Virus record (IMG/VR): IMGVR_UViG_3300017917_001342 | Span: 372,001 to 436,000 of that record | Direction: 5' to 3' (one strand) | Length of the DNA: 64,000 nucleotides | In this document: positions 1-64,000 of the stretch, in pieces | How positions within the stretch are numbered: position 1 is the first letter of the stretch | Layout of the letters: the number at the start of each line of letters is the position of its first letter | Translations under genes and position numbers: made by a program | Notes under the pieces: generated by a model | The model's database searches: none | Told to the model about the DNA's origin: nothing | Seen by the model: the letters and a program-made list of their open reading frames with translations, nothing else

Positions 1-345
1 ATTGCTGTAATAGTAATCAACTTCTTCATCATTTACTTTAAATCGTATCAAATGAGGAGTAGTATCAATTGGTACAATTAGTGTGCAACCTCTAGTAAAA
101 TCAGTGTGCCAGCCAGTTTCATGACCAGGTGGTACGTAGCTAAAACTATAGGTGGTAGAATCTAACAGACGATTTTTAATACGTATAGCTTCTATGCTAA
201 CTGGAAACACAATATCTCTATGTGTGCTGAAAAAGGTTTTACCTCTATCAGCAGTGTATTGCGGCCAATGTTTTATATCAGAAATGGTCTCGTATAAAAA
301 TTCTCTGTCATAATCAAGAGTTATCGGATAGATGTAGTCATCCAT
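1..345 (-). CDS. 2OG-Fe(II) oxygenase-like protein (truncated by window edge; absent from ORF track)
   Basis: Manual translation from ATG 345 is open to base 1: MDDYIYPITLDYDREFLYET...YVPPGHETGWHTDFTRGCTLIVPID, with an HxD motif. Overlaps the stop of the upstream gene. Confidence 0.55.
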   Translation of the reverse strand, partial: MDDYIYPITLDYDREFLYETISDIKHWPQYTADRGKTFFSTHRDIVFPVSIEAIRIKNRLLDSTTYSFSYVPPGHETGWHTDFTRGCTLIVPIDTTPHLIRFKVNDEEVDYYYSN

Positions 346-928
346 GTTTCATATTCTTTGTTAATGTTATATCTTCAACGCATTCCGGTGCATCGATTAT
401 CCATTTGATAACAGATGCAACATACTCTGTATTTAATTTAGGTTCATCTGGGTGCAATTTGTCAACGTATGGTGTATGCATATGTCCGAGGCTCATATAT
501 GTACACTTTATGTTAGGCGTTATAGTTGTTCTGTTATGATTGATAGTTTGACACAGTTGCTTTAATGCAATTTTTTCACTGCTGTAGCTTATGTATTTTA
601 ACCAAGGCTGTGCAGTATTAATGTGATCACTAATGCTGCCAATGCATATAACATGTCCAGACTTGTTGCTTTGTTCCCAATCAACATAGAGTTTGTGCAA
701 CAATCTAACTTGACTATAGTTGTTCATTTTTTCAGTATAGCAATTTAAAATCACCACGTCATAATGACATGCAATGTGACAGAATTTATCCATACCTTCG
801 TCAGTAGATAAATCATAGCCATTTGATCTACTAGCAAAACTGCTTTTTAGCAGTGTATTAATTCCAGCAGCAAGGCCGTACGATGGATTACCCGTTGTTA
901 GAATATGTGTTACTGGTTGTCCGGCCAT
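338..928 (-). CDS. Short-chain dehydrogenase/reductase-like protein
   Basis: N-terminal ILTTGNPSYGLAAG Rossmann-like motif, IGS, YSSEK (YxxxK). Paralog of 5398..5961. Confidence 0.7.
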   Translation of the reverse strand: MAGQPVTHILTTGNPSYGLAAGINTLLKSSFASRSNGYDLSTDEGMDKFCHIACHYDVVILNCYTEKMNNYSQVRLLHKLYVDWEQSNKSGHVICIGSISDHINTAQPWLKYISYSSEKIALKQLCQTINHNRTTITPNIKCTYMSLGHMHTPYVDKLHPDEPKLNTEYVASVIKWIIDAPECVEDITLTKNMKHG

Positions 929-1359
929 ATTGATAATCCTAACCTTTGACTAGAAATTTCACTTATATCATGTATTATGTCAACTTGTATACGATGCCAC
1001 GTATGCAGTGGTGCAGTTGCTTCGTAAACTATTTCGGTAGAGTCGTCATTGTACCAGCGAGTTCTCACATTGTCGCCACCAGTTAAAAACAAATAGTTGT
1101 AACAAAATGTTCTACCAACATCGCGATGAGGCGTTAGCTGCACACCGATTAATTGATAGTTTGCTTTGATTTTGAAGCTAAAATGCTGTTGCAAAAAATC
1201 ATGCAACTCGTCGCTTATAGCATGTGTAAAGTACCAATGATCGCCCGACGGATCATCGGAAAACATGTTTTTACCTTTGCGTATAATAGCAGGATCTGTT
1301 ATTGCAAGACCTTCTGGTATTTTTGGTAAATTTGGTTCTATTTGATAATATGGTAACAT
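910..1359 (-). CDS. 2OG-Fe(II)/cupin oxygenase-like protein
   Basis: LTPHRD (HxD) and distal WHRIQVDIIHDI histidine. Confidence 0.5.
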   Translation of the reverse strand: MLPYYQIEPNLPKIPEGLAITDPAIIRKGKNMFSDDPSGDHWYFTHAISDELHDFLQQHFSFKIKANYQLIGVQLTPHRDVGRTFCYNYLFLTGGDNVRTRWYNDDSTEIVYEATAPLHTWHRIQVDIIHDISEISSQRLGLSIWPDNQ

Positions 1360-1362
1360 TTA

Positions 1363-1842
1363 TTATCCTTGTAGTAAACGTTTTCTAGCATACCAACTAA
1401 GAGGCAAATTCAATGTTTTATAATCTTCGCCGGTTACTTTGCCTCTGCACTTGGGTGATCCGCACTTGCAAACTTCTATCGGATTCTTTTTGGTTAAGAA
1501 AAAAGTTCCGTAGTCTACTGTGATGAATTCGCCTTGTTGTATATCGCGCAATGCTCTAAATACAATTTGCCCATCTATATAGCAATTTGGATCACAACTG
1601 TGATTAACATATGCTTCGTATTCACTGCCAGCAGGCAAATCTAATACAAAGTCTTTATCAATCAGCAATCCTTTATACCAAGTGGTTTCTTGGTTGTTTA
1701 TTGCTATGCCGCCTGCAACAAATATCACATCGTCTTTATTAATTACAGAAGTTGCACATCTACACAAACCATGTACTGCACTTTCTTTTACTTCGGTATT
1801 TTTATTAATCCAAAAATAATGCATTAAATTTAGGATCCTCAA
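1363..1842 (-). CDS. SET-domain protein-lysine methyltransferase with post-SET Zn motif (start may be ATG 1824)
   Basis: SAVHGLC, YVNHSCDPNC, ITVDYG and CKCGSPKCRG are canonical SET and post-SET signatures. Confidence 0.85.
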   Translation of the reverse strand: MRILNLMHYFWINKNTEVKESAVHGLCRCATSVINKDDVIFVAGGIAINNQETTWYKGLLIDKDFVLDLPAGSEYEAYVNHSCDPNCYIDGQIVFRALRDIQQGEFITVDYGTFFLTKKNPIEVCKCGSPKCRGKVTGEDYKTLNLPLSWYARKRLLQG

Positions 1843-2575
1843 AGTTTGCTAATACTAGTATGTGGTAACGTGCATCGCCTGCTGTATTATTTACAGCATG
1901 GTTATGTTGTGTGTTTATTATCCATGCTTCATTAAAACCATAATGTTGAACATGCAATGTTTTATCCATGTATACTAACATAGATGCATGTTCAGATGTA
2001 ACCAATGGTATATGTAAGTATGCATGTGTGTATTTAGGTTCGTAATAATTGTGGCTGTGCCAATTGATTCGCTGATTGTTATCAACTCTAGATATCAATA
2101 CCCTATCGCACATTTCCCATGTAACAAACTGTTTTACAATGCTTACAATGTATGGAACTTTGTGATACAGGTCAGTTTTAACAAGATGTTCCGGTGGCAC
2201 TCGCCCGTCTACAATTAAATCTTGTTTACCAATGATTTCCATATAGTCTAGCGTTTCGCCAAAACCAAAATTACTGTCTTCTACAAAATTTCTTAAAAAT
2301 TTTGCACACCAATAGGTACTAATACCAGCGCCTCTACGTCCTTTTACATCGTTGTTGTATCCATGCCACGGTGTTGATTCAACAATGCTTAATTCTTGTT
2401 TAATGAGATCTTGATTAAAATCTAAGTTGTCTGCAACTTTATAGTGCGGCACGTAGAGTAATTTTTTAGCAACAGGTGATTCTGCACGGTCTGATGCACA
2501 GCGTGGACTACATGTGGGATCAAATGCAGGTGCATTTTCAATGTCTAACAAGTTTTTGTGCAAATTCAAGGACAC
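1805..2575 (-). CDS. Aspartyl/asparaginyl beta-hydroxylase-like oxygenase
   Basis: INWHSH...YLHIPL...AWIINTQHNHAVNN...RYHIL double-stranded beta-helix pattern. Start uncertain (GTG). Confidence 0.65.
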   Translation of the reverse strand: MSLNLHKNLLDIENAPAFDPTCSPRCASDRAESPVAKKLLYVPHYKVADNLDFNQDLIKQELSIVESTPWHGYNNDVKGRRGAGISTYWCAKFLRNFVEDSNFGFGETLDYMEIIGKQDLIVDGRVPPEHLVKTDLYHKVPYIVSIVKQFVTWEMCDRVLISRVDNNQRINWHSHNYYEPKYTHAYLHIPLVTSEHASMLVYMDKTLHVQHYGFNEAWIINTQHNHAVNNTAGDARYHILVLANFEDPKFNALFLD

Positions 2576-3107
2576 CGAGTTTCTCCAAATAAGGGTTTTC
2601 TAAATTAGGTAATTCATTCGCCGAATTAAAAATCATGTGTATTCTTGGGCTATGATCACCATTGACAAAATTGTGCAGTTCATGTGTATTTGTCCAATAC
2701 ACTTTACCCAATGGCATTCTAGCAATGTATGCTAAATCTGGAAATACCATGTATGCCATAAGAGAATTTGTTACAACTGGTATATGATATCTAGTATACA
2801 GATCAACATGTGTGCTGTAACATGCACGTTTGTCTAACCACATAAATCTGGCACTAGCTACAGGAAAATCCAAACTGGTTAGTATTTCTTTTATGTAAGT
2901 GCCTTCTAATTCTGGATGGAAGTTAACACATTGTTCTTCTCGTCTGGCTTTACCGTAGTGATCTACGTCACTGTGCCAAGATACATCAGTCGAATACTGC
3001 AAACATATTTGTGTGTTTTCCCATCCAACACGTTCTATGATATCCAATGATTCTGCTACAAATCTATCCGAATCAATGTCGGCAATTTCTTTGAATATGT
3101 TATTCAT
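2538..3107 (-). CDS. AspH-like 2OG-Fe(II) oxygenase (tandem paralog 1)
   Basis: CYSTHVD, RYHIPV, WTNTHELHNFVNG, RIHMIF. Confidence 0.65.
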   Translation of the reverse strand: MNNIFKEIADIDSDRFVAESLDIIERVGWENTQICLQYSTDVSWHSDVDHYGKARREEQCVNFHPELEGTYIKEILTSLDFPVASARFMWLDKRACYSTHVDLYTRYHIPVVTNSLMAYMVFPDLAYIARMPLGKVYWTNTHELHNFVNGDHSPRIHMIFNSANELPNLENPYLEKLGVLEFAQKLVRH

Positions 3108-3652
3108 TTGTACAGATACTCGTTGTCTAAATTCTTAGGTTCGTTTGCGTTGTTGAAAACAATGTGTATTCGATCTTCGAATGTACCATTGACAAAGTTA
3201 TGAAGTTCATGTGTATTTGTCCAATACAGCTTACCCGGATACATTCGTGCAGTTATGTCTTTATCAGGAAAAATCATAAATGTTTGTAATGGTTTAGTAA
3301 TTACAGGTATGTGATATCTAGTGTAGTAGTCCACATGCGTTGTGTAGCAGGTTTTTGCTGGCAGCTTCATTATTCTTGTATGTGCCACTGGAAAATCCAA
3401 GCTTTCCAAATATGTTTTAATGTATGTACCATCTAATGCAGAATGCCATTTAGTGTAGGTATATTCTTCGGAACTTATATGATGTTCCATGTTTGGTATA
3501 CCGTCGTGCCAACTGTTTTCTGTACTGTACTGCAATGCAATTTGATTGCTGTGATATGAAGTGAGTTTTAATATTTCACGCAGTTCACCTAAAATTAAAT
3601 CAACATCAACATCTGATCGCAACTCTTTAAACACATTTTCATTGCTATTCAT
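3104..3652 (-). CDS. AspH-like 2OG-Fe(II) oxygenase (tandem paralog 2)
   Basis: CYTTHVD, RYHIPV, WTNTHELHNFVNG (identical block to neighbour), RIHIVF. Confidence 0.65.
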   Translation of the reverse strand: MNSNENVFKELRSDVDVDLILGELREILKLTSYHSNQIALQYSTENSWHDGIPNMEHHISSEEYTYTKWHSALDGTYIKTYLESLDFPVAHTRIMKLPAKTCYTTHVDYYTRYHIPVITKPLQTFMIFPDKDITARMYPGKLYWTNTHELHNFVNGTFEDRIHIVFNNANEPKNLDNEYLYK

Positions 3653-4284
3653 AATCTACCAAATCCCCAAAATCTTTCTTCACACCACCAACATTTTCCA
3701 CAATGCCCCATTCCCGGGTCATCCCATTCATGGTTGATCCATTCACAACTTCTTGTAACAGTAAACAGGTCATCCATTAGGTTGTACTGTTTATATATAG
3801 CACATAAATCTTGTTTATCTAAATTTGTCCACGGCATATACCAATTGCCTTGTTTAGGTTGCCGTATTACTGTTGGATCGCGTTCGTGGTTTTCTAATGT
3901 TTCTAATGTGAATTTTTCAATTACATCAAATGGAGGATTTTTTGTTACACCGGTGTAAACCGTTGATACAATGTTGTTATCAAGAAATTCCATTGGTACT
4001 AGAAATAAATTCTGTTTTGTTTGCGCAGTGACATATGAAATGTGATGCGTTAAATTGTAATTCTTAGTTAACTCAGTGCATCTACTAATAACATTAACAG
4101 CAGCATGTGTATTTCTAATCAGTTTTTCTTGACTGGCTACAGAAAAAACATGCAGTGGTTGATCCGAATATTTTAACAGAAAATACAGCATCAGTGCGCT
4201 GTCTGCACCTCCACTCACACACACTCCCAGGTTACCAGGATATACGTTAAATTCCACATTGTTTGTTATAGAATATGTTTTCAT
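3649..4284 (-). CDS. QueC-like PP-loop ATPase
   Basis: VSGGADS PP-loop and C-terminal TRSCE...HCGKCWWCEER Zn motif. Confidence 0.75.
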   Translation of the reverse strand: MKTYSITNNVEFNVYPGNLGVCVSGGADSALMLYFLLKYSDQPLHVFSVASQEKLIRNTHAAVNVISRCTELTKNYNLTHHISYVTAQTKQNLFLVPMEFLDNNIVSTVYTGVTKNPPFDVIEKFTLETLENHERDPTVIRQPKQGNWYMPWTNLDKQDLCAIYKQYNLMDDLFTVTRSCEWINHEWDDPGMGHCGKCWWCEERFWGFGRL

Positions 4285-5420
4285 TTCGGTTTATATTTTG
4301 GTATTTTACTGTCAGCACTGCTAACACATGCATTAGTGATGCAAGGCATCGGAGTATCAAATAGTTTAAATCCAGTTTCTATGTACCCTAGAGGTTTATC
4401 GCAACAACTGTAGCTGCGTTTAATTGCACCATCTGGTTCTCTTATTATAATGCTTCTGTAACCACTTTCACAATTCCAGCCGTTAAACTGATTGAAATTA
4501 AAGGCATTAAATCGTTCAGCCTGATCCATATACCATTTTTTACCTGTGTTGTCTTCAAATTCAACTTGCATTAATTGTGGTACTGATGCATCGTCACCGT
4601 TTGATACACTCATAGTCTGCATACTGATTTTTGGCTTAGGCCTATTGACTTTGCTTTTGACCGCAGTGAAATCTCGTTGCGGCATACCATTGTGTAATAC
4701 TGCTAACTGCTCTGTAGTATACCCTTCCACTATCCGGCTTGCTGTAGGGTCGCTTTGAGCCTTCAGCGTGACGTTTATTCCTCGACTCAAGAAGTATTCT
4801 GTTTCTTTATACAGTACATCAAACCATTCTGGTACCATAACAGTGTTGATGGTTACCTGAACATCGTTTTCTTGTAGATAAACCAGTTTGTCTGCAAACT
4901 TCTCAGTATGCCCAACTAAGTCACCTTGTTTTATACCTTGTTCGCGATGCCAACTGGCAGTGACACTTACTCTGTGCAAATTGCGTGTTACATCTACATA
5001 TTTTTCGAACCAATTGAGACTTTGGCTTATGTTACTGGTCATATGCACACTTTGATAATTGCAATTATCAGTATCGGTTGCGTAGTGATTGAGAAGTTTC
5101 AAGTAGTCAGGATATACTGTAGGTTCGCCGCCGCTAAAACTAAAATGAAAACTGTTAAAACCACGTTCTCTACTTTGTCGTTTTATTTCATCAATTGTCA
5201 TACGATTTAATTCATATGGACGATAATCTTTTACATCACTTCGTGCATATGGCCAACAGTAACTACAGCGATAGTTGCAATAACGCCCTAACAGCCAGCT
5301 TACACAAAATATATCTCTATAGAGAAGGGTTCGTTGACCGAATTTAACTATGTCATTAAACGGTATTTTAGTGAAATCGTATTGACTCCATTCTACCTTA
5401 TTCTTTATACCATCTGTCAT
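4281..5420 (-). CDS. Radical SAM protein with C-terminal Cys-rich (twitch-like) region
   Basis: CNYRCSYC (CxxxCxxC), SGGEPT, and C-terminal CESG...SCC...C...C. Confidence 0.9.
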   Translation of the reverse strand: MTDGIKNKVEWSQYDFTKIPFNDIVKFGQRTLLYRDIFCVSWLLGRYCNYRCSYCWPYARSDVKDYRPYELNRMTIDEIKRQSRERGFNSFHFSFSGGEPTVYPDYLKLLNHYATDTDNCNYQSVHMTSNISQSLNWFEKYVDVTRNLHRVSVTASWHREQGIKQGDLVGHTEKFADKLVYLQENDVQVTINTVMVPEWFDVLYKETEYFLSRGINVTLKAQSDPTASRIVEGYTTEQLAVLHNGMPQRDFTAVKSKVNRPKPKISMQTMSVSNGDDASVPQLMQVEFEDNTGKKWYMDQAERFNAFNFNQFNGWNCESGYRSIIIREPDGAIKRSYSCCDKPLGYIETGFKLFDTPMPCITNACVSSADSKIPKYKPK

Positions 5421-5961
5421 CTTGCATCGGATCTATACTAATTTCATTAATGTTAATATGCTTCGGTTGATCTATTAACCATTTAATATAATGTGCAGCA
5501 GTGATAATGTCTAGACATTTACGATCCGGATGCTTAGATTGATTGTTTGTCAGTGTACCAAAACTGACATAACTGATTTTAGGATAAGTTGACCAAACAC
5601 TGCCTATTGATAGTGTATTACAATAATCCCTAAGTGCTTTCTTTTCTGCATTGTATAACCAAGGCTTGCTGTTGTTAACTTTATCAGTTGTGCTACCAAT
5701 ACAGATAATGTGCATCGTTGGATTTTTTTCAACTGCAACTTTAAATACTGCATCGAGTAATACTGTTTGATTGAATTTCCATAGTGCTGCACAATTTACA
5801 AACACATCATGCCCTGCTGCAATCAATGCAGCACGTTCTTGGTCGTCCTTTTTAGCTAGATCAAATCCAGATGACCTACTTAAAAATGTTGCATTGGGAA
5901 ATATACTTGCTATTTCTTTTGCCAAGCCGTAGTTGGGATTACCTGTAATACATACTCTCAT
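5398..5961 (-). CDS. Short-chain dehydrogenase/reductase-like protein
   Basis: RVCITGNPNYGLAKE, FVNCA, IGS, YNAEK (YxxxK). Confidence 0.7.
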   Translation of the reverse strand: MRVCITGNPNYGLAKEIASIFPNATFLSRSSGFDLAKKDDQERAALIAAGHDVFVNCAALWKFNQTVLLDAVFKVAVEKNPTMHIICIGSTTDKVNNSKPWLYNAEKKALRDYCNTLSIGSVWSTYPKISYVSFGTLTNNQSKHPDRKCLDIITAAHYIKWLIDQPKHININEISIDPMQDDRWYKE

Positions 5962-6680
5962 AATTTACCAAATGCATATAAACGTTCTAAGCAAAAGTAA
6001 CAGACACCGCAATGTGTCGGTGTGTCGGTATACATTTGCATATGATTTTCGCAAGACCAAGTAATGGGATAAAGGTCCTCAAGTAAGTTGTAATAGTTGT
6101 ACAGTTTAAAAACTGTTCGTTTATCAGAACGTGCAAAAGGCATGTAATAGGTTACATTGCCTAATTTTCCCACAGTTGAATACAACGGATAAGTTCTATT
6201 AACATCTCTTTCTGACAGCCATTTTTTGCATTCAACTTTATCATATTTGAAGTTGTCAGATTCAACCATTGCTTGAAGTTCATCTATCGGACAATTAATT
6301 GACAACCCGGTATAATTAGAATCAATTGAATGATTTTCTATAACCTCATGTTCCAAGTTATCTTGACCTATTGTGTATTCTTGTGAATTTGATTCAACTG
6401 AATTGTCGATGCGATGATTTAAATTACACGATTCGTAATGTTTAGCCGGATATTTTCCAGTTAATTTTCCAACTAACTCAATAACACCTTTGGCTTTGTT
6501 TACAGAATGTGGTCGTAATGCAGTATTCAATGTATAAGGGTATATGTTAACATCTGTGTAGTCTTTAAAAAAATTGCACAATGCATAATAAATGATACTG
6601 CTGTCTGGTCCCCCAGATAATCTTACTGCGATGTTTTTATCCAAAGGATCTACAGATATAACGTCGTCAATCATCGTCAT
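5958..6680 (-). CDS. QueC-like PP-loop ATPase
   Basis: LSGGPDS and TWSCE...HCGVCYFCLER. Confidence 0.75.
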   Translation of the reverse strand: MTMIDDVISVDPLDKNIAVRLSGGPDSSIIYYALCNFFKDYTDVNIYPYTLNTALRPHSVNKAKGVIELVGKLTGKYPAKHYESCNLNHRIDNSVESNSQEYTIGQDNLEHEVIENHSIDSNYTGLSINCPIDELQAMVESDNFKYDKVECKKWLSERDVNRTYPLYSTVGKLGNVTYYMPFARSDKRTVFKLYNYYNLLEDLYPITWSCENHMQMYTDTPTHCGVCYFCLERLYAFGKL

Positions 6681-8160
6681 TCTTTACACCTAATACGTTA
6701 TCATACCTGCGTAATTCTTTATCTATTATCCAACCAGAATAATCTGTGTTATTAAGTTTCATAATGAATTCGTTTATTTCTTTAAATCGTCTTGCTCTGA
6801 CTTGTAGAGTATTACCTTTATAATCCCAGTCAAAAATGTCAGTATATGAAGTAAGTTCATCTTTAACCAATTCCCAAATAGGATGATCTTCTGACAACAT
6901 CAACGTATTACCGAAACTCAAATACAATAATTTATTGCCCCATTCGTTGGTGTTATGAGCATATCCAGTATCATACAAGTGCTGTATGGTGTTTAATGTA
7001 TGTTGATGGTCTTCTTCAGTTTCAGTTGGATAACCTACTATCATCAACAGTGTGTGTTGTATTTTGTATTTTTGTAACATTTCAAAACACCACCACATGT
7101 CTTCATCAGTGAATTTTTTACCCATGTGATAACGAACATGTTGACTAAATGATTCTATACCTATATCTAATTCAACACACCCGCTGTCTACCATTAATTG
7201 ATAATCAGCTTCCGGTGACTGTGCTTTTGATCTAACTATCCATTGACTAGACCATTTAAAATCCGGATCTGTTTTTCTATATTCTTTTAATTCGTGCAGT
7301 AATTCTCTAAATGCTTTCATACTGCCGTTGATTAAACTGTCTGTAAATTTAAAGAAGTGTCTATTATACTTTTTACGTATTGCTATAATTTCTTCTGCTA
7401 TATGCTTGCCAGATCTAAATCTATACTCTGGCCATATTTGATAAACATTGCAGAATGTGCAGCGTTTTACACAACCACGACTACCAGTGATATACACAGG
7501 TCGATCATAGTCCATAATATGGTATTCATCCCAATTGATATCATCGTAATTTGGTATTTTAACAGAATTTAAATCCAATACTTGAACAGGTGTAAGAGTA
7601 TCAATACCTTTGTATGTAGTATTACCCTTTAGCAATTCAATAATTGCCTGTTCACCGTCACCACAGATATAATGGTCCATAAGACCAATTTCTTTAAACT
7701 TTTGAATGCCCCATTCTATTTGTGCACCGCCCCACACAATTTTAGTGTGCGGCAAATATTGTCTAATCAGCTGACTAAGTTTTACTGCAACTGATTGGCT
7801 GTATATTGATAGAATACTCAATCCTATCCATTTTGGATTCTTACGTTTAAAGAACCCTATCCATTCTAGAAAAACAGATTCGTTTTCTTTGTAAAATTCT
7901 TGAAATTCTCTGTTTAGTTCGAGAGAATCATTTTCTATTTCGTTGTGATGAGTTCTAAACAATGCATCATTATTGAAAAAATAATGTTCGTGTTTATTGA
8001 TCTTTTTTAGTGCATTAAAAAGCTTTATATTTAAATCTACAACCTCACATGTAAAACCTTCATCCATTAAATGAGATTTTAACAATGCAGGCCCAACAGT
8101 CGGTGCATCTGGATTTATTTTAGGTATTATACAGATAATAATATCTAGTTGATTATCCAT
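6667..8160 (-). CDS. Cobalamin-binding (class B-like) radical SAM protein
   Basis: N-terminal B12-binding-like domain (IGLS..., IVWGGA, ICGDGE), followed by SRGCVKRCTFC, FTDSLIN, GIESFS, MIVGYPTET. Confidence 0.85.
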   Translation of the reverse strand: MDNQLDIIICIIPKINPDAPTVGPALLKSHLMDEGFTCEVVDLNIKLFNALKKINKHEHYFFNNDALFRTHHNEIENDSLELNREFQEFYKENESVFLEWIGFFKRKNPKWIGLSILSIYSQSVAVKLSQLIRQYLPHTKIVWGGAQIEWGIQKFKEIGLMDHYICGDGEQAIIELLKGNTTYKGIDTLTPVQVLDLNSVKIPNYDDINWDEYHIMDYDRPVYITGSRGCVKRCTFCNVYQIWPEYRFRSGKHIAEEIIAIRKKYNRHFFKFTDSLINGSMKAFRELLHELKEYRKTDPDFKWSSQWIVRSKAQSPEADYQLMVDSGCVELDIGIESFSQHVRYHMGKKFTDEDMWWCFEMLQKYKIQHTLLMIVGYPTETEEDHQHTLNTIQHLYDTGYAHNTNEWGNKLLYLSFGNTLMLSEDHPIWELVKDELTSYTDIFDWDYKGNTLQVRARRFKEINEFIMKLNNTDYSGWIIDKELRRYDNVLGVKNDDD

Positions 8161-8884
8161 TAATTAAATTCCTGTCTACTAATAGATCTTCAACTGTACC
8201 TTCAAAGTTTATATGCAAACCAATTTTCCATTTTCCAACTAGCTTACCAGTTGAATGCAGATTATTACTGTTGAACAATATGAGATTTCCGGGTTTAAAC
8301 TCGTATGCTACACCAGTTAAACCCTTAAAATATGAGTGTTTATGATTATAATACTCTAAATAATTTGTGTAAAAATCCAAATCTATATCATCCGTTGTTT
8401 TATCATATACTCGCGGATCATTGAATGGTATTAGATTTGTTTTCTTGTTAAAATCAAAATCATAGTTTGCAATATTATCTGCTCTGTCCCCGTACCATGT
8501 TTGTCCAAACCCATTGTCTACCCACTGATCAAACACTACAAAATGCTGTGTAGCCTGCGGCTCATGCAGATATATAGGTATCAAGCAGTTGATTAGTTGA
8601 TATGGTTCTGCAGAATCAACATGTGTCGTATAGAGATTGGAATGTTTATAGATGTTACCACCTTGTCCTTTGTTACACACAAAGTATTTTGAAAGATATG
8701 GTTCTAGTACATCTCTTAGATGCGTCCAAGGCGCATTGATTTTTACCACATCTGGATTATTCGGTTTTTTAACATGTAATTCTGGATGTGTATCAAAAAA
8801 GTCTTTTATATAACTGCATACTTCAAGTGGTATGACATTTTCATACGCTAAATGACGCACTGTCATTTCATTCTCCATTAACAT
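8153..8884 (-). CDS. 2OG-Fe(II) oxygenase-like protein
   Basis: THVDS (HxD), CLIPI, GNLILFNSNNLHST. Confidence 0.6.
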   Translation of the reverse strand: MLMENEMTVRHLAYENVIPLEVCSYIKDFFDTHPELHVKKPNNPDVVKINAPWTHLRDVLEPYLSKYFVCNKGQGGNIYKHSNLYTTHVDSAEPYQLINCLIPIYLHEPQATQHFVVFDQWVDNGFGQTWYGDRADNIANYDFDFNKKTNLIPFNDPRVYDKTTDDIDLDFYTNYLEYYNHKHSYFKGLTGVAYEFKPGNLILFNSNNLHSTGKLVGKWKIGLHINFEGTVEDLLVDRNLING

Positions 8885-8889
8885 ATATT

Positions 8890-10035
8890 TTAATTATTCC
8901 AAGCTTTTAAAAAATTGCACAGTTCTAAATTGTAATCTTCTAATCTAGTATTATAATACCCATCCAGTTTTTTAGTGTAATATAAAAAATCTGACCAATG
9001 TTTTTCATTGTAGCTGTTTACATTCAAAAATGTAGATATAAGTCTATGTGCAGTTTCATTGTGTTTGTTTTTATCTAAGACCCATTGCACATAATCTTCT
9101 GGTGCATACAACAGTGATAGATGATAAGGATACCTAACAAAATCAACAGACATATGATATCCATGTTGTTCCATTAATACGTTTACTGTATTAGCAAGTG
9201 TGTTTGCATTTAACAGTGATACCACAGTGTGGAATGATGTCTGTACATTTTGAAAAATAGTTTCGTACATTTTAGTGTTGTTAAAAGTGTCTATATAAGA
9301 ACTACCGTAGCGTTGATAATCATTAGATAGATCAAATGCATCTAGACTCACGTGTATGTCTAGCATTTTAAATTTATTGAGTTTTTCTATGACTGCATAT
9401 GATGGTATAACTGTGCCATTGGTTGCAATTTCTATAGTTATCTGTGTTGGATCGGAGCGTTCTATTAGATAGTCAATGAACTTTACAAAGTTGGGAGTCA
9501 TAAAAGGTTCGCCGCCTAAAATTTTAACAAGTTCTAAATTGGATAGATCAGTGTTGTTAAATTTGCGAAAATTAGGTTCCAACTTTTTAAAAACTTCTTC
9601 ACCTAGAAACTCGTCTCTGTTCATCAATCGAGTGCTAAATTTACTGTCGCACATTTTACATTGTAAATTACAGATATTGTCTATAGACATTTCAATGTAT
9701 CGCAGTTTTTCAAACTGTGTAGTGCAATTGTTTTTATCTACGTGAGAAAATCTACCATTGATATATGTTCTAAGAGACGTTGCTGTACCGTCACCTTCTT
9801 GATCATAACATTTAGTACATCCAGGTGATTTTATACCCATTAACATATTCTGCCTTAAGGCAACCATGTTGGGAGTTTCCATTACAGCTAACCCCTGTTG
9901 TTCTAACTGGTCGAGTGTAATGTCTATGCGTGTTTCATCCTTTGGGTTTTGAAATCTACAACAGGGTTTTAAGCTGTTATCTGGTCGTACACATTGATGT
10001 ATCCACGGCAATACGCACCATGTATCATTGTTCAT
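8890..10035 (-). CDS. Radical SAM protein with N-terminal Cys-rich domain
   Basis: WCVLPW...PCC, CTKC, CNLQCKMC, ILGGEP, TNGT. Paralog of 14177..15523. Confidence 0.9.
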   Translation of the reverse strand: MNNDTWCVLPWIHQCVRPDNSLKPCCRFQNPKDETRIDITLDQLEQQGLAVMETPNMVALRQNMLMGIKSPGCTKCYDQEGDGTATSLRTYINGRFSHVDKNNCTTQFEKLRYIEMSIDNICNLQCKMCDSKFSTRLMNRDEFLGEEVFKKLEPNFRKFNNTDLSNLELVKILGGEPFMTPNFVKFIDYLIERSDPTQITIEIATNGTVIPSYAVIEKLNKFKMLDIHVSLDAFDLSNDYQRYGSSYIDTFNNTKMYETIFQNVQTSFHTVVSLLNANTLANTVNVLMEQHGYHMSVDFVRYPYHLSLLYAPEDYVQWVLDKNKHNETAHRLISTFLNVNSYNEKHWSDFLYYTKKLDGYYNTRLEDYNLELCNFLKAWNN

Positions 10036-11165
10036 TTTGGTATCTCATCTCTATCAATATCAATAGAACCGAATCCAATAATAGACTTTTTGAATTCTCT
10101 AGACACATCTGGTAGTTTGTTGTCTGTTAAAAACCAAGACGAACTGTGCCACCTGGCAGTGTCAAACACCATCATTGTGCCTAGCTGCCATTCGTATACG
10201 CTGTGTGTTTTTAAACAAGCATATTCTTTGTAATACTGTGTGTTTGGTGGATTGTATTGCATTACATCAGAATCATACCACCAATCACGTTCATCGTCTG
10301 GTCTATATTTGAAAACTTCGTCGTTGTCCATGTATCGCATTTCACCTTTGCGATAAATCAACTTACGTGGCACAGTGCTGACACGGTCATAGTTTACAGT
10401 ATATGGCTGATGACACGACCACATTAACGGTATAATAACACCCATAACAATATGGCAATCATGTGTTATCAAATTATTATCTACTACTCGCCATGTGTTT
10501 GGTAATGAAACATAATCGGTGTGCAACCCCGCAGGCTCACCAGATTTAAAATATTCAAAATTCCAATCTAACTTAACGTTAAGGTAATTGTTTATATACG
10601 TAGAGAGATAGGTTTTAGTATCAGCCGGTGTAGACACAAATCTATTGTGTCCCTTAGATCCACTTATTTTAACAGTTTGTGATTCTAACAAACTGTTAGA
10701 TTCTAAATTATATTTGTAAATGTCCAAATCAATTTTATTACTGCCATAGCGTATTACGTTGTTTTTTAGTGCCACGCACTGTTTAACTTCATCTAATTTT
10801 ATAAAATTGAGATTTTTTACAGCTTGTTTGATTACAGATGCATAAATGGTATGACGTATATTCCTAGCAATTAACACACCAGAATCCGACAGATACTGTC
10901 TAATGTGTTTATACAATGCATGCCAGTTGACATGTTCTTCTGTGACACCAATTGTTATAATATCATATTTGAATTCGCTGTTAAATGACAATGCCGTTGG
11001 TGCATAAATCTCACTGTAGGCCCATTCTGGAAATTGTGTTTTTGTAAAATCTATTAGCTGTCCATCTGCTTCACCTATTTCCAAAATACGTCCATGTTGG
11101 CCAAATGTAGACATTTGTTGTGCCACTAATTGCATTTCTTCAGGATATATTAGACTTTTGCCCAT
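10032..11165 (-). CDS. Methyltransferase-like / 2OG-Fe(II) oxygenase fusion
   Basis: N-terminal ILEIGEADG aligns with 12088..12642. C-terminal LHTD...MMVFDTARWHSS aligns with 8153..8884. Confidence 0.6.
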   Translation of the reverse strand: MGKSLIYPEEMQLVAQQMSTFGQHGRILEIGEADGQLIDFTKTQFPEWAYSEIYAPTALSFNSEFKYDIITIGVTEEHVNWHALYKHIRQYLSDSGVLIARNIRHTIYASVIKQAVKNLNFIKLDEVKQCVALKNNVIRYGSNKIDLDIYKYNLESNSLLESQTVKISGSKGHNRFVSTPADTKTYLSTYINNYLNVKLDWNFEYFKSGEPAGLHTDYVSLPNTWRVVDNNLITHDCHIVMGVIIPLMWSCHQPYTVNYDRVSTVPRKLIYRKGEMRYMDNDEVFKYRPDDERDWWYDSDVMQYNPPNTQYYKEYACLKTHSVYEWQLGTMMVFDTARWHSSSWFLTDNKLPDVSREFKKSIIGFGSIDIDRDEIPK

Positions 11166-12091
11166 TATTTTCGTTCTTCTTTTTCTATAGAATTAAGACC
11201 AGCGTCGGTACCTCTTGCATCAAACACGCCTTCAATGAGATATCGTAAAGGAGTGCGTATGCCGTATTGCACAGTATTATGACCTTGAGTCTTAAAGCCG
11301 ACATGTATACTGTTGCCTTCTGTTAATCCAAAATCATTGCAGACTTTGCTGTACAACTCACTATAGTTAGACCACCAATAATCTACACCAAAATGATTCA
11401 TCATTTCTACACCTATCCACATGTCACTGACATTGCAATAGTCAAAATCATTCATAATAGCTATTGGACCGTTTACTCGTTCCCTGGTATATCTGATACC
11501 AATACGCTGACTACCCATTCCCAGTGCTTTGCTGAGACTAACACTAACACTTGCGATAGCAGGATGAGACACATCAAATTCAAAATTTCTGCATTGTCCA
11601 AACCATGCACCATCAATATGAACTGGAATATTTCTATGCTCACAGTGATCTAAAAGTAGATCGAAATCATCCAAATGTCCTGTTGTAATGCAGCTTGGAT
11701 AGCTTGCAACAAATACATCACCTGGTACTAATTCAGTGAAATGTTCTATCTGCTTAACGGTAAAATCTGTTAAGCGTCTATGATACTTGTATTCGCCTTG
11801 CATAGTGGCTATACGACCGTTATGCAGCATGTGTAGTTCATCTAGTTGATGCGTAGTACCTAATATTGCGTCACGGCGTGTAAACGTGTCTAATCCGCTA
11901 TAATGAACCAGTTTGTGTGCATTGATCCACTTGTCAATACTAGCAATGAAATGTCTGGTGTATTCGTGTGGATCTTTTGGATATGTAGACATATCAAGAC
12001 CGGCCCGAAATTTAGTAAACTTGCTAAGATACATCGGGCGCTGTCTCTTAGTACCTAGCATTTCAAATGTAATGTCGTCATAAGTCATCAT
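11165..12091 (-). CDS. PLP-dependent (aminotransferase class I/II fold) enzyme
   Basis: HIDGAW (DxA) and SVSLSKALGMGSQRIG (SxSK...G.RIG PLP-lysine motif). Confidence 0.7.
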   Translation of the reverse strand: MMTYDDITFEMLGTKRQRPMYLSKFTKFRAGLDMSTYPKDPHEYTRHFIASIDKWINAHKLVHYSGLDTFTRRDAILGTTHQLDELHMLHNGRIATMQGEYKYHRRLTDFTVKQIEHFTELVPGDVFVASYPSCITTGHLDDFDLLLDHCEHRNIPVHIDGAWFGQCRNFEFDVSHPAIASVSVSLSKALGMGSQRIGIRYTRERVNGPIAIMNDFDYCNVSDMWIGVEMMNHFGVDYWWSNYSELYSKVCNDFGLTEGNSIHVGFKTQGHNTVQYGIRTPLRYLIEGVFDARGTDAGLNSIEKEERK

Positions 12092-12642
12092 TTGTTTCCA
12101 TATGCATAGGACCCATTAACAGATTCTATACTTTTAAAATTTAATGCATTCACAGCTTGATTTATATATTCACCGTAGATTTTGTGTTTTAAATTTCTAG
12201 CGATAATAACACCGTCATTTTTTAACATAGTTGCTGCATGTTGATATACTGTAACCCAATTGATTTTTTTACTAACAAGTCCCATACTGATAACATCAAA
12301 TTTTTGATCAGTGTTCCAATTTTCAAAATATGCTTCTTGTGCAATTGCAAATGGACAATTTTTTGTAAACATATCCTTAGTAATCACATCGCTTAGGTTA
12401 TTAGGAGCAAAATAATCTGCGGCCCAATCTATTTGTAATCTGACTTTTTCCTGTTCCCAGGGATCAACTGCAACGTATGTCCATAGTGGGAATCGTTTAT
12501 GTAAAAAATCAAACAGTCTGCCAGCAGCCGCACCAACTTCTAATATAGATCCTACTTTGCCTTTCGACTCCATTTGTCTAGCAACTAATTCCATTTCAGC
12601 TACGGAGATCCAACCATCTACCATGTTATATCCACTTTTCAA
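12088..12642 (-). CDS. Class I SAM-dependent methyltransferase
   Basis: ILEVGAAAG motif I, YVAVDPW, KFDVI, LKNDGVII. Confidence 0.75.
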   Translation of the reverse strand: MKSGYNMVDGWISVAEMELVARQMESKGKVGSILEVGAAAGRLFDFLHKRFPLWTYVAVDPWEQEKVRLQIDWAADYFAPNNLSDVITKDMFTKNCPFAIAQEAYFENWNTDQKFDVISMGLVSKKINWVTVYQHAATMLKNDGVIIARNLKHKIYGEYINQAVNALNFKSIESVNGSYAYGNK

Positions 12643-13522
12643 CTATTGCATCTAACTTACACGGGCATGCAGAATAATCACACACAATTGGATCAGTTGG
12701 TAATGTATATTGACCTGTTAAAATATTACCTAAACTGCCACCGACATTTTTAGTACAACGCTTTATATTGCCGTTTGGTTCAACCATTAAACGCTTAATA
12801 CCAGCAGTACAAGTATATCCCTTAAATTGATGAAGTCCTTGATCAAGTACATTCATGAACTTTATCTTTTTACCATCGAAATGCAAATTCCTAGGTATTT
12901 CCCAATCTATACCAAACGGTTTCATTTTATTATGATGATTAGTTTGTATCCATTGTCGTTGTTCATCTGTATATTCAAAATAAGAAGTGCCGTTAATACT
13001 GGTTCGAGTAAATTTAGGGGTACACTCTATATCAAGAGTTGTTAGTCTATCATAGAGTTTTTTAGCACGTTCAAAATTGTCAGGTACTACCATAAGTGGT
13101 ACACTTAAACTGGCTTTGTGTTGCATTATATCAGCTACTGCATAAAAATGATCGTCGTCTGCAAATTCATGATGCCAGCTTAAAAACACAAATGCTCGCT
13201 GTGTCTTAAATTGAGTCCAATAGTTTATTGTGCGAGATGCGTTGGTAGCGTATTCTACAAAAACATTATCGTCACTAATTGTATCCACAAATTCTTGGAA
13301 CCTAGGCCATACTGTAGGTTCGCCGCCCAAAACTTCTATATACAAATAACGATTTCGTTGTTTAAGTTCAGTTATTAATTTAATATAAGGAGTCCAATCG
13401 TCTGGCCATCTGTAAGATCCCGATCTATGATAATCGTTGCAATATGAACAACTGTAATTACATACGTTATGTATGAACAGTGTTAAAACACAGCAATTTA
13501 AATTTTCATTTGTGATATGCAT
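12626..13522 (-). CDS. Radical SAM protein (SPASM/twitch-like C-terminus)
   Basis: CNYSCSYC, LGGEPT, TNAS, CTAG...VEPNGNIKRC...CDYSACPC. Confidence 0.9.
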   Translation of the reverse strand: MHITNENLNCCVLTLFIHNVCNYSCSYCNDYHRSGSYRWPDDWTPYIKLITELKQRNRYLYIEVLGGEPTVWPRFQEFVDTISDDNVFVEYATNASRTINYWTQFKTQRAFVFLSWHHEFADDDHFYAVADIMQHKASLSVPLMVVPDNFERAKKLYDRLTTLDIECTPKFTRTSINGTSYFEYTDEQRQWIQTNHHNKMKPFGIDWEIPRNLHFDGKKIKFMNVLDQGLHQFKGYTCTAGIKRLMVEPNGNIKRCTKNVGGSLGNILTGQYTLPTDPIVCDYSACPCKLDAIVEKWI

Positions 13523-13524
13523 GT

Positions 13525-14199
13525 TTATTTTATATGAACAAGATCGTTGTCAACCCACATAGATTTATGTCTATACATTGCCGTGTTGATTTTAACATCG
13601 TAGTTGTGGGGTATGGTTTCAATAGGGTATCCGATTCCTAGAGCAGTTACAACTCTATCATCAATTAATTCTTTGTCGTATTCTTCTTTTAATAATCTGT
13701 ACAATATAGATCTAAAATTGTCATCAAAACATGTACAAAACCCAGTACGATACCCAAGTTGATTAGCTGCTAATGCCAGCATGCCCATGTGTATCCCAAC
13801 TGACGTATGCATATCTTCTGATATAAATCTGTACGAAGTTTTTTCTCTGTTTTCGTTATTAAAATTTGTAGCAACTGTTTCTTCATAATGCTGGGATTTG
13901 TATTCACTGTACGGTAATGCAATTACCAATAACGGTGCAGACATTTGTGCATTATGCGGAGAATGATACCCGTGATCTCTCGACGACATGTACATATCAT
14001 GTATCAGTTCTCTATTTTCAATAAACAGTGTTTTATGCCAAACCACACCTTGCTTCCTAGGTGCAAATTCTATCAGTGTTTTAAATAACTCAACATCATC
14101 AGGTTTAACCGACTTATCGTCAAAATTACGTTGACATAATCTTGCATAATTAATAGAAGATACTAATAGATTTTTATCAATTATCATTAAACAATTCAC
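13525..14199 (-). CDS. Nitroreductase-fold flavoprotein
   Basis: RLCQRNFDDKSV, FAPRK, GMLALAANQLGYRTGFC, ALGIGYP. Confidence 0.7.
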   Translation of the reverse strand: MNCLMIIDKNLLVSSINYARLCQRNFDDKSVKPDDVELFKTLIEFAPRKQGVVWHKTLFIENRELIHDMYMSSRDHGYHSPHNAQMSAPLLVIALPYSEYKSQHYEETVATNFNNENREKTSYRFISEDMHTSVGIHMGMLALAANQLGYRTGFCTCFDDNFRSILYRLLKEEYDKELIDDRVVTALGIGYPIETIPHNYDVKINTAMYRHKSMWVDNDLVHIK

Positions 14200-15523
14200 G
14201 ATATTGCGGTATTATATCTAATACATTTTGGTTTCTAATTTTGTCTAGATCTTTAGTAATTTTAACAAATTGCGGTAACCATTCAGCAGAATAATCTTCG
14301 CTTAACATAAACTTTTCTACACTATCTAAGTGTTTGACAAAGTGCTTTTTAACATGTGTCGAAAAGTTAGTTGCAACTATCCAGGCTTTATATTGCTTGT
14401 AATGTTCTACTACCTGCTGCTTGATGTCAGCTGGTAATACTTTAATGTTATAGTATTTTGGGCTATGACACATATGATAAGAAACAATAGGTCTATATGA
14501 TTCAACTGGATTGAATTTTAACAGATTGCTTTCTGTTAATTTCCATTTCATGAATTCAGGAAAATGGAAAACATTAAACGGTGTTATAGTAAATGCAAAC
14601 CAGCACTTGAGATTAATATCGGTTCTTGCATCTATCTTTTTTAGATTTTCATAGACATGAGTCCATTTTGCCGGAGCCCGCTGATAATCAAATATTTCGT
14701 TGCAGGCATCTATACTTGCACCTATGCGTATTTCTTTAAAATGCTTCCACAGGTCTAATATTTTATCTGTAACGTTAGTGAGATTTGTGTTGTATTCAAT
14801 TTGAATCTCACTTGCTCTACCGTTGGCTACCAGTCGTTCTAACGATTCTATATGCTCATCAATTATAAGAGGCTCACCACCTACAATGTAAAGCTTCTTG
14901 GCATTTTTAGTATGCTGCTCAAAATTACTCCAATACATGTTGGAATTCTTAAACCAATCATATTGATCAGTTGTCCATCGACCTTTTTCATTTTTTACTA
15001 GTTGTACTCGTTCATGAGTGTCTTTGTACGATGTAGATCCCCATAGCTTTACAAAGTCATCATACCATTGATGACTATCTGTAGGACCACACATTCTACA
15101 TTTCAAATTGCAGAAGTTACCGTAGCGTATATCAAAATATTCAATATCTTGTTTAGCAGTATCTATAGTACCGTCAGCTTCAGTAATAGATGCAGCATAC
15201 TCTTTTGTTATCTCCCAATCGTTAAGTTCCATCTGTCGTCGAGATAATACGCCATTTTTTTCTTCTTGTCTGCAACGTTCGCATTCAGAATGCCACTCGT
15301 TGTTAAGCATAGTTGATCTGACGTCTTTTAGTAATGCAGCATTTCTAGCATCGTTGAAATCATCTTTGCTTGCATTGTAAGCAGTGCCATCTGATTTACG
15401 AATTATACCTTTATTAGGACTGTATGAGTTTGCATTACAACAAACTCTAAGATCGCCATTGTTACGTATGTTTATGCTGTTCCATGGTAATGGACAAAAT
15501 GTGCTTTTAGATTCTTCAGACAC
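14177..15523 (-). CDS. Radical SAM protein with N-terminal Cys-rich domain
   Basis: FCPLPW...RVCC, CERC, CNLKCRMC, IVGGEP, YNTN. Confidence 0.9.
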   Translation of the reverse strand: MSEESKSTFCPLPWNSINIRNNGDLRVCCNANSYSPNKGIIRKSDGTAYNASKDDFNDARNAALLKDVRSTMLNNEWHSECERCRQEEKNGVLSRRQMELNDWEITKEYAASITEADGTIDTAKQDIEYFDIRYGNFCNLKCRMCGPTDSHQWYDDFVKLWGSTSYKDTHERVQLVKNEKGRWTTDQYDWFKNSNMYWSNFEQHTKNAKKLYIVGGEPLIIDEHIESLERLVANGRASEIQIEYNTNLTNVTDKILDLWKHFKEIRIGASIDACNEIFDYQRAPAKWTHVYENLKKIDARTDINLKCWFAFTITPFNVFHFPEFMKWKLTESNLLKFNPVESYRPIVSYHMCHSPKYYNIKVLPADIKQQVVEHYKQYKAWIVATNFSTHVKKHFVKHLDSVEKFMLSEDYSAEWLPQFVKITKDLDKIRNQNVLDIIPQYRELFNDN

Positions 15524-15597
15524 TGCAAAGACCTTAAACTAATGTATCACAATAGTTTAAAGCCTTTGTAGAGTATTTTGTATAAACAACTGTCAAT

Positions 15598-15624
15598 AAA
15601 AAACCGGGACAAGCCCGGTTTTTT
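15598..15624 (-). terminator. Intrinsic (bidirectional) terminator after tail sheath gene
   Basis: AAAAAACCGGG-ACAAG-CCCGGTTTTTT perfect stem with T-tracts on both strands. Confidence 0.85.
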
Positions 15625-15628
15625 AATC

Positions 15629-18600
15629 TTATATAGTTCTGTTACCACCAGGCATTGGATCGCCTGTGTTAAGGATACGTATCGGTATGTAGATAAATTC
15701 GATTGCTTTTTCTGGTTTAATTGCAATGTCAATCCACAATTCGTTAGCATCTATACGTGCAGGTGTGTTGTTGCTTTCGTCACAAACTACAGCAAAGTCA
15801 TACAGCGCACGAAGTCCTACTAGGTTACCCATGAAGCTGTTGAATGTGTTAGTCACACTCTGACGTGTCTGCTGATCGTTCGGTTCAAACAAGAACGGCT
15901 TAGCCAAGTTGTCGAGTTGATACTTCATGTAGTTAATCAAACGTGCCACGTTGATTCTATCCATTGCAGATGCAACAGGACTCAATGTCTTCTGTCCGTA
16001 TATAACCAAACCGCGTCCAGGTATGAATGCAATTGGGTTAATACGATTTACGTAAAGTACATCACGTTGACCTTGGTTTAAGCTAACAGGTTGGAATGTA
16101 CCATCTGTTTTGAGATAGCCTACGCTGGTTACGCCTGTAACAAGACCACGATTGAAGCCAGCTGGTGCAAACCACGGATATGCTACTTGGTCATTGTATG
16201 CAATAGTACGCAGCGCCATTTCACTTGGTGGTACAAGTACCTGAGCACCGTCGAGGTTAGTTGCAAGTGCCCATGGATAGTATAGACCAGCGTATGGACT
16301 ACTACTAATCAAACCGTTTATACCATTTTGGTTAGCATTGTTGATATTAGTTGCCCATGCTTGCAAGCTAGTACCATCTGCGGCTAGTTCGGCTGGCGGA
16401 TCAGCAACAATGAACGCAGTTTCCTTACGGTCTGTATTGAGTGTGATCATTTCGTCGATACATTCAATATAGCCAGGTGTTGCAATCAAGTTGTAGTTAA
16501 CAGCTTCAGCACGAATTTCTTCGTTACTTGTTAATGCAGCTTGCAATGCAGTTACAATGATCTGTCGCTGTGCAGCAGAACCCATATATGGAGTACCATC
16601 TGGTGCATTACCACTTGCGGTTACCCATGCATTTGAATCATATGGTGCTTGCAAGTTAGGGAAGTAATCTACTACATAGCGTTTTACGTTGTATGTGCTG
16701 TAACGAGTGTTAAACAGCAACATACCGCTTGGATATAGTTCTGCATTAGGTGCATCGCTGTCTACATAGTTGCTAGTTACCATATCGCTTGGCAATTGAC
16801 TGCCGTTGATTAGACCGTCGTCGTTCCATCTTGCATCAGTGAATATAATTCCGCCCGGACTGCTGTGATCTGTGTTATCAACTAGTACCCAAGCACCACT
16901 TACTGCATCATATCTGTAAATTACAGGATATGGTGTTGATGCACTGTCAATCCAAATGTCGTTGTCTACAAGATCAGTACCATCGCTTTGTGTGGTTGGT
17001 TCAACACCGCTAATAATAGGACCATTAGGATCTGTTGCAGGATAACGGTTCTTATAACCCTGCCATATTTGTCCATTGCCTACCATTATATCAACACGAA
17101 GATCGGTACTGTACCAAAGGGTGCCATTTGCTGGCGGACCTGCTGGAGCCGAAGTTGATGCTGTGTAATCTAACAGTGTCCATGCTGTACCATCCCAGCG
17201 ATAAATCATGTGATTTGCTACTGGTGGGTTGCTGTTGTCATAGCGAATGTAAAGTGTGTTAGTTGACTTGTTGCTACCAAATGCAGCATTTGCAACAGCA
17301 TCACTACTATACATAGGTACATAACCTTGGTTTGGCACAGTGTTCTGTCTTACCCAATTTGTACCGTTGTACTTTTTAACTACGAAGTTTGCACCACGAT
17401 CTTGGTATGTAGTGTTTATCCAAACGTTATTTGGTGCAAGTTGTGTTAATGCACTAGGCACTGTTAATGTTGGGTAGTAGCCGTAATAAGTCAATCTACG
17501 ACCGTATACATAACCAACATCAATACCTGCACTGTTAAGCGGAGTACCACTTACATCGTTAACTGTGAACTGTGTACCATTAGTGTTTGTTATAGTTAGA
17601 TAACTGGTGTTTGTTATAGATGCTACAATTGGTCCCTGTGGGAATGCAGCATTGATTGCGTTTACAACACCTTGAAGTGTGTTGTTTGGTGCTACAGGTA
17701 CGTTAATTGTAGTAGCAATACCAGTACCAGGATCTATTGTAAATGTGTTACTGGTTAAGAAGCCCATTGCTACGTTAAATGTAGCATTACTACCAGAACC
17801 GCCGCTTACAGCAATAGGGTTAGTTGGGTTACCAGTATAATTACCTGGAGTAGTAACACTGGTAGTAGCAACACCCCATACAAATGTGAAGTTTGCATTA
17901 CTACCACTACCACTTGTACTAGTTGGTGCAACAGGGTTACTAGGTGTAACACCTGTGTACTGGCCACCTGATACCAACGCAACAGAAGTAATAACTGTAC
18001 CACTCACACCGTTTACACGCAATATAATCGGACTAGTGTAGTTTGGACCTGTGAATGTCAATGTGTCGTTAAGCTGATAGTTTGAACCACCGGCACTTAC
18101 TGTTGGTGTACCAACAACTTGGATTGCAGTGACAGTTAATTGTCCTGCAACTGAATATGTACCGCTGCCAAACAGTGTTAACAAATCACCAACTGCATAT
18201 CCTGTACCAGGTGCTACTACAGTTGCAGAGTTAACTTTGGTAGTTGCTGCAACAAATGTTGGGTTAGAAACTGTGCCAGTTATAGAACCATAATATGTTG
18301 TAGATGTTGAAATACCTGCATCTAACCAAGGTGTTTGTGTACCAGCTTGAGTACTGATGTCATTAAACTGTGTGTTTGTACCATCATAGTTTGTAATTCT
18401 CAAGTAACTAGAACTACCAACTGTGTATTTGCTTGCGAATGCATTAAAGCTGTTTGCATCTAACACATCATTGATATCAGAAATAAAACTATCAAGTGAT
18501 GTACCAGACAATGTGATAATAACAGGTGAACTATTACCAATTGCAATAGTGCATTGTTCAGCTGCTGTGAATGTTGGATTTGCTACAGTACCTGTTATAA

Positions 18601-19663
18601 CACGTGGTTCTGCTTCTCTCCATCCCCATCCTGGGAATGAACTGTCAGTACCGCCAACTTTGAACCAATCATCTGCACTGGTGTATGTTGTAGTCTGTGT
18701 GATTTTTTGCCATATGCTGTTCTGGTTTACACCTGAGGCATCTGCATATGATACAACTACATAATCACCCGGATTGCCATATGATGCTGCTGGTACTACA
18801 AAGTTAGTAGGATTTGCAACAAGAGCAAGATCTGTTAGAACGCTAGTAGTTGAACCGCTAAGACTAATTGCAGTATCTGGATTTGTGCAGACTATACGCA
18901 GATAGTACATATCGTATATTGCACTAACAGTTACATCTGGTTTGCCTTCTCGTACATAGACTGATGCACTTATACCTAACAATGCCACTGTTTGAGTGTT
19001 GTTGATTGCGCTTGCTACATCTGTAACGCTCATGTTAGCTGCGATTGCAACCGATGCACCGTTGATAACAAGTGTACCGGCAGTTGTAATGATGTCTGAA
19101 CTACCGCTAATGCTGATATCACCACTTTGTACCATTCTTCTAAGATTGGTAGCAGTGTCTAATACAGTAGGTGTCTTGTTAGCCCATGCTAATGCACTGT
19201 TTACATTACCGTTGCTTTGGAAAATACCAAAAGTAGATGCAGCAGTGTCTAACCAGTATTGGTTAGTACTTGGTTCACCGGTTGGTACAGTTGAACTAGG
19301 TACCATCTGACCTAAATCAACATCTGCTCTTAGAATATATGCAGTGTTTGCAATGCCAAGATATTGATATGCTGTAAACAAACCTAGTTCGTTTAGTTGG
19401 TTGTCGTATTGCGGAGTACCAGCAGCAGAATAAAATACAGGAGTACCAAATGTCTGTAACAGATCTCTTTGACTTGTTACTAGGTACAATTGGTTAGCAT
19501 TAGCTGCCAGTGTACCTTGTGCATAGGTAGTAGCACTACCAGGTACAAATTTATTAGCAGCAGTTGCTATTGCTATAAGAGGTATTGTGCCAGTTCCTGC
19601 GCTGGCATACTGGCTTTCGTCTGTAACGGTAACGCTTACGCCAGGTGAAACTAAAATTGCCAT
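15629..19663 (-). CDS. gp18: Contractile tail sheath protein with very large internal insertion
   Basis: N-terminal LVSPGVSVTVTDES and C-terminal YPW...PWFAPAG.NRG...INPI...IYGQKTL...RINVARL...FEPND...IKPEKAIEFIYI sheath motifs. Confidence 0.93.
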   Translation of the reverse strand: MAILVSPGVSVTVTDESQYASAGTGTIPLIAIATAANKFVPGSATTYAQGTLAANANQLYLVTSQRDLLQTFGTPVFYSAAGTPQYDNQLNELGLFTAYQYLGIANTAYILRADVDLGQMVPSSTVPTGEPSTNQYWLDTAASTFGIFQSNGNVNSALAWANKTPTVLDTATNLRRMVQSGDISISGSSDIITTAGTLVINGASVAIAANMSVTDVASAINNTQTVALLGISASVYVREGKPDVTVSAIYDMYYLRIVCTNPDTAISLSGSTTSVLTDLALVANPTNFVVPAASYGNPGDYVVVSYADASGVNQNSIWQKITQTTTYTSADDWFKVGGTDSSFPGWGWREAEPRVITGTVANPTFTAAEQCTIAIGNSSPVIITLSGTSLDSFISDINDVLDANSFNAFASKYTVGSSSYLRITNYDGTNTQFNDISTQAGTQTPWLDAGISTSTTYYGSITGTVSNPTFVAATTKVNSATVVAPGTGYAVGDLLTLFGSGTYSVAGQLTVTAIQVVGTPTVSAGGSNYQLNDTLTFTGPNYTSPIILRVNGVSGTVITSVALVSGGQYTGVTPSNPVAPTSTSGSGSNANFTFVWGVATTSVTTPGNYTGNPTNPIAVSGGSGSNATFNVAMGFLTSNTFTIDPGTGIATTINVPVAPNNTLQGVVNAINAAFPQGPIVASITNTSYLTITNTNGTQFTVNDVSGTPLNSAGIDVGYVYGRRLTYYGYYPTLTVPSALTQLAPNNVWINTTYQDRGANFVVKKYNGTNWVRQNTVPNQGYVPMYSSDAVANAAFGSNKSTNTLYIRYDNSNPPVANHMIYRWDGTAWTLLDYTASTSAPAGPPANGTLWYSTDLRVDIMVGNGQIWQGYKNRYPATDPNGPIISGVEPTTQSDGTDLVDNDIWIDSASTPYPVIYRYDAVSGAWVLVDNTDHSSPGGIIFTDARWNDDGLINGSQLPSDMVTSNYVDSDAPNAELYPSGMLLFNTRYSTYNVKRYVVDYFPNLQAPYDSNAWVTASGNAPDGTPYMGSAAQRQIIVTALQAALTSNEEIRAEAVNYNLIATPGYIECIDEMITLNTDRKETAFIVADPPAELAADGTSLQAWATNINNANQNGINGLISSSPYAGLYYPWALATNLDGAQVLVPPSEMALRTIAYNDQVAYPWFAPAGFNRGLVTGVTSVGYLKTDGTFQPVSLNQGQRDVLYVNRINPIAFIPGRGLVIYGQKTLSPVASAMDRINVARLINYMKYQLDNLAKPFLFEPNDQQTRQSVTNTFNSFMGNLVGLRALYDFAVVCDESNNTPARIDANELWIDIAIKPEKAIEFIYIPIRILNTGDPMPGGNRTI

Positions 19664-19696
19664 ATGTCAAATCCTTTGATTTGTTGTGTGCTGGTT

Positions 19697-19703
19697 TATT
19701 TAG
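19697..19703 (-). promoter_or_regulatory. T4-like late promoter CTAAATA (sheath)
   Basis: 34 nt upstream of sheath ATG. The same motif recurs before most structural genes. Confidence 0.65.
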
Positions 19704-19758
19704 CGGTTGCCAGCAAAAAACCACGTCTTGAAACGTTTGTAATAGCGTTATTAACAGT

Positions 19759-19767
19759 TGATATAAT
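19759..19767 (+). promoter_or_regulatory. Extended -10 promoter TGaTATAAT
   Basis: About 40 nt upstream of the dNMP kinase start. Confidence 0.45.
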
Positions 19768-19805
19768 GACATTAATACCTTATCATTAGACAAAGTGGAG
19801 TGAGC

Positions 19806-20396
19806 ATGATAATCGGTATATGTGGCCTCATCGGCAGTGGAAAAGGCACAGTTGCAGACATTCTAATTGACGAGCAAGGCTTTAAAAAAGTAAGTTTCGC
19901 AGACAGTTTGAAGGATGCAGTGTCATTAGTTTTCAATTGGCCTAGACATCTCTTAGAAGGCGATACCCCCGAAAGCAGAGAATGGCGAGAAAAAATTGAT
20001 AAATGGTGGGCAAATAGGTTAAACATCCCACATCTTTCTCCAAGGTGGGTTCTGCAATATTGGGGGACAGATGTTTGTCGTAATGGATTTCATCAGGACA
20101 TTTGGATCGCTAGTCTTGAACGCAAAATATTAAGCGAACCGGGTAACTATGTTATACCGGATACTAGATTTCCAAACGAAATAGAAATTATACAGAGATT
20201 GGGCGGCAAAGTGTGGAAAATTAAACGCGGCGAAGATCCAGACTGGTTGATCAATTATCAACTAACACATGTAGAACCAATCAACATTCACCCAAGTGAA
20301 TACATGTGGACGCTCAGTAATTTTGACACTGTATTATCAAATAACGGATCTATCGAAGATCTACGACACATAGTGAAACAAAATATAAAACAATGA
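19806..20396 (+). CDS. Deoxynucleoside monophosphate kinase (T4 gp1-like)
   Basis: IIGICGLIGSGKGT P-loop, SFADSLKD, LQYWGT, DTRFPNE. GGAG at 19797-19800 favours ATG 19806. Confidence 0.88.
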   Translation: MIIGICGLIGSGKGTVADILIDEQGFKKVSFADSLKDAVSLVFNWPRHLLEGDTPESREWREKIDKWWANRLNIPHLSPRWVLQYWGTDVCRNGFHQDIWIASLERKILSEPGNYVIPDTRFPNEIEIIQRLGGKVWKIKRGEDPDWLINYQLTHVEPINIHPSEYMWTLSNFDTVLSNNGSIEDLRHIVKQNIKQ

Positions 20397-20983
20397 CACA
20401 AAATAATCATATTATATTAGGAGACGGTACAACTGGTACTGTTAACGCACTAGCTATTGAAAATGCAAAAATTGCAGGGCACGAAGTTGGCTTACTAACG
20501 TATCCAGGTATTGGACTAAGTGATTCTATTCCAAATGTGTACGAATTAGATTTAGATAACCTCAAAGATTCAAACAAATATCTTATGAGAGCAAACAAAA
20601 GCATGCATAGGTCATTACCTAGACAACAAATGGCACAGGACAATGCACTACGTAGAGATCACTGGATTGTCAAATGGGTACACACTGTTTATATAACAGG
20701 GGTTTTTACGCAAGATGCAAGTCTATTGAAAATCAATACAGATGTTGCATGGGCAGCACAGATGTATGTAGATAGGTTTATCTACGATCAAGAACCACTA
20801 GAGCTATGCCAACTCTACATGTTTGACAGCAAAAGTGAAGCATGGTGGCGTTGGGAAAAACAATGGTCGAGAGTTTCTAGTGTTCCTCATGCCGCAGGTG
20901 TGTATACTGTACTTGGTTATGATAAACCAACTACTGCTACTAAAATTGCAATAAAAGACCTTTGGCCCGATATTAACCGATAA
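20393..20983 (+). CDS. Hypothetical protein, possibly degenerate SLOG/DprA-like fold
   Basis: LRRDHWIVKWVHTVY...VAWAAQM...LYMFD resembles phage/giant-virus SLOG-like proteins. Recalled resemblance only. Confidence 0.3.
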   Translation: MTQNNHIILGDGTTGTVNALAIENAKIAGHEVGLLTYPGIGLSDSIPNVYELDLDNLKDSNKYLMRANKSMHRSLPRQQMAQDNALRRDHWIVKWVHTVYITGVFTQDASLLKINTDVAWAAQMYVDRFIYDQEPLELCQLYMFDSKSEAWWRWEKQWSRVSSVPHAAGVYTVLGYDKPTTATKIAIKDLWPDINR

Positions 20984-21725
20984 TAATTCCAAGCGGCATA
21001 GAATTGTCGATGTAGAGATCTAGATCGCGTTCTAGCTTTTCCATTGCAGCAGCAGCTTCGGTTTTCAGTGCATCACCCTTGAGAGTAGTACCGCCCTGTG
21101 GACCTACAATGCTTTGATATTTGCTGTATGCTTCACCTAACATGCGTTTACACCATGCCAGTGTGTAATCGCGTATCCAAGGTCTTGCAAATGGATCTGA
21201 AATGATAACGTCATCTGGTCTATAGTTGTAGCACCAAATCAATATCATTTCATTGCCGCTAGGTCTACGAACTATGCTTAGACGTTTTGTAACAACGTCA
21301 TAGGTAAAGTTAATATCACGACCAAACATACGGCCTGCTTGATCTAGATATTCGTAAAACAATTCATAAGTTAATAGACCCGCTGTGTATCCACCGCCAG
21401 CACCAGCTTGCAACAAATAAAGGTTAGTATATGCTAAACTGAATGGGTCAATCTGTGTACCACCTGTTATACCGCCTAGACCGCGTCTAAACAATTGACG
21501 CACAGAAGTAACGTTGTCTGGCAAATAATAGTCAGTGATGTTTTCTTCTAAGCGAAGAAACATATAAGATTCTTCTTGTGCATTACCAGAGCGTTGTCTG
21601 TATCTGTCAAATGCAAGATTAAGTGCAGTTGTGTAGTGATCAGGATCAAGTTCTATATCAACCATGCCACCACCCAGCATGAGTTGAACTTCTTTAATAA
21701 TTTGCTGTCTTAACGGAGTTGTCAT
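20973..21725 (-). CDS. gp13: Neck/head-tail adaptor (T4 gp13-like)
   Basis: LMLGGGMVDIELDPDHY, LGEAYSKYQSIVGPQGGTTLKG. SD GAGG and a promoter overlapping 21743 favour start 21725. Confidence 0.8.
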   Translation of the reverse strand: MTTPLRQQIIKEVQLMLGGGMVDIELDPDHYTTALNLAFDRYRQRSGNAQEESYMFLRLEENITDYYLPDNVTSVRQLFRRGLGGITGGTQIDPFSLAYTNLYLLQAGAGGGYTAGLLTYELFYEYLDQAGRMFGRDINFTYDVVTKRLSIVRRPSGNEMILIWCYNYRPDDVIISDPFARPWIRDYTLAWCKRMLGEAYSKYQSIVGPQGGTTLKGDALKTEAAAAMEKLERDLDLYIDNSMPLGIIIG

Positions 21726-21742
21726 AGTTGTTACCTCACTCA

Positions 21743-21749
21743 TATTTAT
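21743..21749 (-). promoter_or_regulatory. Late promoter ATAAATA (gp13)
   Basis: 18 nt upstream of ATG 21725. Confidence 0.6.
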
Positions 21750-21768
21750 TGAGTAAGGTAACAGAAAT

Positions 21769-22830
21769 TTATTTAAACACTTTGAGCAACAGCATGTCTT
21801 TGCTCATTCTACCATTTACTTCGTGATTTTTACCTTTGATGTCCTCAAAGATTACATCTATACGTCTGGTAGTTACTGCACTACGCAGCGAAGGCAGTAT
21901 ATCGTTTGGTTTACGAAGTGTTTTAGCAAAACTGCGCTGTTCGTCATAGTCTACAATTTTTGTGTTTTTGATACCAAGCACACTGTTAGGTTTGGCATAG
22001 TAGACCATAACCTTTCTGTCTTTTGCATTATAGATAATTGCAATAGTAGAACTTGGAATCATAGCAGGGCTAAGACTTGCAACACCAGTGTCCATATCAA
22101 CTGTCTTAAGTTTCACCTTTGACGCTTGCCTGACACTTTTGTTAGATGCACCCCTGCTATCTCTGATAGCCTTAGCGTTGCCTGTGCTGGTAGCAAGTAT
22201 GTTTACCACAGTGATAAGCGGTTCTAGTTTCTCTGCCGAGAAAGGATTAAGCCTGTCTTTTGACGCATCATCAAAGTTACCTTTGAAATGATCATAAAGA
22301 CGCTTTAGCATCTGCTGATTAGGTGTTGACTGCTTAAGCAGTTTGGTTACTCGTGTTTCAATTTCTTCTTGATTGTCCTTGAACTTCCACCAGATTGCTT
22401 CGATGTTACTGTAAAGCTGCATATATTCAATGTTGCGCTTTTGTGTAATACCAAGTTTACGTTCTAGTTCTTCGTCGTCGTCACCTGCATCTACTTCAAG
22501 TAGCTCTAGAAGTTTGTTGTTGAACCATGTAGATACAGAATCGGGCATCACTGCACCATGTTCAACTGCCCATGCAATTTTGCCAATTGTAGCATATTGC
22601 CATGTGTCGAGCAGTTGCCAGTGACCAAGTTCTTCTTGTGGCCTGTTTACAGATGCCCAATTAACAAAACTTTCTTTAAGTGTTGTATAATCAACATCAA
22701 GTCTTGCATCATCCATGCACAGTTGCCATGCACGCATGTAATGCGGATTGTCTGGTGTTACATGACTGTAATCGGGGCCTTTGGGCTTGGCCCGAACAGC
22801 ATTGCGAGGTGTTTCAATTATATCATCCAT
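21769..22830 (-). CDS. Conserved T4-like phage hypothetical protein
   Basis: 353-aa ORF. C-terminal SFAKTLRKP...NGRMSKDMLLLKVF resembles a conserved T4-like family. Confidence 0.55.
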   Translation of the reverse strand: MDDIIETPRNAVRAKPKGPDYSHVTPDNPHYMRAWQLCMDDARLDVDYTTLKESFVNWASVNRPQEELGHWQLLDTWQYATIGKIAWAVEHGAVMPDSVSTWFNNKLLELLEVDAGDDDEELERKLGITQKRNIEYMQLYSNIEAIWWKFKDNQEEIETRVTKLLKQSTPNQQMLKRLYDHFKGNFDDASKDRLNPFSAEKLEPLITVVNILATSTGNAKAIRDSRGASNKSVRQASKVKLKTVDMDTGVASLSPAMIPSSTIAIIYNAKDRKVMVYYAKPNSVLGIKNTKIVDYDEQRSFAKTLRKPNDILPSLRSAVTTRRIDVIFEDIKGKNHEVNGRMSKDMLLLKVFK

Positions 22831-22836
22831 AGTTAC

Positions 22837-22864
22837 ATACTAACATCAACACAGCGATTGTCAA
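22837..22864 (-). promoter_or_regulatory. sigma70-like promoter TTGACA-N16-TAGTAT giving a probably leaderless mRNA
   Basis: The -10 hexamer ends 6 nt before ATG 22830 and there is no SD. Confidence 0.55.
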
Positions 22865-22933
22865 CGCATTTAATGGGGTTTTGTAAAATTTTCTACTTTA
22901 AATTCAATGGATAAGATCTATACCGATGCACCA

Positions 22934-22940
22934 CTAAATA
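22934..22940 (+). promoter_or_regulatory. Late promoter CTAAATA (gp14)
   Basis: Upstream of GGAGG SD and GTG 22968. Confidence 0.65.
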
Positions 22941-22967
22941 ATTGGTATACTTCGGAGGAATAATAAC

Positions 22968-24140
22968 GTGCCACCATTGATGTTATGGAAAGGTCCGGCT
23001 GTACGAACAAACGACTATAAGCTGTTTGATAGACTTATAGGAGAACGATATCGTATAGGTGGTACAGAATTCTACATTCACAAATATCTAGGACCGATAC
23101 CTCAAGGTAACACGGGTGACTTATCACAACCAAACACTGCACTAAATGCTGCAAATAACAATGAAAGCAACGTTCTTGAAATTCAAGATGTGCTTAATAT
23201 GGAAATACGTAACAGAAAATACAGTGACGACGTATTCAGTCTAATGGGACACTATCAAATCAGTGACACTGAATTTGATTTACGACAGTTTGGTTTGTTC
23301 TTATCTAACAGCACAGTGTTTATAACCTTTCATTTAAATGACATGGTTAACAGCATAGGTCGCACACTTATGAGTGGTGATGTTATAGAAATACCTCACC
23401 GAAGAGATGACCTAGCATTAGGTGATTTCAGTTTATCTAAGTATTACATTGTGCAAGAAGGTTCAAGACCTGCAGAAGGTTATAGTCCAACATGGTGGCC
23501 TCACATTTGGCGTGTTAAATGTGATCCTATGCCAGACAGTGAGGAGTTTAGAGACATATTGCAAAAACCTGCTACAGATCTCAATGGTGATCCGTTGGTA
23601 AATCCCAATGGTACTGGTACTCTTACACTTGCAGACATTCTCAGTACATACAACAGAGAAATACAAATCAACGATCAAATTCTTGCACAAGCAGAAAAAG
23701 AAGTACCGTTTAAAAACCTACAGGGTCAACAGTTCTATGTGCTTGCAGGAGATTTAAACGACCCTGTTACAATCTGGGCAGGCGACGGTATACCACCTAA
23801 CCAAAGCAAACCTGTTGCAACTGGAGTTACATTCCCACCAGGTGCACCTGCTGGTTCGTGGCTATTGAGAATAGACTATAATCCGCCACAGTTATATGAG
23901 AGAATTAGATTGCCAAACGACAGTTCACCGACTGATAATACACCAAGACCAAATGACAGATACGTTTGGAAATTGCATGAAATAGATTATAGAACCAGTT
24001 GGCATCCAGCTAATACTGTTCTAACCGGATTTATAAATAACGCAACAACTGAAACTACCCTGCAAGACGGATCAGTTGTACCACAGCGTCAAAACATAAG
24101 AACTGTAGTTAAAGCAAAACTAGATCCTGACATCATTTAA
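22968..24140 (+). CDS. gp14: Neck/head completion protein (T4 gp14-like)
   Basis: FDLRQFGLFL...FITFH, LMSGDVIE.PH, WWPHIWRVKC. Position in the neck module. Confidence 0.7.
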   Translation: MPPLMLWKGPAVRTNDYKLFDRLIGERYRIGGTEFYIHKYLGPIPQGNTGDLSQPNTALNAANNNESNVLEIQDVLNMEIRNRKYSDDVFSLMGHYQISDTEFDLRQFGLFLSNSTVFITFHLNDMVNSIGRTLMSGDVIEIPHRRDDLALGDFSLSKYYIVQEGSRPAEGYSPTWWPHIWRVKCDPMPDSEEFRDILQKPATDLNGDPLVNPNGTGTLTLADILSTYNREIQINDQILAQAEKEVPFKNLQGQQFYVLAGDLNDPVTIWAGDGIPPNQSKPVATGVTFPPGAPAGSWLLRIDYNPPQLYERIRLPNDSSPTDNTPRPNDRYVWKLHEIDYRTSWHPANTVLTGFINNATTETTLQDGSVVPQRQNIRTVVKAKLDPDII

Positions 24141-24154
24141 TCGGAGTTCGCACA

Positions 24155-24769
24155 ATGGTAACAAAAGAACAACTTCTTAAGATGTTTCCTAAAATCACCA
24201 AAGCAACTCTTGATGAAATATGGCAACCTCTAAATGATGCAATGGCTGAATTTGGTATAGACACTCCTGCAAGAAAAGCAATGTTTCTTGCACAGTGCGC
24301 ACATGAAAGTGCTATGTTTAGTAGGGTGACAGAAAACTTAAATTACAGAGCAGAAACACTACTCAAAGTATTCCCAAAATATTACAAAACTCTAAACGAA
24401 GCTGTTGCAGATGCTAGAAAACCTGAACGAATTGCCAACCGAGTTTACAGCAGTAGAATGGGCAACGGCGATGCTAATTCTGGTGACGGTTATCGTTATA
24501 GAGGTCGTGGCCTTATACAGCTTACTGGTAAAAACAACTACACCGAGTGTAGCAAAGGTCTTAATATAGATCTAATCAAAACACCAGAATACTTAGAAAC
24601 TGCTGTGGGTGCTAGTCGATCAGCAGCATGGTTTTGGTCGCATAACGGACTTAATAAATTTGCAGACGCAGGTGATATTCTAGGTGCTACTAAACGTATA
24701 AATGGTGGAACCATTGGGTTAGAAGAAAGAATCGAACTGTATAAAATTGCAAAATCAGTCTTGATTTGA
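24155..24769 (+). CDS. GH19 chitinase-like endolysin
   Basis: FLAQCAHES, ENLNY, YRGRGLIQLTGKNNY, TKRINGG. Confidence 0.9.
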   Translation: MVTKEQLLKMFPKITKATLDEIWQPLNDAMAEFGIDTPARKAMFLAQCAHESAMFSRVTENLNYRAETLLKVFPKYYKTLNEAVADARKPERIANRVYSSRMGNGDANSGDGYRYRGRGLIQLTGKNNYTECSKGLNIDLIKTPEYLETAVGASRSAAWFWSHNGLNKFADAGDILGATKRINGGTIGLEERIELYKIAKSVLI

Positions 24770-24934
24770 TTTGTTTTTTACAATCTCAGCAATGTCTAAT
24801 ACACGTTCTTGTTCTATAATTTCTATTATTTTGTTAGTAACTGTTATTTCATGCTGTACTGTTTTTAACTTAGACATTAGCTTTTCTAATTCTGCATGAT
24901 AAAACGCCAACTCTTCTTCCTTGCGTCGGCGCAT
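24755..24934 (-). CDS. Small coiled-coil hypothetical protein
   Basis: MRRRKEEELAFYHAELEKL... ORF downstream of a late promoter at 24999-25005. Start uncertain. Confidence 0.45.
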   Translation of the reverse strand: MRRRKEEELAFYHAELEKLMSKLKTVQHEITVTNKIIEIIEQERVLDIAEIVKNKSNQD

Positions 24935-24998
24935 GTTATAGATATCGTTTAATAATATCAATTTAGCAGTCAGTGTAGTACTCCATTGTATTACTGAG

Positions 24999-25016
24999 TA
25001 TTTATTACCATAAATA
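24999..25016. promoter_or_regulatory. Back-to-back divergent late promoters TATTTAT-TACC-ATAAATA
   Basis: Perfect inverted 7-mer pair between two divergent genes. Confidence 0.6.
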
Positions 25017-25034
25017 TCAGACAGAGGATGTCGC

Positions 25035-26684
25035 ATGGAATATTGGTATACAGAACAATTACGAAATTATAGATTGCAATTCATACGTGCATTTAGCAAT
25101 TTCTATTATAAAACTGGAAAAAATGCAGATGGTACCGAAGCATTGGTACGAGTTCCGTGTCGATACGGCGACCCGACACGTATTGCCGAAATGGTAGTCA
25201 GAGGCAATAGTGAAAACAAAGTTCTCACTGTGCCATTTCTGACTTGTTACATCGGCGGAATGAGCATGAGTGCTAATCGTAGACAAGCACCTCAACTAAC
25301 TGAACTTATTCAAGTAGATGAACGTGAATATGACGAAAACAATCAGCAGTATCTAAACACGCCGGGTAACCGTTATACAATAGAACGTTACATGCCAGTA
25401 CCGTATGTAATGACAATGCTTGTAGATCTATGGTCTAATAACGAAAGTGTTAAAGAACAAATTATCGAACAGATAATGGTACTTTATAACCCTGCTATTG
25501 AAATACAGACCAGTAACAACCCATTAGACTGGACTGTGTTAAGTTATATCGAAATGCAAGACAACATCACATGGACCAGTCGCAGTATACCAATCGGAAC
25601 TGAAAATCCAATTGATGTGTTGACTATGACTTTCAATTTCCCAATATGGATTAACCCACCTGCAAAAGTCAAAAGACAACAGATCATTGAAAATATTATT
25701 GCAACTATCATTGATGCAAATCCAAAAGATCCTGCAATCGTAGAATGGAGCGAATACGAATTTCTAAATAGAAAAACCTGGTCGCCCGGCGACTACAGTA
25801 TCGAGTTATCATGGCAAGGTAATAATACCTATGCATTGAGCTTAACCAGTCGCGCAGGGGATCCAAAAGATTACAGCAATCAGGCCACTGTTACATTTTC
25901 ATCAGTTAACCCAATATTGACACCAGGAACCAGTTTTAAATTTAATGACATTGTAATTAACGTAACAACCAGCAATGTATCAACGTTCGTAGATCAAACC
26001 GCAGCACAAATGGCGGGTACTAGCTACAACATACAATTGCAAAATTACAATCAGATCATGTTTATCAACAACACCGGTGGTGACAATAAGTTTGAAAATG
26101 TAAACGGTACACCTTTATCTCAAATGGGTCTATTGTCTGGTACATATCCAGGTGGTGATCTAGCTTGGTGGAGGTTGTTACTAACCTATGGTACACTACA
26201 GCCGTATTCGCAGTACGGTATCAACGCAAGTCAGCTAGCAGTTAAACTGACACTTGATAACACTACCGACCAAGCTATAGGTTGGTTAGACTATCATCCA
26301 ACTAATCAAAATCTCTTATTGTGGCATGTAGATCCAGAAAGTTTACCTAAAACTACGTTAACACCAATCAATGCTATAGTAAATCCGTTGACAAAAGGAC
26401 CGAACGCAGGCCTACCAGAAACAAACGTCGGCCAGCGATATCTGTTAACAGAAAAGCCAGCAGAATCCAGTGTTGCTTGGGATATTGTAAATGCTGAAGC
26501 GGATGATATTATAGAGTTCGACGGTACTGTGTGGTCAGTATCGTTTAATTCAGCAAATGCTAAAGACAAAGTTTATTTTGTTACAAATCTATTCACAGGA
26601 AAACTGTTAATATGGGATGGCACACAATGGAGCGAGTATATACTGCCAGCGTACCGTCCTGCATACTGGCGACTTGTTCTATAA
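25035..26684 (+). CDS. gp15: Tail sheath stabilizer/terminator (T4 gp15-like) with C-terminal extension
   Basis: LVRVPCRYGD, PVPY...DLWSNN...EQIMVLYNP, FNFPIWINPPAKVK. Confidence 0.8.
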   Translation: MEYWYTEQLRNYRLQFIRAFSNFYYKTGKNADGTEALVRVPCRYGDPTRIAEMVVRGNSENKVLTVPFLTCYIGGMSMSANRRQAPQLTELIQVDEREYDENNQQYLNTPGNRYTIERYMPVPYVMTMLVDLWSNNESVKEQIIEQIMVLYNPAIEIQTSNNPLDWTVLSYIEMQDNITWTSRSIPIGTENPIDVLTMTFNFPIWINPPAKVKRQQIIENIIATIIDANPKDPAIVEWSEYEFLNRKTWSPGDYSIELSWQGNNTYALSLTSRAGDPKDYSNQATVTFSSVNPILTPGTSFKFNDIVINVTTSNVSTFVDQTAAQMAGTSYNIQLQNYNQIMFINNTGGDNKFENVNGTPLSQMGLLSGTYPGGDLAWWRLLLTYGTLQPYSQYGINASQLAVKLTLDNTTDQAIGWLDYHPTNQNLLLWHVDPESLPKTTLTPINAIVNPLTKGPNAGLPETNVGQRYLLTEKPAESSVAWDIVNAEADDIIEFDGTVWSVSFNSANAKDKVYFVTNLFTGKLLIWDGTQWSEYILPAYRPAYWRLVL

Positions 26685-26687
26685 ATA
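26680..26687 (+). promoter_or_regulatory. Late promoter TATAAATA (full T4 consensus)
   Basis: Immediately upstream of in-frame ATG 26695. Confidence 0.6.
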
Positions 26688-26694
26688 TGTCATC

Positions 26695-27447
26695 ATGATA
26701 ACCGAGAAACTCGAAAAATTAAACATAGACAAACAACAGTTTGAACAGGTGTTTACACCTGAAGTACGCAAAGTCGCAGACACACTTGAAAAATATGGAT
26801 TTGAAATACGAGTAGTCGGCGGAGCAGTTAGAGATTTTATCATGGGTAAACAGCCTAGAGATATAGATTTCGCAACTGATGCAGATCCCAGTGAAATCAT
26901 CTATATTTTTAATTTAGAAGGTATCGAGCACGACGACTGGGGAATCGGTCATGGCACAGTAAAAGCAGTGTTTGGCGACGACAAAGTAGATGTAACCAGT
27001 ATTGCATACAAACTAGAAGTTAAAGACGGCAAGGTTAGGATCATACGCGGTCAGGATTGGGAACAAGATGCACTGCATCGCGACCTAACTATGAACAGTA
27101 TGAGTATAGATCGCAACGGTACTCTATATGATTATACAGATGGTCTTCGCGACATTCGCAACAACACAGTGCAGATGAATGAAATAACTAGAAGCCGTTT
27201 ATCAGAAGATCCGCATTTGATCATGCGCTGGTTTAAAGCACTAGGACAGTTTCCAAAAGCCAAATGGCCTAAAGAAGATTTCAATGCTATCAAAGCAAAC
27301 ATTCCAGCATTGGAAAAAATCAAAGACGAAGAAAAAACCGACAGAGAACTAAGTGGTATTATGACTACTAAACACGGCTTGCGCATTTTAGAATTGATGT
27401 GTAAAATGGGTGTAGGCAAATATCTCGGAATAGATTGCAATCTGTGA
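26695..27447 (+). CDS. Class II nucleotidyltransferase (CCA-adding/poly(A) polymerase family), short, non-canonical
   Basis: VVGGAVRD, RDIDFATD, RDLTMNS, LYDYTDGLRD, EDPHLIMR. Confidence 0.85.
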   Translation: MITEKLEKLNIDKQQFEQVFTPEVRKVADTLEKYGFEIRVVGGAVRDFIMGKQPRDIDFATDADPSEIIYIFNLEGIEHDDWGIGHGTVKAVFGDDKVDVTSIAYKLEVKDGKVRIIRGQDWEQDALHRDLTMNSMSIDRNGTLYDYTDGLRDIRNNTVQMNEITRSRLSEDPHLIMRWFKALGQFPKAKWPKEDFNAIKANIPALEKIKDEEKTDRELSGIMTTKHGLRILELMCKMGVGKYLGIDCNL

Positions 27448-27463
27448 TAAGACACAGCACAAT

Positions 27464-28321
27464 TTGTGCATGTCAAAAGACCTCATAATCGGTTGTTTTA
27501 CCAACTACAACTGGAATAAAATAAAATTCTGGGTTAACAGCATAGACGCTAGTGGATTCACTGGCGACAAAGCTATGATTGTTTATAATTGCGATATACA
27601 AACTGCGCAAACACTAGCAAATCGCAATTTTAAAATCATGGCTTTTAATCAAGATAAAAATACAGGTAACTTATTCTATGATCAGCAATTGATAATTGTT
27701 GTAGAGAGATTTCTGCACCTGTGGCAATTCATAAGCAGATTAACGGAAGAAACTGCTTACAGGTATGTAATACACACAGACGTTAAGGACGTTGTATTCC
27801 AAACTAATCCAAGCGATTGGTTATCTGCAAACATGGGCGATGCTAAAATACTTGCAAGCTGCGAAAGCCTGCAATATCAACATGAGCCTTGGGGCAATGA
27901 AAACATGTATTACAGTTTCCCATGGCTCTATGACAAAATGAAATCACAGCCAATCTGGAATTGCGGAGTACAAGCTGGTGTACCTGAAACAATGAAAGAT
28001 CTTTGGATAAACATCTATTCGTTGTGTAAAGGTAATCGTGTACCAAATCCAGACCAGGCTGCATATAATGTGTTGTTAAATTTGGAACCATACAAAAGCA
28101 TTACTAAGTTTTCAATGAGCGAAAATGGTTGGGCTTGCCAAGCTGGTACAACAGTTGACCCGTCTAAAATAAATCAGTTCAAGCCGCATCTACTCGAAGC
28201 ACAACCTCTATGGAACGGCGATTGTGCAACAACTAGCACTGGTAAAATTCACGCAGTGTTACATCAGTACGATAGAATACCCACATGGAAATCAATAGTA
28301 GAAGCAAAATATGCAAATTAA
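27464..28321 (+). CDS. GT-A fold glycosyltransferase-like protein
   Basis: HTDVKDVVFQTNP, NCGVQAG, DQAAYN, LHQYDR. Start probably ATG 27470. Confidence 0.65.
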   Translation: MCMSKDLIIGCFTNYNWNKIKFWVNSIDASGFTGDKAMIVYNCDIQTAQTLANRNFKIMAFNQDKNTGNLFYDQQLIIVVERFLHLWQFISRLTEETAYRYVIHTDVKDVVFQTNPSDWLSANMGDAKILASCESLQYQHEPWGNENMYYSFPWLYDKMKSQPIWNCGVQAGVPETMKDLWINIYSLCKGNRVPNPDQAAYNVLLNLEPYKSITKFSMSENGWACQAGTTVDPSKINQFKPHLLEAQPLWNGDCATTSTGKIHAVLHQYDRIPTWKSIVEAKYAN

Positions 28322-29276
28322 TTTAGATGACTTATATCGTGCAACAGCACAAATGCTTGCATCTATACAACCACCAAATTTTAAGCCAGGACGTAGTATT
28401 GTAACCAGCGTATACGGCAAAGAAATTGCAAGCGGTTATGTTCTTATGCGAGAACTGGTACGACTTGGAGTTGAAATACCAATTGAAATATTTCATAGGC
28501 CTGGTGAGATTACTAGCGAACAAGCTGAGATTTTAAAACGCCCATCACCAAGCACTATCACTGTTAGAGAAATACAAGGCAACGCTAAAGATTTTACAAC
28601 ACCATATGGCACTAAAGCTGGATGGAGTACAAAAATTTATGCACTGTGGGAAAGCGAATATGCAGAAAATCTATGGTTAGATGCAGACAGTTTTCCAATA
28701 CAAAAACCTGAATTTTTATTTGATGACGTTGAATACCGTCAAAAAGGCAGTGTGTTTTGGCGCGATGTGTTTAGTACAGATCGTGCAAATCGCTATCATG
28801 ATGCTGCACCAATGTGGCGAGTTTTCGACGTTAGTCCAAACGACGGCGAACCGTTTGAAACAGGTCAGTTGTTGATAGATAAAATTCGCTGCTGGTCGCA
28901 GCTTAATCTAGTAAAACACTACGCAGACAACTGTGAAGTCTATTACAACTTTGGAGGTGATGCCGAGACATTTCGTATGGCATGGCAGCACATGCATTTG
29001 CGAGCAGGTAACACGTTGCAGTACATTAACTATCATACAGACCCAAATGTACCCTATGGCTTTATGCCATTTGGTCCGTTTCACAAAGGACATGCTAATC
29101 AGTATCGCAAATGGGGTGGTGGTACTGTAATGGTACAGCGTGACCGCAATGGCGCAGAATTGTTCAATCATCGTAATATGGAAAAATTCACTCTAGGTGA
29201 TAATCCATTTTATCGTGATATACAAAATGAAGAACTATACCACAAGCACATAGAAGATTTAAGGAAACTGGTATGA
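28311..29276 (+). CDS. GT71/MNN-like alpha-mannosyltransferase-family glycosyltransferase
   Basis: IPIEIF, LWLDADSFP, VFWRD, FETGQLLIDK, GDAETF. Confidence 0.7.
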   Translation: MQINLDDLYRATAQMLASIQPPNFKPGRSIVTSVYGKEIASGYVLMRELVRLGVEIPIEIFHRPGEITSEQAEILKRPSPSTITVREIQGNAKDFTTPYGTKAGWSTKIYALWESEYAENLWLDADSFPIQKPEFLFDDVEYRQKGSVFWRDVFSTDRANRYHDAAPMWRVFDVSPNDGEPFETGQLLIDKIRCWSQLNLVKHYADNCEVYYNFGGDAETFRMAWQHMHLRAGNTLQYINYHTDPNVPYGFMPFGPFHKGHANQYRKWGGGTVMVQRDRNGAELFNHRNMEKFTLGDNPFYRDIQNEELYHKHIEDLRKLV

Positions 29277-30412
29277 TAGACAATGTAAGCACAGTTACGT
29301 TTCCAGCCGAATGGAATATGAAACGAGAGCCTGCAAGACCGGAAAATCTAAGATTAGATTACTGCGGTGGTATGAAATTCAACGACAATTTTGATTGGCA
29401 TAATATTTGGTATGACTGTATTCAATTAAACGAAACACAGACTATACTAATAGGACCGCCACTGTATGACGCTAAAGACTGGTTTATCAAAAACGCAGGA
29501 TTTGCTGATAGAGATGGTAATTTTCTAAACTATCAGTTCTACGATCTTGACCGTGTCAGCTATACACTTGTAATGACTAACCGAATTGACACAGACATTG
29601 TGTTATTAAGCAAAGACACTGCACCTGTGCCTATCGAAGTACGTCACAATGACGGTTATTTCAACGGACACAAAGTAATGGTAACATTACAACGTGACAA
29701 TCCAATTGAATGGATAGAACAATGGATGGAATATCACTACAAAGTACATGGTATAGATGCATTCCTCATTTACGATAACAGTAGCAAAACCTACACACCT
29801 GGTGAATTGGATCATCAACTTAGCAGACCCTATTTTAAATTAAAAATAGTACCATGGCCATATCCATATGGACCACAAGGCAGTGATTATGCACCTTGGG
29901 ATAGTGATTACGGACAATACTGCATGTTAGAACATGCAAAGTATCGTTATCTCAGCAATGCTGCATTAGTATTGAACAATGATATTGACGAATTGATAGT
30001 AACACAGGGTCCAACACTAGATCAGATACAACAACAATTAGACACAGGTCCGCATCATTGCTTGTATTATCTAGGCAAGTGGATCGAACCCTACGACATA
30101 CCAAATAGAACCAGTGCGCATTTAGTTGAACAGCACAAACGCAAATTCAAAGACTATTGCTGCACAGACTCAAACAACAAAACAGGCATAGGTAACAAAT
30201 GGATGTTGGTACCTAAACACAATATGCAATACCAATGGAGAGTGCATCACATTGCAGGACCTGCTGGTCAGAGTACAGACCTCTATTATGGACATTACCT
30301 TGCTATGAACACCAACTGGAGTTGGAAACGAGATGAGTATAAAGGCAATGTCGACAACCTAAGGCCAGAACCTTGGTTGTTTACAGCATTAAACAAAATG
30401 GCACAACAATGA
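29273..30412 (+). CDS. GT92/GT2-like glycosyltransferase
   Basis: IEQWMEYH...GIDAFLIYDNSS, VPWPYP, NDIDELI. Confidence 0.65.
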   Translation: MIDNVSTVTFPAEWNMKREPARPENLRLDYCGGMKFNDNFDWHNIWYDCIQLNETQTILIGPPLYDAKDWFIKNAGFADRDGNFLNYQFYDLDRVSYTLVMTNRIDTDIVLLSKDTAPVPIEVRHNDGYFNGHKVMVTLQRDNPIEWIEQWMEYHYKVHGIDAFLIYDNSSKTYTPGELDHQLSRPYFKLKIVPWPYPYGPQGSDYAPWDSDYGQYCMLEHAKYRYLSNAALVLNNDIDELIVTQGPTLDQIQQQLDTGPHHCLYYLGKWIEPYDIPNRTSAHLVEQHKRKFKDYCCTDSNNKTGIGNKWMLVPKHNMQYQWRVHHIAGPAGQSTDLYYGHYLAMNTNWSWKRDEYKGNVDNLRPEPWLFTALNKMAQQ

Positions 30413-31383
30413 AATTATTATTCGTAGTTCACAGATATTATCCGTTCCCTGGCGGTAGTGAGTATTATGTTCAGGCAATGGCAGAAGAAGCACTGGCTAG
30501 AGGTCATCAGGTTGCTGTGTTAGCAGGTGAGCACCAAGGTGATCAAAACGGAGTTACAGTAACTAATCAGGCTCAGGTGTTAATGGAGCCATGGGATCTT
30601 ATAGTTGTACACGGAGGCGATGTTGCTGTTCAAAACTTTGTGTTAAGCAATGCAACAAACATACCTAGTCCAATACTATACATGCTGATTTTACCAAGTC
30701 ACAGTCAGGTATGTGTACAAGCTATGAAAGATTGTGCATATCTTGGATGGAGTACACCGGAAGATCTTGCGCATATAAAACAATACGGATATGAACACAA
30801 GGCTGTTAGAATACGGCATGGCATTAAACTTGAAGACAGCATTGGTTCACTAGGGTTCAAAGCCAAATACGGGATACCAGAAGACAAAGCTATGGTATTG
30901 AGCTGCGGTGGGTATTGGCCCAATAAAAAGATGAGAGAGCTCGCAGATGTGTTTCTCAATGCCAATATAGAAGACACAGTGTTAGTAACAACAGGTTACG
31001 ACAACCGAATGAATCTCATGCCAGATCCTGTACCTGGCCGAATCATACCGTTGTTGATAGAAGATAAAGCCGATGTACTCAGTGCAATCAGAGAAGCCGA
31101 CATCTACTATATGCACAGTAGTCAAGAAGGCTTTGGTCTTGTTATTTTGGAAGCAATGTTAAACCGCACACCCTGGGTAGCCAGAGAAATAGCAGGTGCT
31201 GCTATGCTTAGACGTTTTGGCAAAACCTATCGCACAGACGACGAACTGCGATATATTATGAGTAACAACATGCCAACCATAGAAGAGCTTGACAACGCAC
31301 AGGAATATGTGTTAAAAAATCATTTGATCAAACACACAGTTGACGACATCCTGTCAATTCTAAGCTGGCGAAAAATTCCATGA
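30409..31383 (+). CDS. GT4 (GT-B) glycosyltransferase
   Basis: MKLLFVVHRYYPFPGGSE, IRHGI, SSQEGFGLVILEAM. ATGA overlap with the previous gene. Confidence 0.85.
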   Translation: MKLLFVVHRYYPFPGGSEYYVQAMAEEALARGHQVAVLAGEHQGDQNGVTVTNQAQVLMEPWDLIVVHGGDVAVQNFVLSNATNIPSPILYMLILPSHSQVCVQAMKDCAYLGWSTPEDLAHIKQYGYEHKAVRIRHGIKLEDSIGSLGFKAKYGIPEDKAMVLSCGGYWPNKKMRELADVFLNANIEDTVLVTTGYDNRMNLMPDPVPGRIIPLLIEDKADVLSAIREADIYYMHSSQEGFGLVILEAMLNRTPWVAREIAGAAMLRRFGKTYRTDDELRYIMSNNMPTIEELDNAQEYVLKNHLIKHTVDDILSILSWRKIP

Positions 31384-32126
31384 CATATAAAGTGTACTCA
31401 TCTGCTAACAAAGTAGGCAATGTCTTTAAAAGTGCAGATGGTACACCTCAGGTCAAGCGCATTGTGTTACAAGACATTACTCCCACTGTGGAATGGTTAG
31501 AATCAATCACAGGGTTGAAACTACTAAACAATTTGCTCGGATCTGCTGGTAAAAAAGCATCAAGCGGCGATATAGATATCGCAGTTGATCAAAACACCAT
31601 TACCAAAGATGAGTTGATTGCAAAACTTGTTGCAGTTTCAGATAACGCTTCTGTGAAGAAAAGTGGTATATCTGTACATTTTAAATCTCCGATTAAAGGC
31701 GATGCTGTTAACGGATATGTTCAGGTAGACTTTATGTTTGTAGACGACATAGAGTTTGCAAAATTTGGATTGTTTTCAGCCGGCGATGCTAGTAAGTTTA
31801 CAGGTGCAATACGAAATTTTCTATTGCACCACCTTGCTAAATCAGTTTCTGCTAACATGAAATTTAGCTGGCAACGTGGATTAGTGAACACAGATACCAA
31901 TACAATCATTACTAAAGACCCCGATAAGATTGCAGAAATCGTATTAGGTAAGGGTTGTACCAGATCAGATGCAAACAGCGTAGAAACAATAATTTCTTCT
32001 ATTAAAAACAATATGATACATATTGCATATCTAACAATGCTACGTGACACTTCACAAAACGAAAATGATGTAGATGCAGCTAAATCTATACTAGAATTAA
32101 TTATGCAGCCTGTGCATATTGCTTAA
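31380..32126 (+). CDS. DNA pol-beta superfamily nucleotidyltransferase-like protein
   Basis: LLGSAGKK..SGDIDIAVD (hGS-x-DxD) and third Asp in VQVDFM. Confidence 0.65.
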   Translation: MTYKVYSSANKVGNVFKSADGTPQVKRIVLQDITPTVEWLESITGLKLLNNLLGSAGKKASSGDIDIAVDQNTITKDELIAKLVAVSDNASVKKSGISVHFKSPIKGDAVNGYVQVDFMFVDDIEFAKFGLFSAGDASKFTGAIRNFLLHHLAKSVSANMKFSWQRGLVNTDTNTIITKDPDKIAEIVLGKGCTRSDANSVETIISSIKNNMIHIAYLTMLRDTSQNENDVDAAKSILELIMQPVHIA

Positions 32127-32652
32127 GCGTATCTAGTTTATCGTCGTAACGCACAGCCCATTTATCAACAAAGTTGTTGAACTTATCTGTGTATCGCACA
32201 AAAGCATTTGCGCTTTCTTTGAGGTCTTTTTTTGCTATTTTGAGACTAGGTTCTTTTTGAGTAACAGTTTTGAACTGTGCTTTTAGATTTTCTAACAATA
32301 CTATCAATTCAGGTGTTAGATGCTTTTCTAATTCTGCTATTACTTTAGCATACTGTACAGTTTCAGTTGGCTTAGGATCTTTACTCAATGTGATAATAAA
32401 ACTGATAGTATCTACAACACGAGTTCTAACAGTGTCTTCTGCTTCAAACAGCGAATGCACATGTTCTTTTGCTTCACTCTTAACTTGCAATTTCAGCGCC
32501 TTGATTTCTTCTTCAAGAGCTTCTATGCGTTCAACTTTTTGAGCAAGTTTAGTATAAGACTGACTGTTATAGCTTTTTAATGTGGCTACAACTTTGTCTG
32601 CGCCGCGTTCAAACTCAATGTCTGCTTCTACGATAGATATAAAATTTCGCAT
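32101..32652 (-). CDS. Hypothetical (possible internal head protein)
   Basis: 183-aa helical ORF with N-terminal MRNFISIVEA. Confidence 0.5.
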   Translation of the reverse strand: MRNFISIVEADIEFERGADKVVATLKSYNSQSYTKLAQKVERIEALEEEIKALKLQVKSEAKEHVHSLFEAEDTVRTRVVDTISFIITLSKDPKPTETVQYAKVIAELEKHLTPELIVLLENLKAQFKTVTQKEPSLKIAKKDLKESANAFVRYTDKFNNFVDKWAVRYDDKLDTLKQYAQAA

Positions 32653-32663
32653 ATTATGTCACT

Positions 32664-32969
32664 TTAGAAATTGAAAGTTTTTGTGCTAGACATTGTTGAT
32701 GTTTCGTATTGCTTATAAAGGTTAGATTCAATCTCGCTTTTATTGATTTTGCTAAAAACCCAGCTATTAACAGTGTCAGATGATATATTTGCAAAATCTA
32801 CAAAGTTATTTGGATCTGCAGGCGGTACGTCTACCATTCCACTAGCTTTAAAAACTGCACCAGTTGTTGCAGTTGCAATGCAATACCATTCTACACCTGT
32901 TATTACATTTTTCAAAAGTTCTGTACTATGAATAATGTGCGCAGGGCCTAGCTTCCATTCATAAATCAT
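32664..32969 (-). CDS. Conserved small virion-associated phage protein
   Basis: SD GGAG and late promoter upstream. W..., VITGVEW..., FVDFANISSDTVNSWV pattern. Confidence 0.55.
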   Translation of the reverse strand: MIYEWKLGPAHIIHSTELLKNVITGVEWYCIATATTGAVFKASGMVDVPPADPNNFVDFANISSDTVNSWVFSKINKSEIESNLYKQYETSTMSSTKTFNF

Positions 32970-32987
32970 TGCATTTCTCCTGTGTGA

Positions 32988-32995
32988 TATTTATA
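32988..32995 (-). promoter_or_regulatory. Late promoter TATAAATA
   Basis: Just downstream of the gp23 terminator and 19 nt upstream of ATG 32969. Confidence 0.65.
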
Positions 32996-33001
32996 GTAAA
33001 G

Positions 33002-33031
33002 AAAAGCCTCGGGATTTCTCCCGAGGCTTTT
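33002..33031 (-). terminator. Intrinsic terminator after major capsid gene
   Basis: AAAAGCCTCGGGA-TTTC-TCCCGAGGCTTTT, a 13-bp perfect stem. Confidence 0.9.
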
Positions 33032-33051
33032 TGTAAGCAACTCTAATATTA

Positions 33052-34251
33052 TTAGAGGAACTTGAGGTGTGCAGTGTTGATACTAATACCAGCGAGGTAG
33101 TCTGCTGCGTTACCCAAGCTGCTTGCAGTGTTGCTGAGCTCTAGGTAGCCGTAACGTGACATGAAGCTGACTACTGGTTCGAAGGTATTTGGATCAATGA
33201 TAACACCGGATGATGTTAGCGGAACGTATGGGCAGTAGTAAGCTGCTGCGTCGATTTCGCCTGGACCCTTATAGCCTACGAGTACGTTAGTGTCGTCTGC
33301 TGCGTACTGGTTTACATAAACACGCATACTGTTGTTCAAAGTACCTACGAACTTAGTGTTTGTTGGTGCTTCGAATGTACCTTCAGTTGTACGTGCGAAT
33401 GCTGATGTTGTTGCTGACTGTAGGATTGTGAGTGCTGTTGGGGAAACAACAACCCAGTTACCTGCGCCGCGACGTGTACGAGCAGCAATCAAGTTTGCAC
33501 CACGGTTGATGAGGATCGCTAATGCAGCGTGTTCGTCACCAACGAATGTTGCAGTACCACTTACAGCAGCTTGGTCGTATGTTAGGGTTGTACCTGCCAA
33601 TGCGCCAAGTGAAGTAAGGATTTCTTGGTCGATTTCTGCTGTAATTTCTTGTGCTAGTGCAGCCATAATTTCAGCTTCGATATCGATGCCTTGCTGTGCT
33701 TGAGCATCCTGTGCTGCTTCAAAGGTCCAGCGAGCACTTAGCTTGCGTGTCTTTGCTTCAACAACTTCTTTTAGAATTTGGATGTTCAAACGCTTACCAG
33801 CAACACCTTCAAGTACGCTAACAGGAGCGCCTGCAGGAGCAGCACTGTTACCGTTACCTGAATAGAACGAAGCTATTTGGAATGGGCTTAGTGCTTCTGT
33901 GTTTGCTGCAACAGCTTGTGGGCTACCAAATGTGTCAGCGTAACGAACACGTAGAGTGTGAATCTGGCCTACTGGACCAGTCATTGGCTGTACACCGATG
34001 ATTTCGTTAGCAATAACAGTTGGCATAACTCGACGGATAACCGGTAGGATTACCTTGTTGAGAGTTGCAATGTTACCAGCACTTGTACTGCCTGGTGTTG
34101 CACTTTCAAACAGTATACCTGACTTGCTTTGCAAGTCTCTCTTAGTATTCTCAAGGACAACGTCCATGACCTTCTTGCGATTGCCAGTAAGACCTTCGCA
34201 GAGAGCGGTCTTGGTTGCCGTCCAATGAGTTTCAAACAAATTTTTGCTCAT
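33052..34251 (-). CDS. gp23: Major capsid protein
   Basis: VILPVIRRVMP...IIGVQPMTGP, TRKLSARWT, LAQEITAEIDQEI, YCPYVPL, FMSRYG. SD AAGGAA favours ATG 34251. Confidence 0.95.
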   Translation of the reverse strand: MSKNLFETHWTATKTALCEGLTGNRKKVMDVVLENTKRDLQSKSGILFESATPGSTSAGNIATLNKVILPVIRRVMPTVIANEIIGVQPMTGPVGQIHTLRVRYADTFGSPQAVAANTEALSPFQIASFYSGNGNSAAPAGAPVSVLEGVAGKRLNIQILKEVVEAKTRKLSARWTFEAAQDAQAQQGIDIEAEIMAALAQEITAEIDQEILTSLGALAGTTLTYDQAAVSGTATFVGDEHAALAILINRGANLIAARTRRGAGNWVVVSPTALTILQSATTSAFARTTEGTFEAPTNTKFVGTLNNSMRVYVNQYAADDTNVLVGYKGPGEIDAAAYYCPYVPLTSSGVIIDPNTFEPVVSFMSRYGYLELSNTASSLGNAADYLAGISINTAHLKFL

Positions 34252-34270
34252 TTTAAAGACTTCCTTTTCC

Positions 34271-35476
34271 TTATTGTTTAATGCCTGCGAGATAGAGAAT
34301 AGTACCAATGTCCTGGTTATTTTCTTCTCTTACCGCTTCTGACAGCTTGTTTGGCCTGTCACCCGTGAATGCCACGGACTTGTTTTGAGTGCCTTCTGCA
34401 AGTTGCTGCTTCGCAACACTCTTAGTTTCACCGTTCATCACGGTTGGTAGATATCTGTTGAAAGCTTCTTTAAGATTTGACGTCTTAATGTCTCTCAACA
34501 TTTCTTCCATTACTGCTTTTTTGTCACGGCTTAGAGGTGCAAGCATCTCACCGAGAAGCTCTAATCTTTCTGCACGTTCTTTAGCAGTTTTGACTTCGGC
34601 GTTCACACTTTCTACTAGCTTATCTTTAGCTGCTAGCTTCTTTGCTGCCTCATCAATTCTCTTTTGGCTTTCAGCCAATTGCTTTTGCAACTTTTTAACT
34701 TCGGTACCTTCGGAAAGGTAACTAGCCATGTATTCCGCTGCTACAGCTTCGAAAATTCTACGACCAAAATTGTTCTCACGAGCAACTTTGATATCATCAC
34801 GCCACTGTACTAGTTCGTTACGAATTACTTCGTTAAGAGTTTTGTCTAGTGTAGCTGTTGCTTTACTAATGAAAGCACTACGTGATTCGTTAATTTTCTT
34901 TTTGCCCTCGGCAGCTAGTTTTGCACGCTGCTCGACAAGAGCTTTCTTATCAATTTCGAATTCTGCAATCTCTTCTGAAAGTTTTGAAACAACAAAACCT
35001 TCGAGTTTGTTAATGCGATCTTGTGTCTGCTTTTTAGCAGATTCACGGATGGCTTCGACTTCTCGTGCCATCTTCTTGCGCTGAGCTTCAAGGGTCTTAC
35101 GATCCTCTACAAACTCGCGTATTTCTTCCTTCATCTGCTTAGCAATGAATGCGTTAAGCAGTTTCAGGTGTCCCGAAACCTTGTTTTCTGCAAGACGTTT
35201 AGCAGCAAGTGTTTCTTTGCTGAGTTTTGCTTTCTGTGATATAAGAGCAGCGCGGTCTTCTGCGAACTCCTCCAATTCACTCTTGATTGCATCATTCAGC
35301 ATCGAATCCATAGCTTCGACAAGTTGAGTCTTGTCTGCGGCATATCTAGCTGCATATTCTTCGTGCAGTTGGGCTTCGGTCTGTTTTACTTTAGCTTCGA
35401 ACGCTTCCTGAAGAGCTGCCTTGACATCAGGGCCAAGTACTTCGTTCTCCAGGAGTTCTTCTATTTTGTTTGTCAT
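34271..35476 (-). CDS. gp22: Prohead core scaffold protein
   Basis: Long E/K-rich coiled coil between gp21 and gp23. SD AAGGAG. Confidence 0.8.
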   Translation of the reverse strand: MTNKIEELLENEVLGPDVKAALQEAFEAKVKQTEAQLHEEYAARYAADKTQLVEAMDSMLNDAIKSELEEFAEDRAALISQKAKLSKETLAAKRLAENKVSGHLKLLNAFIAKQMKEEIREFVEDRKTLEAQRKKMAREVEAIRESAKKQTQDRINKLEGFVVSKLSEEIAEFEIDKKALVEQRAKLAAEGKKKINESRSAFISKATATLDKTLNEVIRNELVQWRDDIKVARENNFGRRIFEAVAAEYMASYLSEGTEVKKLQKQLAESQKRIDEAAKKLAAKDKLVESVNAEVKTAKERAERLELLGEMLAPLSRDKKAVMEEMLRDIKTSNLKEAFNRYLPTVMNGETKSVAKQQLAEGTQNKSVAFTGDRPNKLSEAVREENNQDIGTILYLAGIKQ

Positions 35477-35488
35477 CAAACCGACTCC

Positions 35489-36133
35489 TTATCGTAGTTT
35501 CAACTCGTCGACCCAATTTAGCAGTATCTTCGTTAGATGCTTCTGTGCAGATGCATCGTAACGAACTGCTTCGGCCAATTCGATGGTTTTGTAACCATGT
35601 CTGCGACCTAATATTGACTCGTACATTGGTACAGGGTAAGCATTAGGTGCGCTTGGCTTAGCAACGATATCAACAGTCAACATGTCGAAGTCGCTGACCT
35701 CACCGTTGTCATTAACATTGCCTGAACCGCGGCTACTAACACCTAGCTTTACGCCGTTTGTTAATAGTGTAGTAACAATGTTTCCACATGGTGTTGGTAA
35801 CACTTGAAGCTTACCATAGCCATTACCGCCGTCCATCCACATTTCAGTTATCTTGTGACTTACTCTATCAAGATGGATCTGTAGTTCTTGTGGGTGATCA
35901 CACTCACCAAGTACTCCAGAATCTTGTCTAATAGATTCGTTCAACTGTTCAACTGCTTTGCGGATTTCACTGACAGGATAAACACGACCGTTATGGTTGC
36001 GTAATCCACCCTGTATAAAAATGCCTTTCATATAGACATTCTTAGGTTGACCTTCACCTGTGGCTTCGGTGATGACTTCAGCTTTAGCAGTGTCGTATGT
36101 AAGATGTTCGACTAGTAAAGAATTTTTCATCAC
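35489..36133 (-). CDS. gp21: Prohead protease
   Basis: MKGIFIQG...NHNGRVYP, GECDHP, RVSHKI, GVSSRGSG, DIVAKPSAPNA. Confidence 0.93.
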   Translation of the reverse strand: MMKNSLLVEHLTYDTAKAEVITEATGEGQPKNVYMKGIFIQGGLRNHNGRVYPVSEIRKAVEQLNESIRQDSGVLGECDHPQELQIHLDRVSHKITEMWMDGGNGYGKLQVLPTPCGNIVTTLLTNGVKLGVSSRGSGNVNDNGEVSDFDMLTVDIVAKPSAPNAYPVPMYESILGRRHGYKTIELAEAVRYDASAQKHLTKILLNWVDELKLR

Positions 36134-36155
36134 ACTACCTGTTGTTTGGGTGAAA

Positions 36156-36162
36156 TATTTAG
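36156..36162 (-). promoter_or_regulatory. Late promoter CTAAATA (gp21)
   Basis: 23 nt upstream of the start. Confidence 0.6.
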
Positions 36163-36204
36163 TGAATATTTTGTATTATGGTTTAAAATGGTGGTTTTTT
36201 CTTT

Positions 36205-36239
36205 AAAAATACCGCAGACCTTAATCTGCGGTATTTTTT
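36205..36239 (-). terminator. Intrinsic terminator
   Basis: AAAAATACCGCAGA-CCTTAA-TCTGCGGTATTTTT(T), a 14-bp stem. Confidence 0.85.
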
Positions 36240-36260
36240 ATTCTATATAAACTAGTTCAA

Positions 36261-37298
36261 TTACTTGCGCGGTGCACGAGTTAATGGGCTAGTTTGGTTT
36301 CCTTTTCCGAATGTGCGTTCAGTTGAATCCAATGCACTTCTTGAATCTTCCTTGGCACCATAGCTGCCGGACTGTTCATTTTCCATGTCTTGGGTATCAG
36401 TCTTACGACGGTTGTCCTTTGGAAGGATTTTTGTCTTTTGACTTGCCGGTGGTGTTTCGCGGTTGTAGCCACTTGCTGTTGGACCTTTGCCAGTCTTAAT
36501 TGGCTCGGCACCAAAACGCTGTGTTTGACTTGGTGGTAGTGGACTACGGCTACGTTCGTTAGCATCACGTGGTGAGTACTTACCAACGCCTACTTCGCCA
36601 CTAGTTGGAATTGATACTTTTTCAAGTTCAATTGCTTCTGCGAGATCGTCGAAGTCTTCTTCAGTGAACATTTCGTCCATTTCTTCTTCGCCTTCGTCGC
36701 CTTCTTCGCCTTGCTCGAAGTCCATTTCTTCTTCGCCGCCTTGGCCAAAGTTTTCGTCGCCGCTCATGTCATCTTCTGATCCAAGATCTTCGTCACTGAA
36801 CTCGTCGCCACCTTCTAGCTTTTCAAATTCTGCTTTGAGTTGTTCAAGTGCAGATTCCAAATCGCCCATTGTGTCATCAATGTTGCCAAGAATGTCACTG
36901 TCGTCGCCCATGTCCATGTCAGCATTGTCCATGTCCATGTCAGCATCGTCGAGATCCATATCGGCATCATCCATGTCCATTTCAGCGTCATCCATGTCCA
37001 TTTCAGCATCGCCAAGATCATCCATTTCATCATCTTCAGCTTCGCCCATGATTTCTTCAGCGTCAATTTCGTCGCTAAGGTCATCAATATGATCATCGTG
37101 GCGCATTAGTTCATGACGTAGCTGTTCGCCTTCGTCACCACCAAGAACATCTTCGTCGAATTCTTCGTCGTCACTGATCAGTTCTTCGTGAATTGCACGA
37201 GCCTTTTCAATGAATACTTGGTGTAGTAATTCTTTAGCGCGGTCTTCGTTACCATTGACAAGGTACTCGAGGACTTGCTCAAGTTTATTTTTAGACAT
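36261..37298 (-). CDS. Highly acidic prohead core protein (gp67-like by synteny)
   Basis: D/E/M-rich N-half and basic C-half. Lies between portal and protease. SD AAGGAG. Confidence 0.6.
   Translation of the reverse strand: MSKNKLEQVLEYLVNGNEDRAKELLHQVFIEKARAIHEELISDDEEFDEDVLGGDEGEQLRHELMRHDDHIDDLSDEIDAEEIMGEAEDDEMDDLGDAEMDMDDAEMDMDDADMDLDDADMDMDNADMDMGDDSDILGNIDDTMGDLESALEQLKAEFEKLEGGDEFSDEDLGSEDDMSGDENFGQGGEEEMDFEQGEEGDEGEEEMDEMFTEEDFDDLAEAIELEKVSIPTSGEVGVGKYSPRDANERSRSPLPPSQTQRFGAEPIKTGKGPTASGYNRETPPASQKTKILPKDNRRKTDTQDMENEQSGSYGAKEDSRSALDSTERTFGKGNQTSPLTRAPRK
36909..37013. repeat. 5 x 21-bp degenerate tandem repeat encoding (D/G)(D/N)A(E/D)MD(M/L)
   Basis: Units catgtccatgtcagcattgtc / catgtccatgtcagcatcgtc / gagatccatatcggcatcatc / catgtccatttcagcgtcatc / catgtccatttcagcatcgcc. 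Confidence 0.85.
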
Positions 37299-37340
37299 TT
37301 TGTAGTTCTCCTTAGGTAAAAGTTGTAGCAGACTCTGGGT

Positions 37341-37347
37341 TATTTAA
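37341..37347 (-). promoter_or_regulatory. Late promoter TTAAATA
   Basis: 43 nt upstream of ATG 37298. Confidence 0.5.
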
Positions 37348-37360
37348 CAGCAAATATCAG

Positions 37361-37403
37361 AATGCGTGAAATATGGCATAAAAAACGGCATATTTCACGC
37401 ATT
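37361..37403. repeat. 15-bp perfect inverted repeat with 13-nt loop
   Basis: AATGCGTGAAATATG...CATATTTCACGCATT. Confidence 0.85.
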
Positions 37404-37409
37404 TTTCTA

Positions 37410-38450
37410 TTAATAGACTTTTTGTATCCAATAACAGCCTGGTAAATTATTAGCTGTTAAATCTAATGTTACTACAGTACCACCGCCATTTGGTAATGTA
37501 ACGCTTTGTCCATTTGCTACATACCATCCAGTTGGAATTACTGACGATGTTGGCAATGCAATTATGCCGTTTGTAGGCATAGGATTATCTAAGAACGTTG
37601 TTGTAATAACAATGTTAGCATTACCGTAGAAAATATTACTACCGCCAACAACACCGTCTAAGATAATATTAGAACCAAATATTAATGAATTTGCTGCACC
37701 ATTGTATATAGCGGGTGTATAACCCAATGCATTAACAACGTCTGTGCTGTTAATTACGTTACCAGAAGTAACAATACCGTTGCTTCCAACTGTTACCTTT
37801 GAATAGGTACCAGATGCAACAATAGGTGTTAGACTTAGATTCAATGTAACGTCGCTACTACCATCAAAACTAACTGTACCCGTTGCACTGTTGCTAACAC
37901 TCAACGTCATATTGCTTGCAAATGCATTTGCAGTTGTAGCAGTACCGACAAACTGTAAGCCTGTAGTGCTGGTTGCCATTGTTACACCAGCAGATATACC
38001 CTGTGGGAATCTAGACGCTAATGCATAGTCTGTGTCATTTATAGAAACACTCGAAGGAAGATTAGCTGCCGGTATGTAGACTTCGCTAGTAGCAAACACA
38101 ATCTGGTTACCAGCAAGAGTTAATGCAACTGCTAAACCAGGCGGAATGCTTATAGTTGCAGTACCAGCCATTCCAGTGAAAGGCGGAGTCAGTACTTTCC
38201 ATACTGTACCGTTGAAATACTTTAATGTAGCATTAACAGTATCATACCATAGCTGACCAATTAACGGATTAGTAGGTGCAGAATTGTTAGCAAAATTCTG
38301 CATTAGGTATATGAAATTTTCATTAACAAAATAACCAAAGTTAACAGCATTTTGCCCAATAAGAGCAAGGCTAGTAGCAGTAGTGTTAATGGTGCTAGTT
38401 GGTAGTATTATAAGATTACTACCGTCTGCCTTAGTAAGGTTATAACTCAT
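37410..38450 (-). CDS. Tail-fibre/baseplate-appendage-like structural protein
   Basis: SLALIGQNAVNFG...NENF..LMQNFA...GQLWYDT N-terminus, followed by a T/S/G-rich beta region. Confidence 0.55.
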   Translation of the reverse strand: MSYNLTKADGSNLIILPTSTINTTATSLALIGQNAVNFGYFVNENFIYLMQNFANNSAPTNPLIGQLWYDTVNATLKYFNGTVWKVLTPPFTGMAGTATISIPPGLAVALTLAGNQIVFATSEVYIPAANLPSSVSINDTDYALASRFPQGISAGVTMATSTTGLQFVGTATTANAFASNMTLSVSNSATGTVSFDGSSDVTLNLSLTPIVASGTYSKVTVGSNGIVTSGNVINSTDVVNALGYTPAIYNGAANSLIFGSNIILDGVVGGSNIFYGNANIVITTTFLDNPMPTNGIIALPTSSVIPTGWYVANGQSVTLPNGGGTVVTLDLTANNLPGCYWIQKVY

Positions 38451-38662
38451 ATAGTAGGTGCTCCTTCTGCAGGAGGTGCATATTGTATTTCTAAATGGTC
38501 AGCATGCACAAGATCTTCTAAATCCTTTGCTGCTCTCATTTTTTTAAGTTTGTTAAGCTGAATCAATGTAAGCCGTGTTCTACGAGTATCATGCAGATTT
38601 GCCTGATTAAACTTATCATCTTCAGGTGTATAGTAAGCGCCTTCGAATTCTTCTGCTCGCAT
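38447..38662 (-). CDS. Small conserved head-module protein
   Basis: SD GGAG before MRAEEF and RRTRLTLIQLNKLKKMR motif. Confidence 0.55.
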   Translation of the reverse strand: MRAEEFEGAYYTPEDDKFNQANLHDTRRTRLTLIQLNKLKKMRAAKDLEDLVHADHLEIQYAPPAEGAPTI

Positions 38663-38680
38663 GATTAACTCCAACTGAGA

Positions 38681-38687
38681 TATTTAT
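38681..38687 (-). promoter_or_regulatory. Late promoter ATAAATA
   Basis: Between the portal stop and the next gene. Confidence 0.6.
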
Positions 38688-38692
38688 GAGTA

Positions 38693-40486
38693 TTACCCAC
38701 CAACTGTAGGTCCTCCTGCTGCCGGTGTACCGGGTGCAGCAAATCCAGCACCCGTGCCTGCTGCTGGCGGTAATTCGCCAGCACCTGGTGGCAATTCACC
38801 TTCTGGCGGTACTTCTTCTTCTGGGCCGCCTTCCAATCCTGGCATAGATGCATCTGGACGTATACCAATAGATGATATACCTGGCGGTTCTGCAACAGAT
38901 TTTGATCCAGTCTTACTACGAACTTTTTCTGCGTTTTCTTCTCGCCACATACGTTCGTTATCTGCAATTTCTTCTTGTGACCAACCAAGATAACGTTCAA
39001 GTGCAAAACGTTTACTAATATAACGATTTGCTTCAGTTGACATAAGTCCACTAAACAACTGTATCTGTTCAGCATCCATTTTCATTTGACGATATTGGCT
39101 AAAGCTCTGTGGCGGACAGAATTGCAATTCAAACAGATTACTTTGTATTTCTATACCGCGATACTTAAGGAACATTTTAAATTCCTTATCAAGTACCGGA
39201 GCCATTAGATTTTGTAAACGTTGGCAATATTTGCTAAAACGATATTCTTGTACAAACGCAATACCAACTTGACCATCATTATAAACAGCAGTACCATCTT
39301 CTGGACCAGTTGGCAAATAGCTACTTGGAATACCTAAACCTCTGATCATTTTGTTGTTGAAGTATTTCAAGTCGTCAATTTGACCTAGATTTTCGCCGCC
39401 ACCTAGCTGTTCAACTTTAGAACCTTTGCCTTCTGCGTTAGTTGCAAGGAAAAAGTCTTCGTTAATGCTAATAGGATTGTAACTAGCATCAATTACGTTT
39501 GCACCACCGCCAGTACGGTTAGGAATACGTCGTTGATAGATTTCGTTTTTAATACGTTCAACATATTGCATAGCACGAGGGCCGCTTAATGAACCAACGT
39601 CAATATAAAACACACGACGATCTGGCGCTCTAACAATGCGGTAAATCAGTATACAATCTTCTAACAGGTCTTTTTGCTTGTAAACCTTGTAGATGCTTTC
39701 AAGAATACTAGTACCAAATGGCCATTGGTTATCCATACCTTCACTAAGGCTAAGATGAACAACGTGAGTTGCATCAACTGCTGTGTCCTGTGGCAAGTTA
39801 TCAAAACGACTTTGTCTAGAACCCGGACTATTGCTAAGACCGTAGTTGATAGTGCCTGCACCTGCTGCGGGGTTCCCACTGCGAGGATAGCCTCCCGGGA
39901 AACTATACTGGTCATGTACCAGCATGTTAGAACCAACCAGACTATTCAAATTGAAATCCATGTCACGGATTACGTATTGTTCGATGCTTTTACCTTTGTC
40001 TTCGTTGACAATGATTTTTTCAACTTTGGTCGGATCTATCCAAATCAATCTAAATGTTTCGGGATCTCTAACGTAGATCTGATCACCGTACTTGATCACA
40101 TTTCGGAACATACGCCATATGCGCTGTTGCCATTTATTAAGGCTACACCACTGGCTTAGTGTGTCAGTTAACAGTTTTATTTCTGTTTCAGTTAGCTTGC
40201 CTTTATAGGAAATTTTAAATGGCTCTTCGTCTGATTCAAAACTCTGAGTGCTAAAATCACTGATAGTGTCTAGTGCGCGACTTATTTCACTATCAAGATC
40301 CATTTGTTCGTATTGTACATAGCGTTCAATACGGTTTGGTGCACCACTGTAAACTTCTGGTAAGTAACTGGCATATTTGCTAGTACTACTAGGCTTGCCG
40401 TCATCGCCACTGTTCCACTGATCAAGTTTGGCTTGTAACCTTGCTTGAGTAGGAACTGCTGAGAAATATTTCTTCCAGGATGCCAT
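38693..40486 (-). CDS. gp20: Portal protein
   Basis: YEQMDLDSEISRALD, LEDCILIYRIVRAPDRRVFYIDVG, EDFFL, DDLKYF, GIPSSYL. Confidence 0.93.
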   Translation of the reverse strand: MASWKKYFSAVPTQARLQAKLDQWNSGDDGKPSSTSKYASYLPEVYSGAPNRIERYVQYEQMDLDSEISRALDTISDFSTQSFESDEEPFKISYKGKLTETEIKLLTDTLSQWCSLNKWQQRIWRMFRNVIKYGDQIYVRDPETFRLIWIDPTKVEKIIVNEDKGKSIEQYVIRDMDFNLNSLVGSNMLVHDQYSFPGGYPRSGNPAAGAGTINYGLSNSPGSRQSRFDNLPQDTAVDATHVVHLSLSEGMDNQWPFGTSILESIYKVYKQKDLLEDCILIYRIVRAPDRRVFYIDVGSLSGPRAMQYVERIKNEIYQRRIPNRTGGGANVIDASYNPISINEDFFLATNAEGKGSKVEQLGGGENLGQIDDLKYFNNKMIRGLGIPSSYLPTGPEDGTAVYNDGQVGIAFVQEYRFSKYCQRLQNLMAPVLDKEFKMFLKYRGIEIQSNLFELQFCPPQSFSQYRQMKMDAEQIQLFSGLMSTEANRYISKRFALERYLGWSQEEIADNERMWREENAEKVRSKTGSKSVAEPPGISSIGIRPDASMPGLEGGPEEEVPPEGELPPGAGELPPAAGTGAGFAAPGTPAAGGPTVGG

Positions 40487-40509
40487 ATTATTGCCTTGTG
40501 TTAGTAGGA

Positions 40510-40516
40510 TATTTAT
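40510..40516 (-). promoter_or_regulatory. Late promoter ATAAATA (portal)
   Basis: 24 nt upstream of ATG. Confidence 0.6.
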
Positions 40517-40548
40517 TGTATGCTTAAATTATCTAACAAATCAAATTA

Positions 40549-42384
40549 TTATATAAGAACACCGCTATTATCATTGATAGCGTGTTTTAATGTTGAAGTT
40601 TGATTATCGATATTGGTATTGAGATTTTTTAATTCTGCAATCATTTTGCCTATATTAAGCAACATTTCTGACATTTGCTGATACGACATATCATGTGTAT
40701 CTCTAAGTGTTGCTACTAATGTTTCTGTATTATCAGTCTGTGTTTTATTAATGTCTCCTGCGGGCGGTATAGTTACTATAGATGATTCTATTGTAGGTGC
40801 AGCAGGTGCAACTGTTCTTGGTAATTCATAATTGATAGGCAAAATATAATCATTGAGATTAATAGGCACTGGTTCAACGGCAGGTATGATGTAATCTCTT
40901 AGATCTATTTCTACTGGTACAACTGTTGGTATTACTTCAAATCCTTGATTAGTTGGAACAGCAGGTTCGTATTCAATTGGCTGTGGAGTAGTTTCAACTG
41001 GTGCAGGAGGTGCTGTTGTAGGTGTTACATCTTGTCTATCACGTGATGTAGCAGGCGGAGTTGGTGTTAAATTTGGCAATACATCAGTACCAAATGTGTC
41101 TTGTAATGATTTGTAAGCAGTGTTAAAGGCCGTGGTCAATATACCAGCCGAATTAGACATTTCTAATAGACCATTACTCAGTGGTATGAGTACATTGGTT
41201 TTTATTTCAGCCGCACCATCAGCTATTATTGCGATGTTGTCTTTGAAATTGTTAAATGCAGCAAGTGCACCAATATCAATACTATTAGTAAGAGTATTAA
41301 CACTGTTGTCAATTTTATTCATATTTTCGATAAAGTCTTTGGTTGCTTGATCGATTGGTGCCAATGGTTTGGTTATATCATCGGCCATCTGATTAGTAGC
41401 CTGAGTGATTGTACCTGCCATTTTTGCCCATGTTTCGTCCTGATATATTTGTAGTTCAGGACTAGCTGATAATGTATCAGCAAGGGTTGTACTAAATTCG
41501 TCAAATTTTCTTACTTTTTCAGCAGGGTCAGTTTCAGATACAGCCGCTGCAAATTCGTCAAGTGTACCCGTGAGTGTTAACATTGTAGAAAAATCGTCAC
41601 TTAGACCAGATATACCTAACGCAGCAAAACCTCTGGCTTCGTTAGTTAACAAATTAAATGCTTCACCTGTTCCGACATTAAATCTAGACAGTGCTCTAAA
41701 GGTTTCATTTAGATTTTCCTGTTGCGCTCTGCTCATTGTGGCATATAAAAATGCACTCTGTGCTTCTTCAGTTTTTGCTTTAATGCTAGCTGCTATTTGT
41801 TCAGTGCTTTTACCTGTTACTTGTGCTGCTTCATTGAGAGATTTTGTAAAACGTACAGAACTGTCGGCTAGCTCTTGTGTAGTGTAACGTTGTGTTGCAC
41901 CTGTTAATGTTAAAATATCTAAATATTGCAGACCGCCATCTTGTAACTCTTCAAGGGTCAGACCAAATGTAGCACCCTGTGAAGATAAGCGTTTAAGGCT
42001 CGCTGCAAATTCGGTTACTGTTGGTATTCCAAGTTTTGCAACAGTTGTCGAATGTTTAGTTAAAAGTTCTGTTAACTTTGGAAATGTAACACCAAATTCA
42101 TCAGCAGTTTGTAGAATTTGATTAGAACTAATAACAATACCAGTTTTGTATAAGTCAGCTATGCTGTCAGTTGCTTGCTGAGCTCTATCACGAGCTTTTA
42201 CAATTAAATCAACTGTAGCAGTCATTGCTATACCAAGGTTTTTAAAGCCAGAATCAAGACCCGAGAAAGTTGACAACATCGATGACGTAGTAGCACTGCC
42301 AACTTTACTTTCTGCTTTAAGACGCTTTGCGACTTCATCCTCGATAAATTTTTTCATCTCGGGGGTCATGATAGGATCTGCCAT
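40549..42384 (-). CDS. Tape-measure-like / gp29-like baseplate hub protein
   Basis: 611-aa A/T/L-rich helical N-part and P/T-rich C-part. Divergent from the gp26-like gene. Confidence 0.5.
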   Translation of the reverse strand: MADPIMTPEMKKFIEDEVAKRLKAESKVGSATTSSMLSTFSGLDSGFKNLGIAMTATVDLIVKARDRAQQATDSIADLYKTGIVISSNQILQTADEFGVTFPKLTELLTKHSTTVAKLGIPTVTEFAASLKRLSSQGATFGLTLEELQDGGLQYLDILTLTGATQRYTTQELADSSVRFTKSLNEAAQVTGKSTEQIAASIKAKTEEAQSAFLYATMSRAQQENLNETFRALSRFNVGTGEAFNLLTNEARGFAALGISGLSDDFSTMLTLTGTLDEFAAAVSETDPAEKVRKFDEFSTTLADTLSASPELQIYQDETWAKMAGTITQATNQMADDITKPLAPIDQATKDFIENMNKIDNSVNTLTNSIDIGALAAFNNFKDNIAIIADGAAEIKTNVLIPLSNGLLEMSNSAGILTTAFNTAYKSLQDTFGTDVLPNLTPTPPATSRDRQDVTPTTAPPAPVETTPQPIEYEPAVPTNQGFEVIPTVVPVEIDLRDYIIPAVEPVPINLNDYILPINYELPRTVAPAAPTIESSIVTIPPAGDINKTQTDNTETLVATLRDTHDMSYQQMSEMLLNIGKMIAELKNLNTNIDNQTSTLKHAINDNSGVLI

Positions 42385-42412
42385 AATTTCTTTAAACCCA
42401 ATTAAAACTGCA

Positions 42413-42431
42413 TTAAATACTAGATATTTAT
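42413..42431. promoter_or_regulatory. Overlapping face-to-face late promoters TTAAATA(+, 42413-42419) and ATAAATA(-, 42425-42431)
   Basis: Located in the 60-bp gap between divergent genes. Confidence 0.55.
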
Positions 42432-42444
42432 TGGAGATTAAATC

Positions 42445-43299
42445 ATGTCAGCTAATCCACTTCAACGGTATTTTCGCAGACCTGCATTATGGGTAAAATT
42501 ACCAACACTAGGCAAATGGTACCAAAACAATGAAGTGCGTTACAATGAAAATTTCGAAGTACAGGTCTATGGCATAACTGCAATAGACGAAATCTTAATC
42601 AATACACCCGACGCACTGTTTAATGGGCATGCATTAGAAAGCGTTATTAGAAGTTGTATACCAGAAGTATATGACATTAAGAGTCTATTACAGCCAGACT
42701 TAGAAGCACTGTTTTTAGGAATCAAATCTGCATCAAGTAACGGAAAATATGAAATCACTAGGACTTGCAAAAAATGTACACATGAAAATACATTTGATTT
42801 AAATTGCAATCATCTTTTAGATAGCATGAGATATCTAGAAGATTCAGATGCTGTAGTCAATGTAGGTAATGATATTAAGGTGCATGTAAAACCTTACGAT
42901 TTCGACATGCGCAGTTTATTCATTAAACGACAACTAGAAGAAAGAAAAACTCTTTCATTAATAGAAAATGACACAGAGATAGACGATAATTTATTGAAAG
43001 CTAGCAAATATGCAAAAAGCTTAGAAGAAATGACTAAATTGACATTTAGGTTGATGTCCGAGTCTATTGTTGCAGTAGAAATTCTAGGCAGAGATGCACA
43101 ATACGTCACTGACAAAGACCATATATCAGAATGGATGTTAAATGTTAATAAGCAAACTGCTAGTTCAATCATAGAGGCAGTTAATGCATTGAACGCATTA
43201 GGTCCCCAAAGGTCCACTACTGCTGTGTGTCAAAATTGCAGTCACACCTGGGAAGAAAGCCTTAATTTTGATCCAACTGTTTTTTTTACGCAACGATAA
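42445..43299 (+). CDS. gp26: Baseplate hub assembly / tail chaperone protein (T4 gp26-like)
   Basis: NPLQRYFRRP...KLPT.G.WY, DLEALF..IKSAS.G, CxxC pairs, ends FDPTVFF. Confidence 0.7.
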   Translation: MSANPLQRYFRRPALWVKLPTLGKWYQNNEVRYNENFEVQVYGITAIDEILINTPDALFNGHALESVIRSCIPEVYDIKSLLQPDLEALFLGIKSASSNGKYEITRTCKKCTHENTFDLNCNHLLDSMRYLEDSDAVVNVGNDIKVHVKPYDFDMRSLFIKRQLEERKTLSLIENDTEIDDNLLKASKYAKSLEEMTKLTFRLMSESIVAVEILGRDAQYVTDKDHISEWMLNVNKQTASSIIEAVNALNALGPQRSTTAVCQNCSHTWEESLNFDPTVFFTQR

Positions 43300-43517
43300 C
43301 AGACTCTGATGTAGAAAAAATAGATAACATGTTAAGACTGTTATCTAGCAATAGAGATGTTATCGAAAATGACATTAACACATTGGTTTATTACATGAAT
43401 GGCGGATTGGATTATAATGATGCCTGGTTACTGACATCTGATCAACGCAAGAACATGTATAATGTCATTCAGAAACACTTCAATGCGATTAATCCTAAAA
43501 ACAAGTCTATGTTATAA
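43287..43517 (+). CDS. -1 frame extension of the gp26-like gene (contains track ORF 43329..43517)
   Basis: Open from the T-run at 43281-43287 through to ATG 43329. No SD before that ATG. YYMNGGLDYNDAWLLT motif. Confidence 0.6.
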   Translation, partial: YATITDSDVEKIDNMLRLLSSNRDVIENDINTLVYYMNGGLDYNDAWLLTSDQRKNMYNVIQKHFNAINPKNKSML

Positions 43518-43529
43518 TTCTATGTTTTG

Positions 43530-43575
43530 TGATGAGCTAAAGCTCATCAGTTATTTGATCTAAAGATCAAATAAC
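43530..43575. repeat. Two abutting perfect palindromes with identical CT-AA-AG centres
   Basis: TGATGAGCT-AA-AGCTCATCA (43530-43549) and GTTATTTGATCT-AA-AGATCAAATAAC (43550-43575). Confidence 0.9.
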
Positions 43576-43612
43576 ATTTTTAATAATTAAAAACTATCAA
43601 TTTATTAAGTAT

Positions 43613-43970
43613 TTCTGGTCGAGTTTGGGATCATATCACTCCCTTACCCAGGGAGTAATAAGATTGTCTTTCTGGTTCGAATGACGACCTGCCCTTTCAT
43701 CCTTGTTCTGCGTGAACAGCTGGCGGAGTACCTAATTCCAGCTTACAGATGTGATCCTCTGAGGAGTCTATACCTCAATACTCGGTTATGGGAGTTTACC
43801 CAAGCTACAGTAAGGTCAAACGGCCAGACCATTACTGCACTACAGAAAGCCAGTCAGACGGCTACTGTAGTCCTTTTTCTGATTTACTTGGCCAGGGCTT
43901 TGCAGTAGAATCCCTGTCAGTGAGTGTGATAACCTTGCCGTTATCCTTTCACTGGATGGAAAACACCATC
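43613..43970 (-). ncRNA. Putative large structured non-coding RNA (family unassigned)
   Basis: At least 9 consecutive stem-loops in a visibly GC-richer intergenic stretch. Several plus-strand A.C mismatches read as G.U on the minus strand. Confidence 0.55.
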
Positions 43971-44038
43971 ATTATGAAGCCAATATACGCGAAAGTTTTA
44001 GTTAATGGGAAATAAAGCAGTGAATACTAAGTGAGATA

Positions 44039-44386
44039 TTAAATTGAGCCTAGTGTTTTTTGAATCTCTTGATCTATAACTTCTGAGAGTTTTGTGCGTT
44101 CTAAAGTAATCATTGCTATGCCTACAACTGACCACAACGCTTGACGTTGTTCGTCAGTTAATTTCTTATACTTATTATCGAGTATCTTATGAAATTCTTC
44201 TTTCATATTATAGCATGGCCCAGCTATAGTACCGTAGTTTACCATTACTGGTTTGCGTTGCCATGGACTTTTTTTAGCTGCTGGTGCTGCTGCGGGTTTA
44301 GCATCAGCGGGGAACCAGTGTTTATCAGCTGATTCAGTAACTGCGTCTTTAGTTGCCTTTGTAGTCTTTTTAATTGCCATTCTCAT
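44039..44386 (-). CDS. Hypothetical protein
   Basis: K/A-rich N-terminus. Last gene of the recombination operon. Start may be ATG 44380. Confidence 0.5.
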   Translation of the reverse strand: MRMAIKKTTKATKDAVTESADKHWFPADAKPAAAPAAKKSPWQRKPVMVNYGTIAGPCYNMKEEFHKILDNKYKKLTDEQRQALWSVVGIAMITLERTKLSEVIDQEIQKTLGSI

Positions 44387-44933
44387 TCTCTGTTACTGTT
44401 ATAGCATTGCTTGCTGTGGTGGTATCTGTCAAATTAGATTTGTTAAAAAAGTGATTTTCTGGTTGAGCCAAGTAATCGTCAAAACTGTGAATGTAGTATT
44501 CTTTGTATCTATTATGAAATTTACCTGTTATAGGCGACTTTAAAAATGTCATAATATCAACGTTGTTGTATTTTACAACAAGCACCATTGCTTTGCCGCT
44601 TGCTGCTGCATCTTGTTCTGCCTGTGAAAGCCAAGTGTCCCATTGTTGAACGCTGTGATTAAGCCAACTCTGTACACTTGGTGCTTTTTTGTAATGTTTA
44701 CACTCGATACTGTAAGTAAAGTCTCTTGGACAAATTAAATCTCCAAAAATTGCATAGTCTAAACTGTAGTTTTCAGTTCTAGTTTTATTGCTGCCTCCGA
44801 AGAAGCTACCACTATCTGGATTGCGTCTAAAACCATTTTTAACACCTAGATGCGATTCAAATCTTGCACTTAATATGTTTGCAATTTTTCTTTCAAATGA
44901 ATTGCCTTTTGCTTTACCATTTACAGCCATCAC
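44370..44933 (-). CDS. Holliday junction resolvase-like PD-(D/E)xK nuclease
   Basis: NGKAKGNSFER, GDLICP, SIECKHY. Confidence 0.75.
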   Translation of the reverse strand: MMAVNGKAKGNSFERKIANILSARFESHLGVKNGFRRNPDSGSFFGGSNKTRTENYSLDYAIFGDLICPRDFTYSIECKHYKKAPSVQSWLNHSVQQWDTWLSQAEQDAAASGKAMVLVVKYNNVDIMTFLKSPITGKFHNRYKEYYIHSFDDYLAQPENHFFNKSNLTDTTTASNAITVTENENGN

Positions 44934-44953
44934 CGTTCCTTTGCTATATTAAA

Positions 44954-46735
44954 TTATATAGCAATCTCGTGGTCATAGCTGAATGAGGTAAATGAATTTT
45001 CTTTTATAACACTTAGAACATTACTAACTCGTGTTATTAATTCTTCTCTATGTGAAATTACAAATACATTTTTGTTTCGTTCTCGCTCCATCTTTTTAAG
45101 TACTGCAACTGAACCTTCTAAACCAGCAGGGTCTAACCCGCTGTCGAGTAATTCGTCAACAAACAATAGATTGACTGCTTGGTTAGTATTTTCAAATATG
45201 TCTCTAAAACTCCAGCTTAGTCCAAGTATTAGTCTTGTGCGTTCACCTCGACTTAGATTGTCGAAATCTAGATCTTGACCTAACAGTGTTATTTCAGTGC
45301 TTAGATCGTTTAGGAATTTAACGTTGTGTGGCAATCCCAATTTGTCTAGGTAGTCATTTAGTCTGCTATTAAGATATGACAGGTTTTGATCAATAATACG
45401 TTTACGTATAAAACTGTCTTTGTTCGTTAGCAGTTTTAGCAAGAACTCCTGATGTTCTCGAGACTTATTAAGACTGTTCAGATGTTCGTAGCTAACAGGT
45501 TGAACAGTGTTTTGCAAACTGTCTACCTGATCTAAATAGGGATTCACTGAATTTTGTTCCCGCTGTAGATCTTTATACAGCGTGTCTACAGTGTTTTTAT
45601 GATTCAATGCTTCTTTCAGTGTTGGGTAAAAAGTTTGAGGTTTAGTCATACTTTCAAACACTGGCAACATTTGATTCAGTTGATCAGTTAGCGTATCTAT
45701 CTCTTTTCGTTCAACTGCAATTTGAGCATCTAAATCACCTATACGCTTTTCCAAGTCACTGACAATATCTTCATGTGTGTGACCTTTGATACCGCTACCA
45801 CACATAGGGCATTGTTTACCTTGTGCAGTAGTGTATTGATTCAATAGCCCATTAAGCTGTGTTTCAAGTTGAGATGCGTGTCTAGTTTTGGTATTGATGT
45901 CCTTGTTAAACTGTGTAATACCTGCATTGAGTTCTTTATACACATCAATGTCATTGTGTGCAGCAAGTTCAGCTTCGATATCCAACGTCTCTAACTGGCC
46001 GATAGCCAGTTTCAACTCTTCTATATCTCGTTGGTTTTTGTTATCCCAGTTTTCAATACGCTGTTGCAATTCTAAAACAGTTTTTTCTATTTTTTCATTT
46101 GCAGTTTTAACAGTTTTGATACGGAACTCTTCTTGATCAATCTGTGTTTTTGTAGTTTTAATTAACTCTTTCAGGTTTTCAGCTTTTTGACTAAGCATGG
46201 TAATGCCTAGCAATTCTTCAATAATTTCTCGCTGTTTACCTGCACCCATTGATAGAAATGGTTCAGTATAGGTATTGAGTGCAACAATGTGTTTAAACAG
46301 TGCATGACTCATACCAATGATTCTGTTGATTTCTTTTTGAGTATCTTTTATTTCGCCTTGTGCTTCATCGGTAGCATTTTCATCTGCTTTGTTTACGTCA
46401 TCAACTATCCAACGAAAGAATTGCGGCTTGCGACCGCGTTCTATTCTATGCAATTTACCGTCAATTTCAAACTCAATACTAACAGCCATGTTCTTGCTGT
46501 TAATCTTGTTTACAAGGTTGTCTTTCTTAATATTGGTAAGTGCATCTCCATAAAGCCCAAAACTAATAGCCTGCAATATAGTGCTTTTACCGACACCGTT
46601 TCTAGATCCATTGCCGCCTAGGTCGAGGTTATCACCTAGTACCAACGTAAGACCATTGCGATCTAATTCAACTGCCTGTGTAACTGCACCAACAGACAGA
46701 AAGTTTTTCATTGAAACATTTTTGATTTTTAACAT
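44954..46735 (-). CDS. gp46: Recombination ATPase (Rad50/SbcC-like)
   Basis: GSRNGVGKST Walker A, CPMC Zn-hook, LSRGE signature, LFVDE Walker B, VISH. Confidence 0.93.
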   Translation of the reverse strand: MLKIKNVSMKNFLSVGAVTQAVELDRNGLTLVLGDNLDLGGNGSRNGVGKSTILQAISFGLYGDALTNIKKDNLVNKINSKNMAVSIEFEIDGKLHRIERGRKPQFFRWIVDDVNKADENATDEAQGEIKDTQKEINRIIGMSHALFKHIVALNTYTEPFLSMGAGKQREIIEELLGITMLSQKAENLKELIKTTKTQIDQEEFRIKTVKTANEKIEKTVLELQQRIENWDNKNQRDIEELKLAIGQLETLDIEAELAAHNDIDVYKELNAGITQFNKDINTKTRHASQLETQLNGLLNQYTTAQGKQCPMCGSGIKGHTHEDIVSDLEKRIGDLDAQIAVERKEIDTLTDQLNQMLPVFESMTKPQTFYPTLKEALNHKNTVDTLYKDLQREQNSVNPYLDQVDSLQNTVQPVSYEHLNSLNKSREHQEFLLKLLTNKDSFIRKRIIDQNLSYLNSRLNDYLDKLGLPHNVKFLNDLSTEITLLGQDLDFDNLSRGERTRLILGLSWSFRDIFENTNQAVNLLFVDELLDSGLDPAGLEGSVAVLKKMERERNKNVFVISHREELITRVSNVLSVIKENSFTSFSYDHEIAI

Positions 46736-46737
46736 GA

Positions 46738-47757
46738 TTAAATGCTCTGATAGATTTCAATTAGCTGTTGCTTATTGATAGTATTGCTTTCGATACTTTT
46801 AAGGTGGCTGATCACAATAGTATCAACACTTTCAAAGTTAATATCATCTGCCGATATTTCACCTATTGCATCAGTTTTAGATACCTGTAGGTTTATTTCT
46901 CTAGCATTGAATTCCTGCTCAAACAGTTCTTTTAAGAAATTTGCTTCTTCGTAAGTAACGTCTACATCTACTGCAATACGTGCAAAGGTTTTGTCGTCTA
47001 AAAACTGTTCGGGATCTTCTAACAAGTGACTCATGTTTATTGTTCTATATTTAGGTGCGTCAGGCCATGACATAAACTTGGGGTCGTCACCGGGCGACCA
47101 AATCATTATACCGCGTTCGTCATCCCAGGCATCTGCATAATTGTGCGGGAAACAGTTACCAGTGTACCATATTTTTCCGCGGTTTTGTCTTTTATGGAAA
47201 TGCCCGCTAAACACTTGTTTTTGATTTACAAAGTGGTTTTCGTTAAGCTGACCGTGGTCTGGCATTTCAACCATTGCGTTCATTTTGAAATGCGGTAATT
47301 CGAAATGTCCAAACATGTAAGGTGCTTTGACTTTTTGTACATGTTTCCAGTCATCGCCTACCATCCAGGGCACAAAACTAACACCGTCTACTTCGGTTAT
47401 AGATTCAATGAGATGAATGTTTGAAAATTCTTTTATGTAGGGAATACTGTGTATTTCGTTTTTATCACGATAAAATTGATCGTGGTTACCTAATATGAAC
47501 CAAGTGTGATCAAAATAACTATTCAGTAATTTGAGACCACTAACAGAATAGTTCAACGTGCTAACGTTGATCGCACTGCGAACATGATGCCAATCCCCGC
47601 CAAAGATGCAATTTTTAATATTGCGTTCTTCTGCTTGTTCAATCATCCATTTGATAAAACGTTCGCAACTGTCGTTGTGATCTCGACTGTTGTTGCGCAT
47701 GCCGTAGTGAATGTCAGTAAAGACTATTGTATTTGAGAAATCTATATCTTTTGTCAT
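46738..47757 (-). CDS. gp47: Recombination nuclease (Mre11/SbcD-like)
   Basis: FTDIH, GGDWHH, GNHD, GHFE, SGHFH. Start likely MTKD at 47757. Confidence 0.92.
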   Translation of the reverse strand: MTKDIDFSNTIVFTDIHYGMRNNSRDHNDSCERFIKWMIEQAEERNIKNCIFGGDWHHVRSAINVSTLNYSVSGLKLLNSYFDHTWFILGNHDQFYRDKNEIHSIPYIKEFSNIHLIESITEVDGVSFVPWMVGDDWKHVQKVKAPYMFGHFELPHFKMNAMVEMPDHGQLNENHFVNQKQVFSGHFHKRQNRGKIWYTGNCFPHNYADAWDDERGIMIWSPGDDPKFMSWPDAPKYRTINMSHLLEDPEQFLDDKTFARIAVDVDVTYEEANFLKELFEQEFNAREINLQVSKTDAIGEISADDINFESVDTIVISHLKSIESNTINKQQLIEIYQSI

Positions 47758-47799
47758 ACAACAGCATACGGTACAGCATGCTTGCAATCAACCATGTAG

Positions 47800-48666
47800 T
47801 TAGTCTTTGTCTACACTATCTTCTTTAGCCTGTTCTTTGGCAAGTGATTCTGCATGCTGTGCAGCCATACGAATCATGTCATGTTCGGTTTGTCTTGTGT
47901 AGCTAGGAGTTGCACCGTTCATAATCAGTATGTCGTCTCTGATGTTTTGATTGCGCTTTTCTATGTTAAGCACTCTTGTAAAGCTGTTGGTTATTGCGGC
48001 GGTGTAATACGCAAATGGATTTGGAGTATCAGAACGGCTTTCATCAAATTGTAACCCAATTTGGCTTAGTTGAAGCAGTGCCTGGCTTTTCATTTCGTCT
48101 ATGTATGTGTAACCTCGCCAGTTGCCTCTGTGACCATAGCGTTCTACTAATTTCATAAACATCATAGCCAGTCTATTAGTCATTTTTCCGTGCGAGTTAG
48201 AAAAATGTCCGTTATGTAATCCACCTGTCCAATGGCTTTTACCTACACATATAAATTCGCTGTCACCGTAGATAAAATGCTGAAAAGGTGGAAAATTACA
48301 CTTTACATGCCTATCTGCTTCAGTTTTGGCTTTGGCTAATTTTTCTTCATTTATAGGTATATGATCAAATGTCATTACTCGAATTACAATGTCTGATCGT
48401 TGTACATCGTCTAATGTATAATTGATAACAGGATTTCTTATACCAGCCGCAATTTGCGCTTTTTTCTCTGCTGCAATGTATAAATCTACTTTGCGTTGTC
48501 TTGCTTCATCAATACGTTCAACAGTAACGTCATTTATATCAGATACTATGAAATCGTAATTGGAATACTTAGATTCTAAATATTCACAGTACGTGGTTTT
48601 ACTGCGATGAATTTCTTCTAGCAACTCTTTATTAGTTAGGTATTTTATTTTTGGTATTGCTGCCAT
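47800..48666 (-). CDS. gp55: Late-transcription sigma factor
   Basis: NWRGYTYIDEMKSQALLQL, NPFAYYTAAITNSF.RVLNIEK. Confidence 0.85.
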   Translation of the reverse strand: MAAIPKIKYLTNKELLEEIHRSKTTYCEYLESKYSNYDFIVSDINDVTVERIDEARQRKVDLYIAAEKKAQIAAGIRNPVINYTLDDVQRSDIVIRVMTFDHIPINEEKLAKAKTEADRHVKCNFPPFQHFIYGDSEFICVGKSHWTGGLHNGHFSNSHGKMTNRLAMMFMKLVERYGHRGNWRGYTYIDEMKSQALLQLSQIGLQFDESRSDTPNPFAYYTAAITNSFTRVLNIEKRNQNIRDDILIMNGATPSYTRQTEHDMIRMAAQHAESLAKEQAKEDSVDKD

Positions 48667-48750
48667 ATTAGATTATCCAATTGTTTACTGTAAACATATA
48701 ACTTTGCATAATTTTTACCAATGAAGTCAAATAACAACACAAATTAGGCA

Positions 48751-48802
48751 TATTTATTTTACATTTCTTTCTATTTTTGAAGAAAAAATGCCACCATAAA
48801 TA
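48751..48802. promoter_or_regulatory. Divergent late promoters ATAAATA (-, 48751-48757) and ATAAATA (+, 48796-48802)
   Basis: Intergenic between gp55 and the baseplate module. Confidence 0.55.
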
Positions 48803-48822
48803 GTAAGTACGGAGTTTTATCA

Positions 48823-49662
48823 ATGGCAGACATGTATTCACAAATGGGCGGAGGGTTAGTACCTTTCACAGGTATGCAATCACCTGACACAAGCAACAAC
48901 AGTGATGCACAGGGTCGTCGAGTAAGGTTGCGACCCAAACCTGCTGCTGCGATGCAAATATACGGATCAAATGGTTTATTACAGCCTTTGAGACAAACCA
49001 ATGGAATGGTATGGCCGTATCAACCTACTATAACATGGAACCAGCCTGTTACATATAGTGGGATGGAATTGGTTCATACCAACCAGGATATCATGGCATA
49101 TGTTGCGACACCGACACCTAAATTCAATGTCGCTGGAGATTTTAGTGTACAGAATCAACAAGAAGGTGTATATGCATTAGCAGCTATACATTTTTTACGT
49201 ACTGTTACTAAGATGCATTTTGGTTCGTCTGACCCAAATGCTGGTACACCACCACCTGTGTTACTGTTTGATGCATACGGACAGTACATGTTCAATCAAT
49301 TGCCTGTGATTGTTACTAACTTTTCAATTGGATTACCACAAGATGTTGATTATGTACCAGTTGATTTAAAATACGTACAATCATATACGTCTGCGCAGAC
49401 TGCAACTAACATACCAGGGTTTAGTCAATTACAAACAACTCCGTCTATAGATAGTTTTTTAAATTCTGCTAACTCTACATTAATTTCGACTAGAATGTAC
49501 AGGTCAGATTTGTCAACTGAAAATAATCGCTATATATGGTTACCAGCAGTGTTTACAGTAAACGTGGATATTGCAGTACAAAACACTGCGACTCGACTGC
49601 GTGCATTTAATCTAAACAGTTTTAGATCTGGAGAACTTATGAAACAAGGACGATGGATATGA
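48823..49662 (+). CDS. Baseplate tail-tube cap/initiator-like protein (gp48/gp54-like)
   Basis: GMVWPYQPTI, IHFLRTVTKMHFG, PPPV..FDAYGQYMFNQLPVIVTNF...P.DVDY. Confidence 0.65.
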   Translation: MADMYSQMGGGLVPFTGMQSPDTSNNSDAQGRRVRLRPKPAAAMQIYGSNGLLQPLRQTNGMVWPYQPTITWNQPVTYSGMELVHTNQDIMAYVATPTPKFNVAGDFSVQNQQEGVYALAAIHFLRTVTKMHFGSSDPNAGTPPPVLLFDAYGQYMFNQLPVIVTNFSIGLPQDVDYVPVDLKYVQSYTSAQTATNIPGFSQLQTTPSIDSFLNSANSTLISTRMYRSDLSTENNRYIWLPAVFTVNVDIAVQNTATRLRAFNLNSFRSGELMKQGRWI

Positions 49663-49967
49663 GTGCTGTCATTTATCAAAAGACTAGTCCGTATTTTAAT
49701 ACACCACAAGTCAATCAATATGTCAATTATTTAGATTTTTGGAATGGTACGTACATTTTTCCAAAAGACACAGATTTGTTTATGCAACTTGATGCGCAAT
49801 ATCAATATAGGCCAGATCTATTATCTTATGCACAATACGGCACACCACAATTGTGGTGGATATTCATGCTACGAAATCCAAACGTGATTAAAGATCCGGT
49901 TTGGGATTTTGTTGCAAACATTTCTATATATGTGCCACAAAAGAGTTCGTTAATTGGATTGGTATAA
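49653..49967 (+). CDS. gp53: Baseplate wedge LysM-like protein
   Basis: YQYRPDLLSY..YGTPQLWWIF.LRNP..IKDP. Confidence 0.75.
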   Translation: MDMSAVIYQKTSPYFNTPQVNQYVNYLDFWNGTYIFPKDTDLFMQLDAQYQYRPDLLSYAQYGTPQLWWIFMLRNPNVIKDPVWDFVANISIYVPQKSSLIGLV

Positions 49968-49972
49968 AATAA

Positions 49973-52519
49973 ATGTCTAACAATCTATTAAATCTTATTA
50001 ACACTATCAAACCAATTTTACCAATTAAATTGGATACCAACATTACGGTTAATAATATTTTAACGCCTGTAATTGATGAATTTACACAATCAGCACAAGC
50101 GGCAATAGATCCATTTAAAAAATTATTAACACCGTTGCAGCTTCAAGCTGATAATTTTCCATTCATTAACAAAAATAAAACCTACACATCATTGGGTGAT
50201 TTGTTTAATGCAAAACCGAATCCACTAAATGATTATGCAAATTACACATATCATATTAGATTTAGTATGTCAAATGAAGTACAAGCATACAACAACATTA
50301 ACAAATTATCACCTAATACTGATAATTTAACAAAAGTAATAATTGCAGAATCTGGTGTCACTGCTGGTTTTAACATTCAATCTCTTAATATAACTACCAA
50401 AGCTACAAGCGATGGCCGTAGTAGAGGCATGTGGACCAATGCTACATATACAATGGAAATTCTAGAACCGTTAGGCATAACATTAATTGATAAACTCTAT
50501 AATTCAGCAAGAGAATTAGGCGCTATCAACTATGTCACATGTCCTTACTTTTTAGAAGTGTGGTATAATGGCTATGACGAAAACGGTAATATCATAGCTA
50601 ATAATTTGTTTTATAATTTGTACAGAGTGATCATAAGAGATATCAATGCAAATTCTGACAATGTTGGCACACGATATGTAGTGACAATGATAAATGACAA
50701 TGGTTATGCAGAATTAAACACAATGGCTACACCACCGTCTAACATTATCATTCCTGCTGCAACACTAGGTGAATTTTTTGATCAGTTGCAAGTTGCTTGG
50801 AATACAATGTCAAGTAATATAAACGCTGATGGTATACAACGTAACAACTACAAAATTGAATATCCGGCCGAATGGCGATCATGGACACTGAAAAACCCAG
50901 ACGCACTGAAACAAAACTCCCGCGGTACTCCGATGTACGCCGAACTGAACAGTAACAAAACCACTGTTACTATTTCTCGAGGTCAAAGTATAGAAGTTGT
51001 AATTGAATTTATACTGTATCTATGTCAAGAAGCCCAACTATGGATGACTGGTAGTGATTCACCGTCGCCTGGTGCACCAAGTTTAAAAAGTCACGGGTTG
51101 ATTAGATACATTACCATTTATCCTCAAAGTGAAATAGTTGCAGCGACACCTCATGACCCTGTGACATTGGATTACATTAGAAATATCACATATTCTCTTA
51201 TACCAACTGAAACAGTTAAAGCATATGTAGATATGGAAACTGTTAAACGTGCAAGTACACCAACTGTAGCTGAAAACAAATTGAGATACATGATATCCAA
51301 TAACAGATTAGCTAAAAAATACGAGTACATTTACACAGGCAAAAATACAGAAGTAATTAAATTTGATTTTACCATTAACAATTTATGGAAGATTACACAG
51401 CCAAATTGGTTACAAAGTAACAGCTATGACCAATATACTGTCGGGCCTGTTGCAGCAACAGAAAGTATTGGCTGGCAACAAATAAAACAGGTTCTTAACA
51501 GAACTAAACTAAATCCATCCAGCCTAATTCAAGCTGTAGACAACCTGTCATCAATATTAACTATTGGTACTAATCTAAACATCAATTCGTTAATAAATGG
51601 TGCTCAGCAGATTATACCTACCATAAACAATGTTGCGAATTTAATCAATAATATACCATCTACAACTGCTGATATATCTAAATTATTAAGCAATAACACA
51701 CTGTTTTTGAATTTCAACACCGGCGATATTACTAAATCAACTGTTGCAAATTTAGTAAACAATACTTTACCTAATACTGTGTCAACTCAATTGCAGTTGT
51801 CGAATGTCAAGTATGCCGAAGATTTAATCAGACCTTCTGGTACTCTTGTTACACCATTGGTGCCTGTTGTTGGTCAATTCGACACAGCGCCAACTCAACA
51901 GCAGGCCAGACAAAACACAGATCAAAACAAAGTTGTATCAAATCCGGATCCTAACAAATACGAACCCGGTACTGGTATAATGGGCAGTATTTTAAACAAC
52001 GTGTTTGAGCCAAACAAAGCATTTGCAAATATCGAATTAATAATCAGAGGTGACCCATGGTGGGTTTCAAAAAGCAATTTAATACAAAACAACATTGTAA
52101 AAAACATTGTTGGGGGTTCAGCTGTTGCTAACACAGATACACAAAGCGCAAACTTTTTAGGCGGTGATAACGAAATTCTGTTAGAGTTCAGAACTGGCGT
52201 AACTATTAATGAAGATACTGGATTAGGCGAATTCAGTAATACTGGATCTGATTTCTTTTCTGGATTGTATTATGTGTCTAATGTTGTAAGCAACTTCAAC
52301 CGAGGTAAATTTACTCAAACTCTATATTGCAAAAAGGATGTGTTGTTTAACACAGAGGTATTAGCTACATCTGGTAGTCCTACTACGTCTAGAGACCGTC
52401 AAGATTTTACACCAATGTCGGTTTCTACATCTCGCGATAGACAGGATACAGCACTAGTACCAACTGCGTCAATTGGTAACAACACCGTGGCGCCTACAGT
52501 ATCTAGAGACAGGCAGTGA
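49973..52519 (+). CDS. Baseplate hub (gp27-like) protein
   Basis: Lies between gp53 and gp5. EILEPLG, IELIIRGDPWW, SGLYYV..V.SNFNRGKFTQTL. Confidence 0.6.
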   Translation: MSNNLLNLINTIKPILPIKLDTNITVNNILTPVIDEFTQSAQAAIDPFKKLLTPLQLQADNFPFINKNKTYTSLGDLFNAKPNPLNDYANYTYHIRFSMSNEVQAYNNINKLSPNTDNLTKVIIAESGVTAGFNIQSLNITTKATSDGRSRGMWTNATYTMEILEPLGITLIDKLYNSARELGAINYVTCPYFLEVWYNGYDENGNIIANNLFYNLYRVIIRDINANSDNVGTRYVVTMINDNGYAELNTMATPPSNIIIPAATLGEFFDQLQVAWNTMSSNINADGIQRNNYKIEYPAEWRSWTLKNPDALKQNSRGTPMYAELNSNKTTVTISRGQSIEVVIEFILYLCQEAQLWMTGSDSPSPGAPSLKSHGLIRYITIYPQSEIVAATPHDPVTLDYIRNITYSLIPTETVKAYVDMETVKRASTPTVAENKLRYMISNNRLAKKYEYIYTGKNTEVIKFDFTINNLWKITQPNWLQSNSYDQYTVGPVAATESIGWQQIKQVLNRTKLNPSSLIQAVDNLSSILTIGTNLNINSLINGAQQIIPTINNVANLINNIPSTTADISKLLSNNTLFLNFNTGDITKSTVANLVNNTLPNTVSTQLQLSNVKYAEDLIRPSGTLVTPLVPVVGQFDTAPTQQQARQNTDQNKVVSNPDPNKYEPGTGIMGSILNNVFEPNKAFANIELIIRGDPWWVSKSNLIQNNIVKNIVGGSAVANTDTQSANFLGGDNEILLEFRTGVTINEDTGLGEFSNTGSDFFSGLYYVSNVVSNFNRGKFTQTLYCKKDVLFNTEVLATSGSPTTSRDRQDFTPMSVSTSRDRQDTALVPTASIGNNTVAPTVSRDRQ

Positions 52520-52588
52520 TTTTTAATTTAAAAATACATTCGTAATAGTTAATAATTAAATTATTAATAGTGAAAGTGGGTTTTATTC

Positions 52589-55500
52589 GTGAATAATTCT
52601 ATTAGATCGGTTCATAGTCCAAATTCGTATAACCTCGAACCGGCAGGTCGTGCTACTCAACTTGACAAAATTTACGTAGGTTTTGTTAAAGACACTGACG
52701 ACCAACAGAGAATGGGCAGACTCAGAGTATGGATACCAGAACTAGGTGGTGATCCAAATGATACAAGTCAATGGTTCACAATGAACTATGCTAGTCCATT
52801 TGCAGGCGCAACAAACCCATATACACTTACACCTGGTAAAACCTGGACAGATACACAGAGAAGCTATGGTTTTTGGTTTGTACCACCTAATTTAGAAAAT
52901 GAAGTACTTTGCTGTTTTATCAATGGCGACCCTGGTCGAGGTATATGGTTTGGATGTTTATTCCAGCAATATATGAACCACATGATTCCTGGTATAGCAG
53001 GTACACCAGAAAGTAAACAGTTACCTGTTGCAGAATACAATAAACTTGATCCAACCTATAATAGTAGAAATCCAACTAGACCTTTGTACACCCCATTGTC
53101 AGAGGCACTGATAACACAGGGTTTGTCTGAGGATCCTATTAGAGGTACTACCACTGCAACTGTGCGGTCGAATGAAGCTGTAAACTCCTATTCGGGTATT
53201 TTAACACCTGGTGGTACTCAGTTTGTATTCAGCGACGAAGCAGGTGATAGATATGTTCGTTTACGAACGCAATCGGGTACACAGGTTCTTCTTAACGATT
53301 CTCAAGGTATGATCTATCTCAACACCAGAGATGGTGCAAACTGGATGGAACTCAGTGCAGACGGTCGTGTAACAGTGTTCTCTGCTGCTAGTATAAGCAT
53401 GCGCTGTAATGGTACTATGAATCTACGTGCAGATGGCGATATTAGAATGGAAGCTGGTCGCAGCATCTATATGAAGGCTCGTGGCGAAGTTGGTACACGA
53501 CCTATTCAAGGTACAGCGGCTAGCCAGTCTGGTCAAATACAAACAGCTAGAACAACAAACACTGCACAGGTACCAGCAATTGGTGTCAATGATGCGTCTA
53601 CAACCATAAAAGTACCAAGTACCGCTATAACTGGTACATTTGTGCAAGGTATGATCATAAGCGGTATACCGTGGGCTAATCCCATTACAAATACCGCACC
53701 TCCTGTGCAATCGGGCCCGAGTCCCGGATATCCTAGCGATATGACTCAACCTGAAATTGAAAACATTATTCGAGAAGAAGCTACCCTTAGAGGTATTGAT
53801 CCAGAAGTTGCCGTTGCTGTTTATAGAAGTGAAGGTGCAGGATCTTATCAATCATTGGTGCCTCGTACTGGTGCAGGATCGTACAATGGCAGAGAAGCAT
53901 CATATGGTCCGTATCAGCTTTACACAGGCGGCGGCCTTGGTAATACCTACGAAACAACTACTGGACGTAATTTGCTTACTGATAACACAAAAGACGGTAT
54001 CACAAATCAAATTAGATTTGCATTGAATCAAGCTGCAACGTCTGGCTGGGGTCAGTGGTATGGTGCTGCAAATGCAGGCATATCTGATTTTCAAGGTTTA
54101 AACGGTGCAAGACCTGTAAACAACGTAAACACTACTCCGAATCCTTACAATTCTCAACCAGTAGATGTTGCAACACCTCCTAATCAGTTAGCAGGCAGCG
54201 GTCAGCCTGCTGTTGTAGTAGGTGACACTATTGCATTAGGTACAGGCCCAGAACTGGCAAAACTCAGAGAAGGTGTTGTAACCAGTGCATCAGTTGGTGC
54301 AACTGCATCTGCTATACTTTCTGCTATTAAAAACAACAGTTCTGTATCAAACGCACAATGGGCAGTGGTTAGTGCAGGTAGTTACGACACTGTTACTACA
54401 AATGAAGGCAGAGGACAACTTACTTCTAACTTAACAAACATACGTTCGATTTTGAATGCCCAGAATTACACATGGATACTTCCAAAAGATTCTGTTAAAC
54501 GAGATGTAGTGTACGGCTTTGCTAGAGGTAAAGGCGATAACGTTGTAGACATTGGTGCAAGTACAGACGGTGTAACTCCAAAGAATTATACAGAAACTGC
54601 GTCTAACGTTAATGAAACTATATCTACTCAACTTAAGCCTCCTAGCAACACACCTAATACAAATAGCACAGCAGCATTAAACAACCCTACGACAGGTGTA
54701 ACACTATCAAGTGTTACAGTTGACGGCGACTTTACATATCTCAATGTATCTTTCCCACCTGGGAACCAATCAAATGCTAGTAATTCCAGTGTAATCACAG
54801 GTACATTACAAAATCCAACAGACAATTCTGAACAGCCTACTACCAATTACAACAGTACAGATGGTGGTATGATTATGATAAACTCTGCTAGAGACATGCA
54901 TCTCTATGCCAACGGAGATATGTATCAAACCAGCGATGGTAGAACTGCTAGAAGTGCAAAAGGCAATATGTTCGACTATAGTTATGGTAGCTATGACCAA
55001 GGTGCAGGTGGTTACATGACTATGCAAAGCAACGGTGTAATGAGTCTTGGCACAACTGCCAATATGATATTACAAGGTGCAAAAGTCGATATAAACGGAC
55101 CGAGTGCTGCTGGTGCTTTAGCTGCGCCACTTGCAAAACAACCAATTGATGGGTTCTTGCAAGATAATGATGTGTTGGGTCCTGGACAGTTTAGATTTGT
55201 AATGCGTAACACTATTCTCAGTGCATTACCATATCACGAACCCTATGCCGGTCACGGTGGTAGCACTAGAGGTACAAACGGCTACGTTGAAATTGGTCCA
55301 GTGGTTGATCAAAGTGGTAGGTCGATACCATCTGGTGCAGCAACTTCTGGTGCAGAAAGACCACTTGACTTGCTGGGTACACCTAATACTACCAGTGCGC
55401 CTGGTTTTTATGCAGGTACAGGGTATGATTCAAAAGGTATTCCACAATACGAATACAGAGGACCGCCAGATGGTACACAGGTTGCAGCAAGTACATTGTC

Positions 55501-55987
55501 ATTGAGTCCAGCGGGCGTATACTTCATAGTAGGTGAAGAAGGCAAGGAACGCGAAGTGTATCTTGATGTAGGCGGTAAACCTACAATAGGCTACGGTCAC
55601 TTGCTGTTACCAGATGAAGTTGCTGGTAACTATGTGCGAATTCAAGGACAAAACAGACCTCTCAACCAAGGACCGTTAACAGATGCTGAAATTGATGCAC
55701 TGTTCAGAACAGATGCAGTAGAACGTGAGAACTATATCAGAAAAGTCAAAGTGCCTATTAGCCAAACACAATTCGACATGTTGTTCTCTCTTGTATATAA
55801 CTGCGGCTGGTCTAGAGACGTGTTTAGTAAATTGAACGCAGGTGACTACAATGTCAGTAGAGAATGGCTAAGTCACAACACCGTTAAGGGACAATTTAAC
55901 CAAGCATTGTTCAATAGACGCCAGCGAGAATACGCAAATTTCAGCAATGGTGGTACTATAGATCCAGCAACTGGAAGATATTCATAA
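52589..55987 (+). CDS. gp5: Baseplate central spike with SLT-like, SGNH-like and GH24 lysozyme domains
   Basis: OB-fold MGRLRVWIPELG, GFWFVPP, beta-helix repeats, and C-terminal E-X8-D-X5-T lysozyme triad (EGKEREVYLDVGGKPT). Confidence 0.85.
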   Translation: MNNSIRSVHSPNSYNLEPAGRATQLDKIYVGFVKDTDDQQRMGRLRVWIPELGGDPNDTSQWFTMNYASPFAGATNPYTLTPGKTWTDTQRSYGFWFVPPNLENEVLCCFINGDPGRGIWFGCLFQQYMNHMIPGIAGTPESKQLPVAEYNKLDPTYNSRNPTRPLYTPLSEALITQGLSEDPIRGTTTATVRSNEAVNSYSGILTPGGTQFVFSDEAGDRYVRLRTQSGTQVLLNDSQGMIYLNTRDGANWMELSADGRVTVFSAASISMRCNGTMNLRADGDIRMEAGRSIYMKARGEVGTRPIQGTAASQSGQIQTARTTNTAQVPAIGVNDASTTIKVPSTAITGTFVQGMIISGIPWANPITNTAPPVQSGPSPGYPSDMTQPEIENIIREEATLRGIDPEVAVAVYRSEGAGSYQSLVPRTGAGSYNGREASYGPYQLYTGGGLGNTYETTTGRNLLTDNTKDGITNQIRFALNQAATSGWGQWYGAANAGISDFQGLNGARPVNNVNTTPNPYNSQPVDVATPPNQLAGSGQPAVVVGDTIALGTGPELAKLREGVVTSASVGATASAILSAIKNNSSVSNAQWAVVSAGSYDTVTTNEGRGQLTSNLTNIRSILNAQNYTWILPKDSVKRDVVYGFARGKGDNVVDIGASTDGVTPKNYTETASNVNETISTQLKPPSNTPNTNSTAALNNPTTGVTLSSVTVDGDFTYLNVSFPPGNQSNASNSSVITGTLQNPTDNSEQPTTNYNSTDGGMIMINSARDMHLYANGDMYQTSDGRTARSAKGNMFDYSYGSYDQGAGGYMTMQSNGVMSLGTTANMILQGAKVDINGPSAAGALAAPLAKQPIDGFLQDNDVLGPGQFRFVMRNTILSALPYHEPYAGHGGSTRGTNGYVEIGPVVDQSGRSIPSGAATSGAERPLDLLGTPNTTSAPGFYAGTGYDSKGIPQYEYRGPPDGTQVAASTLSLSPAGVYFIVGEEGKEREVYLDVGGKPTIGYGHLLLPDEVAGNYVRIQGQNRPLNQGPLTDAEIDALFRTDAVERENYIRKVKVPISQTQFDMLFSLVYNCGWSRDVFSKLNAGDYNVSREWLSHNTVKGQFNQALFNRRQREYANFSNGGTIDPATGRYS

Positions 55988-56037
55988 TAATATGTGCAGA
56001 TGTTAAAAGGTTTAAAAACCAGCCAGATTTTTATCAA

Positions 56038-56044
56038 CTAAATA
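56038..56044 (+). promoter_or_regulatory. Late promoter CTAAATA (gp25)
   Basis: 30 nt upstream of ATG 56074. Confidence 0.6.
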
Positions 56045-56073
56045 TAGCTTAGATAGATCTGGTACATCCGCAC

Positions 56074-56463
56074 ATGGCAATTTTACAACAGTCAAAAATC
56101 TTCGTTGGTTACAGCACATTAGATACTAACAGCAAACAACAACAGTTTGCAGATATCCCATTGATTAAAAGAGATTTATATAATCATTTTAATACTATAC
56201 CGGGACAACGTGTCATGATGCCAACCTATGGCTGTGCAGTGTGGAATTTGCTATTTGAACCATTTGACGAAGCTGTAAAGGATGCAGTTGTAGCAGAATG
56301 TACTAAAGTAGTGATGTCTGATAGCCGTTTGATTTTACAAAGCATAACTGTAAACGAATTCAATCAGGGTTTGGTGGTACAAATGGAACTATTATACCAA
56401 CCATACAATGTGATGGATACATTTAGCATTGAATTTGACCGCAGAGCGGTTTCGATGGCGTGA
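56074..56463 (+). CDS. gp25: Baseplate wedge subunit
   Basis: IKRDLYNHFNT.PGQRVMMPTYGC..WNLLFEP. Confidence 0.88.
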   Translation: MAILQQSKIFVGYSTLDTNSKQQQFADIPLIKRDLYNHFNTIPGQRVMMPTYGCAVWNLLFEPFDEAVKDAVVAECTKVVMSDSRLILQSITVNEFNQGLVVQMELLYQPYNVMDTFSIEFDRRAVSMA

Positions 56464-56475
56464 TAGGGGAATAAA

Positions 56476-59400
56476 ATGGCAGTAAGTCAACAGCAACGAC
56501 AAAAACAATTATTTGCAGCAGAAGATTGGCAAGTAATCTATACCGCATTCACGCAAGTAAACTTTAATGCATACGACTTTAATACCATTCGCAATGCAAT
56601 GGTAGAATACATTCGTTTGAATTATCCAGAAGATTTCAATGACTGGATCGAATCAAGTGAATTTGTATCAATTATAGATCTATTGGCATATCTTGGACAG
56701 AGTTTAGCGTTGAGAATGGACCTCAACACTAGAGAAAACTTTTTAGATACTGCACAGCGTAGAGAAAGTATTTTTAGATTATCTCGTATGTTGAGTTATC
56801 AACCTCAGCGTTGTATACCGGCTACAGGCTTGCTCAAGATAACACAGATTATAAGTAACCAGCCAGTGTATGATGCCAATGGTGTTAACTTACAAAACAC
56901 ACCTATAAATTGGAATGACCAAAACAATCCAGACTGGCAAGAACAATTCATACTGGTTTTAAACGCAGCATTGAATAACACAAACTACTTTGGCAACCCT
57001 TCTAAAAGTGGCACTGTTAATGGTATACCAACTGAACTGTATGCACTGAACAACGTAGCAATACCAACTAGTGTGTTGCCGTTCCAAGCTGTAGTTGGTG
57101 GCAATTCAATGAATTTTGAATTAGCTAACCCAGATTTTTACAATGCAAACGAAATAACAAACACCACACTAGGTAGTACAGGTTACTTTTACGAACGAGC
57201 ACCAAATCCAATTAACAGTTGGTATGTTATCTATAGAAACGATGGCAATGGCAGCGGTAGTGCAAACACTGGATTCTTCTTGTTCTTTAAACAAGGTACA
57301 ATGAACTACAGTGATTACCTTTTAGAATTGCCTATATCAAATAGAATCATTGACATAAACGTTGATAATATCAACCAAACTGATGTATGGGTACAAAATA
57401 TCAATACAGCAGGATTGGTCACTACCGACTGGACACAGGTTCCCAGTGTTAACGGATTTAACGTTATCTACAACAGTTTGGATAAAAGTATAAGAAACAT
57501 CTACTCTGTTATAACCAGAGACAACGGTGGTGCAGATCAAATCAGTTTGCGATTCGCTGACGGTAATTTCGGCAACGTGCCAACTGGCCTGCTACGCACT
57601 TGGTATCGTGTTAGTAACAACTTGCAATATCAGATCAGACCGACTGATATGTCTAATATCAAGTTCAACTTTGCATACACTGACAACCTCAATAACACAT
57701 ACAGTGTTGCGTTCAATACTTCATTGCAGTACACAGTTGCAAACAGTCAATCTGCGCAAACCAATGCACAAATTGCGTTAAATGCTGAGCAGGTTTATTA
57801 TACACAAGACCGTATGGTAAACGGCGAAGATTACAATTTGTTCCCGCTGCAAAGCAGTCAGGCACTAAAAGTCAAAGCTGTTAACAGAACCTATAGCGGA
57901 CAAAGTCGTTATATAGATATCAATGATCCAACTGGTACATACCAAAATCTCAATGTGTTTGCCAACGATGGTATTCTCTATGAAGAATATGATTTAAATC
58001 GCCAAGAAGTTGCAATTGTCATAGGACAGCCAAATCAAGACATTGTTATTAACAAGATACAACCAATGGTCAACGGTGGTAGCAGCAGTTACGATGCAAT
58101 GGCAGCCGAATTGCAAAATTTTTACTATGAGCGTTTTCCAAGATACACTACTACTGCACCTATTCAATGGAATAGGCAGACAGTTATAACAGGAAGCAGT
58201 ACTGGTTGGTTCAGTTTAGTAAGTGACCAAAACAAATACGCTGTTAGACTCGGCGATTATGCAGTAGCAGGTACAGGTGAATCTTATATTACAGAAGGCT
58301 GCTTGATTTATTTCACCGATAACACTACATCGCAGTGGAACAGTATACTTAAAGTAGTCGGTGATGGCACTGGTATAAACAACACAGGTGTGTTAATAAC
58401 GCAACTTGGCGCAGTAACTACATCTGCTGCACCGGCATCGGGTTCTGTAGTAAGTAGTATATGTGCAGCATTTGAAACAACCTTTACTTCTACAGAAATC
58501 AGTGAAATTGCTGCGGCAATGAATAGTAAACAGACCTTTGGTATAGGCTATGATCAGTTAGCTAAACGTTGGTATGTTATCACAAACAGTAATTTAAGCA
58601 CTGATTCTACTTTTAGCTTGGCATTTGCACAAGATACTAGCAACACAAATCTAGATGCGAGTTGGTTGATTAAAGTAATATACAACACAACAAGTTGGGT
58701 AATTCAACAACGTGCAGAACGTTATGTATTTGAAAGTGTAAGTGAAACTCGTTTTTACGTATCAAATACTACCAACGTTATTGATCAAGTTTCCGGTAAA
58801 CCTAAATTCGACTACATCAACGTACTTGGCGTAAACAGTGCTCCGTTACCACCTGCACCAGCACCCGCATTAGGTAAAGATTACCTATGGCAAATTTATG
58901 GTCAAGAAACTTATCCGGATGGGTATTCAAATCCAGCTAGTGTGCGAGTAACATTCTGGAGAGATAGAAACTACCCGTTACCAGACGATCCTGACGAATT
59001 TGTAACAATTGTTAACCCAGACGTAACACCGCCGTCTAAGTATGTGTTCTGGGTACGATATACTAGTTCTGAAGGTTATCAATATTACCAACCAATTAAT
59101 ATACCAGAAAGCAGAATATACGCAACACAGATCTCTGTACCACAACCTCCAGCAGGAGATTGGGTAGAAGGGGAAGTTGCATACGTTATCAGTGGTAGCT
59201 TGTTCTATCAATATCGCAACGGTAGTTTAGTCAATGTCACATCCGAATACAAAGTTAGAATAGGTAGATCTGACATAGACTACATGTGGAAACACTATGC
59301 GTCTTATAATCAGCGCATAAATCCTGCACTGATGAACATAATAGACATCTATGTTCTCACTGCAACATACAATGCAGATCTTAGAAACTGGATCAGTGTG

Positions 59401-59895
59401 GGTGGTAGCGAATCTGTTAAACCATTGCCTCCGACTACAGAAGAATTAAAAGGTCTGTTTAGCTATTTTGAACAATACAAAATGATGACTGATCAAATCA
59501 TATGGCATCCTGTGACATATAAAATACTGTTTGGTTCACAGGCAGATCCAGAGTATCAAGTCACATTCAAAGTAGTTAAAGTACCAGGAACCACATATAG
59601 TGATAACGAAGTAAAAAGTCTAGTTAAGTCACAAATTGATTCGTACTTTGCTATAGGAAACTGGGATTTTGGTCAAAGCTTCTTCTTTACTGAAATGGCA
59701 ACATACATTCAAGTAAATCTTGCTACAATCGTAGCAAGTATTGTACCTGTACCTGTTAACGGTAGAGCAAGATTTGGTGATTTATTTGAAATTACTGCGC
59801 AGCCTAATGAAATTTTTATTAGCAGCGCAACAGTTAATAACATAGTTATAGTACAAAGCCTTACTGAAGCACAATTAGGATTGTCAAATGGTTGA
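56476..59895 (+). CDS. gp6: Baseplate wedge subunit
   Basis: YDFNTIR..MVEY..LNYPEDFND, DLLAY, FLDTAQRRES, RMVNGEDY. Confidence 0.88.
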   Translation: MAVSQQQRQKQLFAAEDWQVIYTAFTQVNFNAYDFNTIRNAMVEYIRLNYPEDFNDWIESSEFVSIIDLLAYLGQSLALRMDLNTRENFLDTAQRRESIFRLSRMLSYQPQRCIPATGLLKITQIISNQPVYDANGVNLQNTPINWNDQNNPDWQEQFILVLNAALNNTNYFGNPSKSGTVNGIPTELYALNNVAIPTSVLPFQAVVGGNSMNFELANPDFYNANEITNTTLGSTGYFYERAPNPINSWYVIYRNDGNGSGSANTGFFLFFKQGTMNYSDYLLELPISNRIIDINVDNINQTDVWVQNINTAGLVTTDWTQVPSVNGFNVIYNSLDKSIRNIYSVITRDNGGADQISLRFADGNFGNVPTGLLRTWYRVSNNLQYQIRPTDMSNIKFNFAYTDNLNNTYSVAFNTSLQYTVANSQSAQTNAQIALNAEQVYYTQDRMVNGEDYNLFPLQSSQALKVKAVNRTYSGQSRYIDINDPTGTYQNLNVFANDGILYEEYDLNRQEVAIVIGQPNQDIVINKIQPMVNGGSSSYDAMAAELQNFYYERFPRYTTTAPIQWNRQTVITGSSTGWFSLVSDQNKYAVRLGDYAVAGTGESYITEGCLIYFTDNTTSQWNSILKVVGDGTGINNTGVLITQLGAVTTSAAPASGSVVSSICAAFETTFTSTEISEIAAAMNSKQTFGIGYDQLAKRWYVITNSNLSTDSTFSLAFAQDTSNTNLDASWLIKVIYNTTSWVIQQRAERYVFESVSETRFYVSNTTNVIDQVSGKPKFDYINVLGVNSAPLPPAPAPALGKDYLWQIYGQETYPDGYSNPASVRVTFWRDRNYPLPDDPDEFVTIVNPDVTPPSKYVFWVRYTSSEGYQYYQPINIPESRIYATQISVPQPPAGDWVEGEVAYVISGSLFYQYRNGSLVNVTSEYKVRIGRSDIDYMWKHYASYNQRINPALMNIIDIYVLTATYNADLRNWISVGGSESVKPLPPTTEELKGLFSYFEQYKMMTDQIIWHPVTYKILFGSQADPEYQVTFKVVKVPGTTYSDNEVKSLVKSQIDSYFAIGNWDFGQSFFFTEMATYIQVNLATIVASIVPVPVNGRARFGDLFEITAQPNEIFISSATVNNIVIVQSLTEAQLGLSNG

Positions 59896-62800
59896 ACGTC
59901 GTCGCCCTATTAAATTATTACCACCGGTTAACCAAACCGAGACGCTGACAAAGTTTTTTGCAGCAACCGTTGATCATCTTTTCCAACCAGAAAGTGTAGA
60001 ATTTGTCAGTGCTTATATAGGAAGTAAACCTTCTTATTACGATCCTGCTACTGATTTTTATGTAGGCGAACCTACTAAAAGTAGAATAGATTATCAATTA
60101 CCTGCTACCGCAGTTAGTAAAAATCCAAGCAGTGGATCTTTAACTAACGTAATGTTTTATGATGATTTTGTAAACGTTTTAAAGTTTCACGGTGCAAATA
60201 CACAGAACCACAGTAGATTGTTTGATCAAGAATATTACAGTTGGTCTCCGCCGATTGATCTCGACAAGATACTAAACTATACCAAATATTACTGGGCACC
60301 AAGTGGTCCGGCTCCTATAAAGTTACTATCTCAAACAGATGTAGCTGCTAACGTTTTAGGTAAAACTTCATACACATACACGGGTGTTTACCAACTTACC
60401 AGCACTGGTGAAATTGTAGAAGGTACACTTAAATTTACAACAGGTCTCATTGTTGAATTTGTTGATGATGTATCTGTAAATTACAATAACAAACCATTGT
60501 ACATCAACAATGTCGGACGATCAATACAACTGATAACACCTCCGCCTGTTAACAGCGAATTAGCAGAAATAAAAGACTACACAACAATTGCAGTAGCTGA
60601 ACATCCGACTAATACATGGAGTTCAAACAATTGTTGGTATCACGAAGATGTGTTTGTGATTTCGAAAACAGTTATAAGCAACAGTTTTCAATTCCGTGCA
60701 GCTAGACCAATTATAGAATTTGATGCAACATTACAACTGTATAACAGTGGGTGGAATGGTCGGCCGGCTGTGACAGTGGTTTCTACTGCATCAAACGTGT
60801 ATGAAGTTGTTGGCAACAATCTTGTACAACTTGACGGTACTGATATAAACAACATAGTTGGTAAAACTTCTGTTAAAATAGACAATGTCCTATTGCAAGA
60901 TGGAGATACTATTCTAGTAACAGACAATCCTAGCATCACTACTAACGGTTTTGTATTTGAAGTAACTGGCATTGATACCTACGGTGTAATATCGCTAACT
61001 CAAATTGGTTCAATACCGTTAAATGGCGACACTGTGCTTTGCACATCTGGTGTTACATTTGGCAACAAACAACTTTGGTATAATGGCACTGCTTGGATAC
61101 TGGCTCAACAGCGTATACCATATGTACCACCATTGTTTGTGCTGTATGACAGTGATGGTAATAGACTAGATGATCCTAGTATATACCCAGGTAGTACGTT
61201 TGCAGGCAACACAATATTCACCTATGCAACAGACCAGTATGCCTCTGTTGACAGTGAATTGGGGTTCAGACCAAAAACCAATCAATACGGAAACTATGTA
61301 TTCAACAATGCAATGGTTTCTCAAATATACACTTATCAAAATAACACTGTGATAACAGAGATCAATGGATACTACTATTATTTGACTAGAGATAATGGTG
61401 TAGAATCCTATGATAACTCGTGGTACAAGGCACCTACTCTAAGTAGACAGTACATTGTCAACGACTTTTCTGTAGTTACACCAACTTCATCATTTACTAT
61501 AGATCAAAAGCCAGATCCTAATCCTGGTATATTGCCAAGCATTTATGTAACTCTTATTAGAAATGAAACAGCAACTTTATTAAAAAATGGAGTTGAATAC
61601 ACTGTAAATGGAAGAGTAGTTACACTAGCACAAGATGCTGTCTCTGGCGATAGAATAGTAATTCGTAGTTGGAGTAAAGGTGTTCCAGAAGGTAGTCTTG
61701 GCTATTATGAATTGCCTTTGAATCTCACTGCTAACCCAGATAACCTACAGATAAGCAGTATTGCACAGAGTCAATACATATCACAATTTGAAGAAATTAT
61801 TGCCAACCAGCCTGGGTTCGAAGGATCGGCTATTGGTAACAACAACTGGCGAGACACTGCCAGAATTAGAAGCCTTGGTTTTAGTATATTGCAACACAGA
61901 GCGCCGATGCTAAAACCAATGATACTGAGTAGCGGAAACGTAACAGTTGGTATTAACACAGTACAGAGCGATACCGACCCTATGCTTGCAATGCAATTTA
62001 CTCAGCGAGAGTATTTGCGTTTTTACAACAGATTTATATCTGCACTGTTCAATTTGTATTCTAACGGTTATACTCTTAATCAATCGCCTAGCGACTGGGT
62101 AAGTGTTGCGCTTAAACAAATTAACCTTGGCAAAACTCCTGCTAGTGCATTTGCTAATAGTGGACCAAGTACAACACAGGGTGCGTACTGCGATGTTAAG
62201 AGTACTGATCCTACATATGTACCTCCAACAGCTACTCGTCTGGGTTGTGCTCCTGCATATCTTCCAACTGTTTATTACGACCGTGACAATCTAGTAATAC
62301 AATGCCATGATGGTGCAAGAATTGTAATGGCAAAAGATGGCTTACCATTGGGCGGTATTGCAAATGGCTTGGCTAGTACAATTAGTCCTGCACTGTTGAC
62401 CAATCCTGTTGCAGCAGCATGGTTGCAGTTTGAAATAGATCTGTATTTTAACTTACCATCAAGATATAGAAATCCGCAGGCAACACTTGCATTGGATATC
62501 AGAGAATACACACCTGGAAAATGGCGTCAAGGTGATTACACAGTAGACGAATTTAAACAAATCCTGTCTCCTATGTTTGATAAGTGGGTAATTACCAATC
62601 AAGTTGATTATCGAGCAAACACTACCTACGACGCAAATGATCCATTCACCTGGAACTACCATAACAGTGCAGATAAAGATGGACTGCCTGTGCCTGGATA
62701 TTATCAGGGAATTTATCGCTGGTTCTACGACACAGACAGACCACATACACATCCTTGGGAAATGTTAGGTTTCACACAAGAACCAGATTGGTGGACAGTT

Positions 62801-64000
62801 GAATACGGTGCAGCACCTTACACCGCAGGCAACGCAGTTATGTGGGAAGACCTAAGAGATGGCTATATAAGACAAGGACCAAGAGCAGGTTACCATCCTA
62901 CTTGGGCAAGACCTGGTCTTATGTCATGTATACCAGTTGACAACCAAGGAAATCTATTGCCGCCGCTTGCAGCAGGCACAGTAACAAGTTTGCCTAGCAG
63001 TCAACAAGCACAAGCTGAGTGGGTATTTGGGGATGGGTCTCCGGTAGAATCTGTATGGATATACAGCAACGACTATAATTTCTCTATAGCAGAATACAGT
63101 TACTTGATGAAACCTGCACAGTTCATCGAATACAACTGGGACACAATACGCAGTAAATTAGTGTTTGGTGATCAACCTACTGGACAGTGGGTTTACATTG
63201 ATACCAACAACCGTCGACCAAACGGAGAATTTTATGTACACAGAGAAAATCCGTTAGCAATAGGCGGTAACATACATATACCAAACGAAAGTACGTTAAG
63301 CTACTTTGGTAGTTGTGGTGTTCAACACTGGATAAGCGAGTACCTTGTTAATAGAAATCTCAGTGTAACTCAATATTTCGGTAATATTATAAGAGGTACT
63401 AATGTACAACTTGCTCACCAAATGGGCAGTTTTGTCAGTAGTAATCTTTACTTAACTGCTGATAGTTTTGGTCAAATTGGTTATAAGAGTCAGATAGTAC
63501 CAGCAGAAAACGTAAAAACATATCTGTATAAAAGTTCCAGCATTAAAACAGCGTTCTACACTGGTGTAATCATTACACAGTTAAAAAATGGTTATCGTGT
63601 TGTAGGATACGACGGTGTTAAGCAGTATTTTGAAATCATACCAAGCAATGCGTTTGGGCCAAAGAGCTATGTTGTTGTAGGCAACGAACGTGTAGTATGG
63701 TTTAAACAGGGTGTTGACACTGTTCAACAGATACCATATGGTTATGTGTTTGGTACTAAACAAGAAGTTTTTGACTTCTTAATTGGTTTACAGCGTTTCC
63801 AAGAGCTAGAAGGTTGGGTATTTGACACATATAATAACGACGGAAACTATGTATATGATTGGCAACAAAGTGCTAAAGAATTCCTGTTCTGGAGTCAAGG
63901 TAACTGGGCAAATGGCAATTTTATTGCACTCAGTCCGCTTGCTAATCGTGTAAAATTCCTACAACGTTTTGGCAATATACAGTTTGTCAACGGTATTGTT
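59888..64000 (+). CDS. Giant baseplate wedge/structural protein (gp7-like), truncated at window end; absent from ORF track
   Basis: ATG 59888 MVERRRPIKLLP...WSPPIDLDKILNY..YYW. The same frame is open at the window end (...NWANGNFIALSPLANRVKFLQRFGNIQFVNGIV). Not every internal codon was checked. Confidence 0.75.
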   Translation, partial: MVERRRPIKLLPPVNQTETLTKFFAATVDHLFQPESVEFVSAYIGSKPSYYDPATDFYVGEPTKSRIDYQLPATAVSKNPSSGSLTNVMFYDDFVNVLKFHGANTQNHSRLFDQEYYSWSPPIDLDKILNYTKYYWAPSGPAPIKLLSQTDVAANVLGKTSYTYTGVYQLTSTGEIVEGTLKFTTGLIVEFVDDVSVNYNNKPLYINNVGRSIQLITPPPVNSELAEIKDYTTIAVAEHPTNTWSSNNCWYHEDVFVISKTVISNSFQFRAARPIIEFDATLQLYNSGWNGRPAVTVVSTASNVYEVVGNNLVQLDGTDINNIVGKTSVKIDNVLLQDGDTILVTDNPSITTNGFVFEVTGIDTYGVISLTQIGSIPLNGDTVLCTSGVTFGNKQLWYNGTAWILAQQRIPYVPPLFVLYDSDGNRLDDPSIYPGSTFAGNTIFTYATDQYASVDSELGFRPKTNQYGNYVFNNAMVSQIYTYQNNTVITEINGYYYYLTRDNGVESYDNSWYKAPTLSRQYIVNDFSVVTPTSSFTIDQKPDPNPGILPSIYVTLIRNETATLLKNGVEYTVNGRVVTLAQDAVSGDRIVIRSWSKGVPEGSLGYYELPLNLTANPDNLQISSIAQSQYISQFEEIIANQPGFEGSAIGNNNWRDTARIRSLGFSILQHRAPMLKPMILSSGNVTVGINTVQSDTDPMLAMQFTQREYLRFYNRFISALFNLYSNGYTLNQSPSDWVSVALKQINLGKTPASAFANSGPSTTQGAYCDVKSTDPTYVPPTATRLGCAPAYLPTVYYDRDNLVIQCHDGARIVMAKDGLPLGGIANGLASTISPALLTNPVAAAWLQFEIDLYFNLPSRYRNPQATLALDIREYTPGKWRQGDYTVDEFKQILSPMFDKWVITNQVDYRANTTYDANDPFTWNYHNSADKDGLPVPGYYQGIYRWFYDTDRPHTHPWEMLGFTQEPDWWTVEYGAAPYTAGNAVMWEDLRDGYIRQGPRAGYHPTWARPGLMSCIPVDNQGNLLPPLAAGTVTSLPSSQQAQAEWVFGDGSPVESVWIYSNDYNFSIAEYSYLMKPAQFIEYNWDTIRSKLVFGDQPTGQWVYIDTNNRRPNGEFYVHRENPLAIGGNIHIPNESTLSYFGSCGVQHWISEYLVNRNLSVTQYFGNIIRGTNVQLAHQMGSFVSSNLYLTADSFGQIGYKSQIVPAENVKTYLYKSSSIKTAFYTGVIITQLKNGYRVVGYDGVKQYFEIIPSNAFGPKSYVVVGNERVVWFKQGVDTVQQIPYGYVFGTKQEVFDFLIGLQRFQELEGWVFDTYNNDGNYVYDWQQSAKEFLFWSQGNWANGNFIALSPLANRVKFLQRFGNIQFVNGIV

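What the first reader, a model, noticed from the sequence alone, without database searches (positions are those of the whole stretch)
41029..52516. Shared linear motif (T/V)SRDRQ(D) in two unrelated tail proteins
Seen: three copies in the C-terminal tail of the gp27-like hub (52385-52405, 52427-52447, 52499-52516, the last ending the protein) and one in the P/T-rich part of the tape-measure-like protein (41029-41049, minus strand). Codons differ between copies (tct aga gac cgt caa / tct cgc gat aga cag / tct aga gac agg cag / tca cgt gat aga caa), so selection acts at the peptide level. Inference: an undescribed docking, protease-recognition or modification tag for tail proteins ejected into the host.
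Basis: partly seen in the sequence, partly recalled or inferred. Interest (0 to 1): 0.62.

Follow-up and report, generated by a model that had tools for sequence, protein, structure and literature searches.

The report
Conserved SRDRQ peptide on phage tail hub
A five-residue peptide, SRDRQ, sits three times on the floppy end of the central tail-hub protein of a half-megabase uncultivated phage and once in its tape-measure protein. Selection clearly keeps it, and it probably works as a docking tag at the tail tip, but what it binds is still unknown.

Summary
(T/V)SRDRQ(D) lies at the stated coordinates with different codons. SRDRQ occurs four times in the six-frame translation of the whole 518,643-bp genome, only in these two proteins (0.05 expected in long ORFs).

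The 848-aa protein has the gp27/Mu gp44/VgrG hub fold. The 611-aa protein is an all-helical tape-measure-like protein.

In the hub the motif is old and selected. RDRQ occurs 39 times in 29 of 120 homologues (0.41 expected), always as [TN][SN]RDRQ. It always lies in one of three predicted disordered segments: N-arm, internal loop or C-tail. Gains and losses recur on the tree.

The tape-measure copy is young. Only this phage and one 65%-identical relative have it. It lies in a disordered P/T-rich linker and belongs to a roughly 25-residue stretch resembling the start of the hub tail.

The variation S/N and T/N/V/A argues against Ser/Thr modification. Conserved tandem and terminal copies argue against a simple cleavage site.

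My best reading is a multivalent docking peptide at the hub-spike-tape-measure junction. No partner was found, and the single complex prediction gave no answer.

It is a real, undescribed short linear motif of unknown mechanism. Interest is moderate.

The parts
49973..52519 (+). Gene of the gp27-like central hub protein (P0001, 848 aa).
   Evidence: The AF2 model has mean pLDDT 76. Foldseek and VIA-align match the central hubs of phi812, T4 gp27 (1k28_D, Z 10.9, model 88-792 against chain 4-363), Mu gp44, pyocin R2 hub and VgrG. PHROG 11190, virion structural protein. The gene lies between a gp53-like gene and a gp5-like gene.
49973..50185 (+). Disordered N-terminal arm of the hub (aa 1-71). 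In clade B relatives this arm carries TNRDRQS or YNRDRQ about 10 residues before the fold begins.
   Evidence: pLDDT is below 50 for residues 1-71. N-arm motif copies are at aa 55-80 of P0021, 22, 25, 27, 29, 33, 34 and 41.
51557..51802 (+). Low-confidence internal segment of the hub (aa 529-610). In clade C relatives the equivalent loop carries NNRDRQ or TSRDRQD.
   Evidence: pLDDT is below 50 for 529-587 and 596-610. Internal copies are at aa 585-616 of P0051, 52, 53, 58 and 63.
52373..52516 (+). Disordered, P/T/S-rich C-terminal tail of the hub (aa 801-848) carrying the three motif copies.
   Evidence: pLDDT is 37-39 for residues 801-848. All 120 homologues have a variable tail of 5-68 residues after the conserved G-K-F-T-Q...K-D-V-L end of the fold.
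52385..52405 (+). Motif copy 1, TSRDRQD (hub aa 805-811).
52427..52447 (+). Motif copy 2, TSRDRQD (hub aa 819-825).
52499..52516 (+). Motif copy 3, VSRDRQ, the last six residues of the hub. The stop codon is at 52517-52519.
   Evidence: The hubs P0001, P0003, P0005-P0008 and P0015 (seven proteins) end exactly in SRDRQ.
52346..52414 (+). Hub side of the roughly 25-residue stretch shared with the tape-measure-like protein (aa 792-814: F-N-T-E-V-L, linker, TSRDRQD-F-T-P).
   Evidence: BLASTP gives 15 of 25 identical, E 2e-6 for the single comparison. The DNA of the two stretches aligns only loosely (61% mean column identity over the four sequences aligned), so this is not a recent gene conversion.
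40549..42384 (-). Gene of the tape-measure-like protein (P0002, 611 aa).
   Evidence: No Pfam or PHROG hit of its own. The AF2 model is all helical apart from one long coil. Distant homologues found by an exhaustive search weakly hit the tape-measure PHROGs 305, 1272 and 5493. The gene lies between the gp20 portal gene and a divergent gp26-like hub gene, an arrangement kept in L001, L002, L004 and L085.
40753..41091 (-). Disordered P/T/V/E-rich linker of the tape-measure-like protein (aa 432-544).
   Evidence: DSSP coil with pLDDT 26-36. Relatives at 22-25% identity have a Gly/Ala-rich hydrophobic segment here instead.
41029..41049 (-). Motif copy in the tape-measure-like protein, TSRDRQD (aa 446-452).
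   Evidence: It is kept in P0123 inside a perfectly conserved 15-residue block, TSRDRQDVTPTTAPP.
41020..41094 (-). Tape-measure side of the shared stretch of about 25 residues (aa 431-455: F-G-T-D-V-L, linker, TSRDRQD-V-T-P).
40573..40752 (-). Long C-terminal helix of the tape-measure-like protein (aa 545-604). It is the most conserved part of the family and probably the piece that plugs into the hub cavity.
   Evidence: Helix 545-604 in the model. The C-terminal L-N-T-N-I-x-x-Q-T-x-x-L-K block is conserved. In Mu and phiTE the tape-measure C-terminus binds the hub inner wall and the spike (PMC11915804; PMC11972413).
52589..55987 (+). Context: gp5-like spike protein (1132 aa), a candidate partner. 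Its N-terminal 230 residues are far better conserved than the hub.
   Evidence: Pfam Phage_base_V at aa 29-75 and Phage_lysozyme at aa 983-1114; PHROG 13211. The N-terminus is 73-77% identical in relatives whose hub is about 50% identical.
42445..43299 (+). Context: gp26-like baseplate hub protein (284 aa), divergent from the tape-measure gene. A candidate assembly partner; not tested.
   Evidence: Pfam PF12322 T4_baseplate, E 2.7e-13; PHROG 150.

Best explanation
[T/N][S/N]-R-D-R-Q, followed by D, S, N or the chain end, is a selected short linear motif carried on disordered arms of the gp27-like central hub of a clade of uncultivated giant T4-like phages.

In this phage three copies sit on a 48-residue P/T/S-rich C-terminal tail. 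That tail starts where the hub fold ends. [quoted passage not shown]

A fourth copy sits on a 113-residue disordered linker of the tape-measure-like protein. It lies about 90 residues upstream of the C-terminal helix (aa 545-604) that should plug into the hub cavity.

I propose that the motif is a multivalent docking peptide. Each copy would bind the same, still unidentified, site at or inside the hub-spike cavity, or on a hub-assembly factor acting there. This would tether the flexible hub arms and, in this lineage, the tape-measure linker while the hub is built, and hold the plug until the tail fires.

The tape-measure copy most likely arose when a stretch of about 25 residues resembling the start of the hub tail was copied into the tape-measure linker.

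Shown here: the motif is real and non-random, selection acts on the peptide, it lies in predicted disorder, it has moved among three arms of the hub, and the hub and tape-measure identities hold.

Inferred: that it binds something, where that site is, and what the binding achieves.
For: - Enrichment: 4 SRDRQ in the genome, only in these two proteins, against 0.05 expected. RDRQ occurs 39 times in 29 of 120 hub homologues against 0.41 expected.
- Specificity: in 1.14 Mb of related loci, [STN][SN]RDRQ occurs only in hub ORFs.
- Peptide-level selection: motif codons vary freely, including switches between the AGR and CGN Arg codon families.
- Disorder: the hub model is disordered at 1-71, 529-610 and 801-848. 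These are the only three places where relatives carry the motif. The tape-measure copy lies in a coil with pLDDT 26-36.
- Position independence: on a tree of 65 hubs the C-tail, N-arm and internal states need at least 11 changes, and each protein carries the motif in one region only. This is how docking motifs typically evolve.
- Multivalency is kept: there are 1-3 copies with variable linkers. The three-copy layout with the same spacing is kept in P0001, P0003 and P0007, and P0007 lies in another subclade.
- Location: the model aligns to the whole gp27/gp44/VgrG N-module up to residue 792. In Mu, the hub C-terminal domain contacts the spike N-terminus and the tape-measure C-terminus and seals the channel (PMC11915804). 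In phiTE, the tape-measure C-terminal fragment packs against the hub inner wall and the puncture apparatus (PMC11972413).
- Against Ser/Thr modification: positions -1 (S/N) and -2 (T/N/V/A) vary while R-D-R-Q does not.
Against: - No partner is known. The one complex prediction (hub core 72-800, gp5-like 1-200 and tail 803-848) scored 0.00, which the tool rates as no answer.
- The AF2 monomer did not dock the tail on its own core.
- Many hub homologues of 35-50% identity lack RDRQ altogether.
- Within one tight cluster the C-terminal pentapeptide switches between SRDRQ, ARVGQ, PRIGPQ and IVGPQ. That is unexpected for a contact with a strongly conserved virion partner.
- The motif is wholly polar and charged, with no hydrophobic anchor, which is unusual for peptide-domain docking.
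- The tape-measure copy is known from only two lineages, so selection on that copy is weakly documented.
Confidence: 0.4

Rival explanations
1. Processing site. The motif marks where a protease, or an autocatalytic reaction, cuts after Gln. The mature hub would then end in ...SRDRQ. The tape measure would split into a long N-terminal body and a C-terminal fragment of about 160 residues that stays in the hub cavity.
For: - In phiTE the tape measure is six-fold in the tube but three-fold at its C-terminus, with no connecting density. The authors infer cleavage and cite lambda gpH and T5 (PMC11972413).
- Here the motif lies in the disordered linker between the helical body and the C-terminal helix.
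- Seven hub homologues have their stop codon directly after the Q. Cutting after Q in the others would give all of them the same mature end.
- Every non-terminal copy in clade A is followed by Asp, as a P1' preference would require.
- Disordered loops are also where proteases cut.
Against: - Copies downstream of the first would be removed by the first cut, yet two- and three-copy layouts are conserved.
- A terminal copy has nothing to remove.
- P0040 and L011 end in NNRDRQN, one residue past Q.
- An N-arm copy would remove about 80 residues, and an internal copy would nick the hub.
- From my own knowledge, no phage tail-morphogenesis protease with Gln at P1 is known, and the T4 gp21-type prohead protease, whose homologue lies at 35489-36133, cuts after Glu.
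Confidence: 0.2
2. Host-capture box. The disordered arms at the tail tip enter the periplasm on contraction. The motif then binds a host envelope or periplasmic component, as the short Tol and Ton boxes in the disordered translocation domains of colicins do.
For: - The motif sits on flexible arms of the two proteins that lie at, or leave through, the tail tip.
- It is gained, lost and swapped for other short terminal motifs between very close relatives (SRDRQ against R[VI]GPQ at core branch lengths of 0.03-0.13). That is the tempo expected of host-interaction surfaces.
- Copy number and position do not matter.
Against: - The host is unknown and nothing here tests ejection.
- The same core is kept across hubs that are only 32-40% identical to this one, from many different metagenomes.
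- Tail proteins need not be exposed as free peptides.
- The colicin analogy rests on my own knowledge, not on a test.
Confidence: 0.17
3. Modification tag. A phage or host enzyme modifies a residue of the motif, for example by Ser/Thr phosphorylation or glycosylation, Arg ADP-ribosylation, or Gln deamidation, methylation or cross-linking.
For: - The core R-D-R-Q is invariant and lies in accessible disorder.
- Many hub tails end in Q (SRDRQ, R[VI]GPQ, GHQ, GGQ), so the terminal Gln may matter.
Against: - Ser at -1 alternates with Asn, and Thr at -2 with Asn, Val or Ala, so Ser/Thr chemistry is not conserved.
- I identified no candidate enzyme.
- A modification would not explain why several copies per chain are kept.
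Confidence: 0.05
4. The tape-measure copy is a passenger. The hub motif is functional, but the tape-measure copy is just a recently copied piece of hub-tail-like sequence in a tolerant P/T-rich linker, with no function of its own. The sharing between two tail proteins would then carry no meaning.
For: - Only two tape-measure lineages carry it.
- P0124, which also has a P/T-rich linker, and all tape measures of the Gly/Ala-rich type lack it.
- The similarity extends over about 25 residues, as expected of a copied segment.
- Between the window and L085 the motif codons differ at one synonymous site only.
Against: - The DNA of the hub and tape-measure stretches aligns only loosely, while the seven motif residues are identical.
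- In P0123 (65% identical overall) the 15-residue block around the motif is perfectly kept between indel-bearing, variable flanks.
- The recipient is the one protein that meets the hub's C-terminal domain in solved tails.
Confidence: 0.1

Closest known systems
Central hub-spike-tape-measure junction of contractile tails (T4 gp27/gp5/gp29; Mu gp44/gp45/gp42; phiTE hub/puncture apparatus/TMP)
   Same: - P0001 has the gp27/gp44 fold over residues 88-792.
- It is followed by a gp5-like gene with an OB domain.
- P0002 is an all-helical tape-measure-like protein with a conserved C-terminal helix.
- In Mu and phiTE the hub C-terminal domain, the spike N-terminus and the tape-measure C-terminus form one tight contact that seals the tube (PMC11915804; PMC11972413).
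   Different: - The papers I read describe contacts between folded elements, and I found no report of this motif on a hub or a tape measure.
- P0001 is more than twice the size of T4 gp27. It has a 71-residue N-arm, an 80-residue low-confidence insert and a 48-residue tail.
C-terminal extensions of T6SS VgrG spikes that recruit effectors or adaptor proteins (from my own knowledge; not tested here)
   Same: - The N-module has the same fold (VgrG chains match at Z 8-9.6).
- In both, a variable C-terminal extension on a conserved hub/spike scaffold could serve as a recruitment handle.
   Different: - In VgrG the gp27-like module continues into the gp5-like OB domain and beta-helix, and the recruiting part comes after that. 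Here the hub and spike are separate genes, and the tail follows the gp27-like module directly.
- No cargo is known here.
Short Tol and Ton boxes in the disordered translocation domains of colicins (from my own knowledge; not tested here)
   Same: Short conserved peptides are embedded in long, low-complexity, disordered segments of a protein that must cross the envelope. Their position is flexible and there can be several boxes per chain.
   Different: - The sequences differ.
- The colicin boxes have known partners (TolB, TonB, porins).
- Here there is no evidence of exposure to the periplasm and no known host.
Proteolytic processing of tape-measure proteins (lambda gpH, T5 pb2; inferred for phiTE)
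   Same: A disordered or unresolved connection separates the tape-measure body from a C-terminal fragment lodged in the tip (PMC11972413). The motif in P0002 lies in just such a linker.
   Different: - The paper I read names no cleavage sequence for those phages, and I did not look further.
- The hub protein is not known to be processed in them.
- Tandem and terminal copies do not fit a plain cleavage site.

Membership tests
gp27-like central baseplate hub (T4 gp27 / Mu gp44 / VgrG N-module) | Fold made of tube-like beta-barrel domains plus a C-terminal alpha/beta domain | tested here: met
   AF2 model pLDDT 76. Foldseek probability 1.0 to phi812, T4 gp27, Mu gp44 and VgrG. VIA-align Z 10-12.8 over model residues 83-805 against the whole N-module of the targets.
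gp27-like central baseplate hub (T4 gp27 / Mu gp44 / VgrG N-module) | Sequence membership in a curated hub family | tested here: not met
   No Pfam family. A profile of 120 homologues finds no solved structure by sequence. Only PHROG 11190, 'virion structural protein'. It is a hub by fold and gene context, not by a sequence family.
gp27-like central baseplate hub (T4 gp27 / Mu gp44 / VgrG N-module) | Gene next to the spike gene (gp5-like, OB domain) within a baseplate module | tested here: met
   The order gp53-like, hub, gp5-like, gp25-like, gp6-like holds in the window and in L001, L002, L004 and L005.
gp27-like central baseplate hub (T4 gp27 / Mu gp44 / VgrG N-module) | Trimer at the centre of the baseplate | not testable with these tools
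   This needs particles or a trimer model.
Tail tape-measure protein | Long, almost wholly alpha-helical protein | tested here: met
   AF2 and DSSP give helices over 8-431 and 545-604 and a coil over 432-544. Confidence is low (pLDDT 53).
Tail tape-measure protein | Sequence match to tape-measure families | tested here: inconclusive
   P0002 itself matches nothing in Pfam, PHROGs, PDB or INPHARED. Distant homologues from the exhaustive search hit the tape-measure PHROGs 305, 1272 and 5493 at E 4e-7 to 3e-4.
Tail tape-measure protein | Length proportional to tail length; located in the tube lumen | not testable with these tools
   There are no particles. At 611 residues it is close to T4 gp29 in size (from my own knowledge).
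Short linear motif (docking type) | 3-10 residues, in an intrinsically disordered region | tested here: met
   The core is 4-7 residues. All copies lie in segments with pLDDT below 50.
Short linear motif (docking type) | A conserved island in fast-evolving flanks, selected at the peptide level | tested here: met
   Tails vary in length (5-68 residues) and sequence while R-D-R-Q is invariant. Synonymous codons vary.
Short linear motif (docking type) | Repeated gain, loss or relocation within a protein family | tested here: met
   Three alternative sites and at least 11 state changes on the tree of 65 hubs.
Short linear motif (docking type) | A defined binding partner | tested here: inconclusive
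   One complex job (hub core, gp5-like N-terminus and tail) scored 0.00, which is no answer. gp26-like, gp53-like, the 279-aa protein, tube proteins and host proteins were not tested.
Protease processing site | Mature chain termini at the motif | not testable with these tools
   This needs mass spectrometry of particles or of expressed complexes.

The most novel reading that the evidence does not exclude
The disordered arms of these giant-phage hubs may carry an interchangeable set of short peptide signals. Candidates are SRDRQ, terminal R[VI]GPQ, DRVGFDTT repeats and terminal GY[AV][AF]GA. Once the tail tip is in the periplasm, these would be read by host envelope or periplasmic proteins, in the way colicin boxes are read. 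Alternatively they would direct cutting and release of the hub-tape-measure plug. Swapping signals would then retune host range or firing. The tape measure of this phage would have borrowed the hub's signal to be handled by the same reader.
Probability: 0.12. Interest if true: 0.8.

Novelty: new variant of a known kind. Interest (0 to 1): 0.55.

Why it matters
It is poorly understood how the hub, spike and tape measure are put together, and how that plug is released when a contractile tail fires. The open questions include why tape measures appear to be cut in some myophages.

This finding offers a short, strongly selected and position-independent peptide. It sits on the flexible arms of the hub and, in one lineage, on the tape-measure linker. 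That makes it a concrete handle: a 15-20-residue peptide can be used as bait, mutated, or looked for in maps.

It also shows that the disordered arms of giant-phage hubs carry selected signals of this kind and, possibly, others. Structural work usually does not resolve such arms and annotation pipelines ignore them.

If the reader of the motif is a host protein, it would be a new type of phage-host contact. If it is a virion or assembly protein, it would explain how a three-fold hub recruits its partners.

Tried and rejected
- Complex prediction: hub core 72-800, gp5-like N-terminus 1-200 and hub tail 803-848, with my own alignments for the first two chains. The score was 0.00 in both runs and the controls were not run. 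The tool calls this no answer, neither for nor against.
- Self-docking: the AF2 monomer left the tail at pLDDT 37-39. This gives no hint either way for a trimer.
- Literature: a full-text search for SRDRQ found four unrelated papers on immunology and insects.
- Sequence searches of solved structures with the hub profile, the 279-aa protein, the gp26-like protein and P0002 found nothing meaningful.
- P0002 against cultured phages by tblastn gave no match. The hub's best cultured relatives are PA5oct-like, Atu_ph07 and Phosso at 24-27% identity, aligned over residues 76-546 only and not over the tail; their tails were not inspected.
- Co-occurrence test: I asked whether the tape measure carries the motif wherever the hub does. 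It does not. The tape measures in L001, L002 and L004 lack it although their hubs have it. The contigs of P0034 and P0052 (N-arm and internal-loop types) could not be read because no DNA was held.
- Another carrier in a relative whose hub lacks the motif: all 13 DNA-pattern hits in the 216-kb record G001 are either AGY (Ser) codons or fall in short off-frame ORFs.
- RDRQ hits judged to be chance: QRDRQD in a DNA-ligase-like ORF; an off-frame 57-codon ORF inside the gp55-like gene of L001-L003; off-frame ORFs in high-GC loci; ATRDRQL in the gp5-like protein of L063, which was not followed up.
- A DNA- or RNA-level cause is rejected, because the codons differ and the two stretches align only loosely at the DNA level.
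- Partner search by correlated changes in gp5-like or other neighbours: considered and not run. There are too few independent contrasts and they are confounded with phylogeny.

Full report
**What is there**

The window is bases 372001-436000 of a single 518,643-bp virus record with 40.7% G+C. The region around the finding is a T4-like structural and replication block. It holds:
- major head protein, a gp21-like prohead protease and the gp20 portal (38693-40486, - strand);
- the 611-aa ORF P0002 (40549-42384, - strand);
- a divergent gp26-like hub gene (42445-43299);
- gp46/gp47-like nuclease genes and a gp55-like late sigma factor;
- a 279-aa virion protein and a gp53-like gene (49653-49967);
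- the 848-aa ORF P0001 (49973-52519);
- a gp5-like spike gene (52589-55987), gp25-like and gp6-like genes, and a giant ORF that runs off the window.

**Is it more than chance?**

SRDRQ occurs four times in the six-frame translation of the whole genome, and only at these four places. ORFs of 100 or more codons hold 203,351 residues, in which 0.05 SRDRQ and 0.0002 TSRDRQD are expected.

As a control I listed every 6-mer that the hub shares with any other long ORF. There are four others, all in unrelated contexts. Sharing a hexamer is therefore ordinary. Sharing this particular repeated word with this particular protein is not.

The only other in-frame RDRQ in a long ORF lies inside a folded DNA-ligase-like protein. 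I take it as chance.

**What the two proteins are**

With an alignment of 120 homologues, AlphaFold2 models P0001 at mean pLDDT 76. Residues 72-528 and 611-800 are folded. Residues 1-71, 529-610 and 801-848 fall below pLDDT 50.

Foldseek and VIA-align match the model over residues 83-805 to the complete N-module of central hubs. The matches include T4 gp27 (Z 10.9, chain 4-363), Mu gp44, pyocin R2 hub, phi812 hub, A-1(L), T5 pb3 and VgrG. No curated sequence family matches. P0001 is thus a gp27-like hub by fold and gene context.

P0002 has no family hit of its own. Several observations nevertheless make 'tape-measure-like' reasonable, though it is less firmly shown than the hub identity:
- It is predicted helical over 8-431, coil over 432-544 and one long helix over 545-604.
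- Its distant homologues from an exhaustive search weakly hit tape-measure PHROGs.
- Its position beside a gp26-like gene is conserved.

**The motif in the hub family**

Among the 120 hub homologues, which are 25-84% identical to P0001, RDRQ occurs 39 times in 29 proteins against 0.41 expected. It always appears as [TN][SN]RDRQ. It is followed by D (19 times), S, N, A or G, or by the end of the chain (7 times).

It always lies in one of the three predicted disordered segments, and in one segment only per protein:
- the C-tail in the clade closest to this phage (49-84% identity; 15 of 19 members, with 1-3 copies);
- the N-arm, about 10 residues before the fold begins, in a clade at about 40% identity;
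- the internal loop in a clade at about 33% identity.

One protein of the middle clade, P0040, ends in NNRDRQN.

On a tree of 65 core sequences, built without the C-terminal tails, these states need at least 11 changes.

In 1.14 Mb of related loci the motif occurs in hub ORFs only. In a 216-kb relative whose hub lacks it, no protein has it.

The codons vary freely. The first Arg uses five different codons from both Arg codon families.

The linkers between copies are P/T/S-rich and variable. The three-copy layout with the same spacing is nevertheless kept in P0001, P0003 and the more distant P0007.

This is the behaviour of a selected short linear motif. It is short, lies in disorder, forms an island of conservation, does not depend on position and is often multivalent.

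**The motif in the tape-measure-like protein**

Here the picture differs. Two word-based searches and one exhaustive search found only two lineages with the motif: this phage (with a 99% variant) and P0123 at 65% identity. P0123 comes from the same sequencing run as the 80%-identical hub P0004, so the two probably belong to one sister phage.

Tape measures next to motif-bearing hubs in L001, L002 and L004 lack the motif. In its place they have a Gly/Ala-rich hydrophobic segment. P0124 also has a P/T-rich linker but no motif.

In P0123 a 15-residue block, TSRDRQDVTPTTAPP, is perfectly kept between variable flanks.

The similarity to the hub is wider than the motif. From F-x-T-[ED]-V-L through a P/T linker to TSRDRQD-[FV]-TP, 15 of 25 residues are identical (E 2e-6 for the single comparison). 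The DNA of the two stretches aligns only loosely.

I read this as an old copy of a hub-tail-like segment placed into the tape-measure linker and since kept at the peptide level. With only two lineages, selection on this copy is not firmly shown.

**How it most likely works**

The hub fold ends at residue 792. In VgrG, the chain continues at that point into the gp5-like OB domain.

In Mu, the hub C-terminal domain is pulled inward by contacts with the spike N-terminus and the tape-measure C-terminus. The three proteins seal the channel together (PMC11915804). In phiTE, the tape-measure C-terminal helices pack against the hub inner wall and the puncture apparatus (PMC11972413).

The hub tail of this phage therefore starts at the hub-spike-tape-measure junction. 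The tape-measure linker lies just above the helix that should sit there.

My best explanation (confidence 0.4) is that the motif is a multivalent docking peptide. It would bind one common site at or in that cavity, or on an assembly factor acting there.

Two features speak against Ser/Thr modification and a plain cleavage site:
- S/N and T/N/V/A vary next to an invariant R-D-R-Q.
- Tandem copies and terminal copies are conserved.

**What weakens it**

- No partner is known.
- Many homologues lack the motif.
- In one tight cluster the last five residues switch between SRDRQ, ARVGQ, PRIGPQ and IVGPQ. P0004 carries two TSRDRQD copies and also a terminal RIIGPQ. The tails therefore look like strings of interchangeable short signals.
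- Such rapid turnover suits a host-facing role (rival, 0.17) at least as well as a contact with the very conserved gp5-like N-terminus, which is 73-77% identical where the hub is about 50% identical.
- The processing rival (0.2) gains from the phiTE evidence for tape-measure cleavage and from the seven hubs whose stop codon follows the Q directly.

**Comparison with what is known, and novelty**

The scaffold proteins are ordinary members, by fold, of the hub and tape-measure classes. The motif itself is not described in the literature I could search. It is absent from the cultured relatives that could be aligned.

It works like known flexible-arm recruitment devices, such as VgrG C-terminal extensions and colicin boxes. 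Those comparisons rest on my own knowledge. It cannot be filed in any family.

I rate it a new variant of a known kind, with interest 0.55. It is real, selected and testable with a peptide, but its mechanism is open.

Noticed in passing
window 52589-55987 (+): The gp5-like spike protein (1132 aa) has the OB domain at its N-terminus (aa 29-75) but its lysozyme domain at the extreme C-terminus (aa 983-1114). T4 gp5, by contrast, has the lysozyme between the OB domain and the beta-helix (from my own knowledge). One relative also shows a faint VgrG-type DUF2345 hit. The layout resembles an 'evolved VgrG' carrying a C-terminal effector.
   Followed up: partly
L001:319-2325(-), L002:341-2344(-), L004:220-2235(-) compared with window 40753-41091(-): The tape-measure family comes in two forms. 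Most members have a Gly/Ala-rich hydrophobic segment (up to 70% G+A over 40 residues) before the C-terminal helix. P0002, P0123 and P0124 have a Pro/Thr-rich linker there instead. The swap may change how the tape measure behaves at the membrane.
   Followed up: partly
L005:3-1643(-): In this relative the gp55-like late sigma factor carries an insertion of about 330 residues. It starts with Cys right after G-N-W-R-G-Y and ends ...T-G-N before T-Y-I-D-E-M, where the homology to the window's gene (47800-48666) resumes. These are intein-like boundaries. Pfam finds no domain.
   Followed up: partly
hub homologues P0038 and P0039 (N-arm); P0009-P0012, P0004, P0053, P0058 (C-end); P0016, P0018-P0020 (C-end); P0021, P0025, P0029, P0030, P0032-P0034 (C-end): Other short conserved peptides sit on the same disordered arms. 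There are three repeats of [ND]-[ND]-R-V-G-F-D-T-T in the N-arm, terminal R-[VI]-G-P-Q and related endings in Q, terminal P-S-D-R-R, and terminal G-Y-[AV]-[AF]-G-A preceded by D-P-[IV]-Q-N-F-E-Q. They may be alternative signals read by the same or by other partners.
   Followed up: no
window 40831-40905 (-): Downstream of the motif the tape-measure linker holds two copies of a 10-residue peptide, D-L-R-D-Y-I-I-P-A-V and N-L-N-D-Y-I-L-P-I-N, 15 residues apart. Both are kept in P0123.
   Followed up: no
window 59888-64000 (+), running off the window: A giant ORF follows the gp6-like gene. Its counterparts in relatives are 3,669-3,718 residues long. The 1,370 residues inside the window have no Pfam hit. 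It sits where gp7 would in a T4-like baseplate module.
   Followed up: no
L063:12060-15137 (+): In a distant relative (hub 25% identical) the gp5-like protein has A-T-R-D-R-Q-L at residue 421 of the ORF. This is probably chance. It would be worth a look if the motif turns out to move between baseplate proteins.
   Followed up: no
genome 73411-74775 (-), outside the window: A DNA-ligase-like ORF with a K-L-D-G-V-R adenylation motif holds Q-R-D-R-Q-D inside a hydrophobic, evidently folded context. I take it as a chance match.
   Followed up: yes

What the first reader, a model, noticed from the sequence alone, without database searches (positions are those of the whole stretch)
43530..43612. Twin abutting CTAAAG-centred palindromes followed by an AT-rich tract
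Seen: 9-bp and 12-bp perfect arms with different sequences but the same CT-AA-AG core, directly adjacent, then about 37 nt of almost pure A/T. Same core with different arms implies selection for hairpin or cruciform shape. Inference: replication origin (cruciform plus unwinding element), packaging/nicking site, or 3' end element of the neighbouring RNA. The resolvase and gp46/47 operon points toward it.
Basis: partly seen in the sequence, partly recalled or inferred. Interest (0 to 1): 0.6.

Follow-up and report, generated by a model that had tools for sequence, protein, structure and literature searches.

The report
Conserved twin-hairpin transcript-end module
Two back-to-back hairpins with a T-rich tail sit where a giant phage's baseplate operon meets an oppositely oriented, undescribed 380-nt structured RNA; they look like a conserved double terminator and RNA end-cap, not a replication origin.

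Summary
Hp1 (43530-43549) and hp2 (43550-43575) abut with no gap, and a 37-nt tract of 34 A/T follows. This is the only abutting pair of perfect hairpins with stems of 8 bp or more in the 518-kb genome, and the element is single-copy.

It is conserved. An oriented twin hairpin lies at the same syntenic site in dozens of uncultured T4-like jumbo phages. It follows the last + strand gene after the baseplate-hub gene and precedes a roughly 350-530 nt ORF-free gap. Stems covary, and a T-rich tail follows hp2 on the + strand only.

The gap (43609-43988) encodes a strongly covarying structured RNA on the - strand. In two relatives, part of the syntenic RNA is Rfam's Polynucleobacter-1 motif.

Best reading, inferred rather than shown:
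- Hp2 plus its U-tract is the intrinsic terminator of the hub/62-aa operon, a "V-shaped" tandem type.
- The same pair caps the 3' side of the - strand RNA. The - strand fold is the more stable one in 40 of 40 instances.

Nothing supports an origin or packaging site. The shared CTAAAG core is not conserved even in close relatives. No transcript-end data exist.

The parts
42445..43299 (+). Baseplate hub gene (284 aa), the syntenic anchor
   Evidence: PF12322 at E 2.7e-13; phrog_150 baseplate hub; 609 homologues
43329..43517 (+). 62-aa ORF, last + strand gene before the hairpins; its stop codon lies 12 nt before hp1
   Evidence: ORF list. Homologous 58-75 aa ORFs with a W[YF]M.GG motif follow the hub gene in relatives. 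No Pfam or PHROG family.
43530..43549 (.). Hp1: TGATGAGC-TAAA-GCTCATCA
   Evidence: The stem is invariant in close relatives. The exact 20-mer occurs in 15 other viral contigs at the syntenic site. The stem covaries in distant relatives.
43550..43575 (.). Hp2: GTTATTTGATC-TAAA-GATCAAATAAC
   Evidence: Four compensatory pairs (18 cells) in close relatives; 0 of 500 shuffles reach the covariation score.
43576..43584 (+). T-rich tail (ATTTTTAAT) directly after hp2: the U-tract of a + strand intrinsic terminator
   Evidence: The terminator scan lists both hairpins on + only. In relatives, 5.9 T in the 10 nt after hp2 against a background of 3.2, in a search without any tail criterion.
43576..43608 (.). 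A/T-rich spacer, including the A/T-only palindrome at 43577-43593; not conserved in sequence or length
43609..43988 (-). About 380-nt conserved structured RNA candidate; the hairpins lie beyond its 3' side
   Evidence: 87 pairs, 99.8% of cells paired, 18 compensatory pairs, and one-sided changes that all keep pairing through G-U. The full - strand transcript folds with z = -5.8 and the hairpins stay separate 3' modules. No Rfam family matches.
44039..44386 (-). 115-aa ORF, last gene of the - strand operon (gp55-like sigma, gp47, gp46, PDDEXK nuclease, this ORF) that runs toward the RNA

Best explanation
The two palindromes are one conserved, oriented twin-hairpin module. It marks the boundary between two convergent transcription units of a 518-kb T4-like phage.

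On the + strand, RNA polymerase leaving the baseplate-hub/62-aa operon transcribes hp1, which starts 12 nt after the stop codon. It then transcribes hp2, which is followed at once by AUUUUU. Hp2 plus this U-tract acts as a Rho-independent terminator. Hp1 makes it a tandem ('V-shaped') terminator.

On the - strand, the same two hairpins lie about 35 nt beyond a roughly 380-nt structured RNA (43988 to 43609). They probably define or protect that RNA's 3' end as a barrier to 3' exonucleases.

The A/T tract is the U-tract plus an unconserved spacer, not an unwinding element.

Shown: the structure, its conservation, its orientation, the T-tail, the strand of the neighbouring RNA, and the strand asymmetry of stability. 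Inferred: termination itself and the end-cap role.
For: (1) Position. The site is a convergent junction. The 62-aa ORF ends at 43517, and the next ORF is on the - strand and ends at 44039. In 43 of 50 related loci a + strand ORF lies to the left of hp1. In many it ends 0-20 nt before hp1, and where the distance is larger the 70-aa cut-off skipped the small ORF. The next ORF to the right is on the - strand in 34 of 41 loci; the median gap over all 41 is 411 nt.

(2) Terminator signature on + only. Both hairpins are listed as terminator-like on +, none on - at this site. A structure-only search of 80 related loci gave 51 hits on the hub strand and 1 on the other. Without any tail or closing-pair criterion it gave 47 against 20, with 20 in shuffles over both strands. 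T content after hp2 was 5.9 of 10 against a background of 3.2, and A is not enriched before hp1.

(3) Real structure. Hp2 has 4 compensatory pairs among close relatives. Both stems covary across 40 distinct distant instances.

(4) Link to the - strand RNA. The gap RNA is on the - strand. In L037 and L059 the syntenic RNA carries Rfam RF01718 on that strand, at 110 and 95 bits. The - strand fold of the twin hairpin is more stable than the + strand fold in 40 of 40 instances, by 2.7 kcal/mol on average (Wilcoxon 3.5e-8). In most distant relatives the - strand loops read GNA or GNNA. By my reading of the sequences, hp2's internal loop reads as tandem GA/AG on that strand.

(5) Where a - strand gene has been inserted to the left, the hairpins stay next to the RNA. 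This holds for all 15 loci that share the exact hp1 20-mer.

(6) Singularity. The genome's other long hairpins are mostly single, G+C-rich stems flanked by A and T runs. This is the only twin.

(7) Weak support. Two runs labelled RNA-Seq hold five read-sized contigs, all inside 43559-44096 and none in the flanking genes. One of them spans hp2, the spacer and the RNA.
Against: No transcript ends have been measured. The 'RNA' runs are flagged by the tool as probably DNA, and contigs show neither ends nor strand.

Hp2 is A/T-rich, with 3 G-C pairs in 11, which is weak for a canonical terminator.

In the window itself the strand asymmetry is negligible (-22.2 against -22.5 kcal/mol). The window's loops are TAAA/TTTA rather than GNA, and its hp2 has no GA internal loop. 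The - strand argument therefore rests on relatives.

There is no U-tract after hp1 on the - strand, so that RNA cannot end there by canonical intrinsic termination.

Three features are more specific than a plain terminator or end-cap needs:
- The hp1 stem is invariant in close relatives.
- The identical 20-mer occurs in three separate hub-tree clades.
- The UC/UC (GA/AG) internal loop is conserved.

The host and its polymerase are unknown.
Confidence: 0.6

Rival explanations
1. Plain + strand tandem terminator only. The - strand features (GNA loops, GA/AG loop, higher stability) are by-products of strand composition, and the neighbouring RNA ends elsewhere.
For: A T-tail is found only on +. 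The hairpins start 0-20 nt after a + strand stop codon in many relatives. The window's own copy shows no strand asymmetry.
Against: 40 of 40 instances are more stable on the - strand. Loops begin with G and end with A on the - strand almost without exception, and the conserved 2x2 loop weakens the + strand hairpin. The hairpins stay beside the RNA when a - strand gene is inserted to the left.
Confidence: 0.2
2. A functional 3' domain of the - strand RNA. A phage or host protein would recognise it, for example through the tandem G-A motif in hp2 or the conserved hp1 stem. It could also be a processing site. It would be more than a passive end-cap.
For: The GA/AG internal loop with a covarying 2-bp inner helix is conserved in most distant relatives. 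The hp1 stem is invariant in close relatives. The identical 20-mer occurs in three hub-tree clades. The two hairpins always abut with zero spacing.
Against: The window's hp2 lacks the internal loop altogether. Hp1 stems differ between phages with nearly identical hub proteins, L033, L036 and L041. The spacer to the RNA body is unconserved. No binding partner is identified.
Confidence: 0.13
3. DNA-level element. The palindromes would extrude as a cruciform, or fold as single-stranded hairpins, next to an easily melted A/T tract. They would serve as a replication origin or priming site, or as a break site processed by the neighbouring PDDEXK resolvase and gp46/gp47 to start recombination-dependent replication.
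For: The element is adjacent to the resolvase-like PDDEXK gene and the gp46/gp47 operon in the window and in relatives. On the - strand, relatives' loops are C-GNA-G and C-GNNA-G. These are the loop types of very stable DNA mini-hairpins found at phage G4 and ssiA priming sites and in N4 promoters (PMC13037366). As DNA both strands fold with z about -7. The whole-genome cumulative GC-skew minimum lies within 10 kb of the site.
Against: The skew minimum is a flat plateau from 380 to 500 kb, and at 1-kb scale there is no V at the site. There are no iterons or repeat arrays. The A/T tract is variable, and its conserved property is T-richness on one strand, as for a U-tract. Arms of 8-11 bp are short for extrusion (general knowledge). 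Most relatives' hp2 carries mismatches. The window's loops are not GNA. The - strand operon simply ends here, as at any convergent junction.
Confidence: 0.05
4. Packaging (pac) or nicking site.
For: None beyond being a unique palindromic site.
Against: It lies 103 kb from the record ends. The 89-bp end overlap looks like closure of a circular assembly, which would suit headful packaging (my reading). The stem sequences turn over quickly between near-identical phages.
Confidence: 0.01

Closest known systems
V-shaped (abutting tandem) intrinsic terminators, as classed in WebGeSTer DB (PMC3013805)
   Same: Two hairpins, the second starting immediately after the first, downstream of a stop codon, with a U-rich trail after the second.
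   Different: Here the pair is conserved as a unit across a large phage clade. In most relatives it has a fixed asymmetry: a short hp1 closed by C-G, and hp2 with a UC/UC internal loop. It is more stable on the antisense strand. It always adjoins a large structured RNA gene.
Bidirectional or X-shaped terminators at convergent junctions (PMC3013805; the genome's own A-run/GC-stem/T-run hairpins)
   Same: It sits between convergent units and folds on both strands.
   Different: There is no U-tract on the - strand. It has two A/T-rich stems instead of one G+C-rich stem flanked by A and T runs.
3'-terminal stabiliser hairpins that block 3' exonucleases, such as REP-type stabilisers and terminator hairpins of stable RNAs (general knowledge, not tested here)
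   Same: Very stable hairpins beyond the 3' side of a stable-looking RNA; in relatives the loops are of the most stable classes on that RNA's strand.
   Different: The role is not shown here. The hairpins are separated from the RNA body by an unconserved A/U-rich linker of about 35 nt.
DNA mini-hairpins GCGNAGC/GCGNNAGC at single-strand priming sites and N4 promoters (PMC13037366)
   Same: Relatives' - strand loops are C-GNA-G or C-GNNA-G.
   Different: The window's loops are TAAA/TTTA. Nothing shows single-stranded DNA or priming here.
Polynucleobacter-1 RNA motif, Rfam RF01718 (Weinberg 2010, PMC2864571). This concerns the neighbouring RNA, not the hairpins.
   Same: In L037 and L059 the - strand RNA at the syntenic site begins with a full-length RF01718 match.
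   Different: The window's RNA does not match RF01718 even at E 10. A sequence profile of it finds only its own clade.

Membership tests
Rho-independent (intrinsic) terminator | Stable RNA hairpin | tested here: met
   Hp1 and hp2 form in the minimum-free-energy and centroid folds on the + strand. Hp2 is supported by covariation.
Rho-independent (intrinsic) terminator | U-rich tract directly 3' of the hairpin | tested here: met
   ATTTTTAAT follows hp2. Relatives have 5.9 T in 10 against a background of 3.2, without selecting for it.
Rho-independent (intrinsic) terminator | G+C-rich stem | tested here: inconclusive
   Hp1 has 4 G-C pairs in 8 and hp2 has 3 in 11. That is weaker than the genome's typical terminator-like hairpins.
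Rho-independent (intrinsic) terminator | Lies just downstream of the last gene of a transcription unit | tested here: met
   It starts 12 nt after the stop of the 62-aa ORF. In 43 of 50 related loci the ORF to the left is on the + strand, in many ending 0-20 nt before hp1.
Rho-independent (intrinsic) terminator | Transcripts actually end there | not testable with these tools
   Only Logan contigs were available, and they show neither ends nor strand.
V-shaped tandem terminator (WebGeSTer) | [quoted passage not shown] | tested here: met
   43549/43550 with no gap. Abutment was required in the search of relatives and is visible in the close relatives.
Bidirectional (X-shaped) terminator | Terminator signature, hairpin plus U-tract, on both strands | tested here: not met
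   The - strand after hp1 reads CAAAACAUAG. A is not enriched before hp1 in relatives. The scan lists no - strand site here.
Phage replication origin | Strand-composition switch at the site | tested here: not met
   The cumulative GC skew is a flat plateau from 380 to 500 kb, with no V at the site at 1-kb scale.
Phage replication origin | Iterons or repeated binding sites, with a conserved unwinding element | tested here: not met
   Only short two-copy repeats at chance level. The A/T tract varies in sequence and length among close relatives.
Phage replication origin | Replication initiates there | not testable with these tools
   This needs mapping of replication intermediates or a plasmid assay in infected cells.
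pac/cos packaging site | Coincides with genome termini or read-start pile-ups | tested here: not met
   The site is at genome position 415,530 of 518,643. The ends overlap by 89 bp. No begin or end pile-ups were reported, but only contigs were laid.
DNA mini-hairpin (GCGNAGC) priming or promoter element | C-GNA-G or C-GNNA-G loop on the functional strand | tested here: not met
   The window's loops are C-TAAA-G on + and C-TTTA-G on -. The feature is met on the - strand in most distant relatives.
Rfam RF01718 Polynucleobacter-1 (neighbouring RNA) | Covariance-model match at or above the gathering score | tested here: not met
   No match in the window at gathering score or at E up to 10. Relatives L037 and L059 match at 110 and 95 bits.

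The most novel reading that the evidence does not exclude
The twin palindrome would act as DNA. Its - strand hairpins (GNA mini-hairpin loops and tandem G-A in relatives), flanked by an easily melted A/T tract, would extrude or fold on single-stranded DNA. The adjacent PDDEXK resolvase and gp46/gp47 nuclease would process them. The result would be a programmed break or priming site that starts recombination-dependent replication in this clade of giant phages.
Probability: 0.04. Interest if true: 0.85.

Novelty: new variant of a known kind. Interest (0 to 1): 0.4.

Why it matters
If the model holds, a large clade of freshwater giant T4-like phages keeps a dedicated two-hairpin boundary. That boundary would stop the structural operon from reading antisense into a large structured RNA gene, and it would cap that RNA's 3' end.

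The module gives an easy sequence landmark for a family of phage non-coding RNAs of unknown function at a fixed locus. There are at least three unalignable types. One of them contains the orphan Polynucleobacter-1 motif, which in 2010 had not been seen in any sequenced purified phage.

The hairpins themselves are probably ordinary in mechanism. Their value is as a pointer to the RNA, and as a natural example of a terminator shaped by selection on both strands.

Tried and rejected
- Rfam over the whole window at gathering score, and over 43300-44300 at E up to 10, gave nothing credible. ARAGORN found no tRNA or tmRNA.
- Megablast of the region against GenBank phages found no match. The search for related loci with the single hub protein found no relative. 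An alignment query was needed.
- A loose twin-hairpin scan of the genome (stems of 5-6 bp or more) was too permissive to be useful. It was replaced by strict counts and a strand-controlled search.
- First impression that the gap RNA is on the + strand, from 5 sequences with invariant G-U pairs: overturned. Shared-helix wobble counts, the 14-sequence - strand alignment and the strand of the RF01718 matches all point to the - strand.
- A + strand promoter for the RNA in the A/T tract: dropped once the strand was settled.
- Hammerhead reading of UGAUGAG in hp1: rejected by eye, because no GAAA follows stem II.
- A long-range helix bracketing the RNA (I15): its position and strength are inconsistent among relatives, so it is inconclusive.
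- Cultured relatives PA5oct and Atu_ph07: no clear twin motif by my criteria, although PA5oct has a long stretch carrying only tiny annotated ORFs beyond the gene after its hub gene.
- Literature searches for a described jumbo-phage RNA or twin terminator of this kind found nothing specific.
- No alternative genetic code was used.

Full report
**What the window is.** The window is positions 372,001-436,000 of a 518,643-bp IMG/VR virus record. An 89-bp end overlap looks like closure of a circular assembly (my reading). It is a T4-like giant phage. Its portal protein is 50-52% identical to those of Pseudomonas phage PA5oct, Agrobacterium phage Atu_ph07 and Sinorhizobium phage Phosso. The DNA recurs in pond and freshwater metagenomes.

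Gene layout around the finding:
- On the + strand: a baseplate-hub gene (42445-43299, PF12322), then a 62-aa ORF (43329-43517).
- On the - strand, running toward the site: a gp55-like late sigma factor, gp47 (SbcD-like), gp46 (Rad50-like), a PDDEXK resolvase-like nuclease, and a 115-aa ORF ending at 44039.

The finding therefore lies at a convergent junction, with about 520 nt free of any credible ORF.

**The observation.** It is correct as described.
- Hp1 is TGATGAGC-TAAA-GCTCATCA (43530-43549).
- Hp2 is GTTATTTGATC-TAAA-GATCAAATAAC (43550-43575).
- They abut with no gap. The next 37 nt are 34 A/T and hold a third, A/T-only palindrome (43577-43593).
- The folds are far better than shuffles, as RNA and as DNA.
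- The genome is rich in long perfect hairpins: 59 with stems of 10 bp or more, against about 1-8 in Markov shuffles. Most of the others are single G+C-rich stems flanked by A and T runs.
- This is the only abutting pair with stems of 8 bp or more, and the 46-nt element is single-copy.
- CTAAAG is not enriched as a word and occurs as a hairpin loop only here.

**Conservation.** The exact hp1 20-mer occurs in 15 other viral contigs. Each time a second hairpin with a different, self-complementary stem follows directly. All 15 share the synteny: hub gene, small ORF, hairpins, an ORF-free gap, then resolvase and gp46 on the other strand.

I then searched 80 loci fetched with a hub-protein alignment, using structure-only criteria.
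- Criteria: perfect hp1 closed by C-G, abutting hp2, T-rich tail.
- Result: 51 hits on the hub strand and 1 on the other.
- Dropping the tail and closing-pair criteria gave 47 against 20 distinct hits. Shuffles gave 20 over both strands.
- The tail was still T-rich, 5.9 of 10 against a background of 3.2.

Sixteen distinct close relatives were recovered through a conserved stretch of the gap. They keep hp1's stem (TGATGAGC/GCTCATCA) and hp2's base (GTTA...TAAC). Hp2's interior takes four compensating versions. Both loops vary freely. The shared CTAAAG core is therefore not what is conserved; the twin-hairpin shape is.

In more distant relatives:
- Hp1 reads AGAnnnnC-(TAC/TTC/TGC/TAAC/TTGC/TAAA)-GnnnnTCT.
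- Hp2 has a covarying outer stem, a UC/UC internal loop, a covarying 2-bp inner helix and a small loop.

The window's hp2 is a derived, fully paired version.

**The neighbour.** The gap is more conserved than the flanking proteins. It folds into a structure with abundant covariation.

With 14 sequences read on the - strand:
- 87 pairs, with 99.8% of cells paired.
- 18 pairs carry compensatory changes, across 74 cells.
- Every one-sided change keeps pairing through G-U.
- No shuffle or slid control comes near.

Read on the + strand, the same helices show C-A breaks. A second RNA type in relatives gives 20 G-U pairs on the - strand against 4 on the + strand in shared helices.

In L037 and L059 the syntenic RNA starts with full-length matches to Rfam RF01718, the Polynucleobacter-1 RNA, on the - strand. 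That motif has no known function. Its discoverers noted they had not seen it in any sequenced purified phage (PMC2864571 supplement).

The window's RNA (43609-43988, - strand) matches no Rfam family. A sequence profile of it finds only its own clade. The hairpins thus lie about 35 nt beyond the 3' side of a - strand structured RNA. In a fold of the whole 476-nt - strand transcript they remain independent 3' modules (z = -5.8).

**Which strand do the hairpins serve? Apparently both.**

For the + strand:
- In many relatives the module begins 0-20 nt after the stop codon of whatever + strand gene comes last.
- Only the + strand has a U-tract.
- The T-richness is kept while its sequence drifts. 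That is the pattern expected of a terminator tail.

For the - strand:
- The fold is more stable in 40 of 40 instances, by 2.7 kcal/mol on average (Wilcoxon 3.5e-8).
- On that strand most loops read GNA or GNNA. By my reading of the sequences, the internal loop reads as tandem GA/AG.
- When a - strand gene has been inserted to the left, the hairpins stay beside the RNA. This holds for all 15 loci that share the exact hp1 20-mer. The inserted gene then starts 15-46 nt beyond hp1. That also argues against strong - strand termination there.

In the window's own copy the strand asymmetry is negligible.

**Model.** Hp2 plus its U-tract terminates the hub operon. With hp1 it forms the rare 'V-shaped' terminator class of WebGeSTer, 1,615 of 1.2 million predicted terminators. 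The same pair, in the - strand transcript, probably defines or protects the 3' end of the structured RNA. Termination and protection are inferences. The only expression hint is weak. Two runs labelled RNA-Seq, which the tool flags as probably DNA, hold five read-sized contigs. All lie within 43559-44096 and none in the flanking genes. One spans hp2, the spacer and the RNA.

**What does not fit neatly.**
- Hp1's stem is invariant in close relatives.
- The identical 20-mer appears in three separate clades of the hub tree.
- Yet phages with nearly identical hubs (L033, L036, L041) carry different hp1 stems. This suggests fast turnover or exchange of the module.
- The conserved UC/UC (GA/AG) loop hints at recognition by a protein.

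These points keep a 'functional 3' domain' rival alive.

**Origin, cruciform and packaging readings.**
- The cumulative GC-skew minimum lies within 10 kb of the site. But it is a flat plateau from 380 to 500 kb, with no V at the site at 1-kb scale.
- There are no iteron-like repeats.
- The A/T tract is variable.
- The site is far from the record ends.
- The resemblance of relatives' - strand loops to DNA mini-hairpins at priming sites (PMC13037366) is real. It does not apply to the window's loops.

I keep a DNA-level role at about 5%.

**Verdict.** The element is a conserved variant of a known kind, a tandem terminator and RNA end structure. Its main value is as the landmark of an undescribed family of large phage RNAs.

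Noticed in passing
window 43609-43988, - strand: A conserved structured RNA candidate of about 380 nt with no Rfam match. It has 87 pairs, 99.8% of cells paired and 18 compensatory pairs in 14 relatives. It is more conserved than the flanking proteins. This is probably the most interesting thing in the region.
   Followed up: yes
L037:4888-5024 (-) and L059:6043-6178 (-): Full-length matches to Rfam RF01718, the Polynucleobacter-1 RNA, at the syntenic site of T4-like giant-phage contigs (110 and 95 bits). In 2010 the motif's discoverers had not detected it in any sequenced purified phage. At least three unalignable RNA types occupy this locus in the clade.
   Followed up: partly
window 43609-43622 and 43666-43680 (+ strand coordinates): The RNA holds two copies of UCGA(A)CCAGAAA on the - strand (D6). 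The same four relatives (L106, L107, L111, L132) carry G to U in both copies (near columns 318 and 379). That is a coordinated change between identical rather than complementary motifs, and could mean a common partner. The internal copy is antisense to a tRNA T-loop-like GGUUCGAAU.
   Followed up: no
window 43577-43593: A third, A/T-only palindrome, TTTTTAA-TAA-TTAAAAA, starts 1 nt after hp2. Its left arm is the U-tract itself. It is not conserved in relatives.
   Followed up: partly
window 43329-43517 (+) and homologues in L024-L103: A 58-75 aa ORF family with a W[YF]M.GG motif follows the baseplate-hub gene in many relatives across the clade. It has no Pfam or PHROG family.
   Followed up: no
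whole genome G000: 59 perfect hairpins with stems of 10 bp or more, against about 1-8 in shuffles. Most are G+C-rich stems flanked by A and T runs, which look like bidirectional terminators.
   Followed up: partly
window 43559-44096: Two public runs labelled METAGENOMIC RNA-Seq, flagged by the tool as probably DNA, contain five read-sized contigs. All fall inside the ORF-free gap and none in the flanking genes.
   Followed up: partly
L009, L012, L014, L017, L019, L021-L023: In one lineage, a - strand gene weakly resembling a 5'-deoxynucleotidase (PF06941, E 0.0012, below the family cut-off) is inserted between the small ORF and hp1 where that flank was captured. Its start codon lies about 15 nt beyond hp1.
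   Followed up: partly
L135 (PA5oct) 6529-8041: About 1.5 kb beyond the gene that follows the PA5oct hub gene carries only tiny annotated hypothetical ORFs of 38-50 aa. It may hold an equivalent non-coding RNA.
   Followed up: no

Follow-up and report, generated by a model that had tools for sequence, protein, structure and literature searches.

The sequence examined here is a 64,000-nucleotide stretch (the window) from the 518-kb T4-like phage record IMGVR_UViG_3300017917_001342, positions 372,001 to 436,000. Within it, a roughly 375-base intergenic stretch separates a baseplate-hub gene and a 62-aa ORF on the one side from a gp47-gp46-resolvase block on the other. The plus strand of this stretch has the same direction as the upstream baseplate-hub operon and converges on the gp46/47-resolvase block, and no same-strand gene lies downstream. 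The neighbours (the baseplate hub, the 62-aa ORF, a 115-aa ORF and a nuclease) gave no clue to function. The region from 43600 to 44000 has 44-48% G+C compared with about 30-36% in the flanks. When folded and compared with dinucleotide shuffles, it gave z = -4.74 on the plus strand and z = -3.38 on the minus strand, with 0 of 100 shuffles folding as well.

A sequence-only reading of this DNA had proposed a multi-domain structured RNA of about 360 nt at 43613-43970, with nine consecutive stems, a possible long-range GGTCG/CGACC pairing, a G+C content above that of its flanks and spurious ORFs. That observation was confirmed, as each of the nine local hairpins corresponds to a helix which is conserved across a family of homologues with compensatory changes (Table 1). 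Three corrections were required. The element is larger, extending from about 43606 to 43986 as judged from the extent of homologue matches; the GGTCG/CGACC pairing is not conserved in relatives; and helices Pb, Pc and Pi together with three pseudoknots had been missed.

Table 1. Positions of the predicted RNA element and its parts within the window, with supporting evidence and the stem intervals originally proposed from the sequence alone.
Position	Strand	Feature	Evidence	Stem as first proposed
43606..43986	+	Whole conserved RNA element (about 375-380 nt)	Extent of nhmmer and covariance-model matches in all homologues; conservation stops after the invariant UAU at 43984-43986	
43612..43622	+	S1, first copy of a conserved ~11-nt element (UUUCUGGUCGA here; UUCUGAUAGA in most lineages)	Conserved in sequence; changes in parallel with S2 across lineages; no pairing partner supported; may pair with the 3' tail in some lineages	
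43638..43656	+	Pa hairpin (ACUCCCU / AGGGAGU, loop UACCC)	10 modelled pairs, 7 with compensatory changes	43636-43658
43666..43685	+	S2, second copy of the element (43669-43681), flanked by a short stem Ps (GUC 43666-68 / GAC 43683-85)	Parallel variation with S1; Ps weakly supported by partner permutation (z = -2.5, 188/20000)	
43689..43693	+	PK2, 5' strand (CUGCC); pairs with the loop of Pg	Relatives show 5-9 bp with compensated sequences, e.g. CAUGCCGUG/CACGGCAUG, AUACUGUG/CACAGUAU, UAGACAU/AUGUCUA, GCCUGUCU/AGACAGGC; permutation z = -6.8, 0/20000; weak (3-5 bp with a bulge) in the window's own lineage	
43822..43827	+	PK2, 3' strand (GGCCAG, in the loop of Pg)	As for PK2, 5' strand	
43698..43701	+	Pb 5' strand (CAUC); closes a three-way junction holding Pc and Pd	Pairs with GAUG 43748-43751; 3 of 4 pairs compensatory on both unfitted and fitted alignments	
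43748..43751	+	Pb 3' strand (GAUG)	As for Pb 5' strand	
43704..43718	+	Pc, variable hairpin (UGUUC / GAACA)	All 5 pairs show compensatory changes	
43719..43742	+	Pd hairpin (GCUGG / CCAGC) with a nearly invariant 14-nt loop CGG-AGUA-CCUAAUU	Stem 98.6% paired; the loop motif found most family members in IMG/VR	43718-43743
43726..43730	+	PK1, 5' strand (GAGUA, inside the Pd loop)	Pairs with UACUC 43779-43783; 140/140 cells Watson-Crick and 36 compensated cells on a plain MAFFT alignment not fitted to structure; permutation z = -8.8, 0/20000; kept with other sequences in a distant subfamily	
43779..43783	+	PK1, 3' strand (UACUC)	As for PK1, 5' strand	
43760..43777	+	Pe hairpin (UGAGG / CCUCA)	All 5 pairs compensatory	43761-43776
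43784..43806	+	Pf hairpin (GGU..UGGG / CCCA..GCU) carrying the invariant CGGUUAUGG	93-97% paired, with conserved G-U pairs that alternate with G-C or A-U	43781-43804
43808..43837	+	Pg long hairpin; its loop forms PK2	All 9 pairs show compensatory changes	43808-43837
43839..43871	+	Ph long hairpin with semi-conserved loop (GUCAGAC / GUCACAC)	10 of 11 pairs compensatory	43839-43871
43874..43881	+	PK3, 5' strand (UUUU-U-CUG, after the invariant UCCUUU)	Pairs with the 5' part of the Pj loop (CAG-U-AGAA, 43903-43910); relatives show UCCGU/ACGGA, GUUCAA/UUGAAC, GCUCU/AGAGC, GUCAU/AUGAC, CCUG/CAGG, GCGA/UCGC; permutation z = -5.4, 0/20000	
43903..43910	+	PK3, 3' strand (in the Pj loop)	As for PK3, 5' strand	
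43888..43892	+	Pi 5' strand (UUGGC); closes the 3' four-way junction	Pairs with GCCAA 43979-43983; all 5 pairs compensatory, 96.7% paired	
43979..43983	+	Pi 3' strand (GCCAA), followed by the invariant UAU (43984-43986)	As for Pi 5' strand	
43893..43916	+	Pj hairpin (CAGGG / CCCUG)	3 of 4 modelled pairs compensatory	43893-43916
43918..43954	+	Pk long hairpin (CAGUGAG..GAUAAC / GUUAUC..UUCACUG), with a U.U mismatch, a bulged U and strongly conserved sequence	11 of 12 pairs compensatory	43918-43954 (nested GATAAC/GTTATC)
43955..43970	+	Pl hairpin (GAUGG / CCAUC)	100% paired, all 4 modelled pairs compensatory	43955-43970
43531..43575	+	Two conserved hairpins between the 62-aa ORF and the RNA: GAUGAGC-N4-GCUCAUC (43531-48), then a second hairpin plus U-tract (43550-75); either a terminator or processing site of the upstream operon, or a 5' extension of the RNA	Terminator-like by scan; the first hairpin is unique in the window and conserved in most members, with one compensatory change	

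To determine whether the fold is under selection, homologues were collected and aligned. About 30 distinct homologues were found in related uncultured jumbo T4-like phages, on contigs from freshwater and wetland samples, all lying between the gp46-resolvase block and the small ORF plus baseplate-hub gene, on the strand opposite to gp46. One phage lineage carries a second, divergent copy elsewhere in the genome, and the paralogous copy sits in an unrelated context next to NAD-salvage genes, while no paralogue was found inside the window. Three domain-sized covariance models were used to measure pairing. The 3' domain was 92.7% paired with 23 of 25 pairs compensatory, the middle domain 90.4% paired with 28 of 32 pairs compensatory, and the 5' and central domain 86.8% paired with 17 of 24 pairs compensatory, giving 68 of 81 modelled pairs with compensatory changes overall. 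In each domain 0 of 500 shuffles reached the observed values and slid controls were only 29-56% paired. Three of the four pair counts were made on alignments fitted to the model, which lean towards the structure, and the shuffle and permutation controls ignore relatedness; the fourth, which includes PK1, was made on an alignment not fitted to structure.

The feature which defines the family is the Pd hairpin with loop CGG-NNNN-CCU.., whose G and following four nucleotides pair with a downstream pentamer followed by GG (PK1), at the gp46/baseplate-hub locus on the strand opposite to gp46. It is present in the window (43719-43742 and 43779-43785), in 28 of 28 aligned members, and in 7 further distinct sequences (10 loci) of a second, more distant subfamily at the same locus, which keeps PK1 as GUCAU/AUGAC, GUUGA/UCAAC, GUCAG/CUGAC and GUCGU/ACGAC, with 0 hits for the scrambled control. 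Other long-range pairings were examined and rejected. The minimum-free-energy long-range helix of the window (43615-24 with 43886-95), like the GGTCG/CGACC pairing, was rejected because covariation instead supports Pi. An S1:S2 duplex, local S1 or S2 hairpins, and pairing of the Ph loop with Pk received no support from partner permutation, and S1 with the 3' tail as a closing helix showed long complementarity in some lineages but was not significant overall.

With respect to the duplicated element, the parallel variation of S1 and S2 is unexplained by pairing. In most lineages S2 reads CUGAUGA and S1 reads CUGA, and aligned antiparallel these would give tandem G.A pairs, then U.U, then C-G, as in a box C/D kink-turn. 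However, in the window and its close relatives the boxes are replaced by CUGGU in both copies, and there was no covariation support for S1:S2 pairing, so that the kink-turn criterion of RUGAUGA and CUGA boxes forming tandem sheared G.A pairs next to a 3-nt bulge was not satisfied. A hammerhead reading of CUGAUGAG in S2 was also rejected, because there is no GAAA or cleavage-site element and the motif is absent from the window's lineage.

The window was next compared with known RNA families. None of the 4227 Rfam 15 models (including GOLLD, ROOL, OLE, HEARO, raiA, RNase P, tmRNA, group I/II introns and riboswitches) matched at gathering score over the whole window. A search of 43450-44100 at E <= 10 with lax filters returned only six chance-level hits (14-21 bits) to eukaryotic or archaeal snoRNA, miRNA and similar models, all far below their gathering scores of 40-113 bits. 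ARAGORN detected neither a tRNA nor a tmRNA. DNA similarity searches of 50,697 phage records, using the window RNA and two distant homologues as queries, gave no match. A scan of one genome per species for 185,579 bacterial and archaeal species with the Pd motif gave 36 hits, all inside ORFs of 138-873 codons and mostly in G+C-rich genomes; none extended beyond the motif or lay in a known RNA, and they were rejected as chance matches. In the closest cultured phages, PA5oct and Phosso (gp46 about 47% identical), covariance models and nhmmer found nothing significant and neither region has an Rfam family, although both genomes have an ORF-free, strongly folding gap at the syntenic place, 76517-77179 in PA5oct and 229759-230772 in Phosso. 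The four published PA5oct ncRNAs lie elsewhere (PMC7318152). No prior description was found in the literature library searched.

Taken together, the analysis shows that the region encodes a new family of non-coding, highly structured RNA of about 375 nt on the plus strand, inherited vertically at a fixed locus in a large clade of uncultured jumbo T4-like phages. It folds into a 5' part, in which hairpin Pa is flanked by the two copies of the 11-nt element, a central three-way junction (Pb/Pc/Pd) followed by four hairpins (Pe-Ph), and a 3' four-way junction (Pi/Pj/Pk/Pl). These are tied together by three pseudoknots, joining the Pd loop to the strand before Pf, the strand before Pb to the Pg loop, and the strand before Pi to the Pj loop. 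What remains inference, drawn from sequence and architecture without expression data or an identified partner protein, is that the RNA is made as its own transcript, after the terminator-like hairpins of the upstream operon and from a -10-like TAnAAT box seen 11-12 nt upstream in many relatives, and that it acts in trans as a compact folded RNA, either a scaffold or cofactor for a phage or host partner, or a catalyst. The promoter is only a weak consensus and no canonical terminator follows the RNA. In this view the invariant unpaired motifs (CGG..CCUAAUU, CGGUUAUGG, UCCUUU, the Pk internal loop and the duplicated UUCUGRU.NGA) would form the functional surface. The absence of a same-strand gene downstream and the terminator-like hairpins upstream favour a stand-alone RNA rather than a leader. 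We consider a stand-alone, trans-acting folded RNA the most likely reading, with a probability of roughly 0.6.

The interpretation offered by the sequence-only reading was therefore partly supported: a novel phage ncRNA class is upheld, its minus-strand inference is not supported, and its alternative of an R-loop origin transcript is not favoured.

As an origin or primer RNA, the transcript would prime or license DNA replication like the R-loop transcripts of T4 ori(uvsY)/ori(34), or like ColE1 RNA II, a folded RNA of several hundred nucleotides whose structure decides hybrid formation. In favour of this, the element lies next to recombination and replication genes (gp46/47 and the RusA/PDDEXK nuclease) and is richer in G+C than its flanks, and T4 ori(uvsY) also lies near the baseplate genes 25/26. 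The second copy in one lineage would be expected if a genome has several origins, and in Phosso an RNase HI gene borders the syntenic gap. However, selection acts on three intramolecular or RNA-RNA pseudoknots and two multi-helix junctions, which are not needed for, and compete with, a persistent RNA-DNA hybrid. No DNA unwinding element, MotA-type promoter or other origin feature was recognised, and no sigma-70-type promoter lies directly upstream. G-U pairs are tolerated but A.C pairs are not, so the constraint is on RNA rather than duplex DNA. On this indirect evidence the reading is unlikely but not excluded.

Equally unlikely is a 3'-UTR or processing element of the baseplate operon, in which the fold would stabilise, terminate or process the upstream late mRNA and have no function of its own. 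The RNA has the same strand as, and lies directly downstream of, the baseplate-hub gene and the 62-aa ORF, two conserved hairpins link them, and no clear independent promoter was found. Against this, a 375-nt, three-pseudoknot fold with many invariant unpaired nucleotides is far more than stabilisers or terminators need, the terminator-like hairpin plus U-tract lies upstream of the RNA and not inside it, and the context of the paralogous copy is unrelated.

A highly divergent member of a known large RNA class is very doubtful. The size and several pseudoknots recall tmRNA, genes for which are known in large phages, and S1 and S2 in the window's lineage resemble the E. coli tmRNA 5' segment AUUCUGGAUUCGAC, but this resemblance disappears in other lineages. 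The 3' strand GCCAA pairs about 90 nt upstream (Pi) and not with the 5' end, so there is no acceptor stem; the Pl loop has 5-6 nt and is not the 7-nt T-loop of a T-arm, there is no tRNA-like domain or CCA, the invariant 3' motif being UAU, and no tag reading frame is conserved in any of six frames. For bacterial RNase P RNA, there was no Rfam hit at E <= 10, and by inspection the invariant motifs of the family do not include the CR-I or CR-V consensus from which the P4 pseudoknot is built. For group I and group II introns there was no Rfam hit, and the RNA lies between convergent genes, after a stop codon and terminator-like hairpins, rather than inside a gene, and is inherited vertically at one locus, unlike introns.

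A minus-strand RNA is similarly improbable. It had been inferred from a few C.A mismatches in the single window sequence, and the minus strand also folds better than shuffles, as any reverse complement of a structured RNA does. On the unfitted MAFFT alignment, however, several pairs alternate between G-U and G-C or A-U on the plus strand (GU:15/GC:10; UG:20/UA:7), and on the minus strand these would be A.C mismatches in most sequences. Family-wide, conserved G-U positions lie on the plus strand, a further one being GU:21. Over the fitted alignments G-U cells outnumber A.C cells 107 to 41, and the plus strand has the stronger z-score. Finally, a protein-coding gene (perhaps with an alternative genetic code) or a chance G+C-rich spacer is the least likely reading. 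Although two 75-codon ORFs overlap the region in the window, no frame is conserved, indels are not in multiples of three, several homologues have no stop-free stretch longer than 65 codons in any frame, and substitutions in stems are compensatory.

Among known systems, GOLLD and ROOL are also large, elaborately folded, pseudoknotted, stand-alone RNAs of undetermined function, often phage- or prophage-borne and found by comparative analysis of metagenomes, and cryo-EM work on those RNAs shows that such folds can be RNA-only assemblies (bioRxiv 10.1101/2024.12.08.627333). The present RNA does not match their Rfam models, is smaller (~375 nt, against roughly 580-800 nt), and sits at a fixed syntenic locus among core T4-like genes of jumbo phages related to PA5oct rather than near tRNA clusters. 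By analogy only, phi29 pRNA, the structural RNA of a packaging motor, resembles the present RNA, with its inferred action in trans, in being a phage-encoded, trans-acting, folded RNA that uses loop-loop pairings and lies among virion genes, but there is no homology and T4-type packaging motors are not known to use RNA. A more speculative and less likely possibility is that the RNA is the core of a new phage machine, either a ribozyme or a self-assembling RNA or RNP particle in the manner of the ROOL/GOLLD cages or the phi29 pRNA ring, in which some of the pseudoknots are really intermolecular contacts and the duplicated UUCUGRU.NGA element would bind two copies of a partner. Either way it would be needed for a late step of infection in a whole clade of 100-570-kb T4-like phages.

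Large RNAs with junctions locked by several pseudoknots are rare, and the known ones are nearly all ribozymes, riboswitches or RNP cores (RNase P, tmRNA, introns, GOLLD/ROOL/OLE). The family described here provides RNA biologists with a well-defined new target of about 375 nt, with roughly 30 diverse sequences, a testable secondary structure and three testable pseudoknots, and provides phage biologists with a marker and an open question for the PA5oct-related jumbo phage group. As the RNA is kept at a single locus, among core virion and recombination genes, across a deep and widespread clade of uncultured jumbo phages, it probably performs a conserved step of the infection cycle that current protein-centred annotation misses.

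Over the two proteins tested, the window is identical (99-100%) to the 518,643-bp contig IMGVR_UViG_3300017917_001342. Around the element it carries on its plus strand a baseplate-hub gene and a 62-aa ORF, and on its minus strand a 115-aa ORF, a RusA/PDDEXK-like nuclease, and gp46- and gp47-like SbcCD genes; a portal gene lies upstream. The element therefore sits between convergent gene blocks. The nuclease gene, which follows gp46, is named a RusA-like resolvase by PHROGs, while its counterparts in relatives hit Pfam PDDEXK_15, so that the naming is inconsistent between libraries. The closest cultured phages, as judged by gp46 at about 47% identity, are the Pseudomonas jumbo phage PA5oct group and Sinorhizobium phage Phosso. 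Positions of the features are collected in the table that follows.

Positions of features in the window and in related loci (L numbers denote individual loci of relatives; S1 and S2, two copies of one ~11-nt element; PK1, first pseudoknot)
Feature	Position	Strand
Baseplate-hub gene	window 42445-43299	+
62-aa ORF	window 43329-43517	+
Two conserved hairpins between the 62-aa ORF and the RNA	window 43531-43575 (individually 43530-49 and 43550-75)	
S1	window 43612-22	+
S2	window 43669-81	+
PK1, GAGUA in the loop of hairpin Pd	window 43726-30	+
PK1, UACUC	window 43779-83	+
Invariant UAU, end of conservation	window 43984-86	+
GGGRANAUUU and (R)UGAGCCUR motif region downstream of the RNA	window 44004-44012 and 44045-44052	
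115-aa ORF, nuclease, gp46- and gp47-like genes	window 44039 onward	-
RusA-like/PDDEXK nuclease gene	window 44370-44933	-
Divergent paralogue of the RNA	L176:1858-2261	-
Gene with AmoC hit	L287:2500-3132	
Homing-endonuclease-type insertions	L283:6282-7340; L283:911-1819; L287:3570-4310 and L287:1-1212	
ORF-free syntenic gap, PA5oct	L289:10868-11530 (NC_071039.1 76517-77179)	
ORF-free syntenic gap, Phosso	L288:10411-11424 (PV764938.1 229759-230772)	

The sequence-only reading had described a GC-rich stretch of consecutive stems without full RNase P, tmRNA, group I or tRNA signatures, and this observation was confirmed. The stretch has 44-48% G+C, against about 30-36% in its flanks, and folds much better than dinucleotide shuffles, with z = -4.74 on the plus strand and -3.38 on the minus strand. 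No Rfam 15 family matched at its gathering score anywhere in the window, and at E <= 10 only chance-level hits appeared in the region. No tRNA or tmRNA was found, no similar DNA was present in 50,697 phage records, and there was no second copy in the window. No reading frame is conserved, and several members of the family have no stop-free stretch longer than 65 codons in any frame across the ~375-nt element.

To collect homologues, a protein search was carried out with gp46, which showed a rich clade of relatives, 63-96% identical, on contigs of up to 512 kb. Loci around gp46 were obtained from metagenomes and IMG/VR, IMG/VR was scanned with the most conserved RNA motif, and DNA was recovered for eight of ten further gp46 variants. 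Together these gave 32 distinct RNA sequences by nhmmer, at E values from 1e-121 to 1e-16. The arrangement is always the same: gp47, gp46, nuclease, zero to two small ORFs, the RNA on the opposite strand, a 58-73-aa ORF, then the baseplate-hub gene. One phage lineage carries two copies of the RNA, the syntenic one and a divergent paralogue elsewhere (locus L176, with L231 on the same 309,756-bp contig IMGVR_UViG_3300042473_001540), which lies next to NadR-like (cytidylyltransferase + NUDIX) and phosphoribosyltransferase genes. Several relatives have homing-endonuclease-type insertions around gp46/gp47: a SegE-like GIY-YIG gene in locus L283, faint NUMOD3-hit genes in L283 and in locus L287, and a weak intein-splicing hit with a faint LAGLIDADG hit in L287. 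In L283 the SegE-like gene occupies the place where the PDDEXK nuclease gene lies in the other relatives, and no such nuclease was called there. In L287 a gene with a hit to AmoC (ammonia monooxygenase subunit C, PF04896) lies about 1.4 kb upstream of gp46; this would be an auxiliary metabolic gene, and it hints at an ammonia-oxidising host.

A scan of one genome for each of 185,579 bacterial and archaeal species with the motif of Pd, a hairpin with a nearly invariant loop, returned 36 hits. All lie inside ORFs of 138-873 codons, mostly in G+C-rich genomes, none extends beyond the motif and none lies in a known RNA, so that no cellular homologue was seen. The Pd-loop motif also occurs inside a 1291-codon ORF of another group of large phages (IMG/VR loci L180, L195, L200 and L227, including a 573,298-bp contig), where it has no other feature of the RNA and was taken as a chance match within coding sequence.

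RNAalifold applied to a plain MAFFT alignment already gave 41 pairs, 26 of them with compensatory changes, and a search for runs of complementary, covarying columns then revealed long-range pairs. Three domain models, rather than one model of the full RNA, were built and all members were realigned to them; the pair counts are presented in the table that follows. In each domain, 0 of 500 shuffles reached the observed values for percentage paired, compensated pairs, compensated cells or covariation score, although the count of further pair types did not stand out. Sliding the partner strand by 1-3 columns dropped pairing to 29-56%. These three alignments are fitted to the models and so lean towards the structure. 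As a check, a plain MAFFT alignment of the region from helix Pb to helix Pf gave 95.4% pairing and 62 compensated cells, against 15 in shuffles.

Base pairing and compensatory change in the three domain alignments
Domain	Helices	Cells paired	Pairs with compensatory change	Compensated cells (shuffle mean)
3' domain	Pi, Pj, Pk, Pl	92.7%	23 of 25	113 (30)
Middle domain	Pe, Pf, Pg, Ph	90.4%	28 of 32	222 (66)
5' and central domain	Pa, Pb, Pc, Pd	86.8%	17 of 24	116 (37)

Three pseudoknots were identified. In PK1, five nucleotides of the Pd loop (GAGUA) pair with UACUC just before the invariant GGUUAUGG, and on the unfitted alignment all 140 cells are Watson-Crick, the variants being GAGUG/CACUC, GAAUG/CAUUC, GAGCG/CGCUC, GAACG/CGUUC, GAGAA/UUCUC, GGGUA/UACCC and GGGCA/UGCCC. 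In PK2, the strand between S2 and Pb pairs with the loop of Pg, as in CAUGCCGUG/CACGGCAUG, AUACUGUG/CACAGUAU, UAGACAU/AUGUCUA and GCCUGUCU/AGACAGGC, read from the alignment, while in the window's own lineage it is only CUG-CC with GG-C-CAG. In PK3, the variable hexamer after the invariant UCCUUU pairs with the 5' part of the Pj loop, as in UCCGU/ACGGA, GUUCAA/UUGAAC, GCUCU/AGAGC, GUCAU/AUGAC, CCUG/CAGG and GCGA/UCGC. Each sequence's own duplex energy was compared with the energy after partners were permuted among 23 lineage representatives, which gave z = -8.8, -6.8 and -5.4 for PK1, PK2 and PK3 respectively, with 0 of 20,000 permutations as low. The test ignores relatedness, but the representatives are distinct lineages.

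With respect to strand, the RNA is on the plus strand. On the unfitted alignment, Pf has G-U in 15 sequences against G-C in 10 at one pair and U-G in 20 against U-A in 7 at another, and Pb has U-G in 4 against C-G in 23. Pk has a G-U pair in 21 of 30 sequences. All of these would be A.C mismatches on the minus strand. Overall, 107 G-U cells stand against 41 A.C cells. The interpretation offered by the sequence-only reading was thus supported only in part, since its inference of a minus-strand RNA, which rested on a few mismatches in one sequence, is not supported.

The ends of the RNA and its expression could only be inferred. Two terminator-like hairpins follow the 62-aa ORF, the second being followed by a U-tract. 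The first, GAUGAGC-N4-GCUCAUC, is unique in the 64-kb window and is conserved in most members, with an A-U to G-C compensatory change in two of them; it may be a processing or termination signal, or a 5' extension of the RNA. Many members have a TAnAAT-like hexamer 11-12 nt upstream of AUUCUG, of which the window has only a weak version, and no sigma-70-type promoter was found directly upstream. Conservation ends at the invariant UAU, and no conserved terminator follows. Downstream of the RNA many members carry GGGRANAUUU followed by one or several copies of (R)UGAGCCUR, which in some looks like a ribosome-binding site plus a start codon of a tiny ORF (for example MSLIEYFD in locus L016) and in others is repeated without a frame; in the window the motif overlaps the last codons of the convergent 115-aa ORF. 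In some lineages S1 is complementary to the tail just after UAUG (11 bp in locus L233, 8 bp in locus L230), which hints at a closing helix, but the test of this pairing has no power because S1 is conserved. S1 and S2 change in parallel across lineages, a feature for which we have no explanation: no pairing partner was found, neither pairing between them nor local hairpins was supported, and only a short stem around S2 had weak support. In most lineages they read like box D (CUGA) and box C (CUGAUGA), but not in the window's lineage.

To determine how far the family extends, more distant loci were also examined. The 5' and central model found weaker matches, at E from 1e-5 to 0.08, in 25 further loci whose gp46 is only about 50% identical, and 21 of them lie on the strand opposite to gp46, about 1 kb beyond it. 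Four further weak motif-only hits had already been shown to lie inside long ORFs. In one of these loci, L035, S1-like, Pa, S2-like and Pd-like elements can be read, together with PK1 of wholly different sequence, GUCAU/AUGAC. A pattern search over all non-member loci found 10 loci (7 distinct sequences) with the Pd-type loop and the exact complementary pentamer plus GG downstream, the variants being GUCAU, GUUGA, GUCAG and GUCGU. All lie on the expected strand, and a scrambled control gave 0. The middle and 3' models did not detect these distant versions, which form a second, divergent subfamily. Among cultured relatives, PA5oct and Phosso have the same gene order, with an unannotated, ORF-free gap of 0.66-1.0 kb at the syntenic place, bordered in Phosso by an RNase HI gene. 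While these gaps fold much better than mononucleotide shuffles, with z as low as -8, they show no detectable homology to the family and hold no Rfam family. The four ncRNAs reported for PA5oct lie elsewhere in its genome (PMC7318152).

No prior description of this RNA was found in the literature library searched. An R-loop or primer role, a 3'-UTR role and divergent membership of a known class were each weighed as alternatives, and none fits the pattern of conservation as well, although the function proposed here remains an inference. These data establish a vertically inherited, plus-strand, non-coding RNA with about 90 covariation-supported base pairs, two multi-helix junctions and three pseudoknots, unrelated to any described family. 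Beyond this, we infer that it is a stand-alone, trans-acting folded RNA that scaffolds a partner or catalyses a reaction, because no gene lies downstream on its strand, many invariant nucleotides are unpaired, and a paralogue, in this view, works from an unrelated locus.
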